Made by a program: the position numbers and the translations under genes
Shown here: positions 1-64,000 of the stretch, in pieces
How positions within the stretch are numbered: the first letter of the stretch is position 1
Layout: the number at the start of each line of letters is the position of its first letter
The notes under the pieces: model-generated
Told to the model about the DNA's origin: nothing
What the model saw: only the letters and a program-made list of their open reading frames with translations
Database searches by the model: none
From: an uncultured Gammaproteobacteria bacterium
GTDB taxonomy: Bacteria > Patescibacteriota > Microgenomatia > JAMCZE01
DNA: 64,000 bases
Assembly: GCA_964641255.1 (NCBI GenBank)
Contig: CAZXMM010000001.1
Location: 246,973-310,972, forward strand
Direction: 5' to 3'

Positions 1-1266
1 AAGTGTTGGGTTTGTTTGCCACGCGTCTCGCAGTTGAGTTTTATTAGTTCCTCCAGAATATTTTGGGAAATAGTCCCATTGCATAAATACTGTAGACAAA
101 ATATGAGTTCCGATACTGGCCAAAAAAAAGATAAAGAAAGTAAATTTGAAGAGTTGGTTTTTAGAAAACCGAATATACACAATTGACAGATATATTATAA
201 AAATTGGCAACGCTTCCAAAAGGTAGCGAGCCTCTAAAGAAGTCCCCCCTACCCAGTAGTGCCAAGTGCTAGCCAGAAGAATAAACAGTCCAAGGGTGCT
301 AAGTAAACTCAAGCTTAGCTGCTTTTCGCTCGGTGAAATTTTGTCGCGAATAGTAAACATTAGTAAGGTTAACAGAAGGATTGGACTGAAAGTAAAAAGA
401 CCCACATTAGGGCTGATAAACAGAGAAATAAACGCCAAGAAAACGTGTGGCCCCAGTCTTTGGATAGATAGAATTATTTCCTCGTGATAACCAAATGGGA
501 TATCAAAAAACCTGAATGTGAGGAAAAAAGGAACATAAGTTAGTAATATTCCAATTGCAAAAAGGGTGGCTTTACTGGTAAAGTTTTTGGATTTTTTTGT
601 TTCTAAGTATAAGTAAATTAACCCAAATGCTCCGTAAAAAATATTGGTCATTCGTATTTGGGCCAATACTCCTAATACTAATCCGCTGATCAAAACCGAG
701 CGCTTGGTTTTTTCTTTGAGAAAAACCCAGAGGAAAAGATTAATAAAAAATACAGAAATGGCGTGTTGCCAATTTGCCTGAGCGGCTGTACTCAAAATAC
801 TTGTAGCGAAAAGATAAACACAGGTAAGGAGTGTGGAGATCGAGCGGCTTTTAGTGAGCTTTAAAATTGAGAAAAATAACAATACCCCAGAAAATGAAGC
901 ATAAAATGCTGCATTTATTTTTCCCACGTATTGAGAGTAATTACTAAAAACCATCGCGTTATCACTAATCTGGGCAACTCCAAAGTAAGCATTTAGGACA
1001 ACGAATAGGGGAACTGAAATGATACCCAAAAGTGGTGACATCTTGGAAAATGCCTGACCAGAGGAGTTGTAAACCAGAATCCCAGAAATGTGGCGCTCGT
1101 TTATGAAATCTCTAAGATTGGTTAAATCTAATCGTTGGTTAAAAATAAGATTGAGAGCGGTGAGATTGGTGGGATAAGAATCAACCGTATCGAAATAGCG
1201 AACCGAAAAGGTAAAGATAAAGAAGGACAAGAAAAATAGGCAACAGGAAATAAGAAAGTTTTTCAT
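1..1266 (-). CDS. Partial polytopic membrane protein, candidate GT-C (ArnT/PMT-like) glycosyltransferase; C-terminus lies beyond window start
   Basis: Minus-strand frame is open from the ATG at 1264-1266 (MKNFLISCCLFFLSFFIFTFSV...) to position 1 with no stop; many hydrophobic segments; absent from the ORF track presumably because it is edge-truncated. Confidence 0.5.
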   Translation of the reverse strand, partial: MKNFLISCCLFFLSFFIFTFSVRYFDTVDSYPTNLTALNLIFNQRLDLTNLRDFINERHISGILVYNSSGQAFSKMSPLLGIISVPLFVVLNAYFGVAQISDNAMVFSNYSQYVGKINAAFYASFSGVLLFFSILKLTKSRSISTLLTCVYLFATSILSTAAQANWQHAISVFFINLFLWVFLKEKTKRSVLISGLVLGVLAQIRMTNIFYGAFGLIYLYLETKKSKNFTSKATLFAIGILLTYVPFFLTFRFFDIPFGYHEEIILSIQRLGPHVFLAFISLFISPNVGLFTFSPILLLTLLMFTIRDKISPSEKQLSLSLLSTLGLFILLASTWHYWVGGTSLEARYLLEALPIFIIYLSIVYIRFSKNQLFKFTFFIFFLASIGTHILSTVFMQWDYFPKYSGGTNKTQLRDAWQTNPTL

Positions 1267-2102
1267 CAGTTGCTAAAATTATCCAGTTTAAAAAGTAATT
1301 TGGTGAACAAGCTTTGGTGCCAAATAAAACCCGGCGGATAATTGATCTCTTTTCCTCCCCACCTTAATTTAAATTCCGTAAATCCTTTCCAGTCTTTTCT
1401 AAGCCTTGGATACCGTTCATCATAAACTCCCTCAAAGTCAAGAAATGTGTACCCATTTTTCTTGAGAACTTTTATTGCGTCGCCCAGACACTGATATGCT
1501 GCCCACTTCTTTCTCCCCTCGGGTGTCGAGAAAGCATAAAAGTAGTGCGCGGTCTTTTTAAAGCCAGTAATCAAAATTCCTGAGACGATACGGTCTTTAT
1601 CATAAGTGAGGAAAATAAAGCTATCGTTACCAAAGGCACTATAAAGGCCACGTATGTCATTGCCCAGTGGCGCCCAAAACTTTCTAGTCCTCGCGTTTTG
1701 TTCCCAATACTGAATAAAAGTTTCAATATCACTTGAGACTGCAGTGCGAAGATTGTATTTCCTTGCCCTTTGAACACTAGTGGGGATGTGCGGCTTTTTA
1801 AGATCTAGAATGAGTGTCTTTGTGGGCAGAAGCGGCCACAGATCGGCAGACCATGGGAGAGCAATACTTTTAGCATTATTTGCTAAGTCTGGTTCGAGTT
1901 TCACAAACAAGGCACGATACTTTTTTGCCATCGCTCTAACACTCTTTTGATCAAGGCTGCTACAGCGTTGTACTTTTATGACACTAAGAAAAGAAAGCAG
2001 GGGGAGTGGTTTAATAAAAACATTAGTAGATCCGATCCTTTCCACCTTCCAACCGATTTGTTCCATGAATTTTGCATACTGTGGAGATTGGCGAATGTCC
2101 AT
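1266..2102 (-). CDS. FemAB-family (FemX-like) aminoacyl-tRNA-dependent peptidoglycan peptidyltransferase, paralog 1
   Basis: 278 aa; shares the FemAB-family pattern (QIGW..., LEPD, KARYNLR, HYFYAFSTPEG...FLDFEGV) by comparison with FemX from memory; sits directly tandem to a second paralog. Confidence 0.65.
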   Translation of the reverse strand: MDIRQSPQYAKFMEQIGWKVERIGSTNVFIKPLPLLSFLSVIKVQRCSSLDQKSVRAMAKKYRALFVKLEPDLANNAKSIALPWSADLWPLLPTKTLILDLKKPHIPTSVQRARKYNLRTAVSSDIETFIQYWEQNARTRKFWAPLGNDIRGLYSAFGNDSFIFLTYDKDRIVSGILITGFKKTAHYFYAFSTPEGRKKWAAYQCLGDAIKVLKKNGYTFLDFEGVYDERYPRLRKDWKGFTEFKLRWGGKEINYPPGFIWHQSLFTKLLFKLDNFSN

Positions 2103-2103
2103 T

Positions 2104-3168
2104 TTAGATATGAATCATTCTCTTAAGTTTAAGAAGCTGCCAACGAAGAGCGTTGCCCATGACAAATAGAGGATAGAGTGGGGAAAGAGGGATATCAATA
2201 GTTACGGGATAGTGAATTTCTTCTCCGCCAAAGCCCTGTTTCACACGGTAGACTCCCCACCACGGGTCACTTTCACTGGGGGTTTCTTTATAGCTACTCC
2301 AGAGATCAAATATTTCACAATCTAGTTTTTTCCCCAGCCTCATGGTTGCAAAATAGAGCAGTTGTGGTGCCATATAAGACCTAAAGGACATATCAAAGCC
2401 GGCGTAGGCATAATAAATAGTGTTTTTGAATTTCAGTAGCATGGCTCCGGCAATTGGCTTGTCTTTGTTTTCCGGGATGTAGGCATTTAATAAATACACT
2501 TGATGAGCAGGACGCAGTGTGTCCCAAAGCGTGGTGTAATAGTTTCTTGAGTGGGCATAGAATCCTTGCCGAGCCTCAGAAGCTTCTAAAAGAATAACAA
2601 ACTTTTCGACTGCTTCTTTTGAGCTCTCCTCCTTAACGATGACCCCTTTTTTAGTAGCTAGTCTGACGTTATAGCGAGTTTTTTCGTGCATTTGTTTAAG
2701 GAGTTCTTCCTCGCTCTTAGTTAAATCAATGACGATTGTATGGCGAGGTAATAACGGAATTACCTCTTGTGCGCCGGGCAGGGTTAGGGGGTTTGTTTTA
2801 GTAAAGTCGGGTTCAATTTGTAAAAAAAGCGCCCTCTCGGCTTTACATACCGCAACAATTTCTCGCAGCTCCCCAGGAGTAGGAAGCGGACTCCTGGGAA
2901 GATACGCAATCGTAAAACTAACTTTGGGGAGTTTGTGAATAGTGATTTGGAAAGCACGTTTACTATTTCCCATCCGGATGACTTTTTTGACGGAGGGAGT
3001 TTTACTGCGAAACTCTCCCCACTGCCACGATTGAGTAATGTGGTGAGACAGAGTGTTGTAATGGTCTTTGTTTTCAAGATGGGAAAGCGTAGGTGTAACT
3101 TTTGGCATACCTATATTATATATGTTTACAAAGACGAGTTTGTGAAATGGACGTTTTTTAAAAACCAA
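2104..3168 (-). CDS. FemAB-family (FemX-like) peptidyltransferase, paralog 2
   Basis: 354 aa; QWGEF, LQIEPDF, TRYNVRLATKKG, YYAYAGFD...FDLWS motifs parallel the paralog 1 and FemX pattern. Confidence 0.65.
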   Translation of the reverse strand: MVFKKRPFHKLVFVNIYNIGMPKVTPTLSHLENKDHYNTLSHHITQSWQWGEFRSKTPSVKKVIRMGNSKRAFQITIHKLPKVSFTIAYLPRSPLPTPGELREIVAVCKAERALFLQIEPDFTKTNPLTLPGAQEVIPLLPRHTIVIDLTKSEEELLKQMHEKTRYNVRLATKKGVIVKEESSKEAVEKFVILLEASEARQGFYAHSRNYYTTLWDTLRPAHQVYLLNAYIPENKDKPIAGAMLLKFKNTIYYAYAGFDMSFRSYMAPQLLYFATMRLGKKLDCEIFDLWSSYKETPSESDPWWGVYRVKQGFGGEEIHYPVTIDIPLSPLYPLFVMGNALRWQLLKLKRMIHI

Positions 3169-3228
3169 AGCTAATTTGCGTGAAAGGATGATTGCAGGGC
3201 CAAAGCAGTTGTGCTAGTCTGATAGGTA

Positions 3229-5571
3229 ATGAGCCTGCAGGATCTTGTGTCATCCGTTGCGGGAAAGTTTACTGCCCAGAAAAACACAGGCCGTGGCTAT
3301 TTAGCAGTTAAAATTTCCTCAACTTCAGTTTTATCAACGACATGGTCGGTGGCAGCTGGTGATGTTAAACTGGGGGCAGTAGCTTATGCTGCTCTAACCG
3401 ATGGTTCCTTTGAAAACCTTCTCCAAACGAGCGACAAAGCTGTCTCTGAATCCCTCTCTAATTCTAGTGTCGAAATTAGTCAGGTCGTGTTTGCGGTGCC
3501 TTTTCACTGGATTAGTGAAGGGAAAATTAGCTCAGTAAAGCTCAAGGATCTTAGGGCAATTTGTAAAGAGCTTGATCTTGTCCCCCTTGGGTATGTTTCT
3601 CTAACCGAGGCACTAGAGAGCTACTATAAAGAAGTAGAAGGGGCGCCGTTAACTGCTATTCTCGTAGGTATTGAGGGGCAAAATTCAACGCTGACAATTT
3701 ACCGAGCGGGTAAGCATTTGGGTACACATTTTTTGGGACTCACTGATTACCACGAGGATGTCTTACCGGAAGGCATTGAACGGGCTCTTAAAAAACTAAA
3801 TGTGGGAGATATTCTTCCCTCTCGGATCATTCTTTATGATGGAAAATCGGATCTAACAGCGGCTGTGGCAAAGGTAACTGCCTATCCTTGGACAGCTAAA
3901 CTACCGTTTCTACATTTTCCTAAGGTAGAAACGGCCTCAGCAGAATTTGTAGTTAAAGCTGTGGCTGTAGCAGGTGCCATGCAGCAGGGGGGAAGGTTTG
4001 TAGCTTTTGATCGAGATGGGGAATCGACTGTTGTTGATGTCCCTGTGGTTTCTGACACACCCCCTGTGGCCGCCAGTGCCTTTGAATCAGTAGAAGTTCC
4101 CTCCTTAAAACAAGTGCTTAAAGAACAGGAAGATGAACTGCTGGAAGTGTCTCCGGAGGAAGCGGGGTTTATGTCAGGTAGCGATCTTAATAATGTTATT
4201 GTTTCAGTCGCTTCACCGACTCCTCTGGCGACGACCTCTAGTTTTACTGAGTTTGCCCCACCGACCCCGAGTCCTAAGATTGCTGGGGAATATACAGCTA
4301 GTAATCATAAAGGAGGATTAAATCTTATGACGAGCTTGAGTGGACTTACCAAAAAAATACCATCATTCTCATTTAAAAAGAAAGCTCTCGACTCCGGAGC
4401 ACGAACGACGCCAGAGATTGGTGGTATCTCTAAGGGTAGAAAGTTCCCCCTCATTGCTTTCCCTATTATTTTTGTTGTGCTGCTCATCGGAGCTACCGGA
4501 GCTCTTGCATACTTTGTACCAAAAGCGGAAATTTTTGTCACTGTGGCGACCGAAAGCTTCTCTCATGATCTTGATGTTACAGTAGTTACGGATCGCGATT
4601 CTACATCTTCTGGCCAGATTCTATTGGGTAGTTACGTGACTACCAGCGAGGTCGGTAGTCGAAGAGCAGTAGCGACGGGAAACAAGCTGGTCGGTGATAG
4701 AGCTAAAGGCACTGTTACGATCTATAATTCAGCGTCGGCTCGGACTTTTCCGGCAGGAACAGTCCTGACGGGCAACGGTTTAAAATTTACTACTGATACC
4801 GAAGTAAGTGTAGCTTCCAGTTCTGGCATTGCTGACCAGATTACGGTGAAAGTGGGGGTGACCGCTGCTGATATTGGCGAAAAATACAATCTTCCCCCAG
4901 GAGTAACGTTCTCGGTTGGTTCCTTACCAACGAGTTCTTATCAAGGGAAAAATGAAGCGGCGTTAGCTGGGGGAAATAGTCACCAGGCAACTGTAGTTAC
5001 TAAAGGGGATCAGGATAGACTTCTTACTACCCTTTCGGGGGAACTGACGGAGCAAGCGCAAAAAGCTCTGGAAGCGAAGCTAGGGGCTAGCGATACCCTT
5101 CTTCCCAAAGCTATTACATCAGCGACAATCAAGAAGAAATTCACTCATGATATTGATGCCGAAGCAGATACCTTTGGTCTTGATTTGACTCTCGACTTTA
5201 AAGGGGTAACCTTTGCTAAGGACGATCTAGTCGAGCTCTTTAAACAAAATTTTCAATCAGCTATTGCAGAAGGGTTTGAACTCTCGAGCGACTCTGTCCA
5301 GTTTGAAGTCAAAGAAGCAAAAACTGACAAAGCCGGGAATATTGTTCTTAAGGTGCATCTTGATGGACAAATTGTCCCCAAGATCGCGGTTGAGCAAATT
5401 GTGACTGATTCTGCAGGAAAAAGCCTGGGCCAGGCAACTAGCTCCATTGCCAAGCTTCCTGGAGTAACTGGAGTTAGAGTAGAAATCAATCCTAAGATCG
5501 CCTCCCCCCTCGCCACTTTTGCGCTTCCCTGGAATAAAAAACACATTTCGGTAGATATTGTCAGAGAATAA
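3229..5571 (+). CDS. Hypothetical 780-aa membrane protein: N-terminal degenerate actin-like (PilM/FtsA-like) domain, central TM helix, large extracytoplasmic C-terminal domain
   Basis: N-terminal ~250 aa has phosphate-1/phosphate-2-like motifs of the actin/Hsp70 fold (YLAVKISSTSV...; AILVGIEGQNSTLTI); TM segment FPLIAFPIIFVVLLIGATGALAYFV around residue 420; Thr/Ser/Val-rich C-terminus; no LPXTG. Confidence 0.4.
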   Translation: MSLQDLVSSVAGKFTAQKNTGRGYLAVKISSTSVLSTTWSVAAGDVKLGAVAYAALTDGSFENLLQTSDKAVSESLSNSSVEISQVVFAVPFHWISEGKISSVKLKDLRAICKELDLVPLGYVSLTEALESYYKEVEGAPLTAILVGIEGQNSTLTIYRAGKHLGTHFLGLTDYHEDVLPEGIERALKKLNVGDILPSRIILYDGKSDLTAAVAKVTAYPWTAKLPFLHFPKVETASAEFVVKAVAVAGAMQQGGRFVAFDRDGESTVVDVPVVSDTPPVAASAFESVEVPSLKQVLKEQEDELLEVSPEEAGFMSGSDLNNVIVSVASPTPLATTSSFTEFAPPTPSPKIAGEYTASNHKGGLNLMTSLSGLTKKIPSFSFKKKALDSGARTTPEIGGISKGRKFPLIAFPIIFVVLLIGATGALAYFVPKAEIFVTVATESFSHDLDVTVVTDRDSTSSGQILLGSYVTTSEVGSRRAVATGNKLVGDRAKGTVTIYNSASARTFPAGTVLTGNGLKFTTDTEVSVASSSGIADQITVKVGVTAADIGEKYNLPPGVTFSVGSLPTSSYQGKNEAALAGGNSHQATVVTKGDQDRLLTTLSGELTEQAQKALEAKLGASDTLLPKAITSATIKKKFTHDIDAEADTFGLDLTLDFKGVTFAKDDLVELFKQNFQSAIAEGFELSSDSVQFEVKEAKTDKAGNIVLKVHLDGQIVPKIAVEQIVTDSAGKSLGQATSSIAKLPGVTGVRVEINPKIASPLATFALPWNKKHISVDIVRE

Positions 5572-5572
5572 T

Positions 5573-6343
5573 ATGGCGCTCTATGTTTATGTTAAGGGCC
5601 AACCCGGCAAATTTAAATTAAAGGCTCCCAAGAGAGTCTCGGCTCGTTCGCGCAAAGTCATGCGTCTTATTTCAGGAACCTGTTTAACACTAGGGCTTCT
5701 TATTGTGGCCCAGGTTGTTTATCCTATTGTGGGTTGGTATCTCTTTGTAGTTCCAAGTGTTGGTTCGGGAATCACTTCGCCTTTGGCGACTACTTTTAGG
5801 CCAGAAACCTCTCCACTTTTCCCAACTTTAGTACGGGCATCAGAGACTCTAGCTGGCGAAACCAATGCGACTCTTTATCAGCCCTCAAGTTGGTTTGTGG
5901 GGACTAAGGTGGTTAAAGCGGTTAATACGTCTCTTAAAGATTACACACTCAGTATTCCCAGGCTAAAGATTAAAGATGCCCATGTGGTAAATGGGGGTGA
6001 AGATCTAAAAAAGAATCTTATCGCTTGGCCAACCTCAGTTATTCCTGGAGCTTACGGTAGCATTATCATCTTTGGTCATTCTTCTCTTCCCCAGCTTAGC
6101 AATCCCGCTAGTTACTCCAGTATGTTTACTCATTTAATGTCTCTTGAAGAAGATGACGAGATTATAGTCAATTATGATGGGCTAACTTATATCTATCGAG
6201 TTGTAGACAAAAAGATCGTAAGTCCTACGGATTTATCCGTACTGGAACAACGTTTTGACGCGCCCTATATTGAACTGATTACGTGCGAACCTCCTGGGAC
6301 TGTTTGGATGAGAGGTGTAGTAAGAGCCCGACTTGTAGACTAA
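5573..6343 (+). CDS. Sortase (transpeptidase)
   Basis: N-terminal TM anchor; catalytic His context IIIFGHSS; TLxTC-type Cys motif ELITCEP; conserved Arg downstream. ATG at 5573 preferred over the TTG at 5558 to avoid overlapping the upstream stop at 5569-5571. Confidence 0.75.
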   Translation: MALYVYVKGQPGKFKLKAPKRVSARSRKVMRLISGTCLTLGLLIVAQVVYPIVGWYLFVVPSVGSGITSPLATTFRPETSPLFPTLVRASETLAGETNATLYQPSSWFVGTKVVKAVNTSLKDYTLSIPRLKIKDAHVVNGGEDLKKNLIAWPTSVIPGAYGSIIIFGHSSLPQLSNPASYSSMFTHLMSLEEDDEIIVNYDGLTYIYRVVDKKIVSPTDLSVLEQRFDAPYIELITCEPPGTVWMRGVVRARLVD

Positions 6344-6345
6344 GT

Positions 6346-6708
6346 ATGATTGTTGGTGTTGATTATGGTCTTAAGCATATAGGACTCGCAACTTCGGAAG
6401 GAGACTTTGCGAGCCCATTAACTGAGTTTGATACTGACACACCAGGGGGAGCAATTACAAAAATTAAAGCAGTGACCCAAGCTTTAGATGTGGAAAAATT
6501 CGTTGTGGGAATTTCCGAAGGAAAAAGCAAGGATCAAGCGCAAAGCTTCGGAAAAACACTTTCCAATATGCTACAATTACCAGTAGAGTTTGTAGATGAA
6601 ACGCTAACAACTTTTGAGGCGGAACGCACTCACAATCGGCGCCAAAACGAAAGTGGGTCACACGCCAGAGCAGCAGCTTTCATCCTGCAACGTTATTTAG
6701 ACAAGTAA
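6346..6708 (+). CDS. ruvX: Holliday-junction resolvase-like YqgF/RuvX (pre-16S rRNA nuclease)
   Basis: MIVGVDYGLKHIGLA N-terminus, DETLTT(F)EA, AAAFILQRYL C-terminus; ATG at 6346 lies after the sortase stop at 6341-6343. Confidence 0.85.
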   Translation: MIVGVDYGLKHIGLATSEGDFASPLTEFDTDTPGGAITKIKAVTQALDVEKFVVGISEGKSKDQAQSFGKTLSNMLQLPVEFVDETLTTFEAERTHNRRQNESGSHARAAAFILQRYLDK

Positions 6709-6715
6709 AGCTAGC

Positions 6716-6901
6716 ATGGCAATTTTTAAACAAGTTATTTCCCCTTTGCAGGCCTGGTTACTTTCCCAAGGGAAATGTGTGGGGTGTGGTATGTCTCTGT
6801 CCAAGGGGATAAAATCAGAAAACAAAGTAACCTGTAAATGTGGTCGAATTTATATTGCCGAGGGACAGTCGTTCAGACGGGCTAGGTTTGAGGAGGTATG
6901 A
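6716..6901 (+). CDS. Small zinc-ribbon protein (CxxC...CxC), hypothetical
   Basis: 61 aa with CVGCG...CKCG; 4-nt ATGA overlap with mltG suggests translational coupling. Confidence 0.4.
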   Translation: MAIFKQVISPLQAWLLSQGKCVGCGMSLSKGIKSENKVTCKCGRIYIAEGQSFRRARFEEV

Positions 6902-7872
6902 AGCTCCGCCCGATAGTTTTCGTAATCGGTGTCGTTATTGTGTTTTGTGGCATAAGTTTGTTGTGGTGGCGTCTTAGTCTGGCTCCGGCTAATGAACGAG
7001 ACACCAAAACAGTAAATTTTTCAGTTGACCGGGGCGATGGGGTTAGAGAAATTGCCAATAAACTTCACGAGGCCGGGTTAATTAAAGATTCTGTAGGTTT
7101 TTTTCTTCTGGTCAAAAAATTGGGAATTGAAAAGAATATTCAAGCTGGGGATTTCCAGCTCTCTCCCTCTTGGGGAGCTAATGATATTGCTCGTGCCTTA
7201 ACAATTGGAACTGAGGACTTGTGGATTACTATTCCAGAAGGCTTACGAAGCGAAGAAATCTTAGCATACCTGCAAAAAACCAATCCTGACCAATGGGAAA
7301 GTACCCTTAGTACCCAAATGGCTTGGAAAAAAGATGAGGGGAGATTGTTCCCAGAAACGTACCGGGTTCCAGCAGGGCACACCCTTGATGAAATTCGAGA
7401 GCTCTTGGTTACGACTTTTGATAAGAGTGTGTCTGAACAAATGAGGACGGACGCCCAAAAAGGTGGTTTCACACTTAAAGACCGTCTGATTGTTGCCTCC
7501 CTTATTGAGCGTGAAGTTAAACACGCTGAGGATCGACCCATTGTAGCGGGGATAATATATAACCGGCTTAAAGAAGATATGCGCCTAGATATTGACGCGA
7601 CGGTTCAGTATGCAATAGGAAATTCTCAGAATGGCTGGTGGAAAAAAAATCTCACTCAGCAGGATTTAGAAGTTGATTCCCCTTACAATACGCGTTTACA
7701 CGGAGGACTACCGCCTACACCGATTTGTAATCCTGGGGTAGCTTCCATTCGGGCGGCTATTTATCCCGCCGAAACAGACTTTCTCTATTATGTTTCCGAT
7801 GCTAACGGGGTTAACCATTATGCCAAAACTCTGGAGGAACACAACAGAAATGTTGCTAAATACCTAAGATAG
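6898..7872 (+). CDS. mltG: Endolytic murein transglycosylase MltG (YceG-like)
   Basis: N-terminal TM; YceG-like signature YNTRLHGGLPPTPICNPG; conserved ruvX-mltG adjacency. Confidence 0.85.
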   Translation: MKLRPIVFVIGVVIVFCGISLLWWRLSLAPANERDTKTVNFSVDRGDGVREIANKLHEAGLIKDSVGFFLLVKKLGIEKNIQAGDFQLSPSWGANDIARALTIGTEDLWITIPEGLRSEEILAYLQKTNPDQWESTLSTQMAWKKDEGRLFPETYRVPAGHTLDEIRELLVTTFDKSVSEQMRTDAQKGGFTLKDRLIVASLIEREVKHAEDRPIVAGIIYNRLKEDMRLDIDATVQYAIGNSQNGWWKKNLTQQDLEVDSPYNTRLHGGLPPTPICNPGVASIRAAIYPAETDFLYYVSDANGVNHYAKTLEEHNRNVAKYLR

Positions 7873-7896
7873 TAGCTAAGTACACAAGGTTGATAA

Positions 7897-9357
7897 ATGA
7901 CTGTTTTTAGGTGCAAAAAACTTGGAAGTTTACTTATTCTGGTTTTAATTATTCTCCTTGGGGCTATCCTTAGACTTTACCGCCTTCCGGAACTGTCAAC
8001 ATTTCGGAGCGATCAGGTAATTGAGCTCACTAGTACTGCAGATATTCTACGGGGTGATTTCACCCTGATTGGGATTAAAACCTCCAACTCAGAAGTAAGA
8101 AATGGAGCAGTGATGTACTACCTGATGGCCCCATTTCTTTTAGCCATGAAGTTTAGCCCACTTGCGGGAGCTCTGGTTCAGATACTGTTGTCGCTGGGAA
8201 CTATCGTCCTAGTGTATGCCACTGCCAAAAAGTTCTTCGTTTCTCATCTTGCTCTCCTTGCCGCTTTTTCCATTGCTACTTCATCACTTCTTGTCCAGTT
8301 TTCAAGGCAAACACTTCTTGCTTATTATCCCTTATTTTTTAGCGCGCTTTTTTTGTGTTTTGCGTTAAAGGTCATTAAAAAAAGCAGTTTACTGACGGTT
8401 GGAATCTTGGGGACACTTTGTGGATTCTCATTACAAGTCCACTATGCCACCCTGGCTCTTTTTGTTTGTGCACTGTTCCTTCCTGCTTTGTTTAAAGCAG
8501 AAAGCCTTAAAGAAACTTTTATCTATTGGGGGAGTCTATTTTTGGGCCTTTTCTTAGGACTAGCACCGATGCTTTTATTTGAAATTCGCAATGAGTTTTT
8601 TAATTCCAAGATGCTGTGGAACTATGTGACTGAATCAGGAGGGGGTCACGAGGGGTTTAACCTGCTTAACTATCTCGTTAATTCTCTGGCTCAATACTTC
8701 TTTGGGGGCTCAGTGATTCTTACCTGTGTTGCAATTATAGTTTTAGTCTATACATTAATGAGGGTACGAAAGAGCTTGGGAACGTTAGAAAAACTTTGTC
8801 TACTTCAGCTCGGCTGTGTTTTCCTTTTTATTATCTTTCTGGTTCACGAAGATATCCCGCACTATCTATTACCAGCCGTCCCCAGTTTGGTGCTCCTAAC
8901 TGGGAGAATATTAGCCAAAACTAAAAATCCCATGCTAAGTAAATTTCTCGCCGTTGGTCTCGCTGTGGTATTTTTTCTTATTAATATTCCTCACTACCGT
9001 TTAGCCGACAGTCACGGCTGGACTATGGCTGAGGGGTGGAATCTAGTAGGAGTGGAGAAAGCGGCAAGAATTATTGCTAGTGATCTTACCGGCGACCCAT
9101 TTAATGTGGCCATGATTGTTGATCAAGAAAATCAAGGACTGCCCCTGCGCTATTTTTTGCACGTTTGGGGGTATAGTCCTCTTCCCGTTGAGTCCTATGA
9201 CAAGGCGCATTATCTTTATGTTCTTGCTGAGCCGGGGACAGTTCTTTCCCAGGTTACGATGTGGGAAGTAACTGCCTTTGGGTCGTATGAAGTGAGTAAA
9301 AGTTGGCCCATTCAAAACGGCTTTATCCTTTATAAACTTGAAAAAGCAGATGACTAG
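7897..9357 (+). CDS. Polytopic membrane protein, GT-C family (ArnT/PMT-like) glycosyltransferase candidate
   Basis: 486 aa, more than 10 predicted TM helices; LRLYRL motif after the first TM helix is typical of GT39/GT83 enzymes. Confidence 0.5.
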   Translation: MTVFRCKKLGSLLILVLIILLGAILRLYRLPELSTFRSDQVIELTSTADILRGDFTLIGIKTSNSEVRNGAVMYYLMAPFLLAMKFSPLAGALVQILLSLGTIVLVYATAKKFFVSHLALLAAFSIATSSLLVQFSRQTLLAYYPLFFSALFLCFALKVIKKSSLLTVGILGTLCGFSLQVHYATLALFVCALFLPALFKAESLKETFIYWGSLFLGLFLGLAPMLLFEIRNEFFNSKMLWNYVTESGGGHEGFNLLNYLVNSLAQYFFGGSVILTCVAIIVLVYTLMRVRKSLGTLEKLCLLQLGCVFLFIIFLVHEDIPHYLLPAVPSLVLLTGRILAKTKNPMLSKFLAVGLAVVFFLINIPHYRLADSHGWTMAEGWNLVGVEKAARIIASDLTGDPFNVAMIVDQENQGLPLRYFLHVWGYSPLPVESYDKAHYLYVLAEPGTVLSQVTMWEVTAFGSYEVSKSWPIQNGFILYKLEKADD

Positions 9358-10084
9358 CAGTAAGGACCTTACATTAAAAAGAGTAATTGCCCTCCATAAA
9401 CTTTTTAAGGAAGGGATGATTCCTACTCTATCCCAACATGAGGTAAATCCAGGTCACGAAAAGGGTAGTAGAGAAAATTACCTCTACTTCACACTGGCCT
9501 CCTGTATTAACTTTCAGCGAAACTCTCCTGCCATGTGGGCTTCGGCCCTTAAAACATATAACGATCCAGAAACTCGTTACCTTTTTTTGCCTGAAGAAGT
9601 GGTGAAAAAAGATCGAGAGCAGATTCAACGAGATTTACTAAAACATAAATTGGGACTGCAGAAAAACAAACATACTGATATTTGGATTATTATTTCAAGA
9701 GCTCTTCACGAACTCTTTAATGATGATCCAAGAGAACTTCTCAAAAAAGGTGACTGGGATGTAATAAAGATTCAGGAGCTGTTACAAAAAACCCACCGCA
9801 AAGAACTTCCATATATTAGTGGTCCCAAGCTTAGTAACTATTGGCTCTATATTCTTACCCACTATACCGATGCAAAGTTTACTAATATGGAAGCGATCTC
9901 CATTATTCCCGATACACATGTGTTGCAGGGAACATTAAAATTGGGATTATCAACAGATGCTGTGTCTCCGTTAATTGCTGCAGAACTTTGGAGAGAACTT
10001 CTTGAAGGAAGTGGCGTTTCGCCAGTCGAGATGCACCCGGTACTTTGGAATTGGAGCCGCAATAACTTTCAACCAGAAGTATGA
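9338..10084 (+). CDS. Hypothetical protein, possibly a helix-hairpin-helix DNA-binding/glycosylase-like protein
   Basis: 248 aa; PYISGPKLSNYWLYIL resembles an HhH-GPD element; sits next to a clear HhH-GPD glycosylase. Confidence 0.35.
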   Translation: MKKQMTSSKDLTLKRVIALHKLFKEGMIPTLSQHEVNPGHEKGSRENYLYFTLASCINFQRNSPAMWASALKTYNDPETRYLFLPEEVVKKDREQIQRDLLKHKLGLQKNKHTDIWIIISRALHELFNDDPRELLKKGDWDVIKIQELLQKTHRKELPYISGPKLSNYWLYILTHYTDAKFTNMEAISIIPDTHVLQGTLKLGLSTDAVSPLIAAELWRELLEGSGVSPVEMHPVLWNWSRNNFQPEV

Positions 10085-11061
10085 AAAACCCTAAGAGGCT
10101 AACGCTCGCTAACACTATCACCATTGTTCCGACTGCACCGTTTGATTTCGATTCTACTTTTCATAAACCCGACCATTTCACTACAGGTGACAATGTTTGG
10201 GAGCTGGGAATAAAATGGCAGACATGGAATGTTGATAAACAAAATTTGGGAATAAAGTTTGTTAACAAAGGAACTAGGATTGACCCTAAAATAACTATGG
10301 CTATATATAGTGCGAGCCAGCTCTCTGGTAGTTTCCTTGATCAATTGTCTACAGAAGTTATTTATCGCTATAATCTCAAGCTCGATCTTACGGACTTCTA
10401 CGAACAATCAGAAAAGGATTCAGTACTATCTCCAATCATTAAACGTCTGGAGGGCATGAGACCGGGACATCCGAGTTCGCTCTACGAATACTTGATCATT
10501 GGCATTATGCTCCAGAATGCTAGCATCAGACGGTCAATCCAAATGTTTAAGAACCTTTTAGAACAGTACGGCACTCCAGTGGAATTTGATGGTAAACAGT
10601 TGTGGTCATTTTGGGACATTGGAAGGCTACAGGAGGTGAGTGAAGATGAACTCAGAGCGTTAAAAGTCGGGTACCGTGCCAAGTCAATTAAAAAAGTTGA
10701 TGACCAGTTTGCCCAAGGATTGCTTGATGAGATGAAACTTAGAAAAGAGGCACGAGAAGTTCAAATGGCTGAACTGCTTAAACTGTACGGGGTGGGACCC
10801 GCCACAGTGTGGTACTTATTATTTGATGTTTTTCATCACTGGGATTTCTTCAACCACATTTCTCCTTGGGAACAAAAAATTTATTCGAAAGTATTTTTTG
10901 ATGTAGATCCCGAAACTCCTGTTCCAGTAGAAAAACTTCTTAAACTCTTTGACAAATACGGGAGCTATAAACAGCTCGCCGTCCACTATATTTGGGAAGA
11001 TTTATGGTGGCGACGTAAAACTGAATCAATTCCGTGGTTAGAAAAACAAATTCGGGTGTAA
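10081..11061 (+). CDS. HhH-GPD superfamily DNA glycosylase (Ogg/AlkA-like)
   Basis: LLKLYGVGPATVWYLLFD helix-hairpin-helix/Gly-Val-Gly motif followed by an Asp; 326 aa. Confidence 0.55.
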   Translation: MKNPKRLTLANTITIVPTAPFDFDSTFHKPDHFTTGDNVWELGIKWQTWNVDKQNLGIKFVNKGTRIDPKITMAIYSASQLSGSFLDQLSTEVIYRYNLKLDLTDFYEQSEKDSVLSPIIKRLEGMRPGHPSSLYEYLIIGIMLQNASIRRSIQMFKNLLEQYGTPVEFDGKQLWSFWDIGRLQEVSEDELRALKVGYRAKSIKKVDDQFAQGLLDEMKLRKEAREVQMAELLKLYGVGPATVWYLLFDVFHHWDFFNHISPWEQKIYSKVFFDVDPETPVPVEKLLKLFDKYGSYKQLAVHYIWEDLWWRRKTESIPWLEKQIRV

Positions 11062-11069
11062 ATTATCCT

Positions 11070-11693
11070 ATGGCTAAACAAAGACCGGGGTTTGCCGCCC
11101 CAGATGATCCTATTTTAACAATCCGGGCCGAAGAAATTCCTGCTGTGCAAATTACCCTTCCAGCGACTCAGGCCATTGTGACGCAGTTGTTAACTTATGC
11201 TCTTGGGGAGCAGCTAGATAGCCAGAAGCCCCTATTGGTGGGCCTAGCCGCTCCTCAAGTTAAAATATCCAAGCGCATTATTCTCGTCGACGTCTTGGCC
11301 AATGGTAAGGGCTTAGTTGGTGATCTGCGACTCTATATTAATCCGGAGATTATCTGGCGTTCGGAAGAAAAAAACGAATGGTACGAAGGTTGCTTTAGCA
11401 CTGATCGGGTGTGCGGTATTGTCTCTAGACCGACAAAAATAAAAATTCGGGCTTATACTAAGGAGGGAAAACAGGTTGAGGAGTCATACGAAGGTTATAC
11501 CGCCCGAATTTTCCAGCACGAGATTGATCATCTGGATGGCAAAGAATTCACGACCCATATTACAAATGATAGTAATCTGCACTGGGTAGAAGACGAGGAA
11601 TTTCCGCTGTATCGTAACAATGGGGGCTGGCGTGCCTGGCCCAATAAGTGTCCCAGAGAAAAATGGGAGAAGATTAAAGGAATTAAAATATAG
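11070..11693 (+). CDS. def: Peptide deformylase
   Basis: GLAAPQV, EGCFS, QHEIDHLDG motifs; start taken at MAKQRPG (ATG at 11070). Confidence 0.85.
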   Translation: MAKQRPGFAAPDDPILTIRAEEIPAVQITLPATQAIVTQLLTYALGEQLDSQKPLLVGLAAPQVKISKRIILVDVLANGKGLVGDLRLYINPEIIWRSEEKNEWYEGCFSTDRVCGIVSRPTKIKIRAYTKEGKQVEESYEGYTARIFQHEIDHLDGKEFTTHITNDSNLHWVEDEEFPLYRNNGGWRAWPNKCPREKWEKIKGIKI

Positions 11694-11695
11694 TC

Positions 11696-12121
11696 ATGGA
11701 TATAACTAAAAACATTAGAAAATCAGCTGCCATTCTTCTAAAAGACCGTAAACTGCTAGTGGTAAAGGAGAAGGACAAGGAGTTTTTCATTTCTCCAGGG
11801 GGCAAACCAGAACCGGGCGAAAGCCTGGAAGAAACGCTGATTCGAGAGCTAAGAGAGGAGCTAGGGCTTGAGACAACCCCTGAGCAGTTTGAGCTCTTTG
11901 GAACTTTTACTGCCACAGCAGCTGGCCACGATAATGTGATAGTTGAGATAACGGCTTTTCTTGTAAACAATTGGAATCCCGAGAGTATCAAACTTAATCC
12001 GCACGATAAGGTGAACGAATACTGCTGGGTCGATACTAGCTCCGCCACGAGTATTGAACTCGGTTCCATTTTTAAACACGAAGTCGTGCCCAAACTTAAA
12101 AACCTAGATTTACTAGATTAG
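11696..12121 (+). CDS. Nudix hydrolase
   Basis: Nudix box GGKPEPGESLEETLIRELREELG. Confidence 0.8.
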   Translation: MDITKNIRKSAAILLKDRKLLVVKEKDKEFFISPGGKPEPGESLEETLIRELREELGLETTPEQFELFGTFTATAAGHDNVIVEITAFLVNNWNPESIKLNPHDKVNEYCWVDTSSATSIELGSIFKHEVVPKLKNLDLLD

Positions 12122-12128
12122 TCTCACT

Positions 12129-12147
12129 CAAATCTCCCCCCTTGCAT
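12129..12147 (+). promoter_or_regulatory. 17-nt motif CAAATCTCCCCCCTTGC ending in a -35-like TTGCAT, upstream of rpoB; second copy upstream of tuf
   Basis: Exact 17-nt identity with 24720-24736; each is about 130-150 nt upstream of the ORF. Confidence 0.45.
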
Positions 12148-12221
12148 CCATTTAAACTTGTGTTAAACTTATTCTCAGCTCAATAGATTTTTTAGGCGTA
12201 CATATTGTGGGTACGCTTCTT

Positions 12222-12248
12222 ATTGTCGTGCAAAACGACAATGTTTTT
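12222..12248 (+). terminator. Perfect 8-bp hairpin (ATTGTCGT-gcaaa-ACGACAAT) plus GTTTTTG, 29 nt upstream of rpoB ATG; candidate attenuator
   Basis: Inverted repeat read directly; lies downstream of the putative promoter motif and upstream of rpoB. Confidence 0.5.
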
Positions 12249-12276
12249 GTACACCCTGCCAGCTAGACGTTACTGA

Positions 12277-15200
12277 ATGGCTAAACAAACTCAAAAATCA
12301 TCTGTTACTCCTCCTGCTTATAATGCGAAGCCGCGTTTGTATTGGGGTCGAACCTACCCGTCACTTCCGGAAATGGATTTTGTCTCCATCCAAAGAGAAT
12401 CCTACGAGCAGTTTCTTAAAGAAGGAATGCGTAGTCTCATTGACGAAGTGTCTCCTATTTCAGATTTTACTGGCAAAAACTGGGAGCTTACTCTAGGAGA
12501 ATATACTTTTGGTAAGCCCAAATATACGGCAGAGTCGTCTGAGCTGAAAGGCGTCACCTATGATATGCCGGTTCGCATCGAGGCTAGGCTTCTTAACAAA
12601 CAAACCGGCGAGGTGACGACTCAAGAAGTTTTCTTTGGCGAGCTTCCAGTAATGACTCCCCAGGGAACCTTTGTTATTAATGGTATTGAGCGGGTGGTCG
12701 TGAACCAACTCGTGCGCTCGGCCGGAGTATATTTTTTGGGCGATGTTGATACGGTATCGGGTCGATTACTCTATTTTGCCGAAATTCGGCCCTCCTTCAA
12801 GGGGAGCTGGTTAGAGTTTAATATTTCCCGTAATAATGTCATTTCGGTTCGGATTGACCGTCGTCGCAAGTTTCCTGTAACTACGTTTTTACGATCAATT
12901 GGTTATGGATCAGATGAGGAAATCAGAAAACTTTTTGCTGAAGTTGATACTGGGGCAGAATCTTTTATCGAGGCTACTCTCAAAAAAGACGTGACTCATG
13001 GGTCGTCTGAGGGAGCAATGGAGATTTACAAGAAAATGCGTCCTGGAGAGCCAGTGGTAGCCGAAACTGCCATGGCTTTTATTAACGATATGTTCTTTAA
13101 CCTCAGACGTTACAACTTGGGTAAAGTGGGTCGCTATAAGCTTAATAAACGTTTAAATTTGGACATCCCCAACACCCCGGAATTTGGGGTACTTCGTCCC
13201 GAAGATATTGTCGAAACGATCAAATATTTAATTCGTTTACAAAAGAATGACCCAAATGTTTACACTGATGATATTGATCATCTAGCAAACCGGCGGTTGC
13301 GTCGAGTTGGAGAATTAGTAGGGACAATTTCGTTCCGGCTGGGGCTGGCTCGATTAGAGAAAGCTGTAAAGGAGCGAATGAGTCTCCTCGATCCCAAAAC
13401 TCGGGTTATGCCCAATCAGGTGATCAATGCCCGTCCCCTTATTTCTGCAGTTAATGAATTTTTCCGGACTTCCCAATTATCTTCTATTCTTGATCAGACT
13501 AACCCTTTGTCAGAAGTTGATACTTTAAGAAAATTGACAGTAATGGGTATGGGAGGGATTTCTAGAGAACGGGCCAGTTTTTCCATTCGCGACATTAACG
13601 CTTCTCAGTACAGTCGTATCTGTCCAGTCCGCTCCCCTGAGGGGCCAAATATTGGACTGGTAACTTATATGAGTCTATACGCAAGAGTAGACGAATTTGG
13701 TTTTTTGCTTGCCCCTTACCGCAAGGTTCGTCACAGTGGTGACCAAGTACAGTTAACGGAAGAAATTGTTTATCTCTCAGCCGATGATGAGCGAGAATTG
13801 AGGATAACTCACGCTGGGGTCACCGTTGATGACCGGGGTTATATTTTGGATAAGCGCGTGCCGGTTCGTTTCCGAGACGACTTTTTAGAAGTAAGTATTG
13901 GGGAGGTCGATCTGATTGACGTATTGCCACGCCAGGTAGTGGGAACCGCCGCTGCACTTATTCCCTTCCTGCAACATGATGATGGTATTCGTGCTTTGAT
14001 GGCTGCCAATATGCAAGCTCAGGCAGTGCCATTAGTCAAAGCGGAAGCTCCGGTGGTAGGAACCGGTGTAGAAAAAGAAGTAGCCGGGGCGATGGGCTGG
14101 GTACTACGGGCTAGGCACGATGGCGAAGTTATTTTTAGTGATGGTTCAAAAGTAACTTTAAAACTAACTAAGACACCTGATAAGGAAGAGCAGAAACAAT
14201 CACAAAACCCCAATATCAAACTAACCGGAGGAACAGAGACCTATTTTACCACCAAGTTTAAAAGAACTAATCCCAATGGTTCGTGTTACAACCAACGGGT
14301 AGTTGTCAATGTAGGGGACAATATCAAAGCTGGAGATATTCTAATTGATGGACCAGCCGCTGTTGGTGGAGAACTCGCCCTTGGTATCAATCTTACCATT
14401 GCTTACGCTCATTTTGAGGGCTTTGGTTACGAAGATGCCATTATTATCTCTGAACGCCTGGTTCGCGAAGATCTCTTAACCAGCATCCACATTGAAGAAT
14501 ACGAGTGTGAAGTGGTTGATACTAAATTGGGGGTCGAGGAACTAACTCGAGATATTCCTAATGTAGGCGAGTCTGATTTGGCTATGCTCGATGAGGAGGG
14601 TATTGTTGTCGTGGGTGCAGAAGTCGGTCCTAACGACATTTTGGTAGGCAAGATTGCTCCCAAAGGCGAAACCGAACTGTCCGCAGAAGAGCGACTACTG
14701 CGAGCTATATTTGGAGAGAAGGCCAGAGAAGTTAGAGATACTTCGCTGCGGATGCCACACGGGGAGCGAGGAACAGTAATTGGGATCAATATTTTATCAA
14801 AGGCTAACGGGGACGAACTTACACCCGGAACAAACCAGTTGATTAAAGTTAAGGTGGCCCAAATGCGCAAAATTTCCGTCGGAGATAAGGTTAAAGGCCG
14901 CCACGGCAACAAAGGAGTCATTAGTCGAATTGTGGCTATGGCAGACATGCCCTATCTAGCCGATGGTCGACCAGTTGACATTATCATTTCTTCTTTGTCA
15001 GTCCTTAGCCGAATGAATTTAGGCCAACTGTTGGAAGCCCATCTTGGTTGGGCAATGACTGAGTTGACTGATAAGGTTACCGTGCCCGTATTTGAAAATA
15101 TAGCCGAAGAGTTAATTGCCGGTGCTCTTAGGAAAGCCAATCTGCCAATTGATGGCAAAGCTATAGTCTATGACGGTCGAACCGGTGAAGCCTTTGCTAA

Positions 15201-15762
15201 CCCAATCGTTGTGGGCACAACCTATATTCTCAAACTACATCACATGGTCGAGGATAAGACCCACGCTCGCTCGACTGGGCCTTATTCTTTGGTAACTCAG
15301 CAGCCCCTGGGTGGTAAAGCTCAAATGGGAGGTCAGCGCGTTGGAGAAATGGAAGTGTGGGCTCTTGAGGCCCACCGTGCTGCCTACACTCTGCAAGAAA
15401 TGTTGACCATTAAATCTGATGATGTAGTCGGAAGAGCTAAGGCTTTTGAAGCCATTGTCAAAGGTACGGATATTCCCCAGTCGACTATTCCAGAATCGTT
15501 TAAAGTTTTAGTTAAAGAGCTGCAGAGCCTCGGACTATCCATTAAACCCGTGGGTGTGATAACATCAGCCCAAGCAGCTGATGATACCGCTTCCCCAACA
15601 CCAACAGCGTCTAGCACTGATGACACAGTCCAAAAAGAAGTCGCCGAGTTGGAAAAGGTCTTGGATGCCGATGTTTTAGAGGCTACTGACAGCGAACTAC
15701 CTGCGGCGGGTATGGAAATCGAAACAACTGACGAGGTTAAAGTAGAGAGCAAAGACGAGTAA
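12277..15762 (+). CDS. rpoB: DNA-directed RNA polymerase beta subunit
   Basis: 1161 aa; RpoB-like sequence throughout, typical length. Confidence 0.97.
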   Translation: MAKQTQKSSVTPPAYNAKPRLYWGRTYPSLPEMDFVSIQRESYEQFLKEGMRSLIDEVSPISDFTGKNWELTLGEYTFGKPKYTAESSELKGVTYDMPVRIEARLLNKQTGEVTTQEVFFGELPVMTPQGTFVINGIERVVVNQLVRSAGVYFLGDVDTVSGRLLYFAEIRPSFKGSWLEFNISRNNVISVRIDRRRKFPVTTFLRSIGYGSDEEIRKLFAEVDTGAESFIEATLKKDVTHGSSEGAMEIYKKMRPGEPVVAETAMAFINDMFFNLRRYNLGKVGRYKLNKRLNLDIPNTPEFGVLRPEDIVETIKYLIRLQKNDPNVYTDDIDHLANRRLRRVGELVGTISFRLGLARLEKAVKERMSLLDPKTRVMPNQVINARPLISAVNEFFRTSQLSSILDQTNPLSEVDTLRKLTVMGMGGISRERASFSIRDINASQYSRICPVRSPEGPNIGLVTYMSLYARVDEFGFLLAPYRKVRHSGDQVQLTEEIVYLSADDERELRITHAGVTVDDRGYILDKRVPVRFRDDFLEVSIGEVDLIDVLPRQVVGTAAALIPFLQHDDGIRALMAANMQAQAVPLVKAEAPVVGTGVEKEVAGAMGWVLRARHDGEVIFSDGSKVTLKLTKTPDKEEQKQSQNPNIKLTGGTETYFTTKFKRTNPNGSCYNQRVVVNVGDNIKAGDILIDGPAAVGGELALGINLTIAYAHFEGFGYEDAIIISERLVREDLLTSIHIEEYECEVVDTKLGVEELTRDIPNVGESDLAMLDEEGIVVVGAEVGPNDILVGKIAPKGETELSAEERLLRAIFGEKAREVRDTSLRMPHGERGTVIGINILSKANGDELTPGTNQLIKVKVAQMRKISVGDKVKGRHGNKGVISRIVAMADMPYLADGRPVDIIISSLSVLSRMNLGQLLEAHLGWAMTELTDKVTVPVFENIAEELIAGALRKANLPIDGKAIVYDGRTGEAFANPIVVGTTYILKLHHMVEDKTHARSTGPYSLVTQQPLGGKAQMGGQRVGEMEVWALEAHRAAYTLQEMLTIKSDDVVGRAKAFEAIVKGTDIPQSTIPESFKVLVKELQSLGLSIKPVGVITSAQAADDTASPTPTASSTDDTVQKEVAELEKVLDADVLEATDSELPAAGMEIETTDEVKVESKDE

Positions 15763-15765
15763 GCT

Positions 15766-18700
15766 ATGCAAAAACCACAAGACAACATCGCTCATATTGT
15801 TGACTTTAAGGGTCTTAAGGTTTCTCTGGCTTCGGCGGCCGAAATGCTGTCTTGGTCTCATGGAGAGGTTACTAAGCCGGAGACAATCAATTACCGGACC
15901 CTAAAACCAGAAAAAGACGGGTTGTTCTCTGAAAACATCTTCGGTCCAACCAAAGACTGGGAGTGTTATTGTGGCAAATATAAACGGATTCGCTACCGTG
16001 GCATTATTTGTGACAAATGTGGGGTTGAGGTGACTCAATCAAAAGTTCGCCGTGAGCGGATGGGACACATTACGTTGGCTGTTCCAGTAGTTCATGTCTG
16101 GTATTTTAAAGGAGCGCCGTCAAAAATTTCTCTTTTATTAGATATTCCTCCCCGGGCCTTAGAAAATGTCATCTATTTTGCTTCTTATCTAGTTCTGGGG
16201 GTCAATGAGAACGAACGAGATACAGTAGTAAGCAATTTAAAGAAGACCATGGAAGAGCGTCAAAAAGCGCTAGAAGCGGCTTTTAACGAGAAAATTACTG
16301 AGGAGAAAAAAGTAGCTCTAGAAAAGGAAACGGAACAAAAAGCCAAGGTCCATCACGACAAAGCCCAGTTTGACCTGATTCTCAGTGAGATTGAGTTGTC
16401 CCGAAAACAAAAAATCGCCAAACTCGAAGAAGAATATGCTCTTGAGAAAAATCGTTTGGGTGAGATTTATCGTGCTCTTTCCGATTTGGTTAAAAGTGTT
16501 AAACCCCTCGCCCAGCTTACTGAAGAAGAATATCTCAAGCTGGATGAGTATGGAGCTGCTCAATTTTTGCAGGTGGGTATGGGAGCCGAAGCAGTCTTAG
16601 AAGCTCTCAAACTTATTAATTTAGACAAGATGGCGGCAGAATTACGTGAAGAACTAGTTGATGCTAGCACCCAACGCCGGGTGAAGGCCATTAAGCAGTT
16701 ACGTATTGTTGATGGGCTAAGAAAAGCCAACATTCGTCCCGAGTGGATGGTTCTTGAGATTCTACCAGTAATTCCCCCAGATCTAAGACCGATGGTGCAG
16801 CTTTCTGGAGGCAGATTCGCCACTTCCGACCTTAACGATTTGTATCGTCGAGTCATTAATCGTAATAATCGTCTGAAGCATCTTATCGACTTGGGAGCTC
16901 CAGAAATTATTCTGCGTAACGAAAAGCGAATGCTCCAGGAGGCAGTCGATTCTCTAATCGATACCGCTCAAAGACCAAGTACTCGCTCTAATGCCGCTGA
17001 ATTAAAAAGTCTATCTGAGATGCTACGTGGTAAGCAAGGACGTTTCCGCCAAAATCTTCTCGGCAAACGGGTTGACTATTCTGGTCGGTCAGTTATTGTC
17101 GCTGGTCCTCACTTAAGACTAAATCAATGCGGTATTCCCAAGGAGATGGCTCTGGAAATGTTCAAACCCTTTGTACTACGGGAGCTAATCGTTCGGGGCT
17201 TCGCTCCCAATGTCAGATCGGCTAAATACATTTTGGATCGGCGCACTCCGGAAGTTTTTGATATTTTGGAAGAAATTACCAAAAATCATCCCGTACTTCT
17301 CAATCGGGCGCCCACTCTTCATAAACTAAGTATTCAAGCCTTTTATCCAATTCTTATTGAAGGGTCCGCTATTCAGGTTCACCCCCTCGTGTGCAGTGGT
17401 TTTAACGCTGATTTTGACGGTGATCAAATGGCGGTTCACGTACCGCTAAGCAGCGCTGCTCGAGCTGAGGCCGCTAATCTTATGATGGCCGAACACAACC
17501 TTCTTAAACCCTCAGATGGGTCGCCAGTTGGGTTGCCTAATAAAGAGATGATTCTAGGACTCTATTTCTTCACCTCTATCGATGAGCGTCTTACACCCCC
17601 ACCCACCATTTTTGCTGACTTTTCTGAGGCCGTTGTAGCTTATCAAGAGAGAAAGATTCAATTGCGACAGGTGATTAAGATCATGATTGGAAAGAATATT
17701 GTCGAGACCACGGTGGGTCGGGTTTTACTCAACGAATTTATTCCCACTCAACTTGGCTTTATCAACGAAACCATTAATTCTAGTAGGATCAAGTCTCTCA
17801 TGTCTCGGGCGATGGATTTGTGCTCAAGAGAAGAAGTAGCCACTCTTCTTGATAATGTTAAAGCGGTGGGTTTCCAAGGAGCCACTATTTCTGGAGTCTC
17901 GGTCGGAATGTTTGATTTAGTCATGATTGGCAATAAGGGGGAGATGATCGGCGAAGCGGAGTTACAGGCTACTGAAATTGAGGAAAATTATCGATCGGGA
18001 CTAATTACTGCTGAGGAAATGCACCGTCTCCAAAATGATGTCTGGATGGACGCTACGGACGAAATTGCTGAACTCACTTGGAATGCTTATACCAAAGATA
18101 ATCCCGTTAAGGTGATTTTGGAAGCAGGAGCCGGACGATCTAGTCGAGATAATCTTAAGCAGATCTCGGGTATGCGGGGGTTGATGGTTGATCCTATGGG
18201 TCGGCTGATTCCGATGCCGACCAAATCCAATTTCCGCCAGGGACTAAATGTTTTTGAATACATCACTGGAACGCGAGGCACACGCAAGTCTCTTGCTGAT
18301 ACGGCTCTACGCACCGCCGATGCTGGCTATCTGACTCGTCGTCTCGTCGATGTGTCTCATGACGCGATTATCCGCATGGTTGATTGTGGTACCAAGCAGG
18401 GTATTGAAATTTCTCGCGAAGAACACCGTCAAGCCACTTTTGCGCAGCGAATTTTGGGTCGTTTTCTGGCTGCAGATGTCAAAGATAACAAGCGGGTTAT
18501 AGCGAGGGCGGGGGACAATATTGATGAATTGGTTTTAGCAGAAATCGAAGCTGCTAAAGTAGCTAGTGTATTTGTTAGGTCACCACTTACCTGCCAAGCC
18601 CATTATGGTCTATGCCAAACTTGCTATGGTCGCGATATTGCTACTCGGGTTTTAGTCGAACTTGGTACACCAGTTGGTGTCATCGCCGCGCAATCAATTG

Positions 18701-19497
18701 GAGAGCAAGGGATTCAGCTGACTTTACGTACTAAACACTCGGGCGGGATTGTCGTTGCTCAGGATGTAACTCAGGGTTTACCTCGGGTTGAGGAGCTCTT
18801 TGAAGCGCGGTCTCCCAAGATTCTTTCGCCGATTGCCGAGATCGCCGGTAAAGTAGAGGTGGCCGAAATGGTCGACGGCTTTAAGGTCAGAGTTCGTACG
18901 ACCACCAAACCAGTTGAAGAACGGGAATATTTAATTCCCTTAACCGCTCAGTTAAAGGTCAGTGATGGTGACTTGGTGGTCGCTGGAACGCAACTGTCGA
19001 CCGGGTCCCTAGATCTTAAAGACGTCCTAGCGGTGCGGGGATTAGCTGGTGCTCAGCGCTATCTCATTGATCAGCTGCAGGAGGTGTATGAATCACAGGG
19101 AATTGGTATCAACGACAAGCACTTTGAAACCATTGTGAGAAAGATGTCTGACAAGGTCAGAATTGAGACCTCGGGTGATACGATTTTCCTTCCCGGCGAA
19201 TTTATTGATCGCACTAGATTTGAGGATGAGAATGCTAGGGTGTTGGCTGCCGGAGGAGAGCCATCCTCTGCCGAACTGACTATTTTGGGCGTAACTAGAG
19301 CCTCACTCTATACTCCTTCGTGGTTATCGGCGGCTTCGTTCGAACGGGTGACTCAAGTCTTAACGGATGCCGCTCTTCGTGGAGCTGAAGATTCATTGCT
19401 AGGGTTAAAAGAAAATGTTATTATTGGGCGCCTTATCCCCACCTCTGCTGAACGAGCCAGGTTGGAGGGTAATGAGCCAGTAGTTCTAGAAGCCTAA
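15766..19497 (+). CDS. rpoC: DNA-directed RNA polymerase beta-prime subunit
   Basis: 1243 aa; NADFDGDQMAVH catalytic motif; zinc-binding Cys near the N-terminus. Confidence 0.97.
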   Translation: MQKPQDNIAHIVDFKGLKVSLASAAEMLSWSHGEVTKPETINYRTLKPEKDGLFSENIFGPTKDWECYCGKYKRIRYRGIICDKCGVEVTQSKVRRERMGHITLAVPVVHVWYFKGAPSKISLLLDIPPRALENVIYFASYLVLGVNENERDTVVSNLKKTMEERQKALEAAFNEKITEEKKVALEKETEQKAKVHHDKAQFDLILSEIELSRKQKIAKLEEEYALEKNRLGEIYRALSDLVKSVKPLAQLTEEEYLKLDEYGAAQFLQVGMGAEAVLEALKLINLDKMAAELREELVDASTQRRVKAIKQLRIVDGLRKANIRPEWMVLEILPVIPPDLRPMVQLSGGRFATSDLNDLYRRVINRNNRLKHLIDLGAPEIILRNEKRMLQEAVDSLIDTAQRPSTRSNAAELKSLSEMLRGKQGRFRQNLLGKRVDYSGRSVIVAGPHLRLNQCGIPKEMALEMFKPFVLRELIVRGFAPNVRSAKYILDRRTPEVFDILEEITKNHPVLLNRAPTLHKLSIQAFYPILIEGSAIQVHPLVCSGFNADFDGDQMAVHVPLSSAARAEAANLMMAEHNLLKPSDGSPVGLPNKEMILGLYFFTSIDERLTPPPTIFADFSEAVVAYQERKIQLRQVIKIMIGKNIVETTVGRVLLNEFIPTQLGFINETINSSRIKSLMSRAMDLCSREEVATLLDNVKAVGFQGATISGVSVGMFDLVMIGNKGEMIGEAELQATEIEENYRSGLITAEEMHRLQNDVWMDATDEIAELTWNAYTKDNPVKVILEAGAGRSSRDNLKQISGMRGLMVDPMGRLIPMPTKSNFRQGLNVFEYITGTRGTRKSLADTALRTADAGYLTRRLVDVSHDAIIRMVDCGTKQGIEISREEHRQATFAQRILGRFLAADVKDNKRVIARAGDNIDELVLAEIEAAKVASVFVRSPLTCQAHYGLCQTCYGRDIATRVLVELGTPVGVIAAQSIGEQGIQLTLRTKHSGGIVVAQDVTQGLPRVEELFEARSPKILSPIAEIAGKVEVAEMVDGFKVRVRTTTKPVEEREYLIPLTAQLKVSDGDLVVAGTQLSTGSLDLKDVLAVRGLAGAQRYLIDQLQEVYESQGIGINDKHFETIVRKMSDKVRIETSGDTIFLPGEFIDRTRFEDENARVLAAGGEPSSAELTILGVTRASLYTPSWLSAASFERVTQVLTDAALRGAEDSLLGLKENVIIGRLIPTSAERARLEGNEPVVLEA

Positions 19498-19500
19498 TTT

Positions 19501-19959
19501 ATGCCCACAATCAACCAACTAGTTAAACGCGGTCGCAAAAGCAAGAGTCGAAAAATTCGTGCTACTGCCCTGCATAAGTTTTTTAATTCTAAAGACCGCT
19601 CAAGCAAAATGATTGCCTCGCCTTTTAAGCGGGGAGTCTGTACGGTGGTCAAAACTATGACTCCTAAGAAACCTAACTCGGCCCTGCGTAAAGTAGCTCG
19701 AGTCCGTCTAAGTAATCGCCAGGAAGTGACAGCTTATATTCAAGGAATTGGCCACGAGCTAGCCGAACACTCGATTGTAATGGTGCGGGGCGGGCGGGTA
19801 CGGGATCTCGTTGGTATTAAATACCATATTATTCGCGGTAAATTTGATACCACAGGAGTTAAGGGTCGCAAGCAGTCCAGAAGTAAGTATGGTACTAAAA
19901 AGGGTGATGGTGGAGGAACTGCAGCGGTAGTTAAGCCGTCTGCTACTCCGGCCGCTTAA
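19501..19959 (+). CDS. rpsL: 30S ribosomal protein S12, with Gly-rich C-terminal extension
   Basis: [13 protein letters not shown]...[11 protein letters not shown]; 152 aa versus about 124 typical. Confidence 0.95.
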
Positions 19960-19968
19960 TCAAAGACT

Positions 19969-20451
19969 ATGCCAAGATCAAAAAAAATCATTAAAAAAAT
20001 CACTCCCTTGGACCCGGTCTATAGTAACCGGTTGGTGACTAAGCTTATCAACAAAACCATGCACGATGGGAAAAAGAGTACCGCTGCCAAGCAAGTCTAT
20101 CGAGCCTTAGAAATTGTTAAGGAAAAAATGCCTGAGAGTGATCCTGTTAAGACCTTTGAGTTAGTTATCAATACCATTGGACCGAAGATGGAAGTGCGCT
20201 CCAGGAGAGTGGGTGGAGCTTCTTACCAAGTTCCCTCTGAAGTTCGGGGTGATAGAAAAGTTCACCTAGCCATTATTTGGCTTTTGGACGCGGCTCGAAA
20301 AAGATCGAACAAGGAATATCATACCTTTGCTGAGAAATTAGCTGCAGAAATGATTGATTCGACAAATGGGTTGGGAAATGCCATCAAGAAACGCGACATG
20401 GTTCATAAAATGGCCGAAGCGAATCGCGCCTTTGCCCACCTTCGGTGGTAG
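19969..20451 (+). CDS. rpsG: 30S ribosomal protein S7
   Basis: MPRSKKIIKK...; S7-like throughout; follows rpsL. Confidence 0.95.
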   Translation: MPRSKKIIKKITPLDPVYSNRLVTKLINKTMHDGKKSTAAKQVYRALEIVKEKMPESDPVKTFELVINTIGPKMEVRSRRVGGASYQVPSEVRGDRKVHLAIIWLLDAARKRSNKEYHTFAEKLAAEMIDSTNGLGNAIKKRDMVHKMAEANRAFAHLRW

Positions 20452-20961
20452 TTAGTCTGTCTTCGCCAGCCACTCCTTAGTAGCCTCAAGACATAATTCT
20501 AAACGGTGGGGAAAATCCTTGTCGGTTAAGTGAATATCAATTGTGTCTTTATGATTAGCCACAAACTTATTGTGGTCGACAATCCAGTCGTCAAGGTATT
20601 GAAACTGATCATATTTTTTGGCTTTCCAGATTTTCACTAACAGTTCTTTAGTAAAATCTAAGCTAATGACAAAGTGCCGGTAGCCAAACTTCTTAAGATT
20701 TTCTTTAGTTTCCGACCAATTACGATCAACACTGATATCTAAGATAAAGCTGCGACTAGAGTTAAGGAGCGCACTAATTCGGGTGTGAGCTCGGCTGTGG
20801 GTTTCCTCCTCGCTGCTAACTAGTAAATCTTCTTTGACCTCGGTACGAATAGCATCTTTATTAAAGATAGGTAGGTTTAGTTGGCAACTCAAGTACGTGG
20901 CAATGGGGGTTTTGGAACTGCCAGGCGGACCAGCAAAAGTGATGCAAAATTTATTTTTCAT
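20452..20961 (-). CDS. Small P-loop NTPase, nucleoside/nucleotide kinase-like (zeta-toxin/AAA_33-like fold), substrate unknown
   Basis: Walker A FAGPPGSSKT; Walker B-like hhhD (FILDIS); 169 aa; encoded antisense, inserted between rpsG and fusA. Confidence 0.5.
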   Translation of the reverse strand: MKNKFCITFAGPPGSSKTPIATYLSCQLNLPIFNKDAIRTEVKEDLLVSSEEETHSRAHTRISALLNSSRSFILDISVDRNWSETKENLKKFGYRHFVISLDFTKELLVKIWKAKKYDQFQYLDDWIVDHNKFVANHKDTIDIHLTDKDFPHRLELCLEATKEWLAKTD

Positions 20962-20976
20962 TTATACTTGTTTTAG

Positions 20977-22536
20977 ATGAAATATCTAACTGCACTTTTC
21001 TTTCCTGCGGCAATTTTACTTTTTTTTACCCTGTCTTTCCACACGGTGACTGACTTTAGTCAAGATTTGGGAAGACATTTACTGATTGGGAAAATAATTA
21101 GAGCTACTGGGGCGATCCCCCAGACTAATTTGCTCTCTTTTACCCACCCCAATTTTCCCTTCACCAATAGTCATTGGTTAGCCGAGGTTGTCTTTTATCT
21201 GCTTAGTAGTCCTCTAAATCTTTTAGGACTCAAGGTAATTATTTTTGTGAGTGCAATGACGCTGACACTTATGACTGCCTGGCAATATTCCAAAAGTCTG
21301 CTAGCAACGGCAGTAGCTTTTTGCCTTCTTGTGCCAGTGCTTTTGGAGCGGACCGATATTCGACCAGAAATATTTTCCTTTCTTTTTGTAGCGGTTTTTA
21401 TGCACCTCTTACTACTTAATAGGACTAAGCTTCTTTTCCTTTTGCCACTTATCGAAATTATTTGGGTCAATACCCACATCTATTTTATTTTAGGGCCAAT
21501 CCTCTGTTTGATCTTTTTTCAAAAGAAATACTGGTATGTTACCTTCCTTACCTGTTTAGCCACAGTGGTTAACCCGAATTTTTTAACCGGAGCGCTGTTC
21601 CCAATTTTCGTGCTGCAAAATTATGGCTACTCGATTGTGGAGAACCAGCAAATTTTCTTTTTACAGCAAGTCACCAGCAACCCAAACATTTGGTACTTTG
21701 AAACAGCCGTGGTTGGCTTAGTGTTAAGCAGCCTTTTTGTGGAATTAAAAAAAATTACGTACCATCACCTCTTACTGGGAGGGTTAATCATTCTCCCTAT
21801 AATCGCCATTCGTAACTTTCCCTTATTTTTTCTCCTGGAACTACCCTTGTTTGCATATATTCTCGCCCACTCTGCTTTACCACTCCGAAGATATGAGAAA
21901 TTTATTTTTTGCTTGGTTCTGGCCCTAACCTTACTTCGGGCTGGCCGGCTTTGGACCAACCAATACTACTTAAGCATCGATTCGGCAAAGCGCTTTGGCT
22001 TCTTCGTCGAAGAGCCCGGAAAAAAAGCTCTAGATTTTATTACTGATCATAAGCTTTTGGGACCGATCCTTAATAATTTTGACATGGGTAGCTATATTGC
22101 CTACCGCTTGTATCCGAGAGAGAAAGTTTTTGTAGATGGCCGACCGGAGGCCTATCCCAAAGAATTTTTCCAAGAAGTCTATATTCCACTCCAGCAAAGC
22201 CCAGAGAATTTTGCTGTGGCTAAGGAACACTTTAAATTTTCTACCATTATTTTTTCCCACCGTGATGGTACCCCTTGGGCGCAACAGTTTCTCTCTTTTA
22301 TTGTTGCCGATCCCGATTTTCGCCTAGTCTATCTCGATAGCTACGCGGTGGTATTTGCTAAAGATACCAATCTCAAAACGGTGGACCCTGATAGTTTATT
22401 AGCAACTAGTGTTAACTATCTAGATAGTTACTATTTGGCTCGTGTGGCTGCAATTTTTGGCTGGGAAGAAATATCGACCAAGCTGGCGGCTCAGTCAATT
22501 AGTAATCGACCAACTAGATCACTGGTTTTTTTCTAG
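20977..22536 (+). CDS. Polytopic membrane protein with C-terminal soluble domain, GT-C-like glycosyltransferase candidate
   Basis: 519 aa; about 12 TM segments in the first ~330 aa, then a hydrophilic domain. Confidence 0.45.
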   Translation: MKYLTALFFPAAILLFFTLSFHTVTDFSQDLGRHLLIGKIIRATGAIPQTNLLSFTHPNFPFTNSHWLAEVVFYLLSSPLNLLGLKVIIFVSAMTLTLMTAWQYSKSLLATAVAFCLLVPVLLERTDIRPEIFSFLFVAVFMHLLLLNRTKLLFLLPLIEIIWVNTHIYFILGPILCLIFFQKKYWYVTFLTCLATVVNPNFLTGALFPIFVLQNYGYSIVENQQIFFLQQVTSNPNIWYFETAVVGLVLSSLFVELKKITYHHLLLGGLIILPIIAIRNFPLFFLLELPLFAYILAHSALPLRRYEKFIFCLVLALTLLRAGRLWTNQYYLSIDSAKRFGFFVEEPGKKALDFITDHKLLGPILNNFDMGSYIAYRLYPREKVFVDGRPEAYPKEFFQEVYIPLQQSPENFAVAKEHFKFSTIIFSHRDGTPWAQQFLSFIVADPDFRLVYLDSYAVVFAKDTNLKTVDPDSLLATSVNYLDSYYLARVAAIFGWEEISTKLAAQSISNRPTRSLVFF

Positions 22537-22559
22537 TCCTTTCTAGTATAATGGGGTGC

Positions 22560-22585
22560 GTGCCGAAAATCGGCACTCGTTTTTT
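22560..22585 (+). terminator. Hairpin GTGCCG-aaaat-CGGCAC plus TCGTTTTTT, 25 nt upstream of fusA; terminator of the upstream gene and/or fusA leader attenuator
   Basis: Inverted repeat plus T-run; preceded by TATAAT at 22547-22552. Confidence 0.5.
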
Positions 22586-22610
22586 GCAATGATTCCAACA
22601 ATAGAATTTT

Positions 22611-24710
22611 ATGTCTGATGCCAAATCCCGTCTTTATCCTCTAGATCGTATCCGTAACATCGGTATTATTGCTCATATTGATGCTGGTAAGACCACTACT
22701 ACTGAGCGGATCCTTTTTTATACCGGAAAAACCTACAAAATTGGCGATATTGATGATGGTAATACCGTGATGGACTGGATGCCTCAAGAGCGGGAGCGGG
22801 GTATAACTATTGTCTCGGCAGCAACTACGACTTTTTGGAAAGACGTTCGCATCAATATTATTGATACTCCCGGGCACGTGGATTTTACTGCCGAAGTGGA
22901 GCGTTCACTTCGGGTTCTTGATGGGGCAGTAATGGTTTTTGACGGCAAGATGGGGGTGGAGGCCCAGTCAGAAACTGTCTGGCGTCAGGCTGACAAATAT
23001 GACGTTCCTCGAATTTGTTCGGTTAACAAAATCAACGGTATTGGCGGGAGCTTTATCAACTCTTTGAAAGATATTCAAGAAAAGCTCAGCCCCAATGCTG
23101 TAGCCATGATTCTCCCTATTGGACTAGAACACGATCATCGTGGTGTGGTGGATTTACTCACACGCAAGGCCTATACCTACAAAGGCCCAGAAACGGTGGA
23201 ACTGATTGAAGAAGAAATTCCAGCAGACATGAAGACTGAGGTAGAACTTTACCGTACCATGTTGGTTGAAAAAGCTGTCGAAGTCGATGACAAGTTATTG
23301 GAAAAATACCTCGAAGGAAAAGAGCCAACAATTGAAGAGCTTAAGGCTGCTATTCGCAAGGGAACCATCGAAAAGAAATTATTTCCGGTATTCGGTGGGG
23401 ACAATCGGATGTGTACAGTGCGCTTACTTCTTGACGCAATCGTTGACTATCTGCCCACTCCGCTTGACCGCCCAGCTATTACTGGAGTTAACCCTAAAAG
23501 TGGGGAGAGTGAGACGAGAGAACAAAAAACCGATGCTCCTTTTTCTGGACTAGCTTTTAAGATTCAGCTCGATCCTCACGTAGGGAAGCTCTATTATGTT
23601 CGTGTTTATTCGGGAACGATTAAAGCTGGCTCTTATGTTTACAATGCTACTAAAGGTCAACAAGAACGTGTGGGCCGGCTACTATTTATGCACGCTAACG
23701 ATCGAGAAGAGATCCAGGAGGCTTACCCTGGAGAAATCGTGGCTGTTGTGGGGCTTAAAGAAACAAGAACCGGAGATACACTTTCAAACCCTGATCATCC
23801 TATAATTCTTGAAGGGATTTCTTTTGCTGAGCCAGTTATCTCGTTTGCTATCGAGCCAAAGACTAAATCAGACCAAGAAAAAATGGGGTATGCCCTGCAG
23901 CGGGTGATGGAGGAGGACCCCACGATTAGACTTCGGTCCAACAAAGAAACCAATCAGACAATCATTTCTGGTATGGGCGAGTTACATCTTGAAGTCTGGG
24001 TCCGCCGCATGAAAGAAGAAATGGGAGTAGATACGAACGTTGGAGCCCCCCAAGTAGCTTATAAAGAAACAATTACTATGCCAGCCGAGGGTGAAGGGAA
24101 ATATATTCGCCAAACCGGAGGCCGTGGTCAGTATGGTCACGCCATGATTAAGATTGAACCTAAACCCAGGGGCGAGGGGTGGGAATTTATTAATGCCATT
24201 AAAGGTGGGACTGTTCCCGCTGAGTACATTCCCTCAGTAGAAAAGGGGACTAAAGAGTGTGCTAACAATGGGATTCTGGCTGGGTTCCCATTAACTGATA
24301 TTAAAGTTACGTTTTATGACGGCTCTTATCATGATGTGGACTCCAGTGATGTAGCGTTCCAAATTGCCGGATCCATGGCGCTTCAGGATGCCACCAAGAA
24401 AGCCGGACTGGTGCTCCTAGAGCCGATCATGAAGGTGGAAGTAACCACCCCGGACGAATTTATGGGAGATGTCATTGGTGATTTATCCAGCAAGCGGGCC
24501 CAGATTCTCGGTTCCACTAAAAGAGGCAGCGCCACCATTATTATGGCTCTGGTTCCCCTCGCTGAACTGTCGGGATACGCTACCAAACTGCGAAGTATTT
24601 CCCAAGGTCGCGCCAGTTATTACATGGAACCCAGTCATTACGAAGAAACGCCCAGAAATGTCCAGGAGGGAATTGTCGCCAAGTATAGTACTGCTAAAGC
24701 GGGGTCGTAG
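22611..24710 (+). CDS. fusA: Elongation factor G
   Basis: [21 protein letters not shown] GTPase motifs; 699 aa. Confidence 0.97.
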
Positions 24711-24732
24711 TTCTATCACCAAATCTCCCCCC

Positions 24733-24762
24733 TTGCTAAAGAGAGTAAGCACAGTTTATAAT
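24733..24762 (+). promoter_or_regulatory. Sigma70-like promoter for tuf: -35 TTGCTA, 18-nt spacer, -10 TATAAT
   Basis: Hexamers read directly; the -35 is the 3' end of the repeated CAAATCTCCCCCCTTGC motif. Confidence 0.55.
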
Positions 24763-24858
24763 CATTACTAGCCTTACATCGAGGCAGGTCTTTTTTGCCA
24801 AAAAGGCAATCTAGGGAGCAAGAGTTAATTACTTAATTTTTATTAATCTAAAAACAAT

Positions 24859-26046
24859 ATGGCAGACGCAGCAAAATTCAATCGTTCCAAGCCTCACGTT
24901 AATATTGGTACCATGGGTCACGTTGATCATGGAAAAACCACCCTGACCTCAGCGATTACCACGGTACTCGCCAAAAAGGGTTTGTCCAAGGCGATGGCCT
25001 ACGATCAAATCGATAATTCCCCCGAAGAAAAGGCTCGTGGTGTCACTATCAACATTACTCACGTCGAATATGAGACGGAGAATCGGCACTATGCTCATAT
25101 CGATATGCCGGGTCACGCCGACTATATCAAAAACATGATTACCGGAGCCGCCCAGGTTGACGGCGCGATTTTAGTAGTTTCTGCTCCTGATGGCCCGATG
25201 GCCCAGACCAGAGAGCATTTACTACTTGCTAAGCAAGTTAACGTCCCGGCTATTGTAGTCTTCTTAAATAAAGTCGATATGGTTAGCGATCCTGAACTGC
25301 TTGATTTAGTCGAAGAAGAGGTTCGTGAGCTACTGGACAAATACGGGTTCCATGGTAAAGACGTTCCGATTATTCGTGGCTCTGCCCTTAAGGCTACCGA
25401 GGGGGATGCAGAGAATGAGCAGAAGATTATGGACCTAATGGCAGCGGTTGATTCCTATATTCCCACTCCAGTGCGTGAATTAGATAAACCCTTCCTGATG
25501 CCAGTTGAAGACGTTTTCTCAATTAAAGGTCGAGGAACAGTGGTAACGGGGAAAATTGATCGTGGCGTTATTAAAGTCAACGAAGAAGTGGAGATTGTGG
25601 GTCTTAAGGCTACCCAAAAAAGTGTGGTGACCGGAGTAGAAATGTTCCGCAAACAACTTGATGAGGGCCAAGCCGGGGATAACGTTGGGCTGCTTCTAAG
25701 AGGGATCGAAAAAGATCAGGTGGAACGTGGACAAGTACTCGCTAAACCTGGATCAATTACTCCCCACACGGAGTTTGAGGCCGAAGTCTACATTCTTTCT
25801 AAGGAGGAAGGCGGACGTCATACACCATTCTTTACAGGCTATCGTCCCCAGTTCTACATTAGAACTACGGATGTTACCGGTGAAGTTACTCTAAATGAGG
25901 GAGTAGAAATGGTCATGCCGGGAGATAATGCCAAGATGAAAGTGAAGCTGATTCAACCGGTAGCTCTTGAGGATGGAATGCGTTTTGCCATCCGTGAAGG
26001 CGGCCACACCGTAGGAGCCGGAGTGGTTAGTAAAATTATTGCTTAA
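24859..26046 (+). CDS. tuf: Elongation factor Tu
   Basis: [22 protein letters not shown] motifs; 395 aa. Confidence 0.97.
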
Positions 26047-26065
26047 GGATTAGAGCCTTATTTAC

Positions 26066-26092
26066 ACGCCCCGAAAACTTCGGGGCGTTTTT
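26066..26092 (+). terminator. Rho-independent terminator after tuf (ACGCCCCG-aaaactt-CGGGGCGT plus TTTTT)
   Basis: 8-bp GC-rich stem plus U-tract, 20 nt after the tuf stop; only ~40 nt before rpsJ, so rpsJ is probably expressed by read-through. Confidence 0.8.
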
Positions 26093-26132
26093 AGACACTA
26101 AAGCTGTTGGGGACTTTAGTTAATTTAAAAAA

Positions 26133-26441
26133 ATGCCCAAAGGCAGAATTCGTGTACGTTTAAAAGCTTATGACGGGAGAGTGCTTGACTCTACCTGTCA
26201 GTCAATTCTTGACGCAGCCATTCGCACTGGTGCGAGTGTTATTGGTCCCGTCCCTCTTCCCACCGATAAAAGTATGATTACTGTCAACCAGTCTCCCTTT
26301 GTTGATAAAAACTCCCAAGAACACTTCTGGATCAAAGTTCACAAAAGACTGATTGATATCATGGAACCAACCGATAAGACTATTGATTCGCTCATGCATC
26401 TGGAACTGCCGGCGGGAGTAGACATTGAAATTAAGATGTAA
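26133..26441 (+). CDS. rpsJ: 30S ribosomal protein S10
   Basis: MPKGRIRVRLKAYD...; 102 aa. Confidence 0.95.
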   Translation: MPKGRIRVRLKAYDGRVLDSTCQSILDAAIRTGASVIGPVPLPTDKSMITVNQSPFVDKNSQEHFWIKVHKRLIDIMEPTDKTIDSLMHLELPAGVDIEIKM

Positions 26442-26583
26442 CCCCGGAGCCCGAGAAGTGTATATGCTTCAACCTACAAATATTGGACAGTGTTTCCAAC
26501 TACTCATTGTCGCCTCTTGTTTTTGATCGCGTGTTGATTACTATGGATTATTGCAAAAGTAATCCGTTACAAACAAATAATTT

Positions 26584-27687
26584 ATGGAGAGCAAGCATCA
26601 CTACGTTTTAATCATGGCGGGGGGATCAGGAACGAGACTGTATCCTAAATCTCGGGAGAATGCTCCAAAACATCTTTCAAAAATTGTTGGAGACCAGACT
26701 CTTCTTCAACAAACCTTTAAAAGAGTCTCCCAAATAGTCTCAGTAGAAAATATCTATATCTCCACCAATTACAAATACGTTAATCAAATTCTCGAGCAAG
26801 TACCGAAGTTAAAAAAACATCAACTTATTTGTGAACCTGAAAAGAGAAATACCGCCCCAGCGTTAGCTCTAGGAACAAGTGTTATTGCAAGAAGTGACCC
26901 TAAGGCTGTTATTGCTGCAATCTCTTGTGACCACTATGTCCTTAAAGAAAAAAATTTTGTCAATGCGTTTAAACTAGCCTTAGCAGTAATTGAGTCCCAC
27001 CCGGATCGCATTCTAGTACTGGGAATTGAACCAAGCTCCCCCCACACTGGGTACGAATATATTGAGAAAGATGGAATCTTTTGGAAAAAAAATCAAGATC
27101 ACGTTTTTAATGTTAAGCGCTTTGTTGAACGCCCTGCGCATAGGGATATTGCTCAAAAATTTATTGATCAAGGTTACTTATGGAATGCGGGTTATTTCAT
27201 TTTTAGTGCCGAGTGTTTTATGAGTAAGATTAAAGAATTTTTACCAGAAGTCCATGCCGGGTTAGAAGCTATTACTGTCGCTGCAGAGAAAAAAAATTAC
27301 GAGGACGTGCTCAAGGAAGAGTTTTTGAAGTTTTCTGATGCCCAGATTGATAAGGCGGTAATGACTAAAATTGATAATTTAGTCGTGTTACCTGCTGATC
27401 TTGGCTGGTGCGATGTAGGCTCTTGGGATGTGGTCCGGAGTTTAATCGAAGAAAAGAAAAAAGATGAAAACAGCAATTATGCCGATGAAGAATTTATCGC
27501 GGTTGACTCCCACAATGTTACTGTTTTAGGCGATAATAAAGGACAGCTAGTAGCAACCATTGGATTGAGTAATATTACTATCATAAATACAGGAGATGCC
27601 ATTGTGGTAATGGAAAACGGCCGAGGACAGGAAGTTAAAAAGATCGTTGATGAAATTAAAAAAAGAAAGCTAGATTTTCTCTTATAA
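26584..27687 (+). CDS. manC: NDP-sugar pyrophosphorylase, mannose-1-phosphate guanylyltransferase-like
   Basis: LIMAGGSGTRLYPKSR nucleotidyltransferase motif; 367 aa with no C-terminal isomerase domain. Confidence 0.75.
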   Translation: MESKHHYVLIMAGGSGTRLYPKSRENAPKHLSKIVGDQTLLQQTFKRVSQIVSVENIYISTNYKYVNQILEQVPKLKKHQLICEPEKRNTAPALALGTSVIARSDPKAVIAAISCDHYVLKEKNFVNAFKLALAVIESHPDRILVLGIEPSSPHTGYEYIEKDGIFWKKNQDHVFNVKRFVERPAHRDIAQKFIDQGYLWNAGYFIFSAECFMSKIKEFLPEVHAGLEAITVAAEKKNYEDVLKEEFLKFSDAQIDKAVMTKIDNLVVLPADLGWCDVGSWDVVRSLIEEKKKDENSNYADEEFIAVDSHNVTVLGDNKGQLVATIGLSNITIINTGDAIVVMENGRGQEVKKIVDEIKKRKLDFLL

Positions 27688-27692
27688 AGATT

Positions 27693-29051
27693 ATGATTGT
27701 TGACCAAAGTATTTTTAAGGCTTACGACATTCGGGGGATCTATCCCGAGCAAATTAACGCTGAAATGGCCTATGCTATTGGACAGGGATACGCTAGTTAT
27801 GTTAAACCCACGAAACCTGTGGCAGTAGGCTACGATGTTCGCCTTCATTCTCACGAGCTTCAAAAAGAGGTAATCAGGGGATTGATTGACGCTGGTGTCA
27901 GCGTCATTGATGTTGGACTTATCTCAACAGAAATGGTTTATTTTGCTGTGGGCCATTTTGGTTTTGGCGGAGGAATACAGGTTACTGCTTCTCACAATCC
28001 CAAAGAATGGCACGGAATGAAATTCGTCAGAGAGAGTGTTATTCCCCTTTCTGGTGATAATGGAATCAAAGAAATTAAAGAGTTTGTTTTAAAAGGAGAG
28101 AGGATAGTTCTAGGAAAGAAAGGGACTGTAGAGCACCAAAATATTTTGGGAGACTTTTGTAATTATTTGCTCACCTGGATTGATCCAAAGAAACTAAAGC
28201 CGCTAACCATTGTCTATAATCCTAACTTTGGCTTTGCAGGTAAAGTTTTGGAACAACTAGTGGGACTCGGTAAACTTCCTGCAGCAATGATTCCCTTAAA
28301 CGCTGAACCTGATGGAAACTTTCCCAAAGGTAGGCCAGACCCTTTTATCCCAGAAAATAGAGTGGAATTTGCAGCATTAGTAAAAGAGAAGAAAGCCGAC
28401 TTGGGAGTAACATGGGATGCTGATGCTGACCGAGTATTTTTTTGCAGCGATGGAGGAACTTTTATTGAACCATATTTTACTAACGCGATCCTAATCAAGG
28501 CGCTTCTTGCGAAGTATCCAGGAGAAAAGGTTCTATACGATCCCCGCTATGCCTGGGCCCTAATAGATGCTACAGCTGCAGCCGGGGGAAGTTCCTACCT
28601 TGATCGGGTAGGCTATGTTTACATCAAAAGACGGATGCGCCAAGACAATATGGTTTTTTCCGGCGAGTCTAGTGGGCATACCTATTTTCGAGATTTTTGG
28701 TTTTCAGACTCGGGGATGATCCCACTGCTTTTGGTTTGGGAATTGCTGTCGGTAGAAAATAAGACACTCTCACAGTTGGTTAAACCTATTATGCAAAAAT
28801 ATTTTATTTCTGGCGAATTAAATTTTAAGACCGATAAAAAGACAGAAATTATGGCCGAACTCGAAAAAGCCTATTCCAGCACAAAAATTGATCATACAGA
28901 TGGAATTACGCTCGAAAGTACCGACTGGCGAGCTAATGTGCGGGCTTCCAATACCGAGCCTCTCCTGCGATTAAATGTAGAGGCAAGATCCCAAGTAAAA
29001 ATGGAGGAGAAACGTGACGAATTAGTTAGTTTTATCAATCAGAAATCCTAA
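27693..29051 (+). CDS. manB: Phosphomannomutase/phosphoglucomutase
   Basis: Active-site TASHNP; GVTWDADADR metal-binding loop; 452 aa. Confidence 0.8.
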   Translation: MIVDQSIFKAYDIRGIYPEQINAEMAYAIGQGYASYVKPTKPVAVGYDVRLHSHELQKEVIRGLIDAGVSVIDVGLISTEMVYFAVGHFGFGGGIQVTASHNPKEWHGMKFVRESVIPLSGDNGIKEIKEFVLKGERIVLGKKGTVEHQNILGDFCNYLLTWIDPKKLKPLTIVYNPNFGFAGKVLEQLVGLGKLPAAMIPLNAEPDGNFPKGRPDPFIPENRVEFAALVKEKKADLGVTWDADADRVFFCSDGGTFIEPYFTNAILIKALLAKYPGEKVLYDPRYAWALIDATAAAGGSSYLDRVGYVYIKRRMRQDNMVFSGESSGHTYFRDFWFSDSGMIPLLLVWELLSVENKTLSQLVKPIMQKYFISGELNFKTDKKTEIMAELEKAYSSTKIDHTDGITLESTDWRANVRASNTEPLLRLNVEARSQVKMEEKRDELVSFINQKS

Positions 29052-29061
29052 ACGCCAGCTC

Positions 29062-29091
29062 TTGCTTTTGCGCTTGCCTCGATGGTACAAT
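29062..29091 (+). promoter_or_regulatory. Sigma70-like promoter for the rplC-led operon: -35 TTGCTT, 18-nt spacer, extended -10 TGgTACAAT
   Basis: Hexamers read directly, downstream of the manB stop. Confidence 0.5.
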
Positions 29092-29147
29092 ACGCAGGAA
29101 TGCTAGAGTTCTCTAAACTCACTATAGCGTAGTTGGATGTAGAGAGA

Positions 29148-29186
29148 CTTTTACCTTGTAAAAGTCCCGTATCCGGGACTTTTTTT
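29148..29186 (+). promoter_or_regulatory. Leader attenuator candidate: two mutually exclusive hairpins, the second an intrinsic terminator 20 nt upstream of rplC
   Basis: Hairpin A is CTTTTAC-ctt-GTAAAAG (29148-29164); hairpin B is AAGTCCCG-tatc-CGGGACTT plus TTTTTTTG (29162-29186); the arms overlap at 29162-29164. Confidence 0.5.
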
Positions 29187-29206
29187 GTGCTTAACCGAGC
29201 TCAACT

Positions 29207-29848
29207 ATGAATACCTATTTCGGCTATAAAAAAGGACAGTCGCACGCTTTTGACGAGGCGGGTATCCGGGTGCCGGTAACCATGGTTCATATGCCTCCAA
29301 CCATGGTGGTTGGGAAACGTACCCTGGAAAAAAATGGCTATACCTCCTGGCAAATTGCTCTAGGAACCAAAAAGAACCTCACTAAACCAATGCTTGGACT
29401 CCTAAAAAATCTTCAAGAAAAAATTTCTCCCCAACATATCCGCGAAATTGAAATCACCGACCAAGATACTAAAAGCGTTGGAGAAAAAATTTCAGTTGAC
29501 GAAGTTTTTACTGCGGGAGACACTATTAATGTCAGTGGAGTAAGCACTGGAAAAGGATTTGCGGGAGTAGTCAAGCGCTGGGGCTTTCATGGTAGTCCCA
29601 TGACCCATGGAACTTCTAATCGTCAGCGTCATGCTGGATCAATTGGCCAAACCACTACTCCGGGGCGGGTTTATAAAGGCAAGAAAATGGCCGGACACAT
29701 GGGATCAGAAATGATTACCATTCGCAATCTTCGGGTTTTTGCTGTCAAACCAGAAGAAAATATCTTAGTGATTCGTGGGCTGGTTCCTGGAAAAGTAGCC
29801 GGACTGTTAAAGATTACTAAAGTGCCCGCTAAAGCCAAAAAATCATGA
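29207..29848 (+). CDS. rplC: 50S ribosomal protein L3
   Basis: GKGFAGVVKRWGFHG motif. Confidence 0.95.
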   Translation: MNTYFGYKKGQSHAFDEAGIRVPVTMVHMPPTMVVGKRTLEKNGYTSWQIALGTKKNLTKPMLGLLKNLQEKISPQHIREIEITDQDTKSVGEKISVDEVFTAGDTINVSGVSTGKGFAGVVKRWGFHGSPMTHGTSNRQRHAGSIGQTTTPGRVYKGKKMAGHMGSEMITIRNLRVFAVKPEENILVIRGLVPGKVAGLLKITKVPAKAKKS

Positions 29849-30540
29849 AAGTAATTGCTACCAACTTACCAAAAGAATTGTTCGCTCAAAAAGCAGCCCC
29901 GGCTCTAATTTCCCAGGCAGTTCGAGTGTACCTGGCTAACCAGCGCCAAGGCACCCAAAGTGCTCTGACTCGGGCCGAGGTTAATCGCACTGGTAAAAAG
30001 GTTTATAAACAAAAAGGAACCGGTGGAGCTCGCCATGGTTCGAGGAGAGCCCCTATTTACGTTGGGGGTGGAGCCACTTTTGCTCCCAAACCGCGCGACC
30101 ACTCTTTGTCGATGAATATTCGTATGAAGAGAAAAGCACTTTTGGGAGCTCTAAGTGTTCGCGCTGCCGAAAAAAACGTTCTGGTGGTTTCAGGATTAGT
30201 AAGCGCTAGTGGCAAAACTAAAGAACTGGCCCAGTTTATAGCGACCGTTTTGCCAACACCAGTTAGTAATGTACTCATCATCACAGACATTTTAAGAAAT
30301 AACGTGCACCGCGCGGGGAAAAATCTTAGAGGAGTCACAGTGACAACTCTTGAACATTTAACCACGCATGCTGTTGTTCGTTCTAATAAAATTTTAATCA
30401 TGGAAGAAGCTTTAACTCTGACTACTCCCGCTGTCAAGACAGCAGTAAAAGCAGAAGTCAAAGAAAAAAAAGTCGTAAAGGCAGAAAAGAAAGTCGTAAA
30501 AGCGAAGGCTACAGTTAAAAAAGTAGCAGCTAAAAAATAA
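29845..30540 (+). CDS. rplD: 50S ribosomal protein L4, with Lys/Val-rich C-terminal tail
   Basis: KGTGGARHGSRRAPIYVGGG; 4-nt overlap with rplC. Confidence 0.93.
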   Translation: MKVIATNLPKELFAQKAAPALISQAVRVYLANQRQGTQSALTRAEVNRTGKKVYKQKGTGGARHGSRRAPIYVGGGATFAPKPRDHSLSMNIRMKRKALLGALSVRAAEKNVLVVSGLVSASGKTKELAQFIATVLPTPVSNVLIITDILRNNVHRAGKNLRGVTVTTLEHLTTHAVVRSNKILIMEEALTLTTPAVKTAVKAEVKEKKVVKAEKKVVKAKATVKKVAAKK

Positions 30541-30845
30541 TGCATACAATTATTAAAAAACCAGTTATCACCGAACAGTCCATGAGAGAGGCTGCGCTGG
30601 GGCGCTTTACTTTTGTGGTTGAAAAAAGTGCTAATAAAGCTGAAATTGCTCAAGCTATTAAAGAAGCTTTTTCGGTCACCCCCGTCAGGGTACAAACCCA
30701 AATTGTTAAGGGGAAAAGCCAGCGCTCCCGCAAAAGCCGGACTGTAGCAGTGAGCGCTGCCTGGAAGAAAGCCATTATCACTTTAGTCTCTGGGCAAAAA
30801 ATTGATCTCTTTGAGATTGGTGAACAGGCGGCAGTAACAAAGTAA
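30540..30845 (+). CDS. rplW: 50S ribosomal protein L23
   Basis: L23-like 101-aa protein in the expected position after rplD. Confidence 0.9.
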   Translation: MHTIIKKPVITEQSMREAALGRFTFVVEKSANKAEIAQAIKEAFSVTPVRVQTQIVKGKSQRSRKSRTVAVSAAWKKAIITLVSGQKIDLFEIGEQAAVTK

Positions 30846-30873
30846 CCATATGTTAAAACAGAGAAAAGGTGCC

Positions 30874-31680
30874 ATGAGTAATAGATTTATGACCGGACTC
30901 AACTACCGGGCTATTCTCACGGCTACTACACCCGAAGAGTCGTTAATTGAGCTCTTACCTAAGAATTCTGGCCGCAATGCTACCGGCAAGATTACTGTGC
31001 GTCACCAAGGTGGGCGGAACAAACGCATGTACCGGCGTATTGATTTTAAGCGCGACAAGCTAGATATCACTGCTACTGTAGTATCGATTGAATATGATCC
31101 AAACCGGTCTGCCAACATTTCTTTGCTTAAGTATGCCGATGGTGAAAAACGCTACATTATTCACCCTGAAGGTCTAAAAGTCGGAGATAAGGTGATAGCG
31201 TCAAAAACCGCCGAGGCTCGCTTAGGGAATGCTGTGCCGCTAGCTAAACTGCAGATTGGTACCGTTATTCACAATATTGAGCTGGCAGCTGGTCGCGGTG
31301 GTCAAATAGTCAGAGGAGCAGGAACCGGGGCGTCTGTGTTGGCAAAAGAAGGGGACTATGTTACGATTAAGCTCCCTTCAGGGGAACTTCGTCTGATTCA
31401 CAAAGATTGTTTTGCAACAGTTGGAGTCATTGATAACGGCGAGTGGAAAAATGTGGTTTTTGGCAAAGCGGGACGAAATCGCCATATTGGCGTCAGACCG
31501 ACCGTTCGTGGTACTGCCCAAAATCCTCGGACTCATCCACATGGGGGTGGAGAAGGTAGATCAGGAGAGGGTCTTAAGCAGGCCAAAACTCCTTGGGGGA
31601 AGCCCGCTCGTGGGCTACGAACTCGCAACAAAGCGAAGTTTAGTAACCAATATATAGTGGAGCGTAGAAAGAAGCGGTAA
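30874..31680 (+). CDS. rplB: 50S ribosomal protein L2
   Basis: [41 protein letters not shown]; start moved to the ATG at 30874 because AGAAAAGGTG lies 4 nt upstream (ORF track starts at 30850). Confidence 0.93.
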
Positions 31681-31684
31681 TTTT

Positions 31685-31969
31685 ATGGCACGTTCATCCA
31701 AAAAAGGACCATATGTGGACCCCAAGCTACTGATTAAGGCTAATAAGGCCAGGGCAATGGGGGATAAAACGCCCATTAAGACTTGGGCAAGACACAGTCA
31801 GATTCCGCCAGAGTTTGTTGGTCTTAATTTTGGTATCCATAATGGCCGAGTACATGTGCCGGTATTTATAACTGAGGCTATGGTCGGCCATCGGTTAGGA
31901 GAATTCGCTCCGACCCGAACTTTTAGAGGTCATGGTCGGATTGTAGCTCGCATTCTTAGTAAAACTTAA
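31685..31969 (+). CDS. rpsS: 30S ribosomal protein S19
   Basis: [12 protein letters not shown]...[16 protein letters not shown]. Confidence 0.95.
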
Positions 31970-31973
31970 AAAT

Positions 31974-32318
31974 ATGATCGAAGTTAGTGCTATTTCTAAA
32001 TATGTTCGGGTGGCACCACGAAAATTGCGTCTGTTGGCAGACGCCCTGAAAAATAAAGAAGTAGATGCCGCTTTAACAAAACTTAGCTTTTTGCCCAAAA
32101 GTGGTACCGTACCGATGGTGAAAGCCCTGAAATCGGCAGTAGCTAATGCGGTAAACGTTAAGGGTCTTACACGAGCCAATCTTAAAATTAAGAATATTTT
32201 GATTGATGAAGGGTTTAAGATGAAACGTCGAGGCAAAGGACGAAAAGCAACGTCAGGATACGGCGGTGGGGTTATTCAAAAAAGAACCAGTCATATCACA
32301 GTTATTTTACAGGGCTAA
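31974..32318 (+). CDS. rplV: 50S ribosomal protein L22
   Basis: SPRKLRLLADAL...; 114 aa. Confidence 0.92.
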   Translation: MIEVSAISKYVRVAPRKLRLLADALKNKEVDAALTKLSFLPKSGTVPMVKALKSAVANAVNVKGLTRANLKIKNILIDEGFKMKRRGKGRKATSGYGGGVIQKRTSHITVILQG

Positions 32319-32324
32319 AACAGT

Positions 32325-33041
32325 ATGGGAAAAAAGATTCATCCGATCGGATTCAGATTAGGGCCAGTTTATACTTGGACCTCGCGCTGGTTTGCTACTA
32401 AGAATCGTTATAAGACGCTAGTCTTGGAAGACGCCAAGATCCGTAAAGCGCTGATGGCCAAGCTAAAAGCTGCGGGAATCGCGAGGATAGAAATTGAACG
32501 TTCCATTAATAAAATTAGTCTGACATTGTTTGTCTCTCGTCCGGGAGTAGTAATTGGTCGCGGTGGAGCAGGAATGGACGATCTGAAGAAACATATTATC
32601 AGTAACCTACTAACACTTAATCCTGAGGATAAAAATGCCCAAAAAGTTGACATTAAAGTTGAGGCTGTCAAAGAACCTAACCTTGACGCCTATCTAGTGG
32701 CGGTTAATATTGCTGACCAACTAGCCAAGCGTCTTCCCGCCAAGCGGGTAATGAAGCAGAGCGTGGAAAAGGCTATGGTAGCCGGAGCTAAAGGAATTAA
32801 AATTCGCCTTGGAGGACGTATTAATGGAGCGGAAATTGCTCGGGTAGAAAAGGCCAAAGACGGAGTGGTTCCTCTTAGCTCCATTAAAGAGCGTATCGAC
32901 TTTGCTGCGTATCCGGCTTACACCAGGTCGGGCTATATTGGAGTTAAGGTCTGGATTTGTCTGCCTGAGAATGCCGGAATTTTAGGAGGACGAAGTGAAG
33001 CCCAGCCAGTAGTTAACAATAATTCACCTGTAACAAACTAA
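32325..33041 (+). CDS. rpsC: 30S ribosomal protein S3
   Basis: MGKKIHPIGFRLG...KH domain...GRGGAG. Confidence 0.95.
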   Translation: MGKKIHPIGFRLGPVYTWTSRWFATKNRYKTLVLEDAKIRKALMAKLKAAGIARIEIERSINKISLTLFVSRPGVVIGRGGAGMDDLKKHIISNLLTLNPEDKNAQKVDIKVEAVKEPNLDAYLVAVNIADQLAKRLPAKRVMKQSVEKAMVAGAKGIKIRLGGRINGAEIARVEKAKDGVVPLSSIKERIDFAAYPAYTRSGYIGVKVWICLPENAGILGGRSEAQPVVNNNSPVTN

Positions 33042-33042
33042 C

Positions 33043-33462
33043 ATGCCAGTACTTGCACCACGTCGAGTAAAATACCGTCGCACTTTTAAAGGACAGCGTC
33101 CCGGTCTTGCTCAGCGGGGTAACACGGTAAATTTCGGTGACTACGCAATAATTGCTCAGAGTAGGGGTTGGGTCAGCGCTAGACAGATAGAGTCGGCTCG
33201 GAAAACCTTGACCCATTTTACTGCTAAAGGTGGACGAGTGTGGATTAGAATTTTTCCTGATAAGCCGATTACCAAAAAACCGCTGGATGTAAAGTGTGGT
33301 GGTGGTAAAGGTGATTTACTGGAGTATGTAGCGGTAATTAAGCCTGGACATATTCTTTTTGAAATGGCAGGTTTACCTAAAGATCAGGCTCAGGAAGCTA
33401 TTCGCCGAGCAGGACATAAATTAGCAGTCAAAACCAAATTTATCGAGAAAAACGTTAGCTAA
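33043..33462 (+). CDS. rplP: 50S ribosomal protein L16
   Basis: MPVLAPRRVKYRR...VWIRIFPDKP. Confidence 0.95.
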   Translation: MPVLAPRRVKYRRTFKGQRPGLAQRGNTVNFGDYAIIAQSRGWVSARQIESARKTLTHFTAKGGRVWIRIFPDKPITKKPLDVKCGGGKGDLLEYVAVIKPGHILFEMAGLPKDQAQEAIRRAGHKLAVKTKFIEKNVS

Positions 33463-33466
33463 AAAT

Positions 33467-33676
33467 ATGAAACCAAAAGATATTGCTAGTCTAAGAACTA
33501 AAAGTGTTGCCGAGCTTACTAAACGAGCTAGGGAACTTAATGTACAGATGGCTAAGCTTAAGGGGGAAATGACCCTCAGGAGACTTAAAAACGTCAATGC
33601 GGTCAAGAACGTAAAGCGGGAGTTAGCTGTAGTAATGACTATTGTAAGGGCCAATCAATTAAGTAAGCAGAAGTAG
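33467..33676 (+). CDS. rpmC: 50S ribosomal protein L29
   Basis: 69 aa, helical, Lys-rich, between rplP and rpsQ. Confidence 0.9.
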   Translation: MKPKDIASLRTKSVAELTKRARELNVQMAKLKGEMTLRRLKNVNAVKNVKRELAVVMTIVRANQLSKQK

Positions 33677-33677
33677 T

Positions 33678-33908
33678 ATGAAAACATTTACCGCCAAAGT
33701 AGTTGCTAATAAATCAAATCAGACTGTCGCTGTTGAGACAGACGTGTTTCGCGCTCACGCCAAGTATCATAAAATATTGCGTCACACAATTAAGGTCCTA
33801 GCTCACAACACTCTTGAGGGAATTAATGAAGGAGATATGGTAGAAGTTGCCGCTTGTGCACCCAAAAGTGCCAAGAAGCATTTTAGTGTAGTAGCCAAAG
33901 TCAAATAA
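33678..33908 (+). CDS. rpsQ: 30S ribosomal protein S17
   Basis: 76 aa, OB-fold-like, in the expected position. Confidence 0.9.
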
Positions 33909-33909
33909 T

Positions 33910-34284
33910 ATGATTCAGACACATACTGTTTTAAAACCAGCCGACAACACAGGGGCCCATAAGCTCAGGGTGATCCATCTCTATGGTGGTTCCAAGCGGA
34001 AATTTTCTTACGTTGGCGATATTGTCCGCTGCGTTGTGGACGGTGCTAATCCTAATGGGGCAGTCAAAGATTCAGAGATGGTATTTGCAGTTGTGGTCAG
34101 ATGTAAAAAAGAACAGCGTCGTAGTGATGGGAGCTATATTCGTTTTAGCGATAACGCCGGAGTCGTTATTACGGCTAGAGACAACCTGGATCCACTGGGT
34201 AGTCGCGTTTTTGGCCCAATAGCCAGAGAGCTTAAGGAAAAAGGTTTTAACAAAATAGTCTCAATGGCCACCGAAGTAATTTAA
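33910..34284 (+). CDS. rplN: 50S ribosomal protein L14
   Basis: [16 protein letters not shown]... Confidence 0.95.
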
Positions 34285-34295
34285 GTCTAACAACT

Positions 34296-34607
34296 ATGAA
34301 AATGAAACTTAAAAAAGGAGATAAAGTGGTAGTCACGGTCGGTAAAGATCGGGGCAAAGAAGGGGCCGTGGAAAAGGTATGGCTTAAGTCAGGTCGGGTA
34401 AGTGTTGGCGGAGTGAATATTTTTAAACGCCACAGGAAAGCCCGGGGTGAGGGACAAAAGAGCGGCATTATCGATATGGTCAGACCCCTAGCTGTAACCA
34501 GTATAGCCCTAATCTGTCCCAAATGTAAAAAACCAACCCGGATCGGCTACAAAGTAACTAGCAAAGATAAAGTACGTGTCTGTAAAAAATGTGGAGAGGA
34601 AATCTAA
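34296..34607 (+). CDS. rplX: 50S ribosomal protein L24 (KOW) with C-terminal zinc-ribbon extension
   Basis: KKGDKVVVTVGKDRGKEG KOW motif; C-terminal CPKC...CKKC. Confidence 0.9.
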   Translation: MKMKLKKGDKVVVTVGKDRGKEGAVEKVWLKSGRVSVGGVNIFKRHRKARGEGQKSGIIDMVRPLAVTSIALICPKCKKPTRIGYKVTSKDKVRVCKKCGEEI

Positions 34608-34610
34608 ATT

Positions 34611-35156
34611 ATGACTTTAAGAGATAAATACCAAAAGGAATTTGTTACTCGGCTTAAGGAAGAACTACAGCTTGATAATGTAATGTCGGTGCCAAAACTT
34701 ACCAAGATAGTTATCAATGTAGGCGCTAAAGAAGCCTTAACCGACAAAAAGGTTCTAGCTGAGATTAGTGATCAGATTGGACTTATTGCTGGGCAAAAAC
34801 CATCAGTTCGTATCGCTACTAAATCTATTGCCGCTTTTAAGTTGCGAGAGGGTCAAGAAGTTGGGGTGGCCGTGACTCTAAGAGGACAACGCATGTATGA
34901 ATTTTTTGAAAAGCTTGTTAATATCGTCTTTCCTAGAGTTAGGGATTTCCGCGGAGTCAGTGTTAGTGGTTTCGATGGTCGAGGCAATTTCAGTGTTGGA
35001 TTCAAAGAGCAGATTGTGTTTTCTGAGATAGAATACGGAAAAATTGATAGAATACGGGGCCTACAGGTAACAATAGTGACGACAGCAAGAAACGATAAAG
35101 AAGGTAAGGCTCTATTAACAATCCTTGGCATGCCTTTTGAAAAGGCAACTAAATAA
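34611..35156 (+). CDS. rplE: 50S ribosomal protein L5
   Basis: L5-like 181 aa in the expected position. Confidence 0.95.
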   Translation: MTLRDKYQKEFVTRLKEELQLDNVMSVPKLTKIVINVGAKEALTDKKVLAEISDQIGLIAGQKPSVRIATKSIAAFKLREGQEVGVAVTLRGQRMYEFFEKLVNIVFPRVRDFRGVSVSGFDGRGNFSVGFKEQIVFSEIEYGKIDRIRGLQVTIVTTARNDKEGKALLTILGMPFEKATK

Positions 35157-35172
35157 TACAGTTTTTTAACCT

Positions 35173-35358
35173 ATGGCTAGAGTTGGATCAGTAGTAAAAG
35201 CAAATAAAACGCCAAAATTTTCAGTCCGGAGCCACAGCCGTTGTCAGTTGTGTGGCCGTAGTCGGGCTTATATTAGACGATTTGGGTTATGTAGACTTTG
35301 CTTCCGTGAGCTCGCTCATAAAGGAGAGCTTCCTGGAGTTATTCGTGCAACATGGTAA
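35173..35358 (+). CDS. rpsN: 30S ribosomal protein S14 type Z (zinc-binding)
   Basis: 61 aa, CQLCGR...CRLC. Confidence 0.92.
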
Positions 35359-35741
35359 ACGATCCTATCTCTGACATGCTAACTCGTATAAAAAATGGCT
35401 ACATGGCCAAGAGATCTGTCGTGGAAATTCCGTACACCAAAGTAGTCGGGGTGATCGCTAAGGTTCTAGTTGAGAACAAGTATTTAAATTCTATGGAAGT
35501 GACAGGAGATCTTAAAAAAACCCTCGTGGTTACTCTAAGATATGAAGCCAAAGAGCCAGCTATCACCGAGATTCGCCGCGTCAGTCGACCAAGTCTTAGG
35601 GTGTATGCTGGTAATAAGAAGTTACCCAAGGTACTGGGGGGGATGGGTAAGGCCCTTATTTCAACACCGGCGGGAGTCATGACCGATCATCAGGCCAGGA
35701 AAGCCAATTTGGGTGGTGAAGTAATTTGTGAAGTATGGTAG
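35352..35741 (+). CDS. rpsH: 30S ribosomal protein S8
   Basis: [13 protein letters not shown]... Confidence 0.95.
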
Positions 35742-35750
35742 CCAAATTAT

Positions 35751-36302
35751 ATGAGTAGAATCGGAAAAAAACCAGTTAAAATTCCCGAAGGAGTGACCAT
35801 TAGTCAAGAGGGAGCAGTGATAACCGTAATTGGTCCGAAGGGAACACTGACCCAATCTTTTAGACCAGAAATTGAACTAGTGATTGAGAATGGCAAAGTT
35901 CTTGTCAATCGGGTAGCGGAGACTCCTAAGGCCAAGTCTTTACATGGTTTGTCCCGAACACTTTTAGAAAACATGATGCAGGGAGTAAGTAGTGGTTGGA
36001 ATAAGGGGTTGGAATTAGTTGGGGTGGGGTACCGAGCCTCGCTAGAGGGAACTACCCTAGTTTTAACTCTAGGTTTTTCCCATCCGGTTAAAGTGGTGCC
36101 ACCGCCAGGGATTGTTTTTGAGGTCATGGAGAACGTGAGAATAAATGTTAAAGGTGTAGATAAACAGCAGGTTGGCGAAATAGCTGCTCAAATTAGGCGT
36201 GTCAAGCCACCAGAGCCCTACAAAGGCAAGGGAATCAGATATATTGGCGAAGTCGTTAGGCGTAAGGCTGGAAAAGCGGCAAAAGCCGCAGGGACAAAGT
36301 AA
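35751..36302 (+). CDS. rplF: 50S ribosomal protein L6
   Basis: MSRIGKKPVKIPEGVT... Confidence 0.95.
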   Translation: MSRIGKKPVKIPEGVTISQEGAVITVIGPKGTLTQSFRPEIELVIENGKVLVNRVAETPKAKSLHGLSRTLLENMMQGVSSGWNKGLELVGVGYRASLEGTTLVLTLGFSHPVKVVPPPGIVFEVMENVRINVKGVDKQQVGEIAAQIRRVKPPEPYKGKGIRYIGEVVRRKAGKAAKAAGTK

Positions 36303-36315
36303 TTCATAGAAACCT

Positions 36316-36621
36316 ATGAACAAGATTGACAAAAGACGAGCACAAACCAGAAAAACCATCCGTGGTACGGCAGAGAAGCCAAGACTAGTAGTTTTTGCTT
36401 CCAACCGCTATTTCTATGGGCAAATTATTGACGATGACAAACGAGTTACTTTGGTTTCGGTTAATAAGATGACTGACGCCACGGAAGCGGGCAAAGCCTT
36501 GGCAGAGGCGGCAAAAATTAAAAAAATTACTACAATTGTTTTTGACCGAGCGGGAATGCGTTATCACGGCAATATCAAAAAGTTTGCTGAAGGTGCTCGT
36601 GAGGCCGGGCTTGTTTTTTAA
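36316..36621 (+). CDS. rplR: 50S ribosomal protein L18
   Basis: PRLVVFASNRYFYGQIIDD... Confidence 0.92.
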   Translation: MNKIDKRRAQTRKTIRGTAEKPRLVVFASNRYFYGQIIDDDKRVTLVSVNKMTDATEAGKALAEAAKIKKITTIVFDRAGMRYHGNIKKFAEGAREAGLVF

Positions 36622-36634
36622 CTATTAAAACATT

Positions 36635-37219
36635 ATGGCACAATACTCAACTGAACCAAAAGAATTTGAAGAAAAAGTTGTCCAAGTAAATCGAGTGTCT
36701 AAAAAGACTGCCGGTGGCAGTGTGATGCGTTTTAGTGTCCTGGTAGTGGTTGGAGACCGTAAAAGTCGAGTGGGAGTAGGTTTGGGCCAGGCCCTAGAAG
36801 TTCAAAGTGCGGTTCGTAAGGCAGTGGCCTATGCTAAAAAGCATCTTTTTACAGTCCCTATGAAAGGGACGACTATTCCTCATGAAGTGTTGGCCAAGTT
36901 TGGAGCAGCTAAAGTTTTACTTAGACCGGCCCCCCCAGGCTCTGGTGTTATTGCCGGCGGGGCAGTCAGGGCGGTAGTAGAGGCGGCGGGGATTCGTGAT
37001 ATCAGTAGTAAGGTACTTGGTACCGACAACCAAGCTAACAATGTGTATGCGACTCTGGAGGGGCTGAAAAAACTCAAGGTTGGGAGGCTTGGCCAAGCAC
37101 CCCAGGGTCAGAAGTTAGCAGTTACTGAGGCTGGTGTTCCCGAGACCGAGGTCCTTCCCGTGGTAAAGATTCCAGTAGAGCCAGCGAAGAAGCCCAAGAA
37201 GTTTAAGAAGCACTTATGA
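36635..37219 (+). CDS. rpsE: 30S ribosomal protein S5, with C-terminal extension
   Basis: dsRBD plus S5 domain 2-like motifs; 194 aa; 4-nt overlap with rplO leaves no room for rpmD. Confidence 0.95.
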
Positions 37220-37656
37220 ATCTAGCTACTCTTTCCAAAATAGTACAAAAATCTTACCGTCGAGTGGGTAGGGGGCACGGTTCTGGTCGAGTTAAAACCT
37301 CTGGTCGTGGTACCAAGGGACAAAAAGCTCGGGGAACGATTCCGGTAGCATTTGCTGGTTCATCCCTCCAAGCCTCTTGGTTAAAGCGCCTTCCTTTAAT
37401 GCGGGGCAAGGGGAAGAACAAATCTTTTCAAAAAGACGTGGAAGTCCTAAATCTCAACCGTCTTAACAAATTTAAGGCGGGGTCCACTATTACTCTAGTC
37501 ACTCTCATCGAAGCCGGGGTTATAAATAAACTCGCCACCAGAGTTAAGATTGTTGACAACGGCGAAATCACCGTTGCCCTACGGGTCAAAGTTCCTGCTT
37601 CAGCGGGAGCTGCTAAGAAAATTGAGAAAGCTGGTGGTAGCGTGGAGCCTATTTAG
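37216..37656 (+). CDS. rplO: 50S ribosomal protein L15
   Basis: [23 protein letters not shown]. Confidence 0.95.
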
Positions 37657-38057
37657 TTCTTTTCTTTGTCTTTTTCCAGTTGCGAAGTACACTGTGGACA
37701 CCTAATTGCCTTAACTGCAACTAAGGATTGACAATAAGGACAGATTTTCTGCTCGGGTGGTTTTTCAGACTCGCTTCTAGATCTATTCATTTGTTTTACT
37801 ACCAGAAAGATCACAAAACTGACAATCAGAAAATTGACTACCGTATTAATAAAGGTGCCGTAGTTGATGCTGGCAGTTCCTACTTGAAACTTTAAGTCTG
37901 TGAAATCCACTCGACCCAAGACGATGCCAAATGGCGGCATTAAAATATCATCTACCAAAGAAGAGACGATCTTACCGAAGGCCGTTCCAATTATGACCCC
38001 AATTGCGAGGTCGACGACATTGCCTTTTAGAGCAAACTTCTTGAATTCTTCTAGCAT
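37653..38057 (-). CDS. mscL: Large-conductance mechanosensitive channel MscL with C-terminal zinc-ribbon extension
   Basis: MLEEFKKFALKGNVVDLAIGVIIGTAFGKIV MscL TM1 signature; second TM; C-terminal CPYC...CPQC; start moved to the ATG at 38055-38057 (ORF track starts at a TTG at 38099). Confidence 0.8.
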   Translation of the reverse strand: MLEEFKKFALKGNVVDLAIGVIIGTAFGKIVSSLVDDILMPPFGIVLGRVDFTDLKFQVGTASINYGTFINTVVNFLIVSFVIFLVVKQMNRSRSESEKPPEQKICPYCQSLVAVKAIRCPQCTSQLEKDKEKN

Positions 38058-38080
38058 GATAGTGATTGTACCATTTTGCT

Positions 38081-38110
38081 TTCTTGCAATATCTTGCAAT
38101 ATCTTGCAAT
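38081..38110. repeat. Three tandem 10-bp direct repeats (tTCTTGCAAT / ATCTTGCAAT x2), each containing the palindromic hexamer TTGCAA; divergent mscL/fic intergenic region
   Basis: Read directly; extended -10 TGgTACAAT for mscL just beyond on the minus strand; fic ATG 12 nt downstream. Confidence 0.8.
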
Positions 38111-38121
38111 ATTAATGAATA

Positions 38122-39141
38122 ATGAAGATTCTCCAAATTCCCCCATCTTACCGTCTTTCCAAGACCGCTATCCGATTGCTCTCGGAGATTGAGTCTAATA
38201 GTGCCGTTATCAGTGAAATTTCTCTTCCTCTCGAAGTAGAAAGAAATATTCGTCGTCAATCAGTATTAGGCAGTGCTTTGTTCTCAGCTCGTATAGAAGG
38301 AAACACCCTGACGAGAGCCGAGGTAGAAAATTTCACTAAGCTACCTAGAAAAGATCAGCAACAGGTTGAAGTGGAAAATCTTAGTCGGGTAATAGAGAGA
38401 ATTCTATCTCAATGGGCTAATCCCAACAAGAAAATAACCAAGACGGATCTTTTGGATTGGCAGGGGCAGGCGATGCGAAACATTTTGGATACAGAATTCT
38501 CAAGTAGCTTTAGAACTGGCCATGAAGGACTTTTTGATAGAGCCGGGACTCTTTATTATCATGCTCCCCCGCCAGCCTACATCCCCGCTCTTGTTGACGA
38601 GTTACTCCTCTTTGTAAATAGTAAAAAAGAAAAACTCGTTCCCGTTCGAGCTATTCTTGCCCATTTAGTCTTTGAAAAGATTCACCCTTTTGTTGATGGT
38701 AATGGTCGGGTAGGAAGACTTTTACAGCTCGCGATATTAACTAGGGGTGGCTATGCGATGAAAGGACTGGCAGTTATCGAAGAGGAAATTGAGAAACAGC
38801 GCCAGTTATACTACAGAGCTATTGAACGGAGCAATAATTCTGATGCGACCCCCTTTGTTATGCTAATGCTTGAGCTTATTCGTGACGCCTCCCTAAAAGC
38901 AAAGAAGACTCTTCTTGCCAAGAAAAATAATCCTTCCCAACTTGATGTCTTATCTCCCAGGCGTCAAGAGATTGTCCAAATGGTTTACGACCAACGACTT
39001 ATCTCGTTTGATTCTATTCATAGACGTTTTATCAGGATGAGTTCTCGGCAAATTGCCTACGATCTGGAGTTCTTAATAAAACGTGGCTATCTCACCAAGG
39101 TTGGCACTACCCGGGGAGCTCTCTATGCTCCAAAAGAATAA
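38122..39141 (+). CDS. fic: Fic-family adenylyltransferase (AMPylase), class II (internal inhibitory helix), with C-terminal winged-HTH-like domain
   Basis: Canonical Fic motif HPFVDGNGRVGR; inhibitory motif (S/T)xxxE(G/N) = SARIEGN about 140 aa upstream; C-terminal ~70 aa wHTH-like. Confidence 0.85.
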   Translation: MKILQIPPSYRLSKTAIRLLSEIESNSAVISEISLPLEVERNIRRQSVLGSALFSARIEGNTLTRAEVENFTKLPRKDQQQVEVENLSRVIERILSQWANPNKKITKTDLLDWQGQAMRNILDTEFSSSFRTGHEGLFDRAGTLYYHAPPPAYIPALVDELLLFVNSKKEKLVPVRAILAHLVFEKIHPFVDGNGRVGRLLQLAILTRGGYAMKGLAVIEEEIEKQRQLYYRAIERSNNSDATPFVMLMLELIRDASLKAKKTLLAKKNNPSQLDVLSPRRQEIVQMVYDQRLISFDSIHRRFIRMSSRQIAYDLEFLIKRGYLTKVGTTRGALYAPKE

Positions 39142-39159
39142 GTGTGCTAAGATAAGGGC

Positions 39160-40446
39160 GTGAATCGAGTAGTAAATACCCTAATCCAAACCTGGAACAC
39201 TCCAGAGCTGAGAAAGAAGATTATCTTCACTTTGGTCATCTTTTTTGTTTTTCGGCTGTTTGCTCATATTCCCGTTCCGGGAGTTGATTTGGTCAGTCTT
39301 AAAAATCTGTTTGCCCAAAATCAGTTTTTGGGTTTACTTGACATTTTTTCCGGGGGTACTTTGGCTAATTTTTCTGTCATGGCCTTAGGACTTAATCCGT
39401 ACATTAATGCCACCATTATTATGCAGCTCCTACAGATGGTAGTTCCAGAACTTGAGGCTCTGGCTAAAGAGGGAGAATCAGGGCGAATGAAAATTAATCA
39501 GTATTCTCGAATGATTACCGTGCCTTTGGCCGCCCTTCAGGCGCTAGGAACCTACGCTTTATTAAAAAATCAAAATATAATTGGGGCACTTGACCCACTG
39601 ACTCTAGTCTCTCTTATTCTTACATTGACAGCAGGAACACTGCTACTTATGTGGCTGGGTGAGCTCATTACTGAATACGGGATTGGTAACGGTATTTCTA
39701 TGTTGATCTTTGGTGGTATCGTCGGAAGGTTTCCGGTGCTTTTCGGTCAAACGGTATCTATCATTACTGGCGATCAACTCTTTAACATTATTATTTTTGG
39801 AGGGGTAGCACTGCTCGTTATAGCGGGAATTGTTATGGTCAATGAAGCCGCTAGACAAATTCCGGTAGTTTACGCTAGGCGGGTACGAGGCAACAAGATG
39901 TACGGTGGTCAGTCGACTTTTCTTCCCCTTCGGGTAAATCAAGCGGGAGTGATTCCGATTATCTTTGCTGTTTCTTTAGTTCTCTTACCTTCTCTCCTTG
40001 GTCAATATTTGGGGCAAATTCCCAATCCACTGGTGTCCCGAGTAGCTTTGGGACTAAGTAGTGCTTTCGATCCAAGAAGCTGGGTCTATAATGTCTTTTA
40101 TTTTCTACTGGTGATTGGTTTTACCTATTTTTATACAGCTATAACTTTTAACCCGGCCAAAATTGCAGAAGAAGTGCAAAAGCATGGTGGCTTTATTCCT
40201 GGTATTCGTCCAGGAACACCCACTACTCAGTATCTTAACTATATCTTGACCAGGATTACTCTAGCTGGAGCCGTCTTTTTAGGATTGGTGGCTGTTTTAC
40301 CCTCTCTTGTCCAGGGGGTCAGTAGTGTAGCTACACTAACTGTTGGTGGCACAGGAGTGTTAATTGTAGTTTCGGTGGTTTTAGAAACCACTAGACAATT
40401 TGAAACCATGCTAGTTACACGCAACTACGACAATTTTGCTCGATGA
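39160..40446 (+). CDS. secY: Preprotein translocase SecY
   Basis: 10 TM segments, SecY-like; conserved position after rplO. Confidence 0.95.
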
Positions 40447-41006
40447 ACCTAATAGTTCTTGGTCCTCCCGGCTCTGGTAAATCCACTCAGTCAAAGCTTC
40501 TTAGTGAATTCTTATCAGTTACCCATATTGTTTCTGGAGATATCGCTCGAGAGATAGCGACAGCCGATAACCCTCTTGGCTCTAAAGTTAAAAAAGATAT
40601 TAAAGACGGGCAGCTGATTCCCACCGAACTGTTGTTTCCCAAAATCAGTGGGGCAATTTTAGAAGCGGTTAAGAAGGGGGGCTTTGTCCTTGATGGCTAC
40701 CCCAGGGACCAAAAAGAAGCCCAAAGGCTGAGTTCTTTTTTGCAAGAAAAGAACATCGAGATTAAAAGTGTGATCGTTATAGTGGTAAGCGCGGCAAATA
40801 TTTTGGCCAGACTAGCCAAGCGGGCAGCGGTGGAAATGAGAAGTGATGACACCCCCTCGGCTATTAATGAACGCCTGGCAATTTATAACAACCAAACCCA
40901 AGAAGTGATTAGCAGCTTTAGGGGTCAGGGGTTAGTCAGAGAAGTAAACGGAGATGGGACAATTGCCAATGTTTGGACACAGGTAATTAGCCTAATTACT
41001 CCATGA
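40443..41006 (+). CDS. adk: Adenylate kinase (short form)
   Basis: [11 protein letters not shown]; 187 aa. Confidence 0.9.
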
Positions 41007-41779
41007 TCGCTATTTATTCCCCAAGTGACCACGACAAAATTCGCCTCTGTGGCAAAACTACGGCTGAGGCGATGCAAGCGGTTATAGCCGCCGCTAAAGC
41101 GGGGGTAACAACTTTGGAGCTCGATGCTTTAGCCGAGAAAGTGATTGTTGCTAGAGGGGCTAAGCCGTCTTTTAAAATGGAAAAGGATTATCTCTTTACC
41201 ACCTGTCTATGTGTTAACGATGCGGTAGTACACGCCATTCCCACTAACCGACCGCTAGAAGTTGGGGACAGGCTAGGAATTGATCTGGGTAGTTACCAGG
41301 GAGGCTTCCACACCGATGCTAGTTGGTCGATTATTGTAGGCTCAAAGACCAGCAGTAATCTTCCCCCCCCTCCCCAGCTAGTAAAGTTTCTAAGTGTCGG
41401 TGAGAGGGCTCTTAAAAAGGCAATTACTGCCTGCAGAGTGGGCAACCATATTGGAGATATTTCAGCAGCGATCCAAGAAACTATCGAGGGTGCGGGTTAT
41501 AGCTGTGTCAAACAGTTAGTAGGTCACGGGGTAGGAAGAATGCTTCACGAGGATCCAGAAATCCCCTGCTATGTGCGGGGGAAGATTGCGCAGACTCCGG
41601 AGATTAAAGCGGGAATGGTGTTAGCTCTCGAAGCTATCTATAATGCAGGAAGCTCACCCGTAGTTTACGATGACAGTGGAGACGGCTGGACGATCGTTAG
41701 TCGCGATGGCTCGGTTTCCGGACTCTTTGAACATACTGTGATCGTGACTGCCCGGGGGGCAGAAGTAGTCACAGCCTAA
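41003..41779 (+). CDS. map: Methionine aminopeptidase type I
   Basis: Metal-ligand pattern (D...D...H...E...E) and position after adk. Confidence 0.9.
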   Translation: MIAIYSPSDHDKIRLCGKTTAEAMQAVIAAAKAGVTTLELDALAEKVIVARGAKPSFKMEKDYLFTTCLCVNDAVVHAIPTNRPLEVGDRLGIDLGSYQGGFHTDASWSIIVGSKTSSNLPPPPQLVKFLSVGERALKKAITACRVGNHIGDISAAIQETIEGAGYSCVKQLVGHGVGRMLHEDPEIPCYVRGKIAQTPEIKAGMVLALEAIYNAGSSPVVYDDSGDGWTIVSRDGSVSGLFEHTVIVTARGAEVVTA

Positions 41780-41785
41780 GAAGGC

Positions 41786-41814
41786 TTGCGTGATCGCGCT
41801 CTCTCGCGTATAAT
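41786..41814 (+). promoter_or_regulatory. Sigma70-like promoter for infA: -35 TTGCGT, 17-nt spacer, -10 TATAAT
   Basis: Hexamers read directly. Confidence 0.55.
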
Positions 41815-41868
41815 AGTAATTAGTCTCAAGAACAACTCTTGGGTGGTCGTTTTGGCCACTTTTTCTTT

Positions 41869-42087
41869 ATGGCACATCAAGGAACAACAGAATTCGAGGG
41901 ACAAGTTCTTGAAAACTTGCCCAACGCGATGTTTAAAATTCAGCTGTCCGACGGACGAGTTGTACTGTGTGCTTTATCGGGGAAAATGCGACTACATTAT
42001 ATTAAGATTTTCCCCGGAGATAAGGTGAGAGTTGAGATGACAGCTTACGATGATAATCGAGGAAGAATAGTTTATCGAATGAAATAA
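41869..42087 (+). CDS. infA: Translation initiation factor IF-1
   Basis: S1-like OB fold [24 protein letters not shown]...; start at MAHQG (ATG at 41869). Confidence 0.9.
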
Positions 42088-42088
42088 C

Positions 42089-42202
42089 ATGAAAGTTCAA
42101 GCTAGTGTTAAGCCCAGATGTGCCAAATGCAAAACCATTCGTCGAAAGGGACGAGTTTATGTAATTTGCGATAACCCTCGACATAAGCAGAGGCAGGGAT
42201 AA
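42089..42202 (+). CDS. rpmJ: 50S ribosomal protein L36 (zinc ribbon)
   Basis: Translated by hand: [37 protein letters not shown]; below the ORF-track size cutoff. Confidence 0.9.
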
Positions 42203-42216
42203 ATTTAAGATTTTAT

Positions 42217-42630
42217 ATGCCACGTATTGCTGGACTAGATTTAGATAATAACAAGCGAGTGGATATTGCTCTTACCAAGCTCTACGGTGTTGGTCGACAC
42301 AACGTAGTGTCTTTATTAGTCAAAGCTGAAGTGATGGCTGCCAAAAGAGTTAAAGATTTGACCGATGAAGAAATCAACCGGATACAAAAGATCGTGGATA
42401 CCTCTCCGGTGGAGGGGGAGCTAAGATCTGTTGTTCACGGTAACATCGCGGTTTTAAAACAAATTGGTAGTTATCGAGGAAACCGTCACACTAGAGGTTT
42501 GCCAGTCCGTGGTCAGCGAACCAAATCAAACGCCAGGACCAAAAGAGGTAAGCGCGTTACTATCGGCGCTATTCGCAAAGAGTTAGCTGATAAAACCGCC
42601 GGAACACCCAAGGTAGAAGAAAAAAAGTAG
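42217..42630 (+). CDS. rpsM: 30S ribosomal protein S13
   Basis: MPRIAGLDLDNNKRVDIALTKLYGVG... Confidence 0.95.
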   Translation: MPRIAGLDLDNNKRVDIALTKLYGVGRHNVVSLLVKAEVMAAKRVKDLTDEEINRIQKIVDTSPVEGELRSVVHGNIAVLKQIGSYRGNRHTRGLPVRGQRTKSNARTKRGKRVTIGAIRKELADKTAGTPKVEEKK

Positions 42631-42646
42631 TTAGCAAATTTGATTT

Positions 42647-43045
42647 ATGCCAGAAGAAGCAAAACCCGCCGCGGTAAAAAAAATTCGCAATAAACGCGAT
42701 GTGAGTAATGGTCGGGTGTATGTTACGGCAACCTTTAATAACACCTTAGTAACAATCACCGATGCAGTTGGTAATACACTTTTAACTAGTAGTTCTGGTG
42801 CTGCTGGCTTTAAAGGAGCGAGAAAATCTACTCCTTTTGCTGCTACAACTGCAGTGGAAATTGTTGGCCGGAAAGCGATGGAACTGGGTATGCGGGATGT
42901 TGAAATTTACATTAAGGGTCCGGGGGCCGGGAGAGATGCTACCTTAAGAGCCTTAAAGACACTAGGCTTTAACATAACTCTCATTGCTGATGTGACTCCC
43001 ATCCCTCACAATGGGCCTCGTCCCAAGAAGAAGAGGCGAGTTTAA
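42647..43045 (+). CDS. rpsK: 30S ribosomal protein S11
   Basis: S11-like 132 aa. Confidence 0.95.
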
Positions 43046-43058
43046 CAAGGAGAAGTTT

Positions 43059-43667
43059 ATGGCAAAATACAATGGACCAAAACATCGTTTAGCTCGCCGC
43101 GAAGCGACTAATATCTTTGAAAAAGGCAGCAGCGCTTTACAGAGGAGACTTAATGTCCCCCCTGGTGTTCATGGGCCAAAAGGTAGAAAAGGTAAAGTAT
43201 CTGACTTTGGTCGAGAGTTGCGAGAGAAACAAAAAGCCAAGCGGTCTTATGGATTACTCGAGAAGCAGTTCCGTCGCTATTTTGATAAAGCTACTAAAGT
43301 TCGGGGCAAAACTGGCGAGGCCTTGCTTCAGGCGCTGGAAAGGCGCTTAGATAATACCGTCTATCGACTCGGTTTTACCACCTCTCGAACCATGGCTAGA
43401 CAATTAGTTTCTCATGGACATGTACAAGTTAATGGTCATAAGGTAACTATTCCCTCGTATGCTTTAAAGATTGATGAGGTAGTGAGTCTGTCTACGAAGG
43501 CCATGGAAATTCCAGCAGTCAAAAAATTATTATCGCAAGAAGAAACCAAGATCCCTAGCTATTATGAGCGCAAAGCGGCAGCAGGTAGACTAATTAGGAT
43601 TCCTGTACGGGAAGAAATTCCCACCGAAGTCAACGAACAGTTAATTATTGAATATTATTCAAGATAG
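43059..43667 (+). CDS. rpsD: 30S ribosomal protein S4
   Basis: MAKYNGPKHRLARRE...; start at ATG 43059 rather than 43011. Confidence 0.93.
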   Translation: MAKYNGPKHRLARREATNIFEKGSSALQRRLNVPPGVHGPKGRKGKVSDFGRELREKQKAKRSYGLLEKQFRRYFDKATKVRGKTGEALLQALERRLDNTVYRLGFTTSRTMARQLVSHGHVQVNGHKVTIPSYALKIDEVVSLSTKAMEIPAVKKLLSQEETKIPSYYERKAAAGRLIRIPVREEIPTEVNEQLIIEYYSR

Positions 43668-43728
43668 CGTTAACTTTTTAAAAAAACCAGACGGCCTTTT
43701 TTTAAAGAGTTAAGCAAGAAAGAATTAT

Positions 43729-44652
43729 ATGTTTGAACCAAGTTTCAAGGTCAAGGTGGACCAACAGACAGAAACCTACGGAAGGTTTGTTATTGAACCA
43801 CTAGAGACGGGCTATGCTCACACTCTAGGTAACGCTCTGAGGCGAGTGTTGTTGTCCTCATTTCCTGGGGCAGCAGTAACTAGCATTACAATCGACGGTG
43901 TTAAACACCAGTTTCAAACCCTGGAAGGTTTAAGAGAGGATGTAGTCGAGTTTGTTCTCAATGTTAAAAAGCTACGGGTACGACTTCTCTCTGGTGATAC
44001 AGCCGTAATTACTCTAAAAGCTAGTGGACCGGGAGCTGTCACCGCTGCTTCTATTGAAGAGAGTTCTGACGTGGAAGTGGTTAACAAAGATCTCTACTTG
44101 GGGACACTAGCTGACAAAAAGTCGACTATTACCGCCCAGCTGACCGTAGGAAAGGGCTACGGCTATAGCTTTGGAGAAGAGCGGAAAAATGATTCTGCGG
44201 TGGGAATTATCCCCCTAGATGCGGTTTTTACACCAATAGTACGAGTCAATTTCAGTCAGGAGGCAACTCGGGTGGGGCGACAGACTAATTTCGACCGATT
44301 AATTATGGAAATTTGGACTGACGGAACGATTAGTCCGGCAGATAGTCTGAAAATGGCGGCTAGGACGCTTGTTAGCTATTTTGCTCAAGTTTATGAGCCA
44401 AAAGCTGAAGAGGGAGGAGTAAGTGTTAGTATAAGTTCATCCGTTTCGGACGATGTCTTAAAAATGTTGGTCGAGGAGTTGGATTTGCCAACTCGTTTGG
44501 AGAATGCGCTAAAAAATGGCAATATCGAAACTGTGGGCCAGTTACTTTCTACTCCGCGCAAGGAATTGATGAAAATCAAAAACCTTGGTGGTAAGTCTCT
44601 CTCAATCGTCGAAGACAAACTTCGCGAAAAGGGCGTGACTTTAACAATCTAA
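43729..44652 (+). CDS. rpoA: DNA-directed RNA polymerase alpha subunit
   Basis: N-terminal dimerisation domain plus C-terminal alpha-CTD-like domain; 307 aa. Confidence 0.95.
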   Translation: MFEPSFKVKVDQQTETYGRFVIEPLETGYAHTLGNALRRVLLSSFPGAAVTSITIDGVKHQFQTLEGLREDVVEFVLNVKKLRVRLLSGDTAVITLKASGPGAVTAASIEESSDVEVVNKDLYLGTLADKKSTITAQLTVGKGYGYSFGEERKNDSAVGIIPLDAVFTPIVRVNFSQEATRVGRQTNFDRLIMEIWTDGTISPADSLKMAARTLVSYFAQVYEPKAEEGGVSVSISSSVSDDVLKMLVEELDLPTRLENALKNGNIETVGQLLSTPRKELMKIKNLGGKSLSIVEDKLREKGVTLTI

Positions 44653-44656
44653 TAGT

Positions 44657-45133
44657 ATGCGTCACCGTGTTGCCGGTAATAAATTAGGCAGACGAACCAA
44701 CGTCGTTAAGGCGCTCTATAGAAGTATTGTCTTTGAGTTGTTCGAACATGGTCGGATTGAAACTACCGTTGCTAAGGCGAAAGCGATTCGTGGAATGGTT
44801 GATAAACTGGTGACTCTTGGTAAAAGTGATTCACCAAACAACCGCAGAATGATTGCAAAGATCATGGGCCACGAACATCTTTTAGATCGTATCTTTAAGG
44901 AAGTATCACCCGCTCTTATTAGCAGAAATTCTGGCTTTACTCGCATCATTCGGACTGGGAAGAGACTGTCAGATACTGCCGAGATGGGGATTCTCGAGTT
45001 TGTTGAACCTATTGCTACCAAAGCACCGGCGGTTAAGGCCGAAGTGGTTAACACTGAAGTAGAACCAGCAGTAGAAACCAAGAAGGTAGTACCAAAGGCA
45101 AAGAAGAAGATAGCAGCTAAAAAGAAAGCCTAG
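44657..45133 (+). CDS. rplQ: 50S ribosomal protein L17, with Lys/Ala-rich C-terminal tail
   Basis: MRHRVAGNKLGRRTN... Confidence 0.93.
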   Translation: MRHRVAGNKLGRRTNVVKALYRSIVFELFEHGRIETTVAKAKAIRGMVDKLVTLGKSDSPNNRRMIAKIMGHEHLLDRIFKEVSPALISRNSGFTRIIRTGKRLSDTAEMGILEFVEPIATKAPAVKAEVVNTEVEPAVETKKVVPKAKKKIAAKKKA

Positions 45134-45147
45134 TTTAAAGAAGCTAT

Positions 45148-45522
45148 ATGAAGAGTACTAAAGTATCTGACATCGCTCACAACAAACACCAGCTTGACGC
45201 TAAAGGCGCTATCTTGGGTCGTCTTGCGAGTAAGGCTGCCCAGCTATTAGTAGGCAAAAGTAAGCCGTATTTCGTCCGCCATCTTGACTGTGGGGATTTT
45301 GTCACGATAATAAACGCTAAAGACATTAAGGTTACTGGCAACAAAGAAAGTCAAAAAACCTACGGACACTATTCTGGATATCCAGGAGGACTCAAAGTTA
45401 AACCCCTGAAAAAGATTCGTGAGGAGAATCCTGCCGAAATACTAACACACGCGATTTCGGGAATGCTTCCTAATAACAAACTGCGCGATCAATGGATGAA
45501 AAGACTTATTGTGATAGCTTAA
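45148..45522 (+). CDS. rplM: 50S ribosomal protein L13
   Basis: LGRLASKAAQLL...; placed directly after rplQ. Confidence 0.9.
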   Translation: MKSTKVSDIAHNKHQLDAKGAILGRLASKAAQLLVGKSKPYFVRHLDCGDFVTIINAKDIKVTGNKESQKTYGHYSGYPGGLKVKPLKKIREENPAEILTHAISGMLPNNKLRDQWMKRLIVIA

Positions 45523-45529
45523 AAAATCT

Positions 45530-46057
45530 ATGGCAAAAGAAAAAAAGACCATTGTTAAAAAAGAAAAAAAGGAAACTCCTGTCGTCACCGAAGAAATGGC
45601 AGTAGCTCCCGCCACCGAAAACAAAGCCAATAATAAAGGATTCTTTTATGGTTTTGGACGCAGGAAAACAGCTACAGCTAGAGCTCGACTCTATCTTCCC
45701 ACAGAAGAAATCGTTATTAATGGCACTAAATTAAATCGCGGAGATATCTACGTCAATAATCAACCAATTGATGTGTATTTCAATGATCGTTTCACCAAAG
45801 CTATCTACACGGAAGTCTACAGAACTACGAATACTGTAGGACGTTTCATCACTACGATCGTGGTCAGTGGATCTGGAGCCACCGGACAAAGTGGAGCGGC
45901 AGTACTGGCTATCTCTCGGGCTCTTTGTGCTGTTGATCCTAAATTTAAAGCTACTCTTCGTAAAAAAGGATTCATGACCCGCGATCCCCGAATGAAGGAG
46001 CGCAAAAAGCCCGGTCTGATGGGCGCGCGCAAGCAGAAATCTTCACCAAAGCGCTAA
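45530..46057 (+). CDS. rpsI: 30S ribosomal protein S9, with Lys/Glu-rich N-terminal extension
   Basis: GFGRRKTATARARL ... KKPGLMGARKQKSSPKR. Confidence 0.93.
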   Translation: MAKEKKTIVKKEKKETPVVTEEMAVAPATENKANNKGFFYGFGRRKTATARARLYLPTEEIVINGTKLNRGDIYVNNQPIDVYFNDRFTKAIYTEVYRTTNTVGRFITTIVVSGSGATGQSGAAVLAISRALCAVDPKFKATLRKKGFMTRDPRMKERKKPGLMGARKQKSSPKR

Positions 46058-46065
46058 GCCGATAC

Positions 46066-46722
46066 TTAACTGAGTGAGAGTTTTGCATGTGCAAAGATTC
46101 TATTCAATAAGTTATAGCCAGCAACCATTGAAGGGATCACATTTGAATTCTCTTCGTCAACCTTATCTGTGTCTACCCCATAGTGATGGGCTTCAGCTGT
46201 TCGACAGGCATTGTTAAGATCCTCCACTATTTGTAAATCATTTTTAGGGAATATATTTTCTATGCTCACATTGATCCGCTTTCTAAAAGCATTCAATTTC
46301 TTATCGGATTTGTCGAAGGAATCGTATTGGGGATTATTAAAAAGATAAATTAATAAATGAAAAATCTTGTCATAGTCTGCCCTTATTCTAAGGGAAAGAT
46401 TAAATAATAATTCTTTACGCTTCAGAATGAGCCAACATCGACTACTTGCCTTGAGTTTGGAAAACTCAGGGCTATTAATGAGTTGGTTACTAGCACTGAA
46501 TAAAACAATGTCTTTTCTTATAAGGTAAAAGTTTATAACACTATCAAAAAATATATTAGCGAGCCTCCTATCGGTCGCTAAATATTGACTGTATGTAGCT
46601 TGAGTTTTATTAGAAAAGAAATCGTCAATTACTGGATTAAAACCGAATTCGGGGTATTTTATAACGGTTTCAGTCTTAAGAAACTCTGCAAGATTACTTA
46701 GTAGAAGCTCTTTATCAATCAT
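46066..46722 (-). CDS. Hypothetical AT-rich orphan protein with a possible HEPN-like Rx4H motif; candidate Abi/defence-type RNase
   Basis: 218 aa; conspicuously lower GC than its neighbours; CRTAEAHHYG fits R-x4-H; starts 21 nt downstream of tRNA-Pro on the same strand; convergent with rpsI (8-nt gap). Confidence 0.35.
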   Translation of the reverse strand: MIDKELLLSNLAEFLKTETVIKYPEFGFNPVIDDFFSNKTQATYSQYLATDRRLANIFFDSVINFYLIRKDIVLFSASNQLINSPEFSKLKASSRCWLILKRKELLFNLSLRIRADYDKIFHLLIYLFNNPQYDSFDKSDKKLNAFRKRINVSIENIFPKNDLQIVEDLNNACRTAEAHHYGVDTDKVDEENSNVIPSMVAGYNLLNRIFAHAKLSLS

Positions 46723-46743
46723 TTATGAATTTGTTTCAAAACT

Positions 46744-46818
46744 TGGTCGGGGCGAGAGGAATTGAACCTCCCACTTCTCGGACCCCATCCGAGCGGTCTA
46801 CCGATGACCTACGCCCCG
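46744..46818 (-). tRNA. tRNA-Pro (anticodon GGG), CCA encoded
   Basis: Hand-folded 75-nt cloverleaf: acceptor CGGGGCG/CGCCCCG with C1:G72, D-stem GGTC/GACC, anticodon stem CTCGG/CCGAG, loop AUGGGGU, G37, T-loop TTCAATT, discriminator A plus CCA. Confidence 0.85.
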
Positions 46819-46832
46819 TAACACAGTAATTT

Positions 46833-46845
46833 TATCATAATGATA
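46833..46845. promoter_or_regulatory. Inverted repeat TATCAT-a-ATGATA in the divergent tRNA-Pro/recA promoter region; extra TTATCAT half-site at 46863-46869; candidate operator
   Basis: Read directly; lies between the -35 and -10 of the minus-strand tRNA promoter and about 25 nt upstream of the recA -35. Confidence 0.35.
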
Positions 46846-46868
46846 GTGTATTGATACAGTTTTTATCA

Positions 46869-46897
46869 TTGACACGTTATCCCATAAAAGGTTTAAT
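46869..46897 (+). promoter_or_regulatory. Sigma70-like promoter for recA: -35 TTGACA, 17-nt spacer, -10 TTTAAT
   Basis: Hexamers read directly. Confidence 0.5.
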
Positions 46898-46907
46898 GCG
46901 GCTATCT

Positions 46908-47996
46908 ATGGCAAAGCAAAAAGTCACAACAGATACTGCTCCCGCCCCATCTTCTGATAATAGTCCTAAGACATCCGCGATTCGGCTGGCGATGGAACAG
47001 ATTGAAAAACAATACGGCAAAGGTTCGATCATGAAGATGAACGAAGCCGCCTCTCGCATGAATACTGAAGTTATTTCCACCGGGGTTCTTCCTCTCGATC
47101 TTGCCTTGGGAGTCGGAGGTCTGCCAAGGGGAAGAATCATCGAAATTTACGGGCCGGAAGCCTCTGGGAAAACCAGTGTCATGCTTTCGGTCATTGCCCA
47201 GGCACAAAAAGCGGGAGGGGTAGCCGCCTTTATTGATGCGGAGCACGCACTTGACCCGGTATGGGCAGCGAAGCTGGGAGTGGATCTTAATGAGCTGCTC
47301 ATCTCGCAACCAGATACGGGAGAACAGGCGTTAGAGATTGCTGAACGTTTGATTAGTTCAGCAGCTATTGATGTTATTGTCATCGACTCTGTTGCAGCCC
47401 TTGTTCCTAAAGCGGAAATTGAAGGGGAAATGGGTGATTCCATGATGGGACTACAAGCCAGACTCATGTCTCAAGCCTTGCGCAAATTAACTGGGGTCAT
47501 TAACAAATCCAAAACAGTAGTGATCTTTACCAATCAACTCCGCCAAAAAATTGGGGTGATGTTTGGTAATCCCGAAACTACCCCTGGGGGTCTGGCAATG
47601 AAATTTTATGCATCAGTTCGTTTGGACATTCGCAAGATCGAACAACTTAAAGATGGAGATGTTTCCATTGGGAGTCGGCACCGCGTTAAAGTAGTGAAGA
47701 ACAAAGTGGCCCCACCTTTCCGGGTAGCTGAATTTAACATTTATTCTGCTACCGGCATTTCCTACGAAGACGGTCTGATTGACGTCGGAGTGGAACTGGG
47801 TGTCATTACCAAATCAGGAGCGTTCCTGCGCTATAAAGAAGAGATGTTAGGCCAAGGTAGAGAAGCCGCCAGGCAATATTTGCAGGAAAACCCCAGTACC
47901 GCCAAATTAATTGAAAAAGAGATCATGGCAATGGCCAAGGCAGGAGAAACTGCGGAAAAAGTAGTGCTAGGGGAAGAAGAGGATAAAGAAGAATAG
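46908..47996 (+). CDS. recA: Recombinase RecA
   Basis: GPEASGKTS Walker A, RecA-like throughout; start at MAKQKV (ATG 46908). Confidence 0.95.
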
Positions 47997-48040
47997 TCCT
48001 TCCTTGCACAAGGCATAATATCTCACTACAATCTTCGGTA

Positions 48041-48706
48041 ATGACAATAACAGATCAACTCCTGGCTAATTCGCGGTTTCTTGAATTAATGAGGCTCAAC
48101 GAAGAAGTTGATGAGGCTCATGATTTGAGTCATTTTAAGCGGGTAACAAAGTATGCTTTAGAGATTGGCCAAGAAGAGGGTGCGGATTTAGAAATACTAG
48201 AAGCGGCCGGAATGTTGCACGATATAGCGAGAGGGCTAGAGACTTCAGGAAAGGTTACTGACCATCTTGTTGCTGGTGCAGAATTGACCACAGAAATACT
48301 TAGCGAATTAGAGTTCCCGCCAGAAAAAATTACCAGCGTTGCCTACGCGGTTTCAATTCATCAAAGAAGAGTAGGAACTGAGGCTAAAACTCTTGAGGCT
48401 AAGATTATTCAAGATGCTGATCTTCTAGATACTTTTGGTTTAATCTACGCCACGCGCTCTTTGGTCTGGGGGGTGCAATCAAAAAAATATAGGCGTCCTG
48501 TTTTTGTCGACGAACACCTTGAAAATTGGGACGACCGATACAAAAATCTCTCTACCATACATTATCTTTTGTACCGACTTAATGACCCACTCTACGATCC
48601 CAAAACACTTCACACTTCAAAGGCACAATCGTTGGCTACAGAGAAGAAGAAACTACTTCATGAATTTGTATCAAATTTTATTAAAGAAGCCAGGGGACAA
48701 ATTTAA
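48041..48706 (+). CDS. HD-domain phosphohydrolase
   Basis: H...HDIAR...D pattern; 221 aa. Confidence 0.7.
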   Translation: MTITDQLLANSRFLELMRLNEEVDEAHDLSHFKRVTKYALEIGQEEGADLEILEAAGMLHDIARGLETSGKVTDHLVAGAELTTEILSELEFPPEKITSVAYAVSIHQRRVGTEAKTLEAKIIQDADLLDTFGLIYATRSLVWGVQSKKYRRPVFVDEHLENWDDRYKNLSTIHYLLYRLNDPLYDPKTLHTSKAQSLATEKKKLLHEFVSNFIKEARGQI

Positions 48707-48715
48707 CTTTTAGTT

Positions 48716-49288
48716 ATGGATAGTAAATATGTATCTCGTGGTGGAACCAAACTTGAGCACGCCCTAAGGGAATTTAACCTAAAGTGTACGGGACTCATTT
48801 GCTTTGATATTGGCAGTTCCACCGGCGGATTTGTTGATTGTCTCCTCCAACAGGGGGCTATAAAAGTTTACAGTCTAGATACTGCTTACGGAGAACTTGC
48901 CTGGAAACTTCGCCAAGACGAACGAGTGGTAGTAATGGAGAAAACAAATATTCTTCACTTTACTGATTTTCCAGCTCCAGTTGATTTGGTAACTATTGAT
49001 GTAACCTTTACTCCTCTTAAAAAGATCCTTCCGGTAGCCAAAAACTTTCTTAAGGAGGGGGGGAAAGTGGTTGCCCTTCTTAAGCCCCAGTATGAAGATC
49101 AAAAAGTTGCCATGAAGCACAAAAATAGAGGAGTAGTACCGAGCGAAGATCGTGATAAGATACTAGCTGATAGCCTTAAAGCTATTGCTGCTTTAGGATG
49201 GGTAATTGAAAACCAAACTACCTCACCTATTACTGGAACTGGAGGAAACACTGAGTACCTTGTACTGCTTAGTCAAGTGTCACCATGA
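48716..49288 (+). CDS. tlyA: TlyA-like FtsJ-type rRNA 2'-O-methyltransferase (no S4 domain)
   Basis: YVSRGGTKLEHAL...CFDIGSSTGGFVDCLLQQGA...VYSLD. Confidence 0.75.
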   Translation: MDSKYVSRGGTKLEHALREFNLKCTGLICFDIGSSTGGFVDCLLQQGAIKVYSLDTAYGELAWKLRQDERVVVMEKTNILHFTDFPAPVDLVTIDVTFTPLKKILPVAKNFLKEGGKVVALLKPQYEDQKVAMKHKNRGVVPSEDRDKILADSLKAIAALGWVIENQTTSPITGTGGNTEYLVLLSQVSP

Positions 49289-49953
49289 GAATAACAAAGC
49301 TTGAGTATCAAAAAGACGACCCTAGTAGAGTCAGTGTTTTCATTGATGGTAAGTTTGCCGTGGGGCTTAACACCAATGACGTTTTGACTTTAAAAATTTA
49401 TCAGAATAAGGAAATTACTCCCGAAGAATTCACTGCTCTACTCTCCGTCAGCGAATTGGGGAGACTTTTTAATGACGCTCTTAGTTTTCTTAGTTTCCGG
49501 CCCAGAAGCGAATGGGAAATCCGAAATCATTTAAGTAAAAAGAATCAAGTGGCTAAAGCAAAGGGCAAAGGTAAAGAAGATGGGGCGTTAAATGCGTACA
49601 TTGACCAAATTATTGACAAACTGACCGCCATGGGGCAGGTAAATGACAAAGCCTTCACCGAGTGGTTTCTGGATCAGCGCCAGAGTTTTAAGCCCAAAGG
49701 CAAAAGAGCGCTTGTTTTTGAACTCAGTCAAAAGGGCGTAGCTAGGCGAATTGTTGAAGAGGTGTTAGAAGACCGGGAAACCTTGGGTACAGCTGTCTCC
49801 GAGCTGTCACAGGCCACCATTTTGGCAGAAAAGAAGTTTGGGGGTAAGCTACTGGTAGAACAAAAAGCGAAATTGGCGCGTTTTTTGAGTAGCCGGGGAT
49901 ACGGCTGGGATGTGATTTCTGAAGTGATAGCAAAACTTGCTAAAAAGGAGTAG
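49285..49953 (+). CDS. recX: Regulatory protein RecX
   Basis: RecX-like three-repeat helical protein; 4-nt overlap with upstream gene; near recA. Confidence 0.7.
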   Translation: MRITKLEYQKDDPSRVSVFIDGKFAVGLNTNDVLTLKIYQNKEITPEEFTALLSVSELGRLFNDALSFLSFRPRSEWEIRNHLSKKNQVAKAKGKGKEDGALNAYIDQIIDKLTAMGQVNDKAFTEWFLDQRQSFKPKGKRALVFELSQKGVARRIVEEVLEDRETLGTAVSELSQATILAEKKFGGKLLVEQKAKLARFLSSRGYGWDVISEVIAKLAKKE

Positions 49954-50107
49954 AATAATCACTAGAAACATTATTATATTTTTAATTTTTTCGCAGGTAA
50001 ATGAGAAATTATCGTGAAGGATTTCTAGGCTACGTGATCCAGCTCCCCAGCTAGTGCTCGGGTAGTTTTTCCTTCTCTTTTTCCCACTTCTCTGCAGACT
50101 GACTCAT

Positions 50108-51646
50108 ATGTCCTTTTTTTCACGGATTACTAGAACCATTAATAAAAAGCCGAGTAGTTTCCAGGCGAAGAGGCCACCGGTTAACGAACCCAGCCTCAAA
50201 GTTACTAAAGCAGCTAAAGGAGGGGCCCCAACTCCTCAAGTTGATCAGGTAGAAGCGCAGCGACTTATTTTTGAAGCTCAAACTCAGGCTAGAGACATCG
50301 TCTTTAGTGCTAAAGAAGAAGCGATTAAGCTTAAGACTGCAGCTGAGCAGGAAAGTCGCCACTTAAGAGAAGAAGTAGTCGCGTTAGAAAAACGTATTGT
50401 TCAAAAAGAAGAGACACTTGATACACGTTTGAAAGCGACTCTCGCAAAAGAGGCGGAACTTACTACGCTGGGTGAAGAACTAGAAAAACTCAAACAAGAA
50501 CAACTAGTAAAGCTGCAAAAAATTGCCAATCTTTCCCTTGAGGAAGCCAAAGAAAAGATTCTTGCTGCAGTAGAGGAGAAAAGTCGTAACGAGGCTGGGA
50601 AAATTATTCGAGATGTTTTAGATGCAGCTAAAGTTGAAGCGGCCAAAAAAGCCAGAGAGATCCTGGTTTCCGAAATGTTGCATGGGGCGACTGATTACGT
50701 TGCTGAATACACCGTTTCCACAATTAATGTCGCTAGCGAAGAGGTCAAGGGACGGATCATTGGTAAGGAGGGACGCAATATTAGAGCGTTCGAGCAAGCG
50801 ACCGGAGTCGATGTCAACTTTGATGAAGAGGGAGTCATTAGGCTTTCTTGCTTTGATTCAGTAAGACGCGAAATCGCCCGAGTGGCTTTAGAGCGACTTA
50901 TTAAGGACTCTCGTATCCAGCCTAGCCGTATCGAAGAGGTGGTAAATCAAGTTAAAAAAGAAGTAGAACGGATCATGTTTGAAGAAGGGGAAAAGCTCTG
51001 TCATATGGTGGGTGTTTACAATCTTCCCAGGCCTATCATGGAGGTTTTGGGTAAATTTAAGTACCGTTTCTCCTATGGTCAAAATATGATTGTTCATACC
51101 CTCGAAGAGACCAAACTGGGTATTGCTCTTGCCCAAGAAGTAGGAGCTGATGTTAATGTGGTGAGACTGGGTTGTCTGCTTCATGACATTGGGAAAGTCA
51201 TTGAGTCAGAAGAGGGGTCTCATGTTACTCTCGGTGCGCAATATTTGCGCAAGATGGGACTACCCGAAAATGTCGTGGCGTGTGTTGAAGAGCACCATGA
51301 AGATAGACCTTTCTCTTCAGTGGAGTCCATGCTTGTTTATCTTGGTGACGCCATTTCTGGTAGCCGGCCAGGGGCCCGCTACGAGGATGTGGGAAAATAT
51401 CTGGAGCGCATGAAGCAGCTCGAAGATCTTTGCCGCAGTTTTGACGGAGTCAATGAGGCTTGGGTATTCCAAGCCGGTCGCGAAATTAGGGTCCTAACGA
51501 GTCCTGAAAAGATGACTGACAACGAGACGGCAGTTCTAGCACAGAAGATTCGGGAAAAGATCGAACTAGAAGTCAAAGATTTTCCTGGTCAGATAAAAGT
51601 GACTGTCATTCGTGAGCTTCGAGTCACTCAAACGACTCGGAGTTAG
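50108..51646 (+). CDS. rny: Ribonuclease Y (KH plus HD domains), apparently lacking the N-terminal TM anchor
   Basis: Coiled-coil region, KH motif IIGKEGRNIRAFEQATGV, HD motif LLHDIGK; N-terminus is basic and hydrophilic rather than hydrophobic. Confidence 0.85.
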   Translation: MSFFSRITRTINKKPSSFQAKRPPVNEPSLKVTKAAKGGAPTPQVDQVEAQRLIFEAQTQARDIVFSAKEEAIKLKTAAEQESRHLREEVVALEKRIVQKEETLDTRLKATLAKEAELTTLGEELEKLKQEQLVKLQKIANLSLEEAKEKILAAVEEKSRNEAGKIIRDVLDAAKVEAAKKAREILVSEMLHGATDYVAEYTVSTINVASEEVKGRIIGKEGRNIRAFEQATGVDVNFDEEGVIRLSCFDSVRREIARVALERLIKDSRIQPSRIEEVVNQVKKEVERIMFEEGEKLCHMVGVYNLPRPIMEVLGKFKYRFSYGQNMIVHTLEETKLGIALAQEVGADVNVVRLGCLLHDIGKVIESEEGSHVTLGAQYLRKMGLPENVVACVEEHHEDRPFSSVESMLVYLGDAISGSRPGARYEDVGKYLERMKQLEDLCRSFDGVNEAWVFQAGREIRVLTSPEKMTDNETAVLAQKIREKIELEVKDFPGQIKVTVIRELRVTQTTRS

Positions 51647-51659
51647 TTTTTAAAACCCT

Positions 51660-52541
51660 ATGCGCATTCTTGGGAAAAAAATCGCTTTGGTTTTTAGTGT
51701 GGTTTTATTACTTATCTTGAGTGTTTTTGTTGTCAAACTTTCATTTTTTGATAAAGAGCCAACACTAGCGGCGATACAGGTTGACTCGTTCCCCAGGGCT
51801 GAAGTTCTCATAAACGGCCGTAAAGTAGGGACTACCCCGTACACTCAAGAAAAAATGACGGTGGGAGAATATCATGTTCGGTTAATTCCCATTGGCAGCG
51901 GTGGGACTTTTTACATCTGGGAAGGAAAAGTACCACTGTTTGGCGGGGGACTTACTTACATCAGTCGTGATTTAGGCAGCACTCCTAGTAACGGTGCTGG
52001 TCAAATGCTTTACCAGCGGCGGGGAGTAAACTCTTCGACGGGCGAACTAATCGTGGTCTCTACTCCGGATGGGGCACAGGTGGCGGTTGATGGGATAGTC
52101 AAAGGTAAAGCTTCAACGATAATTAAAAACCTTGACCGAGGCAATCACGACATCACTATCACGTTGACCGGTTTTGCCGACCAGATAGTGCCAGCTAAGA
52201 TCGAGCCCGGTTACCGCTTACATGTTTTTGTTGATCTGGCCCCCCTCCAGCTTGATTTTTTAGCTGCTGACGGTTCAGCCTCAGCTAGGCCTACAGCTGA
52301 TTTGCTTGACCCGTCTATTGCTACCTCTGGTGGTCTAGTTAAACCGTACGTAGTAATACTGGATACCCCACTGGGATTTCTTAGGCTTCGAAAGGACCCC
52401 TTCATCACTAGTCCGGAAATTGGCCAGGTGCTTCCCAAGGAACAGTTTCCACTTTTAAATGAGGAGTCTGGTTGGGTAAGGATTAAGCGGGCGAGTGATT
52501 CTGGTTGGGTGAGTGATCAATATGTAGAAGTGATCAAGTAG
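51660..52541 (+). CDS. Membrane-anchored PEGA-domain protein with C-terminal SH3b-like domain
   Basis: N-terminal TM; two PEGA-like repeats (VLINGRKVGTTPY; VAVDGIVKGKAST); C-terminal GWVRIKRASDSGWV. Confidence 0.55.
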   Translation: MRILGKKIALVFSVVLLLILSVFVVKLSFFDKEPTLAAIQVDSFPRAEVLINGRKVGTTPYTQEKMTVGEYHVRLIPIGSGGTFYIWEGKVPLFGGGLTYISRDLGSTPSNGAGQMLYQRRGVNSSTGELIVVSTPDGAQVAVDGIVKGKASTIIKNLDRGNHDITITLTGFADQIVPAKIEPGYRLHVFVDLAPLQLDFLAADGSASARPTADLLDPSIATSGGLVKPYVVILDTPLGFLRLRKDPFITSPEIGQVLPKEQFPLLNEESGWVRIKRASDSGWVSDQYVEVIK

Positions 52542-52568
52542 GTAGGAAGAAGACGGGGAGGCTGCTAA

Positions 52569-53519
52569 CTACTTTCCAATCACGTACACAATGAGAAACA
52601 GAGCCACACCCAAGACCAACGCGGTAATGACTAGGGGTCTATCACTCAGGAGTACTTTCTCGGGAGACTCGCCCTCATTTTTCTCATAGATCAGTTGCAG
52701 GTAACGCATAATGCCGTAAATGACTATAGGAATTGTAAGCATCAGCCATTTACGTTCCTGAAAAAGATAGAGGGTACTTTCATCAAAGAGTAGATCGCCG
52801 ATAGTTTTTCTCAGAACTGGAGGTTGTTGCAGGAAACTGTAAAAAGCGTAAGTTAACCAAGTAGAATTAGCAAACATCGAGATATAGACGTCTAGCATTT
52901 TTTCACTATAGTGATTAAGAGTAGTTCGCGTTTTTGAAGGGATAGCTCCGTGCCAACCAGAGAGGAGAGTTAATTCCGAGCGGCGTTTGCCAATGGCAAT
53001 GAAAAGTGCTCCGGAAATGACGGTGTAGAACAGCCAGATATCGATATGATAGCCAGTGGCCACTTCTCCCGCGAAGACTCTCAGCAGAAATCCGGCGGCA
53101 ATAGCAAAAATATCTAAGAGAATGATATTTTTGAGATAGAAGGAATAAGAGACCTGGAGGGCAAAATAAACAAGGACAATGATCACAAACGATGACGAAA
53201 CTAATGTTCCCAAAAAAAGGGCCAGTGCAGTCAGAATAACGGTAGCTAAAATTCCGGTCCGGCGGGATAGTTTCCCTGACGCTAGTGGCCGATTTTTTTT
53301 AAAGGGATGGAGTCGGTCCTTATCAATATCAGCCAGGTCGTTAACAATGTAAATTGCTGATGAAGTGGCACAAAAGGAAAGGAAGGCCAAGATAGTACTT
53401 CCCAGGAGAGTAAGATCAAGGAGTTGGCCGCTGAAAAAAATTGCCGCGAAAACTGCCCCATTCTTTATCCATTGCCGCGGTCTAATTTCTTTAAAAAGGT
53501 AGAAGAGTGTTTGAGCCAT
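52569..53519 (-). CDS. UbiA-family prenyltransferase (decaprenyl-phosphate phosphoribosyltransferase-like)
   Basis: NDLADIDKDRLHP Asp-rich motif; 8-9 TM segments. Confidence 0.7.
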   Translation of the reverse strand: MAQTLFYLFKEIRPRQWIKNGAVFAAIFFSGQLLDLTLLGSTILAFLSFCATSSAIYIVNDLADIDKDRLHPFKKNRPLASGKLSRRTGILATVILTALALFLGTLVSSSFVIIVLVYFALQVSYSFYLKNIILLDIFAIAAGFLLRVFAGEVATGYHIDIWLFYTVISGALFIAIGKRRSELTLLSGWHGAIPSKTRTTLNHYSEKMLDVYISMFANSTWLTYAFYSFLQQPPVLRKTIGDLLFDESTLYLFQERKWLMLTIPIVIYGIMRYLQLIYEKNEGESPEKVLLSDRPLVITALVLGVALFLIVYVIGK

Positions 53520-54580
53520 AATATCAGGGCGACCACCGCGACCGCAACGACAACAATGGCAAAGAATTTTTGCGTTGCGTTCACCGAGAGTGCGATCACT
53601 GCTAATATAGCAGATACTCCCCAGTAGAACAAGGCAATATGAGCTTTACTGACTCCAACTGCCAATAGTCGGTGATGGAGAAAACTTCTTGTCCCTAGGG
53701 TAGGATTCTTACCTTGGAGAATTTGCCCGAGTTTAACGTAGAGCGAATCAACGATAGGTATACCAAGGACCAAGATTGCCGTGCCAATTTTGGCAGTGGA
53801 TAATATGGCTAGGGTTGCCAGTAAATAACCGGCTAAGGACTTGCCTCCATAGCCAGGCATGATTTTTTGGGGAAAAAAGTTCCAGGGCATAAAGCCGAAA
53901 TAGATTCCCGCAGTGATGAAGGCTAAAGTTGTACCGGTCCAAGCAGGAAAGTTGGCGATAGAGATTTGGGTAAAGGAGAGGAGCCCAATGGTAAAGGCGG
54001 CTATAGTGACGAACCCAGGTAGTTGGCCGTCAACTCCCCCACTCCAGCCGACCATGTTCATGGTCCAGCTGATCCAGAGAATAGCTATTAAGTCAGCAAT
54101 CGGTAAAATGCTGTGTTCTCCCATAAAGACAAAAGTCCACCGGATACTATCGAGATGGATAACTCCACCGGTTAGGGGATTAGTGATAAACGGTATCCCA
54201 GCCCCTCCAGCTACTGCGAGGCTAGCGGCAATGATATTGGTGGCTAGTCGAAGATAGGGGTGGACATCGTGGTAGTCATCAATTAATCCAACAATAGCCA
54301 GAATAAGGGCCCCGAGCAAAATTCCCGCCAGTTCCTTAGTAATGGGAATAAAAATTAAACAGGTGACAACTAGCCCGGAGATAAGTGCCAATCCTCCCGC
54401 TCGAGGAACAACCCGAGTTTCTGTGTGTGCTGGATGGGGTCTAATGGCTGGGTCGTCGACGAGTCGGAAATACTTGGCGATTTCGATAACCGCCGGTAGT
54501 GTTATGGTGGTGATTAGTGCAGCTACTACAAAAGGTATCAAAGCTATGTTGCGAAAAATTGGGAAAATTAGCTCAAACAT
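53465..54580 (-). CDS. Polyprenyl-phosphate N-acetylhexosamine-1-phosphate transferase (MraY/WecA family, GT4)
   Basis: Multi-TM; VGLIDDYHDV motif; 371 aa; 55-nt overlap with the downstream UbiA-like gene. Confidence 0.7.
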   Translation of the reverse strand: MFELIFPIFRNIALIPFVVAALITTITLPAVIEIAKYFRLVDDPAIRPHPAHTETRVVPRAGGLALISGLVVTCLIFIPITKELAGILLGALILAIVGLIDDYHDVHPYLRLATNIIAASLAVAGGAGIPFITNPLTGGVIHLDSIRWTFVFMGEHSILPIADLIAILWISWTMNMVGWSGGVDGQLPGFVTIAAFTIGLLSFTQISIANFPAWTGTTLAFITAGIYFGFMPWNFFPQKIMPGYGGKSLAGYLLATLAILSTAKIGTAILVLGIPIVDSLYVKLGQILQGKNPTLGTRSFLHHRLLAVGVSKAHIALFYWGVSAILAVIALSVNATQKFFAIVVVAVAVVALILWLKHSSTFLKKLDRGNG

Positions 54581-55035
54581 TAACTCATTAAGTTAACAAT
54601 TCTAAACGTGGTGATAGCGGCTAAAATGGCGACTAACGAGGCGATGCCCACCAAAATATAGGCAGCGATTTTATCTCGGCTATGTAATGACGTAGCCAGT
54701 CCAAAGTTTATAAGTCCAATAGTCAGGGCTCCGCCAAGAGGAAGATAAATTAATTGATTTCTGGCCACCTGCAGTTCTCCCCAGGGCCGGCTGTAAAAAA
54801 GGGGAATTTCCAGGGGGAGATTGGTTTGGGCGAGAGCTGTAAAGATAACTACTGTTGCTAGAGGGAGAATCCAGCCAACAAAGGCACTGATCATTAACCG
54901 ATCTTTAGTAGCGCTTTCTGACCAACTGGAAAATCGCTCTCGCGTCTTATTGAGAGAGTAAAATTGTTTAGGTATCTCCGTTTTGGGAGTAATGATTTCG
55001 AACCGGAAAGTGTCTTTTCGATTGGAAGTGGCCAT
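54580..55035 (-). CDS. Small hypothetical membrane protein
   Basis: 151 aa, 3-4 TM segments. Confidence 0.4.
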   Translation of the reverse strand: MATSNRKDTFRFEIITPKTEIPKQFYSLNKTRERFSSWSESATKDRLMISAFVGWILPLATVVIFTALAQTNLPLEIPLFYSRPWGELQVARNQLIYLPLGGALTIGLINFGLATSLHSRDKIAAYILVGIASLVAILAAITTFRIVNLMS

Positions 55036-55041
55036 AGTGCT

Positions 55042-57192
55042 TTAGTCCAATTTACCGTAAATTCGCCGAATCCCGGCAGCCACAGATTCCTCTTTAATTA
55101 TATGAAACTTCCCCATATGTAAGGTATATTCAACGTGAGGGCCACCGCAAATTTCTCTACTCACTACATTACCACCACTATCGCTAAAGGTGTAAACCGT
55201 GACTTTGTCAGGATACCTTTCTTTAAAGAAAGCCAGCGCTCCCTTTTTAAGAGCCTCATTGTAGTCCATTGTTTCAACGGTGCGAACGAGATTTTTCTCA
55301 ATTTGCTCATTCACAAAATCCTCCACTGCTTTTACTTGTTCAGGCGTTAGTTTTTCTCCATGAGAGAAGTCAAAACGAAGCCGCTCGGCAGTAAGATTGG
55401 ACCCTTCTTGACGAATGTGGGGTCCCAGCACTTTCCTTAGTCCAGCTTGCAAAAGGTGAGTAGCACTGTGGTACCTAGTAACAATTTCGGAATGATCAGC
55501 TAGCCCTCCTTTAAATTTACCTTCAGTGGCTGATCTTGAAAGAAGTCGATGTTCATTAATCAGTTTTTCTAATCCGGCAGTATCAATGGCCAATCCTTTA
55601 TCATTCATTATTTCTTGAAGTATTTCGATAGGTACTCCATAAGTTGTTATAAATTTAAATGCCCAATATGAATTGAGCGTAATTTTATGATATCGAAAGC
55701 TGTTGATAAGTTCACGAAATCTTGTTTCATCATCTTTTGAAATTATAATTGGTTTTTTTATCTCTTCGAGATTGGTTGAGTAGGGTTTCCCTCCGTTTTT
55801 CGTATATAGCTGGTACAATTCTATTAGACGGTCACGTTGTTCCTCCACAATAAAAGTGTTAATGACGCCCTCTTTAGTGGCAAGTAACGAAAGATTGGAA
55901 AAAAAGGAATTTTTTGTCAGAAAATCGACTGTTTTTTGAACTTCGTATACTTCTTCGATTTCCTTCATTATCACTGAGGGAATATCTTTTGGAGTTTTAT
56001 TTATTGCCGCGATTAGAGGAGTGATTTTTTCAATTTCGTTCATGCCTTTGGCTAATGAATTCCTGAACTTATCTTCTTCCTCCCTTAATATATTTTTAAT
56101 CAGTTCTTGGTTATTAAGTAACTCAGGATACACGACTTTGTAAATAGCAATATTGCTGTCGGCAATAATTGGAGTGAATGAGTCTTGAATTTGTAGCTCT
56201 CTTGCAAAACGGATCGAACGCCTGATTAGTCTTCGTAAAATGTAGCCACGGTCCACGTTAGAGGGTCTTACGCCTTCTGAAATAAGAAATACTGATGATT
56301 TAATATGGTCGGCAATAACACGAAACATAAGGGTGACTCTTTCATCTTTACCATATTTTTTACCAGATATTCTTTCTAACTCTTGAATGTTTTTATAGTG
56401 GATGTCAGTGAGATAGAAATCCGGATTGTCATTTAAGACAGATAGGGTTCGTTCAAATCCACCACCAAAGTCAACATTTTTCTGAGAGAGTTCGGTCAAA
56501 TCTCCGTTTTCTTGTTTTTGATATTGTATGAAGACTGAATTACCAATTTCTAAAAACCTACCACAGTCACAATTAGGATGACATTCGTCATTAGAGAACT
56601 TTGACGTTTCATGTATCTTTCTATCTTGGCCAAAGTCATAAAAAACTTCTGAATCAGGACCACCTATTTCTCCTACGGGCATTTCCGATGGGGTTCCACT
56701 TCTAGACCACCAATTTTTTCTAAAATCATAATAATGAATCCGATTTTCTGGGATTCCTAGAGATTTCCATATTTTTTCGGATTCCTCATCTTTTGGAACG
56801 CTAGCGCTCCCTTTGAAACAAGATACATGCAACTTCTTTAAGGGGATACTGAGGACTTTAGTCAAATACTCTAGATACCAACTGAGTTGTTCATTTTTAA
56901 AATAATCTCCTAACGACCAGTTACCATACATTTCGAAAAAAGTATCATGGCGATTGTCTCCCACCTCTTCAATGTCTTGTCCTCGGAAGCATTTCTGAAT
57001 ATCTACCAGTCTAGTGCCTAGCGGATGGGGTTGGCCAAGAAGATACGGAATCAAAGGCTGCATGCCCGAGCCGGTAAAAAGTGTGGTAGGGTCGTTGTCA
57101 GGAACCAGTGAACTCGAATGAATATGCACGTGGTTTCTGGGGGCCTCCTGCCAAAACTTGAAATATTTATCGCGCAATTCTAAATGTGTCAT
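55042..57192 (-). CDS. alaS: Alanine--tRNA ligase, short form lacking C-terminal C-Ala domain
   Basis: Catalytic core (FTGSGMQPLIPY, FEMYGNWSLGDYF); editing domain HSATHLL...HxxxH...CGGPHV; start moved to the ATG at 57190-57192 (ORF track starts at a TTG at 57222). Confidence 0.9.
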   Translation of the reverse strand: MTHLELRDKYFKFWQEAPRNHVHIHSSSLVPDNDPTTLFTGSGMQPLIPYLLGQPHPLGTRLVDIQKCFRGQDIEEVGDNRHDTFFEMYGNWSLGDYFKNEQLSWYLEYLTKVLSIPLKKLHVSCFKGSASVPKDEESEKIWKSLGIPENRIHYYDFRKNWWSRSGTPSEMPVGEIGGPDSEVFYDFGQDRKIHETSKFSNDECHPNCDCGRFLEIGNSVFIQYQKQENGDLTELSQKNVDFGGGFERTLSVLNDNPDFYLTDIHYKNIQELERISGKKYGKDERVTLMFRVIADHIKSSVFLISEGVRPSNVDRGYILRRLIRRSIRFARELQIQDSFTPIIADSNIAIYKVVYPELLNNQELIKNILREEEDKFRNSLAKGMNEIEKITPLIAAINKTPKDIPSVIMKEIEEVYEVQKTVDFLTKNSFFSNLSLLATKEGVINTFIVEEQRDRLIELYQLYTKNGGKPYSTNLEEIKKPIIISKDDETRFRELINSFRYHKITLNSYWAFKFITTYGVPIEILQEIMNDKGLAIDTAGLEKLINEHRLLSRSATEGKFKGGLADHSEIVTRYHSATHLLQAGLRKVLGPHIRQEGSNLTAERLRFDFSHGEKLTPEQVKAVEDFVNEQIEKNLVRTVETMDYNEALKKGALAFFKERYPDKVTVYTFSDSGGNVVSREICGGPHVEYTLHMGKFHIIKEESVAAGIRRIYGKLD

Positions 57193-57388
57193 ACCAACAA
57201 AAAAACTCGTCTGTGTAACCAAATACTCACTTTGGGTTACAAGGACGAGTCAAACTCGTGGTACCACCTTGTTTTACCCTCCAAAGCCTTGGCGACGGAG
57301 GGCCTCTCTTGTCTAATTTATACAGTAGACCTCTGTAAAGCTCCCGGGGTGGCCTTTCCTGACAGGAATTCTTCCCGATCAACGCTCA
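57193..57388 (-). promoter_or_regulatory. T-box riboswitch leader upstream of alaS (candidate Ala specifier GCC)
   Basis: Minus strand reads ...CAAGG-UGGUACC-ACGAG-UUUGA-CUCGU-CCUUG..., the canonical antiterminator with 7-nt UGGNACC bulge (+57255..57270); overlapping long terminator hairpin plus U7 (+57199..57250); upstream stem GGAGGG/CCCUCC; possible specifier ...GAAAG-GCC-A. Confidence 0.7.
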
Positions 57389-57394
57389 CCCTGT

Positions 57395-57423
57395 ATTGTA
57401 CGCCCCCTGGGACCCGTGGTCAA
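57395..57423 (-). promoter_or_regulatory. Sigma70-like promoter for the alaS leader: -35 TTGACC, 17-nt spacer, -10 TACAAT
   Basis: Read on the minus strand; the -35 overlaps the stop of the upstream YtxH-like gene. Confidence 0.55.
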
Positions 57424-57424
57424 A

Positions 57425-57778
57425 TTATTTTGTTTTTTTACTGCTTGCCACCACCCGGGCTTTTTTGAGGGGGATAGTCTCAATCTGAGGGGGGAGGATT
57501 TTACCTTCCTGTACGTCAGTTGGCCTCGTTTGGGGAGCGGTAGCCTCTGAGATCAGCAGTTTGACGTCATCAAGGAGACTTGCTGGCAGGTCCTGCAAAA
57601 GACCTTTTGAGTTTTGCACCATATCATCGACGGTAGTAAAGACTCCGGGGAGCTTGTTACGCAAATCCCTGCGCACCTTTTTACCTTCTTCCGTTCCAAA
57701 AAGAAATGCGGCGGCAACACCAAGAGTAGCACCGGCAATTATTCCGCCTAACAGTGGGAGCCGTTTGTCTATTGCCAT
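57425..57778 (-). CDS. YtxH-like small membrane/stress protein
   Basis: N-terminal GGIIAGATLGVAAAFLF glycine-zipper TM followed by a charged helical region. Confidence 0.5.
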   Translation of the reverse strand: MAIDKRLPLLGGIIAGATLGVAAAFLFGTEEGKKVRRDLRNKLPGVFTTVDDMVQNSKGLLQDLPASLLDDVKLLISEATAPQTRPTDVQEGKILPPQIETIPLKKARVVASSKKTK

Positions 57779-57788
57779 AGGAGAAAGC

Positions 57789-58055
57789 CTACTTCTTATC
57801 TTTGGTAAGTAGCTTGATAATACTAGACCAGCCCTTTACTCCTGTTAGCATCGTTGAGATCATGCTGACTGGTTTACTGACCGATTCTGAGATTACTCCG
57901 GTATCATCTAAAACCTTGTTGGTTTTTGCTAAAGTAAGTCGGAACTCTTTGAGAACAAAATAAAGTTGCGTCGCCACCACTCCTAACATAATAGTAATTG
58001 CTACTAGAGCTGCAATAAAGATAACCTGAGTTAGATCCATACTTGTTTCCAGCAT
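57789..58055 (-). CDS. DUF948-like small membrane protein
   Basis: 88 aa; single N-terminal TM plus coiled region. Confidence 0.45.
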   Translation of the reverse strand: MLETSMDLTQVIFIAALVAITIMLGVVATQLYFVLKEFRLTLAKTNKVLDDTGVISESVSKPVSMISTMLTGVKGWSSIIKLLTKDKK

Positions 58056-58088
58056 AGTCTAAACAGAGCTTGAATGCAACCTTCAGAG

Positions 58089-58721
58089 CTACTGTTCCAG
58101 CCGAACTGTTCGTATAACAGTTGACTGCTTCTTAAATTTATTGGTGGCGACGATTTTTAGAGTGTTAATTCCTCGGCGAAGCGTCAGCTTCTGGCTAAAT
58201 GTTCCAGCTTCATTGACTCCGACCACTTCGTCATTAATTGTTAAGGCGGCTTCTGGATCAATTTTCCCCTTTATCTCTATAACTTCAGCTTTGGTAACGG
58301 TATTATTTTGCGGGGAGTCAACGTTTAAAACGGGTGCTCCTGCAAACTTAACGTAGGAATAGACCAAATAACCGAAGAAAAGTAGGAGAAGAATTGCTAT
58401 TGACGTAGAGGCGAAGAGTTGGGGGGTAAGGCTAAACGTAGGTTTTATTCTATCTTTTCTAGTGGGACTTAAAACCTCCGGTTGTTCGATTGTTGTTTGC
58501 CTTCGGTAAAAAGCTAAAGCGTCTTCCGGGGAGATTCCCAGAAATGTAGCGTAGTTTTTAATGAAACCGCGAACGAATGCACCCGGCGGCATGCTGGCAA
58601 AGTCGTTTTTTTCAATAGCCTCCAGAAATTTAGCTCTGATTTTAATGGCTACCTCTACCTGGGTAATTGACAGGTGTTTTTTTTCCCGAGCCAAGCGCAG
58701 AATTTCACCAACAGTGGTCAT
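58089..58721 (-). CDS. rodZ: RodZ-like cytoskeleton protein (N-terminal HTH, TM, C-terminal domain)
   Basis: XRE-type HTH LSITQVEVAIKIRAKFLEAIE, central TM, C-terminal beta-rich domain. Confidence 0.65.
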   Translation of the reverse strand: MTTVGEILRLAREKKHLSITQVEVAIKIRAKFLEAIEKNDFASMPPGAFVRGFIKNYATFLGISPEDALAFYRRQTTIEQPEVLSPTRKDRIKPTFSLTPQLFASTSIAILLLLFFGYLVYSYVKFAGAPVLNVDSPQNNTVTKAEVIEIKGKIDPEAALTINDEVVGVNEAGTFSQKLTLRRGINTLKIVATNKFKKQSTVIRTVRLEQ

Positions 58722-60904
58722 GAGGTTTGACTAGCTTCTGTTCGACTAGCAAAATATTCATCAGCGTTTCTAACCAGTACGTCTCGGGGTTTACTGCCCT
58801 CTCCTGGACCAACTATCCCTAGCTCCTCAAGCGTATCTAAGATCCGCGCGGCTCGAGCGTAACCAATTGACAACTTACGCTGAAGCAGGGAGGCTGAAGC
58901 TCGGTCAAATTGGCACAGAATTCTAATCGCCTCGTCAATAAGTTGGTCGCCACCACCGGCGGCTGTTCCTTTTTGACCGGGTCGTTGTTGTATTGTGTGC
59001 ATGCTGGTAACCTCCTCTGTGTATTGAACAGGTCCCCCTTTAGCTTTAAGAAAATCAACCAATCGATGAACCTCAGAGTCGGAGATGAATGCTCCTTGAA
59101 TACGACTGGGCCTGCTTTGGTCGGGGGGAATATAGAGCATGTCTCCCCTGCCTAAGAGTTTTTCCGCTCCCGGAGCATCAATGATTACTCGCGAATCAAT
59201 CATTGAAGTAACGTTAAAAGCGATTCGACAGGGAATGTTAGCTTTAATTAACCCGGTGATGACGTCAACGCTTGGTCTTTGGGTGGACAGGATTAGGTGA
59301 ATGCCAGTAGCCCGGGCCATTTGGGCTAGGCGACAAACGGCGTCTTCGACTTCAACGGGAGCAAACATCATTACGTCAGCCATCTCATCAATGACTATAA
59401 TCAAGTAGGGTAGGGCTTGAAAACCAGCCAGTTCGTTATACCCTTCCATATTGCGTACTCCCACCGAGGCAAATAATTTATATCTTCTTTCCATTTCCGT
59501 GATTGCCCATTTTAAGGCAGAGAGCACCTTGTCCACTTCAACAATCACTGGCGTTAGCAAGTGAGGAATCCCATTGTAAAGTGATAGTTCGACTCGTTTG
59601 GGATCGACAAGTATCAATTTTAGTTCTGCAGGTGAGTTGCGATACAACAGGGAGGCCAGTAACGCATTGATAGAAACGGACTTACCAGATCCGGTAGCTC
59701 CAGCAATAAGGGCGTGGGGCATTTTGGCAATGTCTGCCACTTGAGCTTGTCCTGAAACATTTAGTCCGAGAGCAATAGTCAGCTTGCTGGCGGACTGCGC
59801 AAAAGCGGGCGAATCAAGAATCTGCTTAACAGTAACAGATTCGGGAGTGCGATTGGGGATTTCAATTCCTACTAGTGACCGACCGGGGATGGGAGCTTCG
59901 ATGCGGATTTGACCAGGAGCAGCCAATGCTAAGGCCAGGTCGTTTTGTAAAGTCATGATTTTTGACAGTTTAGTCCCCACGGCAATTTCGAGAGCGTATT
60001 GGGTCACGGCTGGTCCTCTGTTGACTTCGGCTACCCGAGCGGTAATTCCAAAAGCTTCCAAGGTTTTTTCAATAATGGCAGCGTTTTGATTGACATCGCC
60101 CCGGTCAGCTTTCCCCCCAGGAGTATCAGAAAAAAGGTTGATTGGAGGGTACTCCCACAGCTTGGTTTCTTCCTGTGTGTTTTGTAGGCCATCACTAGTG
60201 GCAATACTGGCAGTAACACTGGCGGTGGATGGTGGTTGACCCGTTGACGGTTTTGGGTTAGCTTGGGAAGTGACGGGACTAACCGAGTTATCCGAAATTG
60301 CCCCCGCTGCCTGCTGAGAGAGAAAGTCAGTTCCCACCCCTTTTTGACTATTGCTGACTGTTGTCAAATTATCTTTGACAAAAACAGGTTTAGCTTTACT
60401 AGCAAAGTGAAAGTATTTTTGAAAAAATGCCTTAAGAGTAGCAGCTGTTTCCTGAATGATCTTGGCTGCTTCCCCAAGAGAAATGTTCAAAAATACTGTT
60501 AGGCCGAAAAGCGCTACTAAGAGAAAAACGAAAAAGACGGCAAACCCCACAGGGAGAAGAGAATAGAGTCCGGCAAACAGGCTTTCTCCAAAGCTTCCCG
60601 ATGTTGAGAGTGCCCAAAGTGACAAACTAACGAGCGACAGCCCAATAATACTATTGGCTTTAGCTATCGAAATTTTAAATTTGGCGAGGGCCAAAGCGAG
60701 TTGAACCATGATGATGGCGAGTAAGATTCTCCCCCAACCAAAATTACTACTAAAGAAATGGTTGATTCTACCAAGGAACTGACCATTAGGTATTACTACG
60801 GCGATGAGAAGTAGCCCGGCACTACCAAATAGCGCTAGGGAAAAAAGCGAATAAACTGTCTGTTTGCGGAGTTTGAGTTTAAAAAGAGATCTTCTTCTGG
60901 CCAT
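58718..60904 (-). CDS. ftsK: DNA translocase FtsK/SpoIIIE
   Basis: N-terminal TM segments, Pro/Ser-rich linker, motor domain AGATGSGKS, C-terminal gamma domain LLQRKLSIGYARAARILD. Confidence 0.92.
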   Translation of the reverse strand: MARRRSLFKLKLRKQTVYSLFSLALFGSAGLLLIAVVIPNGQFLGRINHFFSSNFGWGRILLAIIMVQLALALAKFKISIAKANSIIGLSLVSLSLWALSTSGSFGESLFAGLYSLLPVGFAVFFVFLLVALFGLTVFLNISLGEAAKIIQETAATLKAFFQKYFHFASKAKPVFVKDNLTTVSNSQKGVGTDFLSQQAAGAISDNSVSPVTSQANPKPSTGQPPSTASVTASIATSDGLQNTQEETKLWEYPPINLFSDTPGGKADRGDVNQNAAIIEKTLEAFGITARVAEVNRGPAVTQYALEIAVGTKLSKIMTLQNDLALALAAPGQIRIEAPIPGRSLVGIEIPNRTPESVTVKQILDSPAFAQSASKLTIALGLNVSGQAQVADIAKMPHALIAGATGSGKSVSINALLASLLYRNSPAELKLILVDPKRVELSLYNGIPHLLTPVIVEVDKVLSALKWAITEMERRYKLFASVGVRNMEGYNELAGFQALPYLIIVIDEMADVMMFAPVEVEDAVCRLAQMARATGIHLILSTQRPSVDVITGLIKANIPCRIAFNVTSMIDSRVIIDAPGAEKLLGRGDMLYIPPDQSRPSRIQGAFISDSEVHRLVDFLKAKGGPVQYTEEVTSMHTIQQRPGQKGTAAGGGDQLIDEAIRILCQFDRASASLLQRKLSIGYARAARILDTLEELGIVGPGEGSKPRDVLVRNADEYFASRTEASQTS

Positions 60905-60956
60905 GGCAGATTAAAATATACTCTTATTTTAGCAAGAAAACTGCATCTTTGCAGAA

Positions 60957-61313
60957 ATGAGTAGTTTGTATATGATCACTACTATGACAATCGGCAGATT
61001 ATTAACCTTTATCCACGCTGAAAACGATCGGTTGGATAAAAAGTATCGGTTTTCTACCAAGCTAGAAGCGCTTCTGGCTAAGACAGTTAAAATGGGCGAG
61101 GAATTGGGCGAGTTGTATGGTGAAATTCTTGGGACAAGTAAACTCGTTCGTAAAGAAAAGTTGGGAAGATACTCAAGAAGCACCATCGAAGATGAAATTG
61201 CCGACTGCATCATAACCACTCTCCTTGTGGCTGACAGTCTTGGAGTCGACGTAAGCAAGGCACTTGAGAAGAAAATAGAAAAGATAAACCAGCGTTATTC
61301 TAGACTTCCATAA
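60957..61313 (+). CDS. MazG-like nucleotide pyrophosphohydrolase (single domain)
   Basis: EELGELYGEIL...EDEIADCIITTL EExxE/D metal-binding helices. Confidence 0.6.
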   Translation: MSSLYMITTMTIGRLLTFIHAENDRLDKKYRFSTKLEALLAKTVKMGEELGELYGEILGTSKLVRKEKLGRYSRSTIEDEIADCIITTLLVADSLGVDVSKALEKKIEKINQRYSRLP

Positions 61314-62991
61314 TAACCGGAAGGATTAGAGGTCTTCGGTGAGTAGCTTCAAACAAAAACTTTTCCAGCGACTCGCTGATGCGGCGTCTTAGAAATCGCA
61401 TATCACTGTTTTGCGGTGGGTGCTTTTGCACCACCTCCCTAACTAGTTGTTTGGCTTCACCGATAAGTTCCTCAGATTCCTTCATATACACAAAACCCCT
61501 GGAAACAATATCAACGTCTCCCACCACTTCTCCAGTGGCTTTTTCAAAAGGTATTATAGCCATAACTACACCATCGGCAGACATTGTCAGTCGGTCGCGA
61601 AGGACTACGTTGCCAACGTCTCCAATACCCAGCCCGTCAATAAGAACGTTTTTAATTTCCGCTTTTCCAGCCAATCTTACTTTGCCATTTTGAAATTCGT
61701 GAATTGAACCCTCCTCGGGGTTAACAATTTGCTCCTCTGTATAGCCCATTCCCATAACCATTTTAGAATAGCGCTTAATCTGTCTTAAATTTCCCCCAAT
61801 CGGCCAGACAAATTTTGGTTTAGTCAAATTTAACATCAGCTTTAGCCCATCGGCAGCTTCGTGTCCAGAGACATGGAGATCGTCCAAGATTCCAGAATAG
61901 TAGACCTCAGCCCCAACTCTAAAGAGCGTGTTAATGAGTTCGTCAACTGCGTTTTCGCTTCCTGGAATTGGATCCTGGGAGAAGATAACCATATCGCCTT
62001 CAGTGATTCTGATTTTGTGTTCACCGTTGGCAATACGTGATAGGGCAGCGTTGTCTTGTCCTTGAGCTCCGGTAGCCAGCACCATAACCTGATTGGGAGG
62101 GAGAGCGTTTACTTGTTCAGCTTTAATAATAATTTGGCGCGGCAGGGTTAAAAATCCCAACTTCACTGCAGTTTCGGCATTTTGTTCCATACTGCGTCCA
62201 GCAAAGGCGACCTTTCGTCCGTGGCGCTGGGCAACATTGATCGCTTGTTGAATGCGACTAATGTTGGATGACGTCGTAGTCATAATAAATTTCCCTTTAC
62301 ACTTTTGAATTTGCTGTTCAAAGGTTTCTTCAATCATTCTTTCAGACAGTGTATAGCCTGATTTTTCCACCCGGAGACAATCACTAAGGAGACACAAGAT
62401 TCCTTGTTTTCCCACTTCTGCGATACGCTGAACATCGGTGGGAAAGTTGTCAACCGGAGTCCAGTCAAACTTGAAATCAGAGCCGTGGTAGATGACTCCC
62501 GCTGGGGTGGTAATGATTAAATTTGCCGCGTCAGGAATTGAATGAGTCACATGGACAAACTCGACTTTAAAATCCCCAGCCCCGATAGGTTGTCCATAGA
62601 GTCCCTCTCTAAAGTCTACTTTAAGCCCCGCCTCTTCGCATTTGTGTTTAGCAAGTCCGATCGTCAGTTTGGTGCCATAAACAGGAATACTCGGAAGTTC
62701 TGGCAAAATATAGGGCAGGGATCCGCGGTGATCCTCGTGGCCGTGGGTTAAAAAGATGCCTCTAATTTTGTCTTTTTTGTCAAGGAGGTAGGTAATATCA
62801 GGGATGATAAGGTCAATTCCCGGCATGTTCTCGTCAGGAAAAGCAATCCCACAATCGACAATAATAATGTCCCGCTCCGTCTCATAAACGTACATATTAC
62901 GGTTGACCTCCATCCCACCCAAAGAGAGGACGCGAACCTTACCTCCAAATGAAGCCTGTCGTTGATTTTGATTTGGTGTGAATAAATCCAT
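61300..62991 (-). CDS. rnj: Ribonuclease J (metallo-beta-lactamase/beta-CASP)
   Basis: HGHEDH motif; beta-CASP region; 563 aa. Confidence 0.9.
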   Translation of the reverse strand: MDLFTPNQNQRQASFGGKVRVLSLGGMEVNRNMYVYETERDIIIVDCGIAFPDENMPGIDLIIPDITYLLDKKDKIRGIFLTHGHEDHRGSLPYILPELPSIPVYGTKLTIGLAKHKCEEAGLKVDFREGLYGQPIGAGDFKVEFVHVTHSIPDAANLIITTPAGVIYHGSDFKFDWTPVDNFPTDVQRIAEVGKQGILCLLSDCLRVEKSGYTLSERMIEETFEQQIQKCKGKFIMTTTSSNISRIQQAINVAQRHGRKVAFAGRSMEQNAETAVKLGFLTLPRQIIIKAEQVNALPPNQVMVLATGAQGQDNAALSRIANGEHKIRITEGDMVIFSQDPIPGSENAVDELINTLFRVGAEVYYSGILDDLHVSGHEAADGLKLMLNLTKPKFVWPIGGNLRQIKRYSKMVMGMGYTEEQIVNPEEGSIHEFQNGKVRLAGKAEIKNVLIDGLGIGDVGNVVLRDRLTMSADGVVMAIIPFEKATGEVVGDVDIVSRGFVYMKESEELIGEAKQLVREVVQKHPPQNSDMRFLRRRISESLEKFLFEATHRRPLILPVIMEV

Positions 62992-62997
62992 ATGATT

Positions 62998-63639
62998 TTA
63001 GACTAATTGTAACTGTTCTCCGCCTTTTTTGCTGCTCGAGTTGGTCTCGGCTTCTTTGGGGGTAGGAGATAACAGTTCTTTGAGTTTGATAAAATCTTGC
63101 TCAAACGTATGTAACAGGTTGGTGGCTCTTAGTGCAGCGGCCGGATGATACATGGGATAGACCAGAAGGGGACGTCCATCCCATTCGATAGTATGGGGTT
63201 GGCCGTGAATCCTACTAATACTGACTCCCTCACCCAAGAATTTGTACATGGAAAACCTGCCTAGGGTCACTACTACCTTGGGGGCGATGGTTTTAATCTG
63301 CTTATCAAGAAATGGCTTAAAAAAAGCAATTTCTTCCGGAGTAGGATCCCTGTTCTCTGGCGGACGGAACTTAACGATGTTAGTAATATAAACTTCTCTT
63401 TCATCAAACCCATTCTTAGCGAGCTCTTTTCGCAGCAGTTTTCCGGCTTGTCCGACAAAGGGTCGCCCCTGCTGGTTTTCGTTAAATCCTGGGGCTTCTC
63501 CTATAAAGAGAATTTCTGCATCTGGATTACCCTCTCCTGGTACTGGATTAACATTGGGCCCTGCGAGAGGTCCCCCGTTAGTGGCGGCTATTTCTTTGGC
63601 AATGTCATTTAGCTGGGATAGTTTGCTCTTAGCGTCCAT
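62998..63639 (-). CDS. Uracil-DNA glycosylase, family 4/5 type
   Basis: GEGNPDAEILFIGEAPGFNE...GRPFVGQAG. Confidence 0.8.
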   Translation of the reverse strand: MDAKSKLSQLNDIAKEIAATNGGPLAGPNVNPVPGEGNPDAEILFIGEAPGFNENQQGRPFVGQAGKLLRKELAKNGFDEREVYITNIVKFRPPENRDPTPEEIAFFKPFLDKQIKTIAPKVVVTLGRFSMYKFLGEGVSISRIHGQPHTIEWDGRPLLVYPMYHPAAALRATNLLHTFEQDFIKLKELLSPTPKEAETNSSSKKGGEQLQLV

Positions 63640-63655
63640 AGTCCCATTCTAGCAA

Positions 63656-64000
63656 TTAAGAAGGAAGGAATTCCGACAAATTAGCCTCATTAATTACTAC
63701 CGCTTTATTGTTACTGGTCACAATTTTCTTGGCGGCTTTTCGCACCATTCCTCCAATTGTGCGCTCAAGAGTACGAATCCCCCCGTCAAAGCCCAACGGT
63801 CTAACAACTTTTGACCAGACTGTGGGATCAATCTGAAGAGAATCTGGGGGGAGACCAGAATCCTTCATAATTCTGGGAAGGACATAGTCTCTTGCGATGG
63901 TGGTTTTTTCCTCATCCGAGTAGGAGGGCATGGTAATAGGTTCGAGACGGTCAAGGACGGCGGTACTAATGTGGGAGGTGTTGTTACTGGTGGCAATAAA
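63656..64000 (-). CDS. lon: Lon protease, C-terminal end of the AAA+ region and following helical region only; gene runs off the window edge
   Basis: Frame open to position 64000: FIATSNNTSHISTAVLDRLEPITMPSYSDEEKTTIARDYVLPRI parallels Lon FIATAN...LLDRMEVI...EDEK..IAKRHLLPK. Confidence 0.75.
   Translation of the reverse strand, partial: FIATSNNTSHISTAVLDRLEPITMPSYSDEEKTTIARDYVLPRIMKDSGLPPDSLQIDPTVWSKVVRPLGFDGGIRTLERTIGGMVRKAAKKIVTSNNKAVVINEANLSEFLPS

Follow-up and report, generated by a model that had tools for sequence, protein, structure and literature searches.

Tandem FemABX-family paralogues in a Microgenomates genome, a candidate two-step system for building peptidoglycan side chains

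The FemX/FemA/FemB enzymes of S. aureus and the MurM/MurN enzymes of S. pneumoniae build branches on lipid II sequentially and are partly encoded in operons. These enzymes carry a coiled-coil helical arm, which in S. aureus FemX spans residues 235-297 (PMC8280954). The FemX of W. viridescens (FemX_Wv; UDP-MurNAc-pentapeptide:L-Ala transferase; 1NE9, 4II9) is a protein of ~335 aa with two GNAT domains and no coiled coil. Outside peptidoglycan synthesis, the same fold at a similar size is found in Sbb17/Sba18, aminoacyl-tRNA-dependent peptide synthases (9WQW-9WQY) encoded in actinomycete antibiotic biosynthetic clusters, and a double-GNAT fold also forms the C-terminal aminoacyl-phosphatidylglycerol synthase domain of MprF, which is likewise aminoacyl-tRNA-dependent.

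For the CPR, a Gram-positive-like envelope with near-ubiquitous sortase in Microgenomates (PMC6744442) and organisms with complete peptidoglycan pathways (PMC7143001) have been reported, and a study of Patescibacteria MAGs lists murA-G together with femX (PMC12992704). Literature searches on Fem enzymes, MurE type and cross-bridges in CPR yielded nothing beyond general statements and one passing mention of femX in a list, and no report of CPR/Patescibacteria wall chemistry was found; what is known of that chemistry appears to come by inference from genes.

We analysed a 64,000-nucleotide stretch (the window) of a 0.95-Mb CPR genome of the Microgenomates lineage. A first-pass annotation made from the sequence alone had described two adjacent minus-strand FemAB-family paralogues in this window, close to a sortase gene and next to GT-C-like membrane proteins. 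The features considered here are as follows.

Mem476: 1-1266, minus strand, polytopic membrane protein; the first 422 of 476 codons, the gene running past the left end of the window.
Fem-S: 1266-2102, minus strand, 278-aa diverged FemABX paralogue with a shortened N-terminal domain.
Fem-L: 2104-3108, minus strand, predicted 334-aa FemABX-family aminoacyl-tRNA-dependent transferase.
Intergenic region: 3109-3228, no strand, 120 bp, divergent, between Fem-L and the P780-sortase operon.
P780: 3229-5571, plus strand, 780-aa single-pass membrane protein with a weak Baseplate_J-like ectodomain (PF04865, 27.5 bits).
Sortase: 5573-6343, plus strand, with an N-terminal membrane anchor (PF04203, 78.1 bits).
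PMT_2 gene: 7897-9357, the only GT-C-like gene with Pfam support (30.1 bits, cut-off 26.1).

Both Fem ORFs were present where they had been placed, and their assignment to the FemAB family was borne out by Pfam, profile, hhalign and fold evidence. The longest Fem-L ORF (2104-3168) begins at a TTG codon. It is likely that the true start is the ATG at 3108, giving the gene 2104-3108, because the database protein identical to the window Fem-L (P0001, 334 aa) begins at that ATG and Fem-L homologues are 315-337 aa long. The proposed match to the Pfam FemAB model (PF02388, cut-off 24) was clear for Fem-L at 109.8 bits, while Fem-S itself scored 22.0 bits, 2 under the cut-off; its homologues matched the model in 41 of 41 cases at E<=1e-3 (best 2.7e-24). 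Fem-S also reached 23.6 bits against PF13480 (cut-off 22). A sequence search of the PDB gave S. aureus FemX (6snr, 8.7e-15) as the best match of Fem-L and no match for Fem-S alone. When the two paralogues were aligned, as had been suggested, Fem-S shared 25% identity with Fem-L along its whole length (BLASTP, E 1e-19), and hhalign joined the two families with a probability of 100% (E 3e-49, 274 columns). The Fem-S family profile matched S. aureus FemX (1.3e-13), W. viridescens FemX (7e-13) and FemA (3e-9).

AF2 models were obtained at pLDDT 94.7 for Fem-L and 92.6 for Fem-S, and Foldseek placed FemX_Wv, S. aureus FemX and FemA at the top of the matches of both, with FemX as the best match of Fem-S. 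The Fem-L model matched 6snr at 1.4e-21 and superposed on W. viridescens FemX with TM 0.74 and rmsd 3.1-3.5 A; for Fem-S the TM was about 0.70. Both models show a double-GNAT fold without a coiled coil and, in models and alignments alike, both proteins lack the ~60-residue antiparallel helical arm in domain 2 that defines the coiled-coil Fem subclass, in contrast to the S. aureus and S. pneumoniae enzymes. Identity to W. viridescens FemX was only 14-18%, and the N-terminal domain of Fem-S is ~50 residues shorter. Because of the FemX profile matches, the hhalign result and the AF2/Foldseek match to FemX, Fem-S is a member of the FemAB family despite its sub-threshold Pfam score; the profile, hhalign and fold evidence also ruled it out as a chance match or a non-Fem GNAT protein. 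Neither protein reached any NCBIfam equivalog of a characterised Fem enzyme, scores being far under the cut-offs (for the FemX_Wv type, 33 bits against 500). A PEP-CTERM FemAB identity was rejected, since scores against the PEP-CTERM/exosortase model TIGR03019 (49.4 and 23.5 bits for the two proteins) were far under the cut-off of 260; the locus holds no exosortase gene. Homologues carry the names lipid II:glycine glycyltransferase or FemA/FemB-family peptidoglycan bridge formation protein in their source records.

We then considered the residues of the active site. A Phe-Lys pair forms the catalytic site in FemX_Wv (Lys305) and in DhpH-C (Phe328-Lys329) (PMC12945691). In Fem-L the corresponding K290 lies in 'YRVKQGFGG' (V-K) and was invariant across 24 aligned sequences, and in Fem-S the pair F244-K245 was invariant across 41. 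Opposite the Lys motif of the two proteins, the alignments show 'RFKLGFGGE' in Sbb17 and 'FKKVWG' in S. aureus FemX; K290 and K245 would thus be in register with Lys305 of FemX_Wv, with which the printed alignments end at residue 298, short of that lysine. The acceptor site of FemX_Wv comprises Lys36, Arg211, Tyr215, Tyr254 and Tyr256 (PMC8280954). Tyr254 and Tyr256 are retained in both proteins (Y233/Y235 in Fem-L, Y187/Y189 in Fem-S), as is the catalytic Lys motif. In sequence register, Lys36 corresponds to K42 in Fem-L and R22 in Fem-S. Arg211 gives way to a His that is invariant in the Fem-L family, and to Pro in Fem-S; Fem-L keeps Tyr215, and Fem-S has Asp/Glu there. Pro and Asp/Glu at these two positions would fit a different acceptor for Fem-S, for example one that is already branched. 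A basic '(K/R)YN(I/L)R.A' helix occurs in both proteins. With F244-K245 and the Tyr pair conserved, the idea of Fem-S as a dead enzyme was rejected.

The Fem-L stop codon and the Fem-S ATG are separated by a spacer of 1 nt ('TAA A ATG'), which indicates translational coupling with Fem-L first and Fem-S second, and a scan found no terminator-like site between them. The same order on the same strand was seen in 22 of 22 loci holding both types. Fem-S directly followed Fem-L in all five close-relative genomes (5/5) and in 16 of 80 Microgenomates species loci. Fem-L stood alone in 61 of the 80, so the second enzyme is dispensable in most relatives. In neighbour-joining (NJ) trees built on Poisson distances, Fem-S was monophyletic in 50 of 50 bootstraps, which points to an ancient Fem-L/Fem-S duplication. 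Fem-L is the copy found throughout Microgenomates, and Fem-S is an old paralogue always found just downstream of it.

Together, these observations led us to favour a model, to which we give a probability of about 0.55, in which a FemX/MurM-like initiator and a MurN/FemA-like second enzyme build a peptidoglycan side chain. In this model Fem-L and Fem-S would be cytoplasmic non-ribosomal peptidyl transferases of the FemABX family, with the double-GNAT fold of the FemX_Wv type, each passing an amino acid from aminoacyl-tRNA to a free amino group of a peptidoglycan precursor, either UDP-MurNAc-pentapeptide or lipid II. The mechanism would be substrate-assisted, with the Lys of the (F/V)-K-x-G-(F/W)-G-G motif as the catalytic residue. 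Fem-L, likely the first-step enzyme, would, like FemX or MurM, start the side chain at the diamino acid of stem position 3, and Fem-S would add a further residue in the manner of MurN or FemA, yielding a branched stem peptide and, from it, indirect cross-links. In this genome Fem-L, Fem-S and a GT-C-like membrane gene would form one coupled translation unit. Aminoacyl-tRNA use, the peptidoglycan acceptor and sequential action are what we infer from the evidence above; for sequential action the likeness is between the conserved L-to-S pair and the adjacent, successively acting paralogues of S. aureus and S. pneumoniae. The first-pass suggestion that the two enzymes add successive or different residues is a reasonable one, and it fits the conserved order and the translational coupling. 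The DNPR motif in MurE is specific for meso-DAP; no Mur ligase was found in the window or in the first 87 loci fetched.

The lineage-wide pattern also bears on whether the two enzymes might act in parallel, with Fem-S adding a different amino acid at the same acceptor position as Fem-L or serving as its non-catalytic partner. Staphylococci and streptococci would offer a parallel in their immunity or variant Fem paralogues, which alter bridge composition. Fem-S is the faster-evolving of the two (mean distance 1.18 vs 0.86 for Fem-L) and occurs in only about a quarter of loci, as expected of an accessory modifier, and Fem-like immunity factors are known (bioRxiv 10.1101/2024.09.27.615381). However, conservation of the F-K motif and the Tyr pair argues against a non-catalytic partner, the acceptor-site residues of Fem-S are unlike those of Fem-L and argue for a different acceptor, and no murein-hydrolase or bacteriocin gene adjoins Fem-S in the window or in the close-relative loci. 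We consider parallel action unlikely.

An acceptor other than peptidoglycan, such as a membrane lipid, a glycolipid, a wall glycopolymer or a small metabolite, was also weighed for one or both enzymes. Functions of this kind are seen in MprF-type aminoacyl-phosphatidylglycerol synthases and in the tRNA-dependent natural-product enzymes Sbb17/Sba18, PacB and VlmA. Foldseek scores for Sbb17/Sba18 (E 1e-13 to 1e-18) were nearly equal to those for FemX, and their C-terminal motif, 'RFKLGFGGE..HYP', is nearly identical to the Fem motif; matches to MprF synthase domains were weaker (E 1e-9 to 1e-11, TM 0.5-0.6). Arg211 of FemX_Wv is unconserved in both Fem proteins, and Fem-S is coupled here to a GT-C-like membrane protein. 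Nevertheless, the best sequence and structure matches were always peptidoglycan Fem enzymes, and in this lineage, which has peptidoglycan genes, the family occurs almost everywhere and in single-copy-like form. There is no biosynthetic gene cluster context: whereas Sbb17/Sba18 lie in antibiotic clusters, the Fem pair sits among housekeeping and envelope genes. It has no fused flippase domain, and Mem476, which does not match the MprF membrane domain, adjoins Fem genes in no relative. A non-peptidoglycan acceptor thus seems quite improbable.

Mem476 lies directly downstream of Fem-S, and the two overlap at a TGATG stop/start, which predicts translational coupling in this genome; the full gene is visible in locus L001. 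Mem476 had no Pfam match. Four of its eight homologues are fused to GT2 (PF00535) and remote PMT/PMT_2 matches were obtained, so it is probably a GT-C-like glycosyltransferase module. As to the GT-C-like membrane proteins of the first-pass annotation, Pfam supports the PMT_2 gene alone, and Mem476 has remote PMT-like relatives only. Mem476 was absent downstream of Fem-S in the relatives examined and is not a conserved partner. A split MprF-like system composed of Fem-S and Mem476 was rejected, as Mem476 showed no match to the MprF membrane domain, its relatives are PMT/GT2-linked and the adjacency is unconserved.

On the other side of Fem-L, the sortase matched TIGR01076 at 41.2 bits (cut-off 39.35) and fell far under the cut-offs of all class A-F models. 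Since H169, C238 and R247 are invariant in the window sequence and five relatives, we regard it as a genuine sortase. It had been placed 2 kb from the Fem genes; a sortase is indeed nearby, but at 2.4 kb from Fem-L, on the opposite strand and behind the 780-aa gene. P780, the divergent neighbour of Fem-L, lies upstream of the sortase gene, overlaps it and is conserved together with it in close-relative loci. P780 had no PDB match. It was rejected as a sortase substrate, as its 'KLPGVTG' is unconserved and is followed by no C-terminal membrane anchor.

This arrangement raises the idea of a joint module, in which the sortase would use the branch amine for anchoring and the two operons would be co-regulated through their shared 120-bp region. 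The S. aureus sortase uses the cross-bridge amine as its nucleophile, the catalytic His/Cys/Arg of the sortase are intact here, and the divergent P780-sortase/Fem-L-Fem-S arrangement is conserved in five close-relative genomes, whose Fem-L proteins are 47-59% identical. The same clade, however, also keeps rpoB, YceG, RuvX, RmuC, MetRS and TatD in the same order, as expected of general synteny. In none of 80 other Microgenomates species loci (1.35 Mb, searched by tblastn and profile HMM) did a sortase or P780 lie closer than 10 kb to Fem-L, and in these more distant loci the upstream neighbour of Fem-L was a UvrD/PcrA-like helicase in most lineages. Nor were the anticipated sortase substrates found: when every ORF of 80 aa or more from the window and from six related loci was searched for LPXTG-type sorting signals, the one match was a spurious antisense ORF. 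Because the Fem and sortase genes are transcribed away from each other and lie together only in the clade of the window, where the flanks are equally syntenic, their adjacency is best read as a local accident of gene order with little functional weight, and we judge a joint module unlikely. The contrast between most lineages, where a helicase precedes Fem-L, and the one in which Fem-L lies opposite a sortase operon cautions against deriving function from neighbouring genes in compact CPR genomes. A Gram-positive-like envelope, which the first-pass annotation had drawn from this locus, agrees with how Microgenomates and the CPR are regarded; this is already published.

A further reading joins the Fem pair, P780, the sortase and, in this genome, the coupled GT-C-like protein into a clade-specific surface-assembly unit, in which Fem-S would aminoacylate a non-canonical target. 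We find this highly improbable. Candidate targets would be a glycolipid, a wall polymer or the anchor of the unclassified CPR sortase. If true, it would represent a new class of Fem substrate, in organisms for which no report of wall chemistry was found.

Within the 120-bp region, a TATAAT lies 6 nt upstream of the Fem-L ATG and may belong to a Fem-L promoter; a consensus promoter scan of the region found 15 sites against 10.3 +/- 3.4 expected, not above chance, and promoter and terminator scans together did not exceed the shuffled expectation.

The tandem Fem pair is real but ordinary, and it is already annotated in related genomes. Returning to the favoured two-step model, the wide conservation of Fem-L, together with the old paralogue that a subset of Microgenomates carries, predicts branched, indirectly cross-linked peptidoglycan. 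The prediction is testable but modest, and it concerns organisms with genomes of <1 Mb that are unable to make most amino acids. The short Fem-S subfamily is under-recognised, as neither the window copy nor its closest homologue has a precomputed Pfam domain, so annotation pipelines can overlook it.

The first-pass annotation had described two adjacent FemAB-family genes on the minus strand with a sortase locus nearby, and two adjacent minus-strand ORFs are indeed present in the flagged interval. These and their neighbors are arranged as follows.

1-1266, minus strand: Mem476, a polytopic membrane protein of 476 aa (full gene at 11843-13273 of L001, a longer contig covering the locus)
1266-2102, minus strand: Fem-S, the shorter FemAB-family gene, 278 aa
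2104-3108, minus strand: Fem-L, the longer FemAB-family gene, 334 aa, ATG at 3108
3229-5571, plus strand: P780, a conserved single-pass membrane protein of 780 aa
5573-6343, plus strand: sortase, matching PF04203 at 78 bits

The longest ORF for Fem-L begins at a TTG (2104-3168), and we took the gene as 2104-3108 because the identical database protein P0001 (334 aa) uses the ATG at 3108 as its start, and homologues range from 315 to 337 aa. A single base separates the Fem-L stop from the Fem-S start (TAA A ATG), and the stop codon of Fem-S shares bases with the start codon of the third gene, Mem476 (TGATG). No terminator-like sites were found between the three genes, and a promoter scan of the locus gave a result not above chance. 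P780 and the sortase lie upstream of Fem-L, beyond a divergent spacer of 120 bp.

Fem-L matched PF02388 (FemAB) at 109.8 bits (Pfam cut-off 24), whereas Fem-S fell just under that cut-off at 22.0 bits, while scoring 23.6 bits against PF13480 (cut-off 22); as a single sequence it had no sequence match in the PDB. Fem-S is nonetheless, on sequence comparison, a true member of the family, because its whole length aligns with Fem-L at 25% identity (E 1e-19), 41 of 41 homologues match PF02388 (best 2.7e-24), its family profile retrieves FemX of S. aureus (1.3e-13) and W. viridescens (7e-13) and FemA (3e-9), and hhalign of the two families gave a probability of 100% (E 3e-49, 274 columns). Neither protein reached an NCBIfam equivalog model; source annotations of homologues read FemA/FemB-family peptidoglycan bridge formation protein or lipid II:glycine glycyltransferase. 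AF2 models of both were confident (pLDDT 94.7 for Fem-L, 92.6 for Fem-S), and their top PDB matches by Foldseek were FemX of W. viridescens and S. aureus, followed closely by the streptothricin-type aminoacyl-tRNA peptide synthases Sbb17/Sba18, then FemA, then MprF synthase domains. The coiled-coil arm that FemA, S. aureus FemX and MurM carry is missing from both models. We infer that the most economical reading is a pair building a peptidoglycan side chain, in which Fem-L would be a FemX/MurM-like initiator of a short side chain on the stem peptide and Fem-S a MurN/FemA-like second enzyme that would extend it. The acceptor residue may be Lys, Orn or a DAP isomer, in a UDP-linked or a lipid-linked precursor. 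This two-step reading is favored in part because peptidoglycan Fem enzymes give the best matches in both sequence and fold; an acceptor other than peptidoglycan is less supported. Neither the window nor the first 87 loci fetched contained a Mur ligase.

We compared both proteins with FemX of Weissella viridescens (FemX_Wv), in which Lys305 acts in a substrate-assisted mechanism and whose Lys305 site corresponds to Phe328-Lys329 of DhpH-C (PMC12945691). The C-terminal region of Fem-L carries YRVKQGFGG, in which K290 is invariant across 24 sequences, and that of Fem-S carries TEFKLRWGG, with F244-K245 invariant in 41; the corresponding segments in alignment are RFKLGFGGE in Sbb17 and FKKVWG in S. 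aureus FemX. At the substrate-site residues listed for FemX_Wv (PMC8280954), compared by sequence alignment and counting of register, Tyr254/Tyr256 are retained in both (Y233/Y235 in Fem-L, Y187/Y189 in Fem-S), and both have a basic residue at the position of Lys36 as well as the basic helix (K/R)YN(I/L)R.A. Arg211 is replaced by an invariant His in Fem-L and by Pro in Fem-S, Tyr215 is retained in Fem-L and gone in Fem-S, and the N-terminal domain of Fem-S is about 50 residues shorter than that of FemX_Wv. From this comparison of motif and substrate-site residues, both enzymes look catalytically competent and the acceptor pocket of Fem-S looks differently shaped. The altered pocket also favors the two-step reading, and there is less support for Fem-S acting in parallel or in an immunity-type role.

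Named Fem homologues came from Microgenomates-group CPR (Levy-, Gottesman-, Collier-, Shapiro-, Roizman-, Woese- and Chisholmbacteria), with a minor share from Chloroflexota and spirochaete MAGs. femX has been reported in Patescibacteria MAGs (PMC12992704) and complete peptidoglycan pathways in CPR organisms (PMC7143001); our literature searches turned up no paper that treats either Fem paralogues or the wall chemotype in CPR bacteria. When each Fem ORF was scored against both family HMMs, 62 loci had Fem-L alone, 22 had L then S, and three, labelled Chloroflexota or Saccharibacteria, had two L-type copies. Fem-S lay downstream of Fem-L on the same strand in 22/22, usually abutting or overlapping it, and this conserved order and coupling is a further reason to favor the two-step reading. 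The 21 non-redundant S-type sequences were monophyletic in 50/50 NJ bootstraps and diverged more within type (1.18) than L-type sequences (0.86), which argues that Fem-S is one old paralogous lineage, kept in a minority of Microgenomates. This short, fast-evolving lineage, always downstream of Fem-L, is newly defined here. In loci with Fem-S, Fem-L also faces a ~970-aa AddA-like helicase-nuclease.

In five close relatives (Fem-L 47-59% identical to that of the window), the layout rpoB <- ... <- YceG <- RuvX <- sortase <- P780 | -> Fem-L with a second gene directly downstream was kept in 5/5. That second gene scored as Fem-S type in four; in L087 it encodes 255 aa and falls below the Fem-S profile threshold of 1e-5. 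RmuC, MetRS and TatD further downstream are kept in all five as well, so the Fem-sortase arrangement reflects general synteny, and a real functional module of Fem and sortase is less supported. Among 80 distant species-representative loci (L002-L081; Fem-L ≤39% identity, 1.35 Mb in total), none had a sortase or P780 within 10 kb of Fem-L by tblastn and clade-built profile HMMs. The adjacency of the sortase is demonstrated here to be clade-local. In the distant loci a same-strand UvrD/PcrA-like helicase of ~620 aa mostly lies directly before Fem-L, with triose-phosphate isomerase-like (judged from sequence rather than by Pfam scan), LytR-CpsA-Psr-like and GT-C-like membrane proteins further upstream; on the downstream side an AddA-like helicase is oriented towards Fem-L, as in the window's contig. 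LytR-CpsA-Psr-like and triose-phosphate isomerase-like genes stand 2-3 kb upstream of Fem-L in 40/80.

A published study (PMC6744442) reports that sortase is near-ubiquitous among Microgenomates and that the envelope of CPR bacteria looks Gram-positive-like. The window's sortase is genuine, with H169, C238 and R247 invariant and a TIGR01076 score just over cut-off, and fits none of the defined sortase classes. Its start is overlapped by the P780 stop, and the pair occurs in 5/5 close relatives; P780 may be a CPR-specific sortase partner. In P780 the cytoplasmic N-domain is unannotated but strongly conserved, with LPSRI..YDG and PWT..LPFLHFPKVE invariant; the linker is acidic and variable, the ectodomain is weakly Baseplate_J-like, and the protein carries no sorting signal. 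For the sortase-anchored proteins expected by the first-pass annotation, a permissive pattern search for C-terminal sorting signals gave no LPXTG-type candidate among all ORFs of the window and six related loci; as the window covers only ~7% of the genome, this tells little about the whole genome. A 293-aa protein with PEGA and bacterial SH3 domains (51660-52541, plus strand), without a recognisable sorting signal, is likely a wall-associated surface protein.

Mem476 runs past the window's left end, and in L001 a 145-aa protein comes next. Mem476 matched nothing in Pfam, also when the threshold was permissive; just 8 homologues exist in a set of 5.8 billion proteins (4/8 fused to a GT2 domain), and all five close-relative loci lack the gene. 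Its remote matches are PMT-type mannosyltransferases; Mem476 is probably a rare, lineage-specific module, GT-C-like and serving envelope glycosylation.

The window proteins are encoded on a 950,062-bp contig, and outside this locus the window carries a stretch of housekeeping genes, among them rpoB/C and a RecA gene. A 61-aa ORF with a zinc-ribbon-like CxxC...CxC pattern (6716-6901, plus strand) lies between RuvX and YceG/MltG, and L084, L086 and L087 have a same-size gene at its position. Overlapping ORFs at 52569-54580 (minus strand) encode a UbiA-family prenyltransferase and a GT4 (MraY/WecA-type) phosphosugar transferase, adjoining a 151-aa unknown protein and AlaRS; the pair may form a polyprenyl-phosphate sugar carrier pathway. 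Of the 32 2-kb bins, 29 have positive GC skew, cumulative skew climbs steadily over most of the window and the majority of genes are on the plus strand, consistent with the leading strand of one replichore.

Follow-up and report, generated by a model that had tools for sequence, protein, structure and literature searches.

The gene at positions 3229..5571 of the 64-kb stretch of DNA analysed here (the window) encodes a 780-aa bitopic membrane protein, seemingly an envelope scaffold of a kind not described before; our literature searches brought up no account of the protein family. Comparative sequence analysis indicates that the gene is translationally coupled, across the whole lineage, to a sortase with conserved catalytic residues, and at slightly less than even confidence we infer that its product is a Microgenomates-specific bitopic envelope scaffold acting together with this housekeeping sortase. 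Within the Candidate Phyla Radiation (CPR), the ultra-small Microgenomates form a huge branch that is uncultured and whose lineage-specific membrane proteins are for the most part 'hypothetical' (PMC6744442). The present family lies in a core operon, tied to the sortase, an enzyme that nearly all Microgenomates carry and that has a patchy distribution across the remaining CPR groups (Meheust et al. 2019, PMC6744442). The features of the locus, in window coordinates, are:

1266-2102, minus strand: FemAB-family gene (Pfam FemAB, E 8e-5, slightly under the gathering score)
2104-3168, minus strand: FemAB-family gene (Pfam FemAB, E 2e-31), divergent from the 780-aa gene
3229..5571, plus strand: whole gene for the 780-aa bitopic membrane protein (from the ORF list; ATG start, stop codon 5569-5571)
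3229..3993, plus strand: cytoplasmic minimal actin/ASKHA-fold domain, aa 1-255 (core aa 23-252; aa 1-22 of low confidence in the model)
3994..4449, plus strand: variable Ser/Pro/Val/Ala-rich cytoplasmic linker, aa 256-407 (from the alignment)
4141..4188, plus strand: linker motif E-x-S-x-E-E-[AL]-G-F-x-x-x-x-D-[VIL], aa 305-320, conserved in alignments
4450..4521, plus strand: single transmembrane (TM) helix, aa 408-431 (from hydropathy)
4522..5568, plus strand: extracytoplasmic domain, aa 432-780, collinear with whole J/gp47/TRI-2-type baseplate-wedge proteins
4678..4998, plus strand: beta-barrel, aa 484-590 (Baseplate_J / GlxA beta-barrel by sequence)
5573..6343, plus strand: sortase, 256 aa (Pfam Sortase, E 1e-21)
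6346..6708, plus strand: RuvX/YqgF (Pfam RuvX, E 5e-23)
6898..7872, plus strand: YceG/MltG-family glycan-strand terminase (Pfam YceG, E 2e-81), the next conserved gene

Inspection of the junction between the gene and the sortase (...AGA GAA TAA t ATG GCG CTC TAT) agreed with the preliminary description, which had placed the stop 1 nt before the sortase ATG: a single base separates the stop codon from the start at 5573. A promoter and terminator scan at this junction gave no signal above chance. A frameshift fusion of two genes, considered earlier as a possible artefact, was ruled out, as the identical architecture is seen in over 300 full-length homologues, 650-830 aa long (111 in one search, 279 in another), and we therefore regard the ORF as genuine. 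An exact-sequence database look-up of the 780-aa protein returned no identical record. Its C-terminus reads ...LPWNKKHISVDIVRE, and a scan for C-terminal sorting signals, in which a hydrophobic segment and then a basic tail come after an LPXTG-like motif, found none in the protein, as had been stated before, and none elsewhere in the window.

The sortase starts with the cytoplasmic tail MALYVYVK, followed by a single TM helix and a catalytic domain in which the His (GHS), the Cys (TC-x-PPG) and the Arg are retained. Against NCBIfam it falls under the cut-off of every sortase class model, and the generic TIGR01076 alone passes. A sortase homologue search returned only Microgenomates sortases. 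Docking of the conserved tail LYRYVK on the actin-fold domain was considered and gained no clear support, since the tail is missing in about 40% of lineages and none of the residues of the 780-aa protein covaries convincingly with the presence of the tail. The sortase, ruvX and mltG neighbourhood described earlier was recovered by the Pfam matches given above; ruvX starts 2 nt past the sortase stop, in the same operon, and is found downstream in most loci, and the mltG-family gene is likewise conserved. FemAB-family enzymes are builders of peptidoglycan cross-bridges, and the FemAB pair stands next to the gene only in the nearest relatives of the window (loci L002-L008 and L022), while AlaRS is encoded upstream in the other loci.

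Adjacency to the sortase is kept among orthologues: in 81 of 84 loci from Ames-, Davies-, Gottesman-, Shapiro-, Chisholmbacteria and others, a sample drawn from a 14-sequence alignment and thus biased to members retaining FLHFPK[VI]E, the sortase lies directly downstream, at protein identities as low as 26%. The distance from gene stop to sortase start is mostly -4 to +3 nt (-4, -1 or 0-3), and the conserved order reads alaS-[780-aa protein gene]-sortase-ruvX-mltG-rpoB. Operon membership alone is weak evidence, because the members of this housekeeping string (alaS ... ruvX-mltG-rpoBC) are not obviously related in function. Besides the patchy occurrence of the sortase tail, two observations speak against the scaffold reading: one complete locus (L045) carries the gene without a downstream sortase, and the search for sortase substrates came up empty both in the window and, to a distance of 6 kb, in the 84 loci. 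In Gottesmanbacteria a gap of 1.5 kb follows the sortase; it is occupied not by a substrate but by an enzyme of 419 aa that looks cytoplasmic.

The distribution of the family appears lineage-wide in Microgenomates. A profile of the N-terminal domain retrieved 1,649 cluster representatives at 50% identity, and the domain occupied residues 1-250 in each of the 150 matches listed; all informatively named sources were Microgenomates, with one metagenome-assembled genome labelled Parcubacteria. More than 1,000 independent assemblies carry the same protein architecture, and 138 species genomes were found with a single peptide pattern. This distribution agrees with that reported for sortase in CPR (PMC6744442).

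The preliminary description had assigned the N-terminal region to an actin fold with degenerate nucleotide motifs, and both parts of this claim stand. The structure model shows a pared-down FtsA/PilM-type actin fold, predicted to be devoid of accessory subdomains and of conserved nucleotide-binding loops: the actin/ASKHA fold expected of FtsA and the PilM-like actin fold are both present in the model, from which subdomain 1C (the SHS2 insert) and subdomain 2B are absent. Of the FtsA motifs sought, neither phosphate-1 ([DE]-x-G-[ST]) nor phosphate-2 (D-x-G-G-G-T) is conserved in the family. With a tentative register taken from secondary structure and a low-probability hhalign alignment (6% probability) to an approximate E. 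coli FtsA sequence, position 28 is K/F/L/E and position 30 is K/S/E, without Gly, in 224 members, and positions 147-151 are E/G, L/I, D/G, K/G and variable, without GGG. Pfam and NCBIfam, including the FtsA, SHS2 and PilM profiles, gave no match to the N-domain in the 780-aa protein or in 49 members, and PDB profile searches gave nothing significant for the N-domain, the best actin-fold match being PilM (E 0.68). As all assignment at the sequence level failed, the fold is recognised through structure alone, and the domain adds an actin-fold family that sequence profiles leave undetected.

These data bear directly on the earlier suggestion of a membrane-spanning FtsA relative, which holds at the level of the fold and fails on 1C/SHS2, the ATP motifs, the dcw context and any sequence match. 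As a functional analogue of FtsA, the protein would belong to the divisome or the cell-wall synthesis machinery, with an actin-fold domain binding FtsZ or a cytoskeletal or divisome partner and an ectodomain acting on septal wall synthesis, the sortase adjacency being incidental or reflecting a shared septal location. We consider this unlikely. FtsA contacts late divisome proteins and the tail of FtsZ through 1C/SHS2 and 2B, and these are the parts that the N-domain lacks; in structure comparison the score to FtsA was barely above those to PilM and Hsp70-like proteins, and ftsA, ftsZ and ftsQ never stand beside the gene in the 84 loci.

Between the N-domain and the membrane lies a disordered-looking linker of about 150 aa, which had been overlooked in the preliminary description. 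Its length differs widely among homologues, and its alignment columns are less conserved than those of the flanking domains (mean 0.18-0.20 against 0.50); within its motif, however, G313 and F314 are invariant in alignments of 49 and of 14 members, and in 74 proteins from the loci F314 is conserved at 100% and G313 at 98-100%. The single TM helix and extracytoplasmic C-terminal domain proposed earlier were both supported, with a hydropathy maximum of 2.6 at aa 408, found at the same place in every homologue checked, followed by a folded ectodomain of 349 aa. Lys and Arg are richer on the N-terminal side of the helix in homologues, a charge bias indicating an N-in orientation. Motif frequencies counted in 327 members gave L-P-K-[FLI]...P motifs at the inner face and a [WY]-[FY]-x-P-K-A motif at the outer face, the latter extending into aa 432-437.

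The ectodomain, modelled at a pLDDT of 95, is a remote but complete homologue of the baseplate-wedge proteins (gpJ/gp47) of contractile tails. Its sequence matches Pfam Baseplate_J (PF04865) with E 2.4e-6 and 27.5 bits against a gathering cut-off of 21.1, and TRI-2 with E 4e-7; the PF04865 profile also matches 46 of 49 members. This Pfam match had likewise gone unmentioned in the preliminary description. Foldseek searches for structural relatives in the PDB aligned 337-381 columns at probability 1.0 to 8kea, 8v3w, 9euf, 7kh1 and 9ki1, with TM-scores of just about 0.2 because the relative domain orientations differ. The structural matches consisted of baseplate-wedge proteins and the GlxA barrel, and PilN, PilO, GspL and GspM were absent among them.

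Such a relationship could also be read as a surface platform exapted from the baseplate wedge of a phage or contractile injection system, a ring or triplex bearing fibres or adhesins, perhaps linked by sortase, for host attachment, with the actin-fold domain anchoring or regulating it from inside. Baseplate-wedge proteins oligomerise and bear tail fibres, and the collinearity over the entire ectodomain, the coupling to sortase and the episymbiotic lifestyle ascribed to CPR bacteria are in keeping with this idea; episymbiosis is a common inference for CPR bacteria in general and is the lifestyle of those in cultivation (PMC6744442). However, the relationship is a distant one (low TM-scores, differing domain orientations), and no phage or contractile-tail genes (gpI/gp7, gp25, hub, sheath, tube or fibre) were found nearby, in the window or in the 84 loci, and we judge such a platform distinctly unlikely.

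A PilM-PilN(-PilO) fusion, as raised in the preliminary description, would give the protein the role of alignment subcomplex in a type IV pilus or in a competence machine. This reading is largely refuted and very improbable by our estimate, given the missing PilN/PilO/GspL/GspM matches and the finding that neither pilus genes (pilB/gspE, pilC/gspF, pilins) nor secretion genes occur among the scanned ORFs of the window or in the 84 loci. Finally, a prophage or tailocin baseplate gene, as the above-threshold Pfam match and the NCBI name of several members ('baseplate J/gp47 family protein') would have it, is refuted by synteny and distribution and, together with a mis-assembled chimera, retains a negligible probability, as the gene holds a fixed place in a housekeeping operon across the superphylum with no phage genes nearby, has, in its TM helix and its actin-fold domain, parts that are not known from baseplate proteins, and recurs with the same architecture in all those independent assemblies. 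No relative was found among IMG/VR viral contigs and tblastn with the ectodomain gave no match in 50,697 phage genomes, which led us to conclude that the gene is cellular. The database label, where there is any, is that of a phage baseplate protein and is thus misleading for this gene, whose ectodomain is an instance of the baseplate-wedge fold put to cellular use in a membrane-anchored form.

Returning to the envelope scaffold that we tentatively favour, the protein and the sortase would be made in a fixed ratio and form a complex at the membrane-wall interface, in which the TM/juxtamembrane region, the wedge-like ectodomain or both may bind and position the sortase; alternatively, the protein may stabilise the sortase, as SafA does in Actinobacteria. 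The ectodomain may oligomerise in the manner of wedge proteins, while the nucleotide-free actin-fold domain could serve as a cytoplasmic docking or oligomerisation platform that links the anchoring of surface proteins by sortase to a landmark in the cytoplasm, much in the way that PilM-PilN, GspL and FtsA-FtsN relay assembly information across the membrane. Recognition of the FtsA/PilM-like cytoplasmic domain offers a concrete, testable model of how the action of sortase could be organised in Microgenomates. More speculatively, and with a low probability in our view, an ancient wedge protein from a contractile injection system may have been acquired by the ancestor of the Microgenomates, displayed on the surface and wired through the membrane to a nucleotide-free actin-fold domain, and would form with the sortase a new envelope machine without counterpart in cultured bacteria, for example an oligomeric platform for the assembly or holding of covalently anchored host-attachment fibres.

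Among known systems, PilM-PilN and GspL/EpsL as well as FtsA are alike in architecture, but the 780-aa protein is a member of neither family. The outer domain is ferredoxin-like in PilN/PilO/GspL and baseplate-wedge-like here, the gene context is that of pili or secretion systems there and includes a sortase as partner gene here, and the accessory subdomain that forms the PilN-binding groove of PilM is lacking in the core of about 230 aa. In the Microgenomates genome Ch65, type IV pilus genes that include a PilM of their own have been reported from a separate locus (PMC7143001). FtsA is peripheral and attached through an amphipathic membrane-targeting helix, whereas the protein described here has a true TM helix and a folded ectodomain; 1C (SHS2), 2B and the ATP-binding loops of FtsA are not conserved in it, it gives no profile match, and the dcw context (ftsQ-ftsA-ftsZ) contrasts with alaS-X-srt-ruvX-mltG in the 84 loci. 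Baseplate-wedge proteins (P2 gpJ, Mu gp47, diffocin TRI-2 CD1371, T4 gp6 family; 346-416 aa) are collinear with the full ectodomain, which, unlike them, is membrane-anchored on the cell, fused to a cytoplasmic actin-fold domain and encoded without other baseplate genes. GlxA of Streptomyces lividans (PF21110) has the beta-barrel in common; it is a copper radical oxidase with the barrel beside a propeller, whereas here the barrel lies inside a full wedge-like module and there is no oxidase domain. The last comparison concerns SafA of Actinobacteria, a bitopic N-in/C-out protein of 52 aa that is encoded beside the housekeeping sortase across the whole phylum and, through FPW, an aromatic/Pro motif on the exoplasmic side of the membrane, binds it at the TM region and protects it from signal peptidase (PMC9282373). 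The likeness consists of the sortase linkage, the N-in/C-out topology and the [WY]-[FY]-x-P-K-A motif at the place of FPW; the resemblance between the two motifs may be coincidental. The two proteins share no detectable sequence homology, and SafA has no further domains and is encoded downstream of srtA, whereas the present protein has two large domains and is encoded upstream. Should the proposed complex exist, sortase-associated membrane factors, for which SafA is the precedent, would also occur in a much more elaborate transmembrane form.

Reading the junction between the 780-aa gene and the sortase gene bore out the preliminary description, which had placed the stop codon one nucleotide from the sortase ATG: in the sequence AGA GAA TAA t ATG GCG, the stop (5569-5571) is followed by one base and the ATG at 5573. 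The sortase N-terminus read from this ATG (MALYVYVK) agrees with the conserved N-terminus of orthologous sortases, so that 5573, and not the TTG at 5558, is the real start. The suspicion that the upstream ORF might be a frameshift fusion of two genes was ruled out by two homologue searches: of the 111 and 279 proteins found, almost all measure 650-830 aa and match over their full length.

Genes of the locus
3229..5571, plus strand: 780-aa protein, single ORF with ATG start (ORF listing)
5573-6343, plus strand: sortase, directly downstream of the 780-aa gene (Pfam E 1e-21)
From 2 nt past the sortase stop, downstream: RuvX (Pfam)
Downstream in the same series, after RuvX: YceG/MltG (Pfam)
Upstream of the 780-aa gene, divergent: two FemAB-family genes (Pfam)
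55042-57222, minus strand: AlaRS, moved away in the window

Comparison of the window proteins with 84 homologous genome loci by tblastn revealed a near-invariant order AlaRS - 780-aa gene - sortase - RuvX - YceG/MltG - RpoB; the window and the loci closest to it depart from this order, with AlaRS displaced and the two FemAB genes upstream in its stead. The search for orthologues retaining sortase adjacency, proposed in the preliminary description, found the sortase directly downstream in 81 of the 84 loci, the other three being a contig end (L064), 1.7 kb of downstream sequence without a match (L017) and one clear absence (L045). Stop-to-start distances were mostly -4, -1 or 0-3 nt, so that translational coupling to the sortase persists even where protein identity falls to 26%. 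L045 (6001-8700, on a 1.13-Mb contig) is the only complete locus with RuvX directly after the 780-aa gene and no sortase, has AlaRS upstream and inverted, and offers a natural test case of whether the sortase moved or was lost. At L020 (8760-10019), where tblastn finds no RuvX, a conserved ORF of ~419 aa resembling a nucleoside or AMP phosphorylase by eye takes RuvX's place after the sortase, as it does in L024, L038, L039, L041, L043, L044, L047, L052, L060 and L082; several of these loci are titled Gottesmanbacteria, others carry placeholder titles.

A scan for the motif FLHFPK[VI]E, covering a single genome of each GTDB species, revealed relatives in 138 species, from which 80 loci were kept. 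Named records were Ames-, Davies-, Gottesman-, Shapiro- and Chisholmbacteria or 'Microgenomates', the rest being generic (Patescibacteria group, 'bacterium'), while a profile search extended the family to Woese-, Collier- and Roizmanbacteria and to a single MAG with a Parcubacteria label. The titles 'uncultured Gammaproteobacteria', 'Pseudomonadales' and one 'Bathyarchaeia archaeon' stand on contigs whose gene content and synteny are clearly those of Microgenomates (L005, L006, L008, L009, L029 and others) and evidently result from placeholder naming or mis-binning of MAGs in the public databases.

Five parts of the protein emerged when 49 members were aligned.

Parts of the 780-aa protein
aa 1-255: conserved N-domain
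aa 256-407: linker, poorly conserved and variable in length
Within the linker: short conserved island with invariant Gly313-Phe314
aa 408-431: single hydrophobic helix
aa 432-780: conserved C-domain (ectodomain)

Gly313-Phe314 was upheld in 74 proteins from the genome loci. Every member checked has one TM helix at the same position, richer in Lys/Arg on its N-terminal side, and the 780-aa protein lacks a signal peptide; together with the cytoplasmic fold of the N-domain, this points to an N-in/C-out topology, in line with the single helix and extracytoplasmic C-domain originally described. Motifs are conserved on both membrane faces (n = 327 members), namely [WY](0.83)-[FY](0.80)-x-P-[KR](0.79)-A(0.82), with frequencies in brackets, on the outer and L-P-K-[FLI]...P on the inner face, so the spanning region itself is conserved and more than a simple anchor. 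In the window protein these juxtamembrane motifs flank the helix at aa 383-437 (4375-4540).

The AlphaFold2 model of the N-domain (64-sequence alignment; pLDDT 91, pTM 0.85) adopts the suspected actin-like fold, with two consecutive beta-beta-beta-alpha-beta-alpha-beta-alpha units, a predicted ASKHA/actin core without anything extra. None of the sequence methods applied detected this kinship. Neither Pfam nor NCBIfam matched this domain in the 780-aa protein or the 49 members, and an N-domain-only profile gave no significant PDB match; its highest-ranking entry with an actin fold was PilM (E 0.68), which nevertheless aligned collinearly. Run on 1.84 billion cluster representatives, the profile retrieved 1,649 proteins (E<=1e-3), 1,416 of them at E<=1e-10, with no weak FtsA or PilM matches trailing; the domain occupied residues 1-250 in 150 of the 150 matches listed, most of them 680-820 aa long. 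This fixed position and the lack of an FtsA/PilM tail define a separate, deeply diverged actin-fold family with fixed architecture. The degeneracy noted earlier in the phosphate-1 and phosphate-2 motifs extends to 224 members, which have no conserved Asp or Gly at the loop positions (K/F/L/E at 28, K/S/E at 30, no GGG at 147-151), in a register resting on strand order and an insignificant hhalign comparison with FtsA that nonetheless pairs LAVKISSTSV with VGLEIGTAKV. Judged by sequence, the N-domain would be a nucleotide-independent scaffold domain.

The ectodomain was modelled by AlphaFold2 with pLDDT 95. For residues 488-582, the Pfam Baseplate_J score exceeds the gathering threshold; 46 of 49 members share the Baseplate_J match, five of 49 additionally hit the 'GlxA beta barrel' family, and the family profile matches diffocin TRI-2 (E 4e-7). 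Foldseek alignments of 337-381 columns covered the entire ectodomain and paired it with complete wedge proteins 346-416 aa long (probability 1.0), with TM-scores of only ~0.2 because the domain orientations differ. These whole-length alignments indicate that the ectodomain, as modelled, is a full-length though very distant homologue of gpJ/gp47-type baseplate-wedge proteins and not of the PilN/PilO/GspL type; sequence and fold both place it in the Baseplate_J superfamily, but not in any contractile system.

The orthologous sortases retain the catalytic His, Cys and Arg. About 45 of 79 (~57%; loci L002-L083) carry a conserved cytoplasmic tail, M-x-L-Y-R-Y-V-K, ahead of the TM helix, corresponding in the window to aa 1-8 (5573-5596); sortases of the Davies- and Amesbacteria type lack it and open with the helix itself. 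Such a short conserved tail is, to our knowledge, unusual for a sortase, and it could serve as a docking peptide. No protein with a C-terminal sorting signal was found in the window or within 6 kb in any locus. In a complete Microgenomates genome there is one sortase, and the only T4P locus, with PilM among its genes, is separate (PMC7143001).

Other genes of the window
7897-9357: PMT_2, GT-C-like membrane protein
20452-20961, minus strand: divergent 169-aa ORF, P-loop-like N-terminus (GPPGSSKT)
20977-22536, plus strand: 519-aa polytopic membrane ORF, GT-C-like, no Pfam family
26584-29051, plus strand: sugar nucleotidyltransferase with ManC/GMP beta-helix domain and phosphoglucomutase/phosphomannomutase-family gene
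38122-39141, plus strand: Fic/DOC-family gene (E 2e-16), directly upstream of SecY within the ribosomal-protein cluster
51660-52541, plus strand: 293-aa protein with PEGA and bacterial SH3 domains, adjoining RNase Y
58089-60904, minus strand: FtsK, then a 210-aa HTH_25 and Glucodextran_B protein of RodZ-like architecture

Translation operons are normally compact, and the 519-aa/169-aa pair is an odd insertion between rpsL/rpsG-sized ORFs and an EF-G-sized ORF (22611-24710), flanks named by size and position only. The 519-aa protein is one of two GT-C-like membrane proteins in the window (7897-9357 and 20977-22536). The nucleotidyltransferase and phosphomutase-family genes, inserted between an EF-Tu-sized ORF and the rplC block, would supply activated sugar for envelope glycosylation, and the PEGA/SH3 protein is probably a wall-associated surface protein. 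The FtsK and HTH_25/Glucodextran_B pair also lies near the 780-aa-gene locus in L001. Among the window ORFs scanned there are no ftsA/ftsZ, pilus or phage genes.

The architecture, the folds, the loss of nucleotide motifs, the occurrence across the lineage and the conserved translational coupling to an intact sortase are all documented by these results; from them we infer that the 780-aa protein and the sortase act together. The most economical mechanism, which we favour tentatively, is a transmembrane actin-fold scaffold with a division of labour: the sortase would be bound and positioned by the TM and juxtamembrane segment, by the wedge-like ectodomain or by both, the ectodomain might oligomerise like wedge proteins, and the actin-fold domain would provide a cytoplasmic docking or oligomerisation surface for the complex, as in PilM-PilN, GspL or FtsA-FtsN. 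The sortase might also be stabilised by these segments after the precedent of SafA, a sortase-associated membrane factor of Actinobacteria, which uses an FPW motif on the exoplasmic side to bind sortase and protects it against signal peptidase (PMC9282373); the outer [WY]-[FY]-x-P-K-A motif recalls the FPW by which SafA binds actinobacterial SrtA.

A divisome or wall-synthesis role of the FtsA kind, with an incidental sortase linkage, seems rather unlikely: of the membrane-spanning FtsA relative first proposed, the actin fold and TM helix stood, but subdomains, nucleotide motifs, gene context and profiles speak against it. Descent from a baseplate into a surface platform for fibres or adhesion, which overlaps with the reading as a new envelope machine, would fit the wedge-like fold and is distinctly doubtful. 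The PilM-PilN(-PilO) fusion put forward initially shares the actin fold and is very improbable, as PilN, PilO and GspL-type domains are absent from both lists of ectodomain structural matches, no pilus genes occur among the window ORFs scanned, and sequence profiles also disagree. A prophage gene, despite the wedge-like ectodomain, can practically be rejected, with no relatives in IMG/VR viral contigs and no tblastn match of the ectodomain in 50,697 phage genomes.

Meheust et al. report sortase to be nearly ubiquitous in Microgenomates but patchy in other CPR groups; of 35 Microgenomates-enriched families, mostly hypothetical, 14 are membrane proteins (PMC6744442). In the literature searched we found no description of this family, no protein or system combining actin fold, TM helix and wedge-like ectodomain, and no such protein coupled to a sortase; the idea that the protein represents a novel kind of envelope machine is a speculation held with low confidence. 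Its structure and synteny are surprising, and the scaffold model of joint action with the sortase is directly testable. The 780-aa protein would work like FtsA, or like the bitopic scaffolds with an actin fold that serve type IV pili and type II secretion, but subdomains, nucleotide motifs, the fold of the ectodomain, genomic neighbourhood and profile searches set it apart from each of these families.

Follow-up and report, generated by a model that had tools for sequence, protein, structure and literature searches.

Why should terminator-like hairpins stand just ahead of the start codons of rpoB, fusA, rpsJ, and rplC in a tiny-genome, Microgenomates-like CPR bacterium? A preliminary description of the 64,000-nucleotide stretch of DNA analyzed here (the window) had reported the same architecture at all four places, and suggested that a genome-wide habit of this kind would imply attenuation or processive antitermination of the whole supercluster. 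A hairpin followed by a T-tract is indeed present at each site, on the + strand like the other window features for which coordinates are given below, with predicted dG values of −9.6 (rpoB), −9.9 (fusA), −15.5 (rpsJ), and −13.3 kcal/mol (rplC). The architecture is not the same, however: these are unrelated elements that differ in their position relative to the promoter, and the only sequence element common to all leaders is the T-tract.

A strict terminator scan of both strands of the entire window (cut-off dG ≤ −8) yielded 30 matches, of which four were intergenic—exactly the rpoB, fusA, rpsJ, and rplC sites—compared to an expectation of about 1.7, in a window that is 94% coding and 5.6% intergenic. 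This count alone is weak evidence against chance, and comparative conservation is the stronger argument. A standard terminator scan detected three of the four sites, missing the tuf/rpsJ hairpin because its extended stem consumes one T. Stems at the sites have at least 5 bp with G-C pairs and loops of 3–8 nt, as in intrinsic terminators: 8–9 bp (three G-C) with a 5-nt loop at rpoB (hairpin H2, below), 7 bp (five G-C) at fusA, 9–10 bp (seven G-C) at tuf/rpsJ, and 10 bp (5–6 G-C) at rplC. A U-tract of at least 5 nt lies 0–2 nt past the stem at rpoB (G, then T5), rplC (T7, overlapping the stem), and tuf/rpsJ (T5), and on the same measure fusA is marginal, with a 3-nt offset (TCG, then T6). Scanning the window against Rfam 15 at the gathering threshold recovered tRNA only, and at E ≤ 10 the rpoB and rplC leaders gave chance-level matches only. 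Elsewhere in the window, a hairpin with a T-tract overlaps the stop codon of the RNase Y gene, 8 nt ahead of an unrelated gene.

The fusA, tuf, and rpsJ sites

The fusA hairpin (GTGCCGA-aaa-TCGGCAC at 22560-22576, then TCGTTTTTTG; 22560..22586 in all) lies at the predicted transcription start, 24 nt past the stop codon of an upstream 519-aa ORF and ahead of the ATG at 22611. It is preceded by a −10 hexamer, TATAAT (22547..22552), with a weak −35; in two relatives (L162 and L163) GTATAAT stands 6–7 nt before the hairpin, and the stem GTGCCG..CGGCAC is kept with varying loops. The hairpin was found in six of 24 relatives and is absent in most, and the more fitting reading is that of a 5'-terminal hairpin which would also terminate the upstream unit. 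At tuf, a promoter (TTGCTA-18-TATAAT) is followed by a 4-bp hairpin (GCCT..AGGC, 24771-24785) and then TCTTTTTTG, the whole spanning 24733..24797. L162, L163, and L167 keep this hairpin, a compensatory change to ACCT..AGGT being seen among them, and many Microgenomates tuf leaders have a similar arrangement of promoter-proximal hairpin and T-tract. The fusA and tuf hairpins start 6–9 nt past conserved −10 hexamers, at predicted transcription starts.

The hairpin ahead of rpsJ had been taken to double as the tuf terminator, and this is borne out: (A)CGCCCCGAA-aac-TTCGGGGCG(T) (26066-26088), followed by TTTTAG (26066..26092 in all), lies 20 nt past the tuf stop codon, ahead of the rpsJ ATG at 26133, and has the lowest dG of the four. 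A terminator after tuf occurs in the close clade (L162, L163, L164, L167, L169, and L170) and in one of 13 more distant relatives; the element is better read as an ordinary, leaky operon terminator. The rpsJ leader contains a further hairpin, ACTAAAG-ctgttgggga-CTTTAGT (26097..26120), whose loop, (C)UGUUGGGR, is by eye kept on differing stems in L162, L164, L165, L169, and L170.

The rpoB leader and its relatives

The rpoB CDS (12277..15762, from the ORF list, with tblastn matches to relatives) is directly followed by rpoC (15766-19497, ORF list), and its upstream neighbor in the window is a NUDIX gene. Its promoter, TTGCAT-16-TGtTAAACT (12142-12169), is kept in relatives: a C-rich element and −35 hexamer TTGCAT (12142-12147) occupy 12129..12147, where CTTG is invariant in six clade relatives, and an extended −10, TGtTAAACT (12161..12169, hexamer 12164-12169), is conserved in L081-L087 as TGTTAAACT, TGTTAGACT, TGCTAAGAT, or TATAAT, 16–18 nt past the −35. 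The motif CAAATCTCCCCCCTTGCAT, 3' of which the preliminary description had placed the hairpin, is the −35 region of this conserved promoter, and the hairpin does lie inside the rpoB leader. A 17-nt identical copy of the C-rich/−35 region is found at the tuf promoter (24720), followed there by TTGCTA-18-TATAAT. Transcription of rpoB is predicted to start near 12176, about 100 nt 5' of the ATG.

The hairpin was originally described as single; its sequence and coordinates hold, but the leader contains two in tandem. The first, H1 (12195..12217; GGCGTAC-ATATTGTGG-GTACGC(T), then the U-rich TTCTTATTG), is conserved in both sequence and structure. It precedes rpoB in 12 lineages with the consensus GGCGWAC..GTWCGC and one compensatory pair (U:A<->A:U), and together with the promoter blocks it keeps a fixed spacing in six clade relatives. 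Among aligned cells, 92.7% are paired, versus 31–49% in slid controls, and none of 500 shuffles reached its pairing percentage or its covariation score, although covariation support, here as in the rplC domain described below, amounts to one or two compensatory positions. A covariance model of H1 (R1) matched, in 0.8 Mb, exclusively at rpoB-upstream sites; searches with R1 and with the rplC model R2 recovered only their training lineages among the loci searched.

The second hairpin, H2 (12222..12249), consists of ATTGTCGT (12222-12229), the loop gcaaa, and ACGACAAT (12235-12242), followed by GTTTTTG (12243-12249), and draws its 5' arm from a conserved TTGTCGT element. It is terminator-like and weak, with 8–9 bp, only three G-C pairs, and a 5-U tract with a G on either side. 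Seven of the 11 H1-bearing leaders have a second hairpin 4–7 nt past H1, with arms of the UUGUCGU type in the window clade and of the CCCGC type in Woesebacteria; the sequences are unrelated between these two sublineages, and selection seems to act on structure rather than on sequence. H2 is absent in L086 and L087, and the counterpart hairpin in L081/L082 has no T-tract. As a whole, the rpoB leader folds no better than shuffled sequence (z = −1.26).

Neither leader folds nor relatives yielded a conserved pairing alternative to H2, so regulated, as opposed to constitutive, attenuation is unsupported at rpoB. Two candidate antiterminators—a 5-bp duplex between the H1 loop (AUAUUGUGG) and the 3' arm of H2, and a pairing of GGCGUACA with UGUACACC past the U-tract—are not kept in relatives. 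Leader peptides fared similarly: a start codon at ATG 12241 is not conserved, and by eye a frame starting with TTG at 12207 runs on without a stop in the window, L081, and L083 but meets TAG/TAA in L085, L086, and L087.

About 20 of 24 Microgenomates relatives have a hairpin and U-tract 20–70 nt 5' of the rpoB ATG, versus 5–8% of other genes. By direct comparison, rpoB had hairpin and T-tract in 15/22 cases and other genes in 10/141 (Fisher p = 6e-10; odds ratio ~28), and since the sequences are related, these and the shuffle statistics overstate independence. It is this background of 10/141 on which the genome-wide habit founders; in a control gene, rpsL, the combination was seen in about 0/30. 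In more distant relatives, the rpoB hairpins are preceded by canonical TTGACA-17-TATAAT promoters. Outgroups (Actinobacteria and others among the rpoC-related loci) had no proximal hairpin with T-tract before rpoB, and some other CPR (L050 and L055) do. Conservation in relatives, which had been named as a check on the proposal, is found across Microgenomates for rpoB, and for rplC, whatever the upstream gene or its orientation; at fusA and the tuf-rpsJ site it is confined to a minority of relatives.

One simpler account is that the hairpins are ordinary operon-end terminators in a compact genome, with the next gene starting 20–45 nt on and read-through being incidental. Within the 94% coding window, every site does have a co-directional upstream gene (the NUDIX operon, the 519-aa ORF, tuf, and PGM), with no further terminator separating that gene's stop codon from the hairpin; at tuf the terminator is of textbook form; and the RNase Y hairpin indicates that proximity to a start codon is not peculiar to translation genes. 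Yet at rpoB, rplC, fusA, and tuf a conserved promoter separates the hairpin from the stop codon of the preceding gene, and other co-directional gaps carry such a hairpin in only 7/84 cases. Moreover, among loci with divergent neighbors, 4/7 for rpoB but 3/57 for other genes have it. Upstream of rpoB is a divergent alaS in L017 and L021 and another minus-strand ORF in L013 and L018, and all four have a sense-strand hairpin and T-tract 37–72 nt ahead of the ATG; L030, with an adjoining divergent alaS, has a bulged hairpin. The rpoB element is therefore not merely the terminator of an upstream gene, and at rplC the terminator is paired with a conserved antiterminator. As an explanation of the whole set, we regard operon-end termination as unlikely, though worth keeping in view.

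The rplC leader

The rplC operon has a promoter read from the sequence as TTGCTT-18-TGgTACAAT (29062..29091), with equivalents (TTGC..-TGnTACAAT/TAGAAT/TAAAAT) in L161-L170. A conserved domain (29110..29145) follows, comprised of two stems, P1 (29110-29115 with 29140-29145) and P2 (29120-29124 with 29130-29135, with one bulged T), and the internal loops AACU and GAUG. In an alignment of nine rplC leaders (A3), 36 columns are invariant and 93.4% of cells are paired, compared to 24–56% when slid, and the covariance model R2 gave one match per locus, upstream of rplC only. The terminator, AAAAGTCCCG-tatc-CGGGACTTTT (29160-29183) and then TTTG (29160..29186 in all), lies 20 nt before the ATG at 29207; a GC-rich hairpin followed by T6-7 is present in all nine clade leaders, and a hairpin with T-tract precedes rplC in 10 of 12 more distant Microgenomates.

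Overlapping the terminator 5' arm is an antiterminator, GACTTTTAC-ctt-GTAAAAGTC (29146..29166), which is predicted to form in a transcript truncated before the terminator 3' arm (dG −8.6, versus −2.1 for shuffles). The terminator 5' arm pairs upstream in nine of nine such truncated transcripts, with an antiterminator dG in the lowest ≤2.3% of shuffles in seven of the nine, and the alternative pairing is kept with other sequences in L164 (GACTTTTAT/ATAAAAGTC) and L163 (GACTC/GAGTC). The leader thus has what is expected of a switch attenuator—a structured, sensor-like domain and a mutually exclusive, lineage-conserved antiterminator. Judged by these features, rplC is the strongest attenuator case of the four sites, and attenuation, as originally proposed for this gene, fits its leader well.

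The P1/P2 domain is a candidate binding site, probably for a ribosomal protein, and L4 is a likely candidate ligand by analogy. The E. coli S10 operon leader mediates L4-mediated, NusA-dependent attenuation, and it too is a structured leader with a terminator hairpin and U-tract tens of nucleotides before a big ribosomal protein operon that includes rplC-rplD; a protein-binding domain upstream of the CPR rplC terminator is plausible. The E. coli leader, however, precedes rpsJ as the first gene, whereas the CPR structured attenuator precedes rplC, with rpsJ 2.7 kb upstream and two sugar-nucleotide genes between—a separation that holds in the clade—and shows an explicit antiterminator alternative and no Rfam match. 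Segments of E. coli 23S rRNA, GAUGAGUAGGG (367-377) and CUAAAUACUC (426-435), loosely resemble the domain strands with chance-level local alignment scores; the topologies have no obvious match, and R2 does not match 23S. Terminators that form conditionally are among the mechanisms listed for ribosomal protein leaders (PMC7247131), and the sole candidate upstream of rplC-rplD reported by Eckert & Weinberg 2020 is archaeal (Archaeoglobi), with no CPR lineage listed (PMC7247131). Like these and the Rfam leaders, which are presumed to bind the encoded protein, the CPR motif is a conserved 5'-UTR structure before ribosomal protein genes, but it differs from them in sequence and structure and, with the threshold relaxed to E ≤ 10, still matches no Rfam family.

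Proposed attenuation and its alternatives

The best joint explanation, to which we assign a probability of roughly 0.55, is that rpoB H1/H2 and the rplC hairpins act as attenuators, with the fusA element a 5'-terminal hairpin and the tuf element an operon terminator. The positions of the elements, their conservation and alternative pairings, and the conservation of the promoters are observed here, and transcription starts, termination, its partial extent, and any effector are read from sequence. On this reading, the rpoB-rpoC mRNA would start at its own promoter (−35 at 12142, −10 at 12164), and its leader RNA would fold first H1 (12195-12217), then H2, before reaching UUUUU. H1 and H2 with their U-rich tails would form a partial intrinsic terminator at which some polymerases stop ahead of rpoB, the stopped fraction being set by the elongation quality of RNA polymerase or by a factor recognizing the conserved H1. 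As there is no other terminator after the NUDIX gene, the hairpins would also block read-in from upstream. Sensing is put forward as a candidate role for the conserved H1.

The precedent invoked at the outset, an E. coli attenuator before rpoB, is sound: rpoB is preceded by a partial terminator both in E. coli (tL7) and in P. aeruginosa (P26), and lower RNA polymerase activity leads to less termination there and more rpoBC expression (PMC4324240). These share with the CPR site a Rho-independent terminator-like hairpin right before rpoB and a proposed role in setting or buffering rpoBC expression; from this likeness and the weak H2 stem we infer that termination at the CPR site is partial, with homeostatic feedback on RNA polymerase synthesis as the possible outcome. 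The likeness seen is one of position and proposed role. tL7 and P26 sit between rplL and rpoB in the rplKAJL-rpoBC unit and are transcribed from the rplJ/rplK promoters, whereas the CPR rpoB has its own conserved promoter, an additional conserved hairpin (H1), and as neighbor a NUDIX gene or, in relatives, an MltG-like gene, a divergent alaS, or others. At rplC, the two-stem domain would govern the choice between antiterminator and strong terminator, a clearer version of the principle suggested for rpoB.

A second account, in which the hairpins do not terminate transcription but protect mRNA from 5'-end-dependent decay and perhaps aid ribosome loading without a Shine-Dalgarno motif, also seems improbable for the set as a whole, while suiting some of its members. 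5'-terminal stabilizing stem-loops, which would be expected within about 0–4 nt of the transcript 5' end, occur in the E. coli ompA and B. subtilis aprE leaders; comparably, the hairpins of fusA, tuf, and some rpoB leaders lie a few nucleotides from the predicted transcription start. For the Woesebacteria-type rpoB, fusA, and tuf hairpins, which begin 6–9 nt past the −10, at about the predicted start, stabilization fits this position as well as termination does. RNase Y is encoded in the genome, Shine-Dalgarno motifs precede hardly any gene of the window, and the tuf hairpin, with only 4 bp and a spacer ahead of its T-tract, would make a poor terminator. What stabilization leaves unexplained is the T5-8 run that, in about 20 of 24 rpoB and 10 of 12 rplC leaders, follows within 0–2 nt of a stem with G-C pairs, a terminator signature that would be superfluous for it; to our knowledge, the ompA/aprE-type stabilizers are not followed by a U-tract. 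Further, a distance of 45–90 nt separates the window H2 and the rplC terminator from the predicted start, and the rplC antiterminator would be meaningful only where the terminator terminates.

Processive antitermination, in which NusB/S10-boxA or a specialized NusG would override terminators across the rpoB-to-ribosomal-protein supercluster, is far less credible. Several strong terminators do precede essential genes that require expression, and a boxA-like GCTCTTTGACA lies at the 5' end of the rpsJ leader in two relatives (L163 and L167), but each unit has its own promoter, the leaders have no sequence element beyond the T-tract in common, and no boxA-like element (≤3 mismatches) was found on the sense strand of the five window leaders (12122-12276, 22537-22610, 24711-24858, 26047-26132, and 29052-29206). 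Nus/S10-type antitermination of the supercluster is thus unsupported, leaving attenuation, at rpoB and rplC, as the part of the original proposal that the sequences favor. Finally, the notion that these are inverted repeats arising by chance in AT-rich spacers, despite the modest intergenic count, the unremarkable rpoB folding score, and the many hairpins that a lax scan yields within coding sequence, is already contradicted by comparative data, namely positions conserved in tens of relatives with differing sequences, the roughly 28-fold rpoB enrichment (as an odds ratio), and compensatory changes.

A bolder extension of attenuation strikes us as doubtful, though conceivable: that in this Shine-Dalgarno-less CPR clade, lineage-specific promoter-proximal terminators control rpoBC, fusA, tuf, rpsJ, the rplC operon, and perhaps rpoA, sensing polymerase performance or NTP supply, with H1 bound by an elongation factor or by RNA polymerase itself and a ribosomal protein sensed through the rplC domain, so that growth-rate control of this kind would replace the mechanisms of model bacteria.

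Hardly any work exists on gene regulation in CPR/Patescibacteria, and our literature searches found no paper on terminators or ribosomal protein leaders in these organisms. Because leader attenuation is already well known, this is an incremental advance and not a conceptual one: the rpoB and rplC elements are most likely undescribed versions of familiar attenuator control. They nevertheless add two conserved, unannotated leader RNAs, one before rpoB (H1 and terminator-like hairpins) and one before rplC (a sensor/antiterminator/terminator layout). If the attenuator reading is true, these would offer concrete RNAs on which to study protein binding and transcription in vitro, would help to delimit transcription units in genomes known only from metagenomes, and would extend attenuation feedback on RNA polymerase and ribosomal proteins to a deep-branching lineage with reduced genomes.

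Terminator-like sites in a rearranged cluster

The source of the window is a Microgenomates-group member of the CPR/Patescibacteria, with a best RpoC match of 74% and the next, at ~60%, among MAGs of Woesebacteria, Curtissbacteria, and Levybacteria. The hairpins that the preliminary description placed before four genes are all present in the sequence: at rpoB, ATTGTCGT-gcaaa-ACGACAAT (12222-12242, tail GTTTTTG, ATG 12277); at fusA, GTGCCGA-aaa-TCGGCAC (22560-22576, tail TCGTTTTTTG, ATG 22611); at rpsJ, CGCCCCGAA-aac-TTCGGGGCG (26067-26087, tail TTTTTAG, ATG 26133); and at rplC, AAAAGTCCCG-tatc-CGGGACTTTT (29160-29183, tail TTTG, ATG 29207). Their predicted dG values are -9.6, -9.9, -15.5, and -13.3 kcal/mol, respectively. 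A strict two-strand scan of the window found 30 terminator-like sites, and the 4 that are intergenic are exactly these; given an intergenic share of 5.6%, ~1.7 would be expected, and the count by itself is weak evidence.

The usual str/S10 cluster is interrupted by extra genes. Upstream of rpoB lies a NUDIX hydrolase gene, not rplL. In translations read by eye, an MltG/YceG-like gene (ending ..EHNQNV.KYL) adjoins the 5' side of rpoB in several loci of relatives (most clearly L085; also the Woesebacteria-type L006 and L008-L011) and lies near rpoB in L081 and L086; it may have been the original neighbour of rpoB, whose place the NUDIX gene took in the window. Two ORFs without a Pfam match, of 169 aa (20452-20961, minus strand) and 519 aa (20977-22536, plus strand), separate rpsG from fusA, and a nucleotidyl transferase and a phosphomannomutase (26584-29051) separate rpsJ from rplC. 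This sugar-nucleotide insert is kept in the clade (L162-L165 and L167) as nucleotidyl transferase and phosphogluco/mannomutase genes, at times with NUDIX or toxin-antitoxin genes, and rplC rather than rpsJ is thus the first gene of the large ribosomal protein operon. A Fic-domain gene (38122-39141) sits within that cluster between rplO and secY, as one does in L165, and a 780-aa protein (3229-5571) bears a weak resemblance to Baseplate_J. Shine-Dalgarno-like motifs within 20 nt of the start codon are almost entirely lacking in the window's genes; A/U-rich sequence lies just 5' of gene starts (e.g., 12247-12276, 24829-24858, and 29177-29206), and AGGAGG precedes tuf in some related Microgenomates.

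Further terminator-like elements include a palindromic, AT-rich sequence containing T7 between rpsD and rpoA (43670-43712, fold dG -14), ~25 nt before the ATG of this other RNA polymerase subunit gene (43729); an imperfect hairpin with TTTTTCC (50029-50072) ~35 nt 5' of the RNase Y ATG (50108); and a 10-bp hairpin over the RNase Y stop codon (51616-51652), followed by TAGTTTTTAA, 8 nt before a PEGA/SH3 protein gene (ATG 51660).

A conserved leader upstream of rpoB

Strict sites, defined as hairpins with dG <= -6, at least 6 pairs, and a T-rich tail within 3 nt, are present in the 200 nt upstream of rpoB in 20/24 Microgenomates relatives, where most end 20-70 nt from the ATG; weaker hairpins were seen by eye in L014, L016, and L030. 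On the same gene calls, 15/22 rpoB genes have such a site (p = 6e-10, in tests that ignore the relatedness of the sequences), against a background in these loci of 7/84 co-directional and 3/57 divergent gaps. With this background, the proposed genome-wide habit does not hold. Relatives have essentially no strict site upstream of rpsL, directly 3' of rpoC. No proximal hairpin and T-tract was found before rpoB in actinobacterial and other outgroups.

We compared the window with six metagenomic relatives (RpoB identity 63-81%). Their rpoB leaders align in blocks, comprising the CTTG of the -35, a TGTTAAACT-type extended -10, a TAATAGATTT-like spacer, and a conserved hairpin, H1 (12195-12217). Because the leaders align in this way, the CAAATCTCCCCCCTTGCAT motif, previously called promoter-like, corresponds to the -35 region of a conserved promoter; a second copy, at 24720, lies 5' of TTGCTA-18-TATAAT at tuf. 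The promoter blocks and H1 are kept in the six relatives, and the terminator-like hairpin H2 (12222-12249) lies 3' of both, within the rpoB leader as proposed. Directly 5' of the -35 hexamer, a C-rich tract, CAAATCTCCCCCCTTGC, is identical over 17 nt at the rpoB (12129-12147) and tuf (24720-24738) promoters, and rpoB, tuf, and rplC promoters across the clade (L013, L021, L024, L087, L162, L163, L166, and L167) repeat it in the form CCCYTTGMMW; it may represent an extended -35 or a UP-like element.

H1 (consensus GGCG[T/A]AC-ATATTGTRG-GT[A/T]CGC) is conserved in sequence, with a compensatory U:A<->A:U change. Across 12 lineages it is 92.7% paired (31-49% in slid controls), none of 500 shuffles equalled either its pairing percentage or its covariation score, and its covariance model matched solely rpoB-upstream sites in 0.8 Mb. 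H2 begins 4 nt past H1, and its 5' arm is formed by the conserved TTGTCGT element. Seven of 11 H1-bearing leaders have a second hairpin at this position, with UUGUCGU-type arms in the window's clade versus CCCGC-type arms in Woesebacteria, followed in most cases by a T-rich run; the L081/L082 equivalent has no T-tract, and in L086, L087, L002, and L011 a T-tract lies directly 3' of H1. Taken whole, the window's rpoB leader gains no folding stability over its shuffles (z = -1.26). The stretch between T-tract and start codon contains a CCTGCC(T)A(C)C-like motif (12253-12265), which recurs in Levybacteria-type leaders (L017, L018, L020, L021, and L027) and is missing from the window's closest relatives.

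If these hairpins were plain terminators of upstream genes, they should depend on a co-directional neighbour. The upstream neighbour is divergent in some relatives, being Pfam-confirmed alaS in L017, L021, and L030 and another minus-strand ORF in L013, L018, and L020, and these retain a sense-strand hairpin and T-tract 3' of a canonical TTGACA-N17-TGaTATAAA promoter (in L030 the hairpin is weaker, judged by eye). The rpoB hairpin is therefore not merely the terminator of the gene before it.

A predicted switch upstream of rplC

Ten of 12 relatives have a strict site upstream of rplC, and the window's rplC leader as a whole folds better than shuffled sequence (z = -3.08). Nine distinct leaders from one clade, found through homologues of the window's L3, share a single layout: a promoter (TTGC..-TGnTACAAT-like), AAUGYU, stem P1 (YCYCUA/UAGRG), internal loops AACU and GAUG, stem P2 (CACUA../..UAGU[Y]G), a variable hairpin, a G-C-rich terminator, U6-7, and GUGCU, with the ATG 4-30 nt further on. 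The P1/P2 domain (29110-29145) is 93.4% paired versus 24-56% when slid, and shows little covariation because it is nearly invariant. In 0.9 Mb, its covariance model matched each locus once, invariably 5' of rplC, with no match elsewhere.

In predicted folds of transcripts ending before the terminator 3' arm, the terminator 5' arm paired with upstream sequence in all nine. The resulting antiterminators have energies of -6.4 to -9.3 kcal/mol, in 7/9 leaders exceeding at least 97.7% of shuffles in stability, and differ in sequence: GACUUUUAC/GUAAAAGUC in the window, GACUUUUAU/AUAAAAGUC in L164, GACUC/GAGUC in L163 and L167, and GAUC/GAUC closed by GGG/CCC in L166. In several leaders the extended antiterminator recruits GGG from the 3' strand of P1, which implies a classic three-way competition among sensor helix, antiterminator, and terminator. 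By this conserved switch layout, the rplC site is a predicted full attenuator. The window leader has no Rfam match, and the sole candidate before rplC-rplD in a published r-leader survey is archaeal (PMC7247131); by precedent, L4 would be the likely ligand.

Differing sites and the case for attenuation

The four sites do not share the one architecture proposed for them. Strict sites are intermediate in frequency at fusA (6/24 relatives) and tuf (6/16), and one of 13 relatives has one at rpsJ. At fusA, the window, L162, and L163 have GTATAAT, 6-7 nt, GTGCCG-AAA..-CGGCAC, and a T-run, a spacing by which the predicted transcript would begin at the hairpin; in the window the hairpin lies 24 nt past the stop codon of the upstream ORF, and relatives with fusA immediately after rpsG lack it. 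The tuf leader has a promoter-proximal hairpin and T6G, with one compensatory change. A small hairpin between the tuf terminator and the rpsJ ATG (26097-26120), 10-25 nt before the start in the window, L162, L164, L165, L169, and L170, has a conserved loop, (C)UGUUGGGR, on differing stems and may be an S10 leader element.

The larger rpsJ-upstream hairpin is the terminator of tuf, kept in the close clade and missing in most Microgenomates, which have 14-45 nt between tuf and rpsJ. L163 and L167 have a promoter 3' of this terminator, then a boxA-like GCTCTTTGACA before rpsJ; no promoter was found there in the window, so rpsJ probably relies on read-through. A boxA-like element was absent from every window leader examined, and no antitermination system of the proposed Nus type is indicated.

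Attenuation, in which leader terminators would stop a fraction of transcripts, thus survives for part of the set: rpoB and rplC are real candidates for leader attenuators, and the fusA and rpsJ sites differ. It is the best-supported reading of these two leaders, with start sites, termination efficiency, and effectors all inferred, and is argued at rplC by the conserved switch and at rpoB by position, conservation, terminator signature, and precedent. Less probably, the hairpins would be plain terminators of the genes upstream, or 5' stabilisers or translation elements. With the partial terminators 5' of rpoB in E. coli (tL7) and P. aeruginosa (P26), a drop in polymerase activity leads to higher rpoBC expression (PMC4324240); the hairpins described here resemble them in being terminator-like and 5' of rpoB. 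The rpoB and rplC elements are new, previously undescribed representatives of a familiar type of regulation, in a phylum that has received little study.
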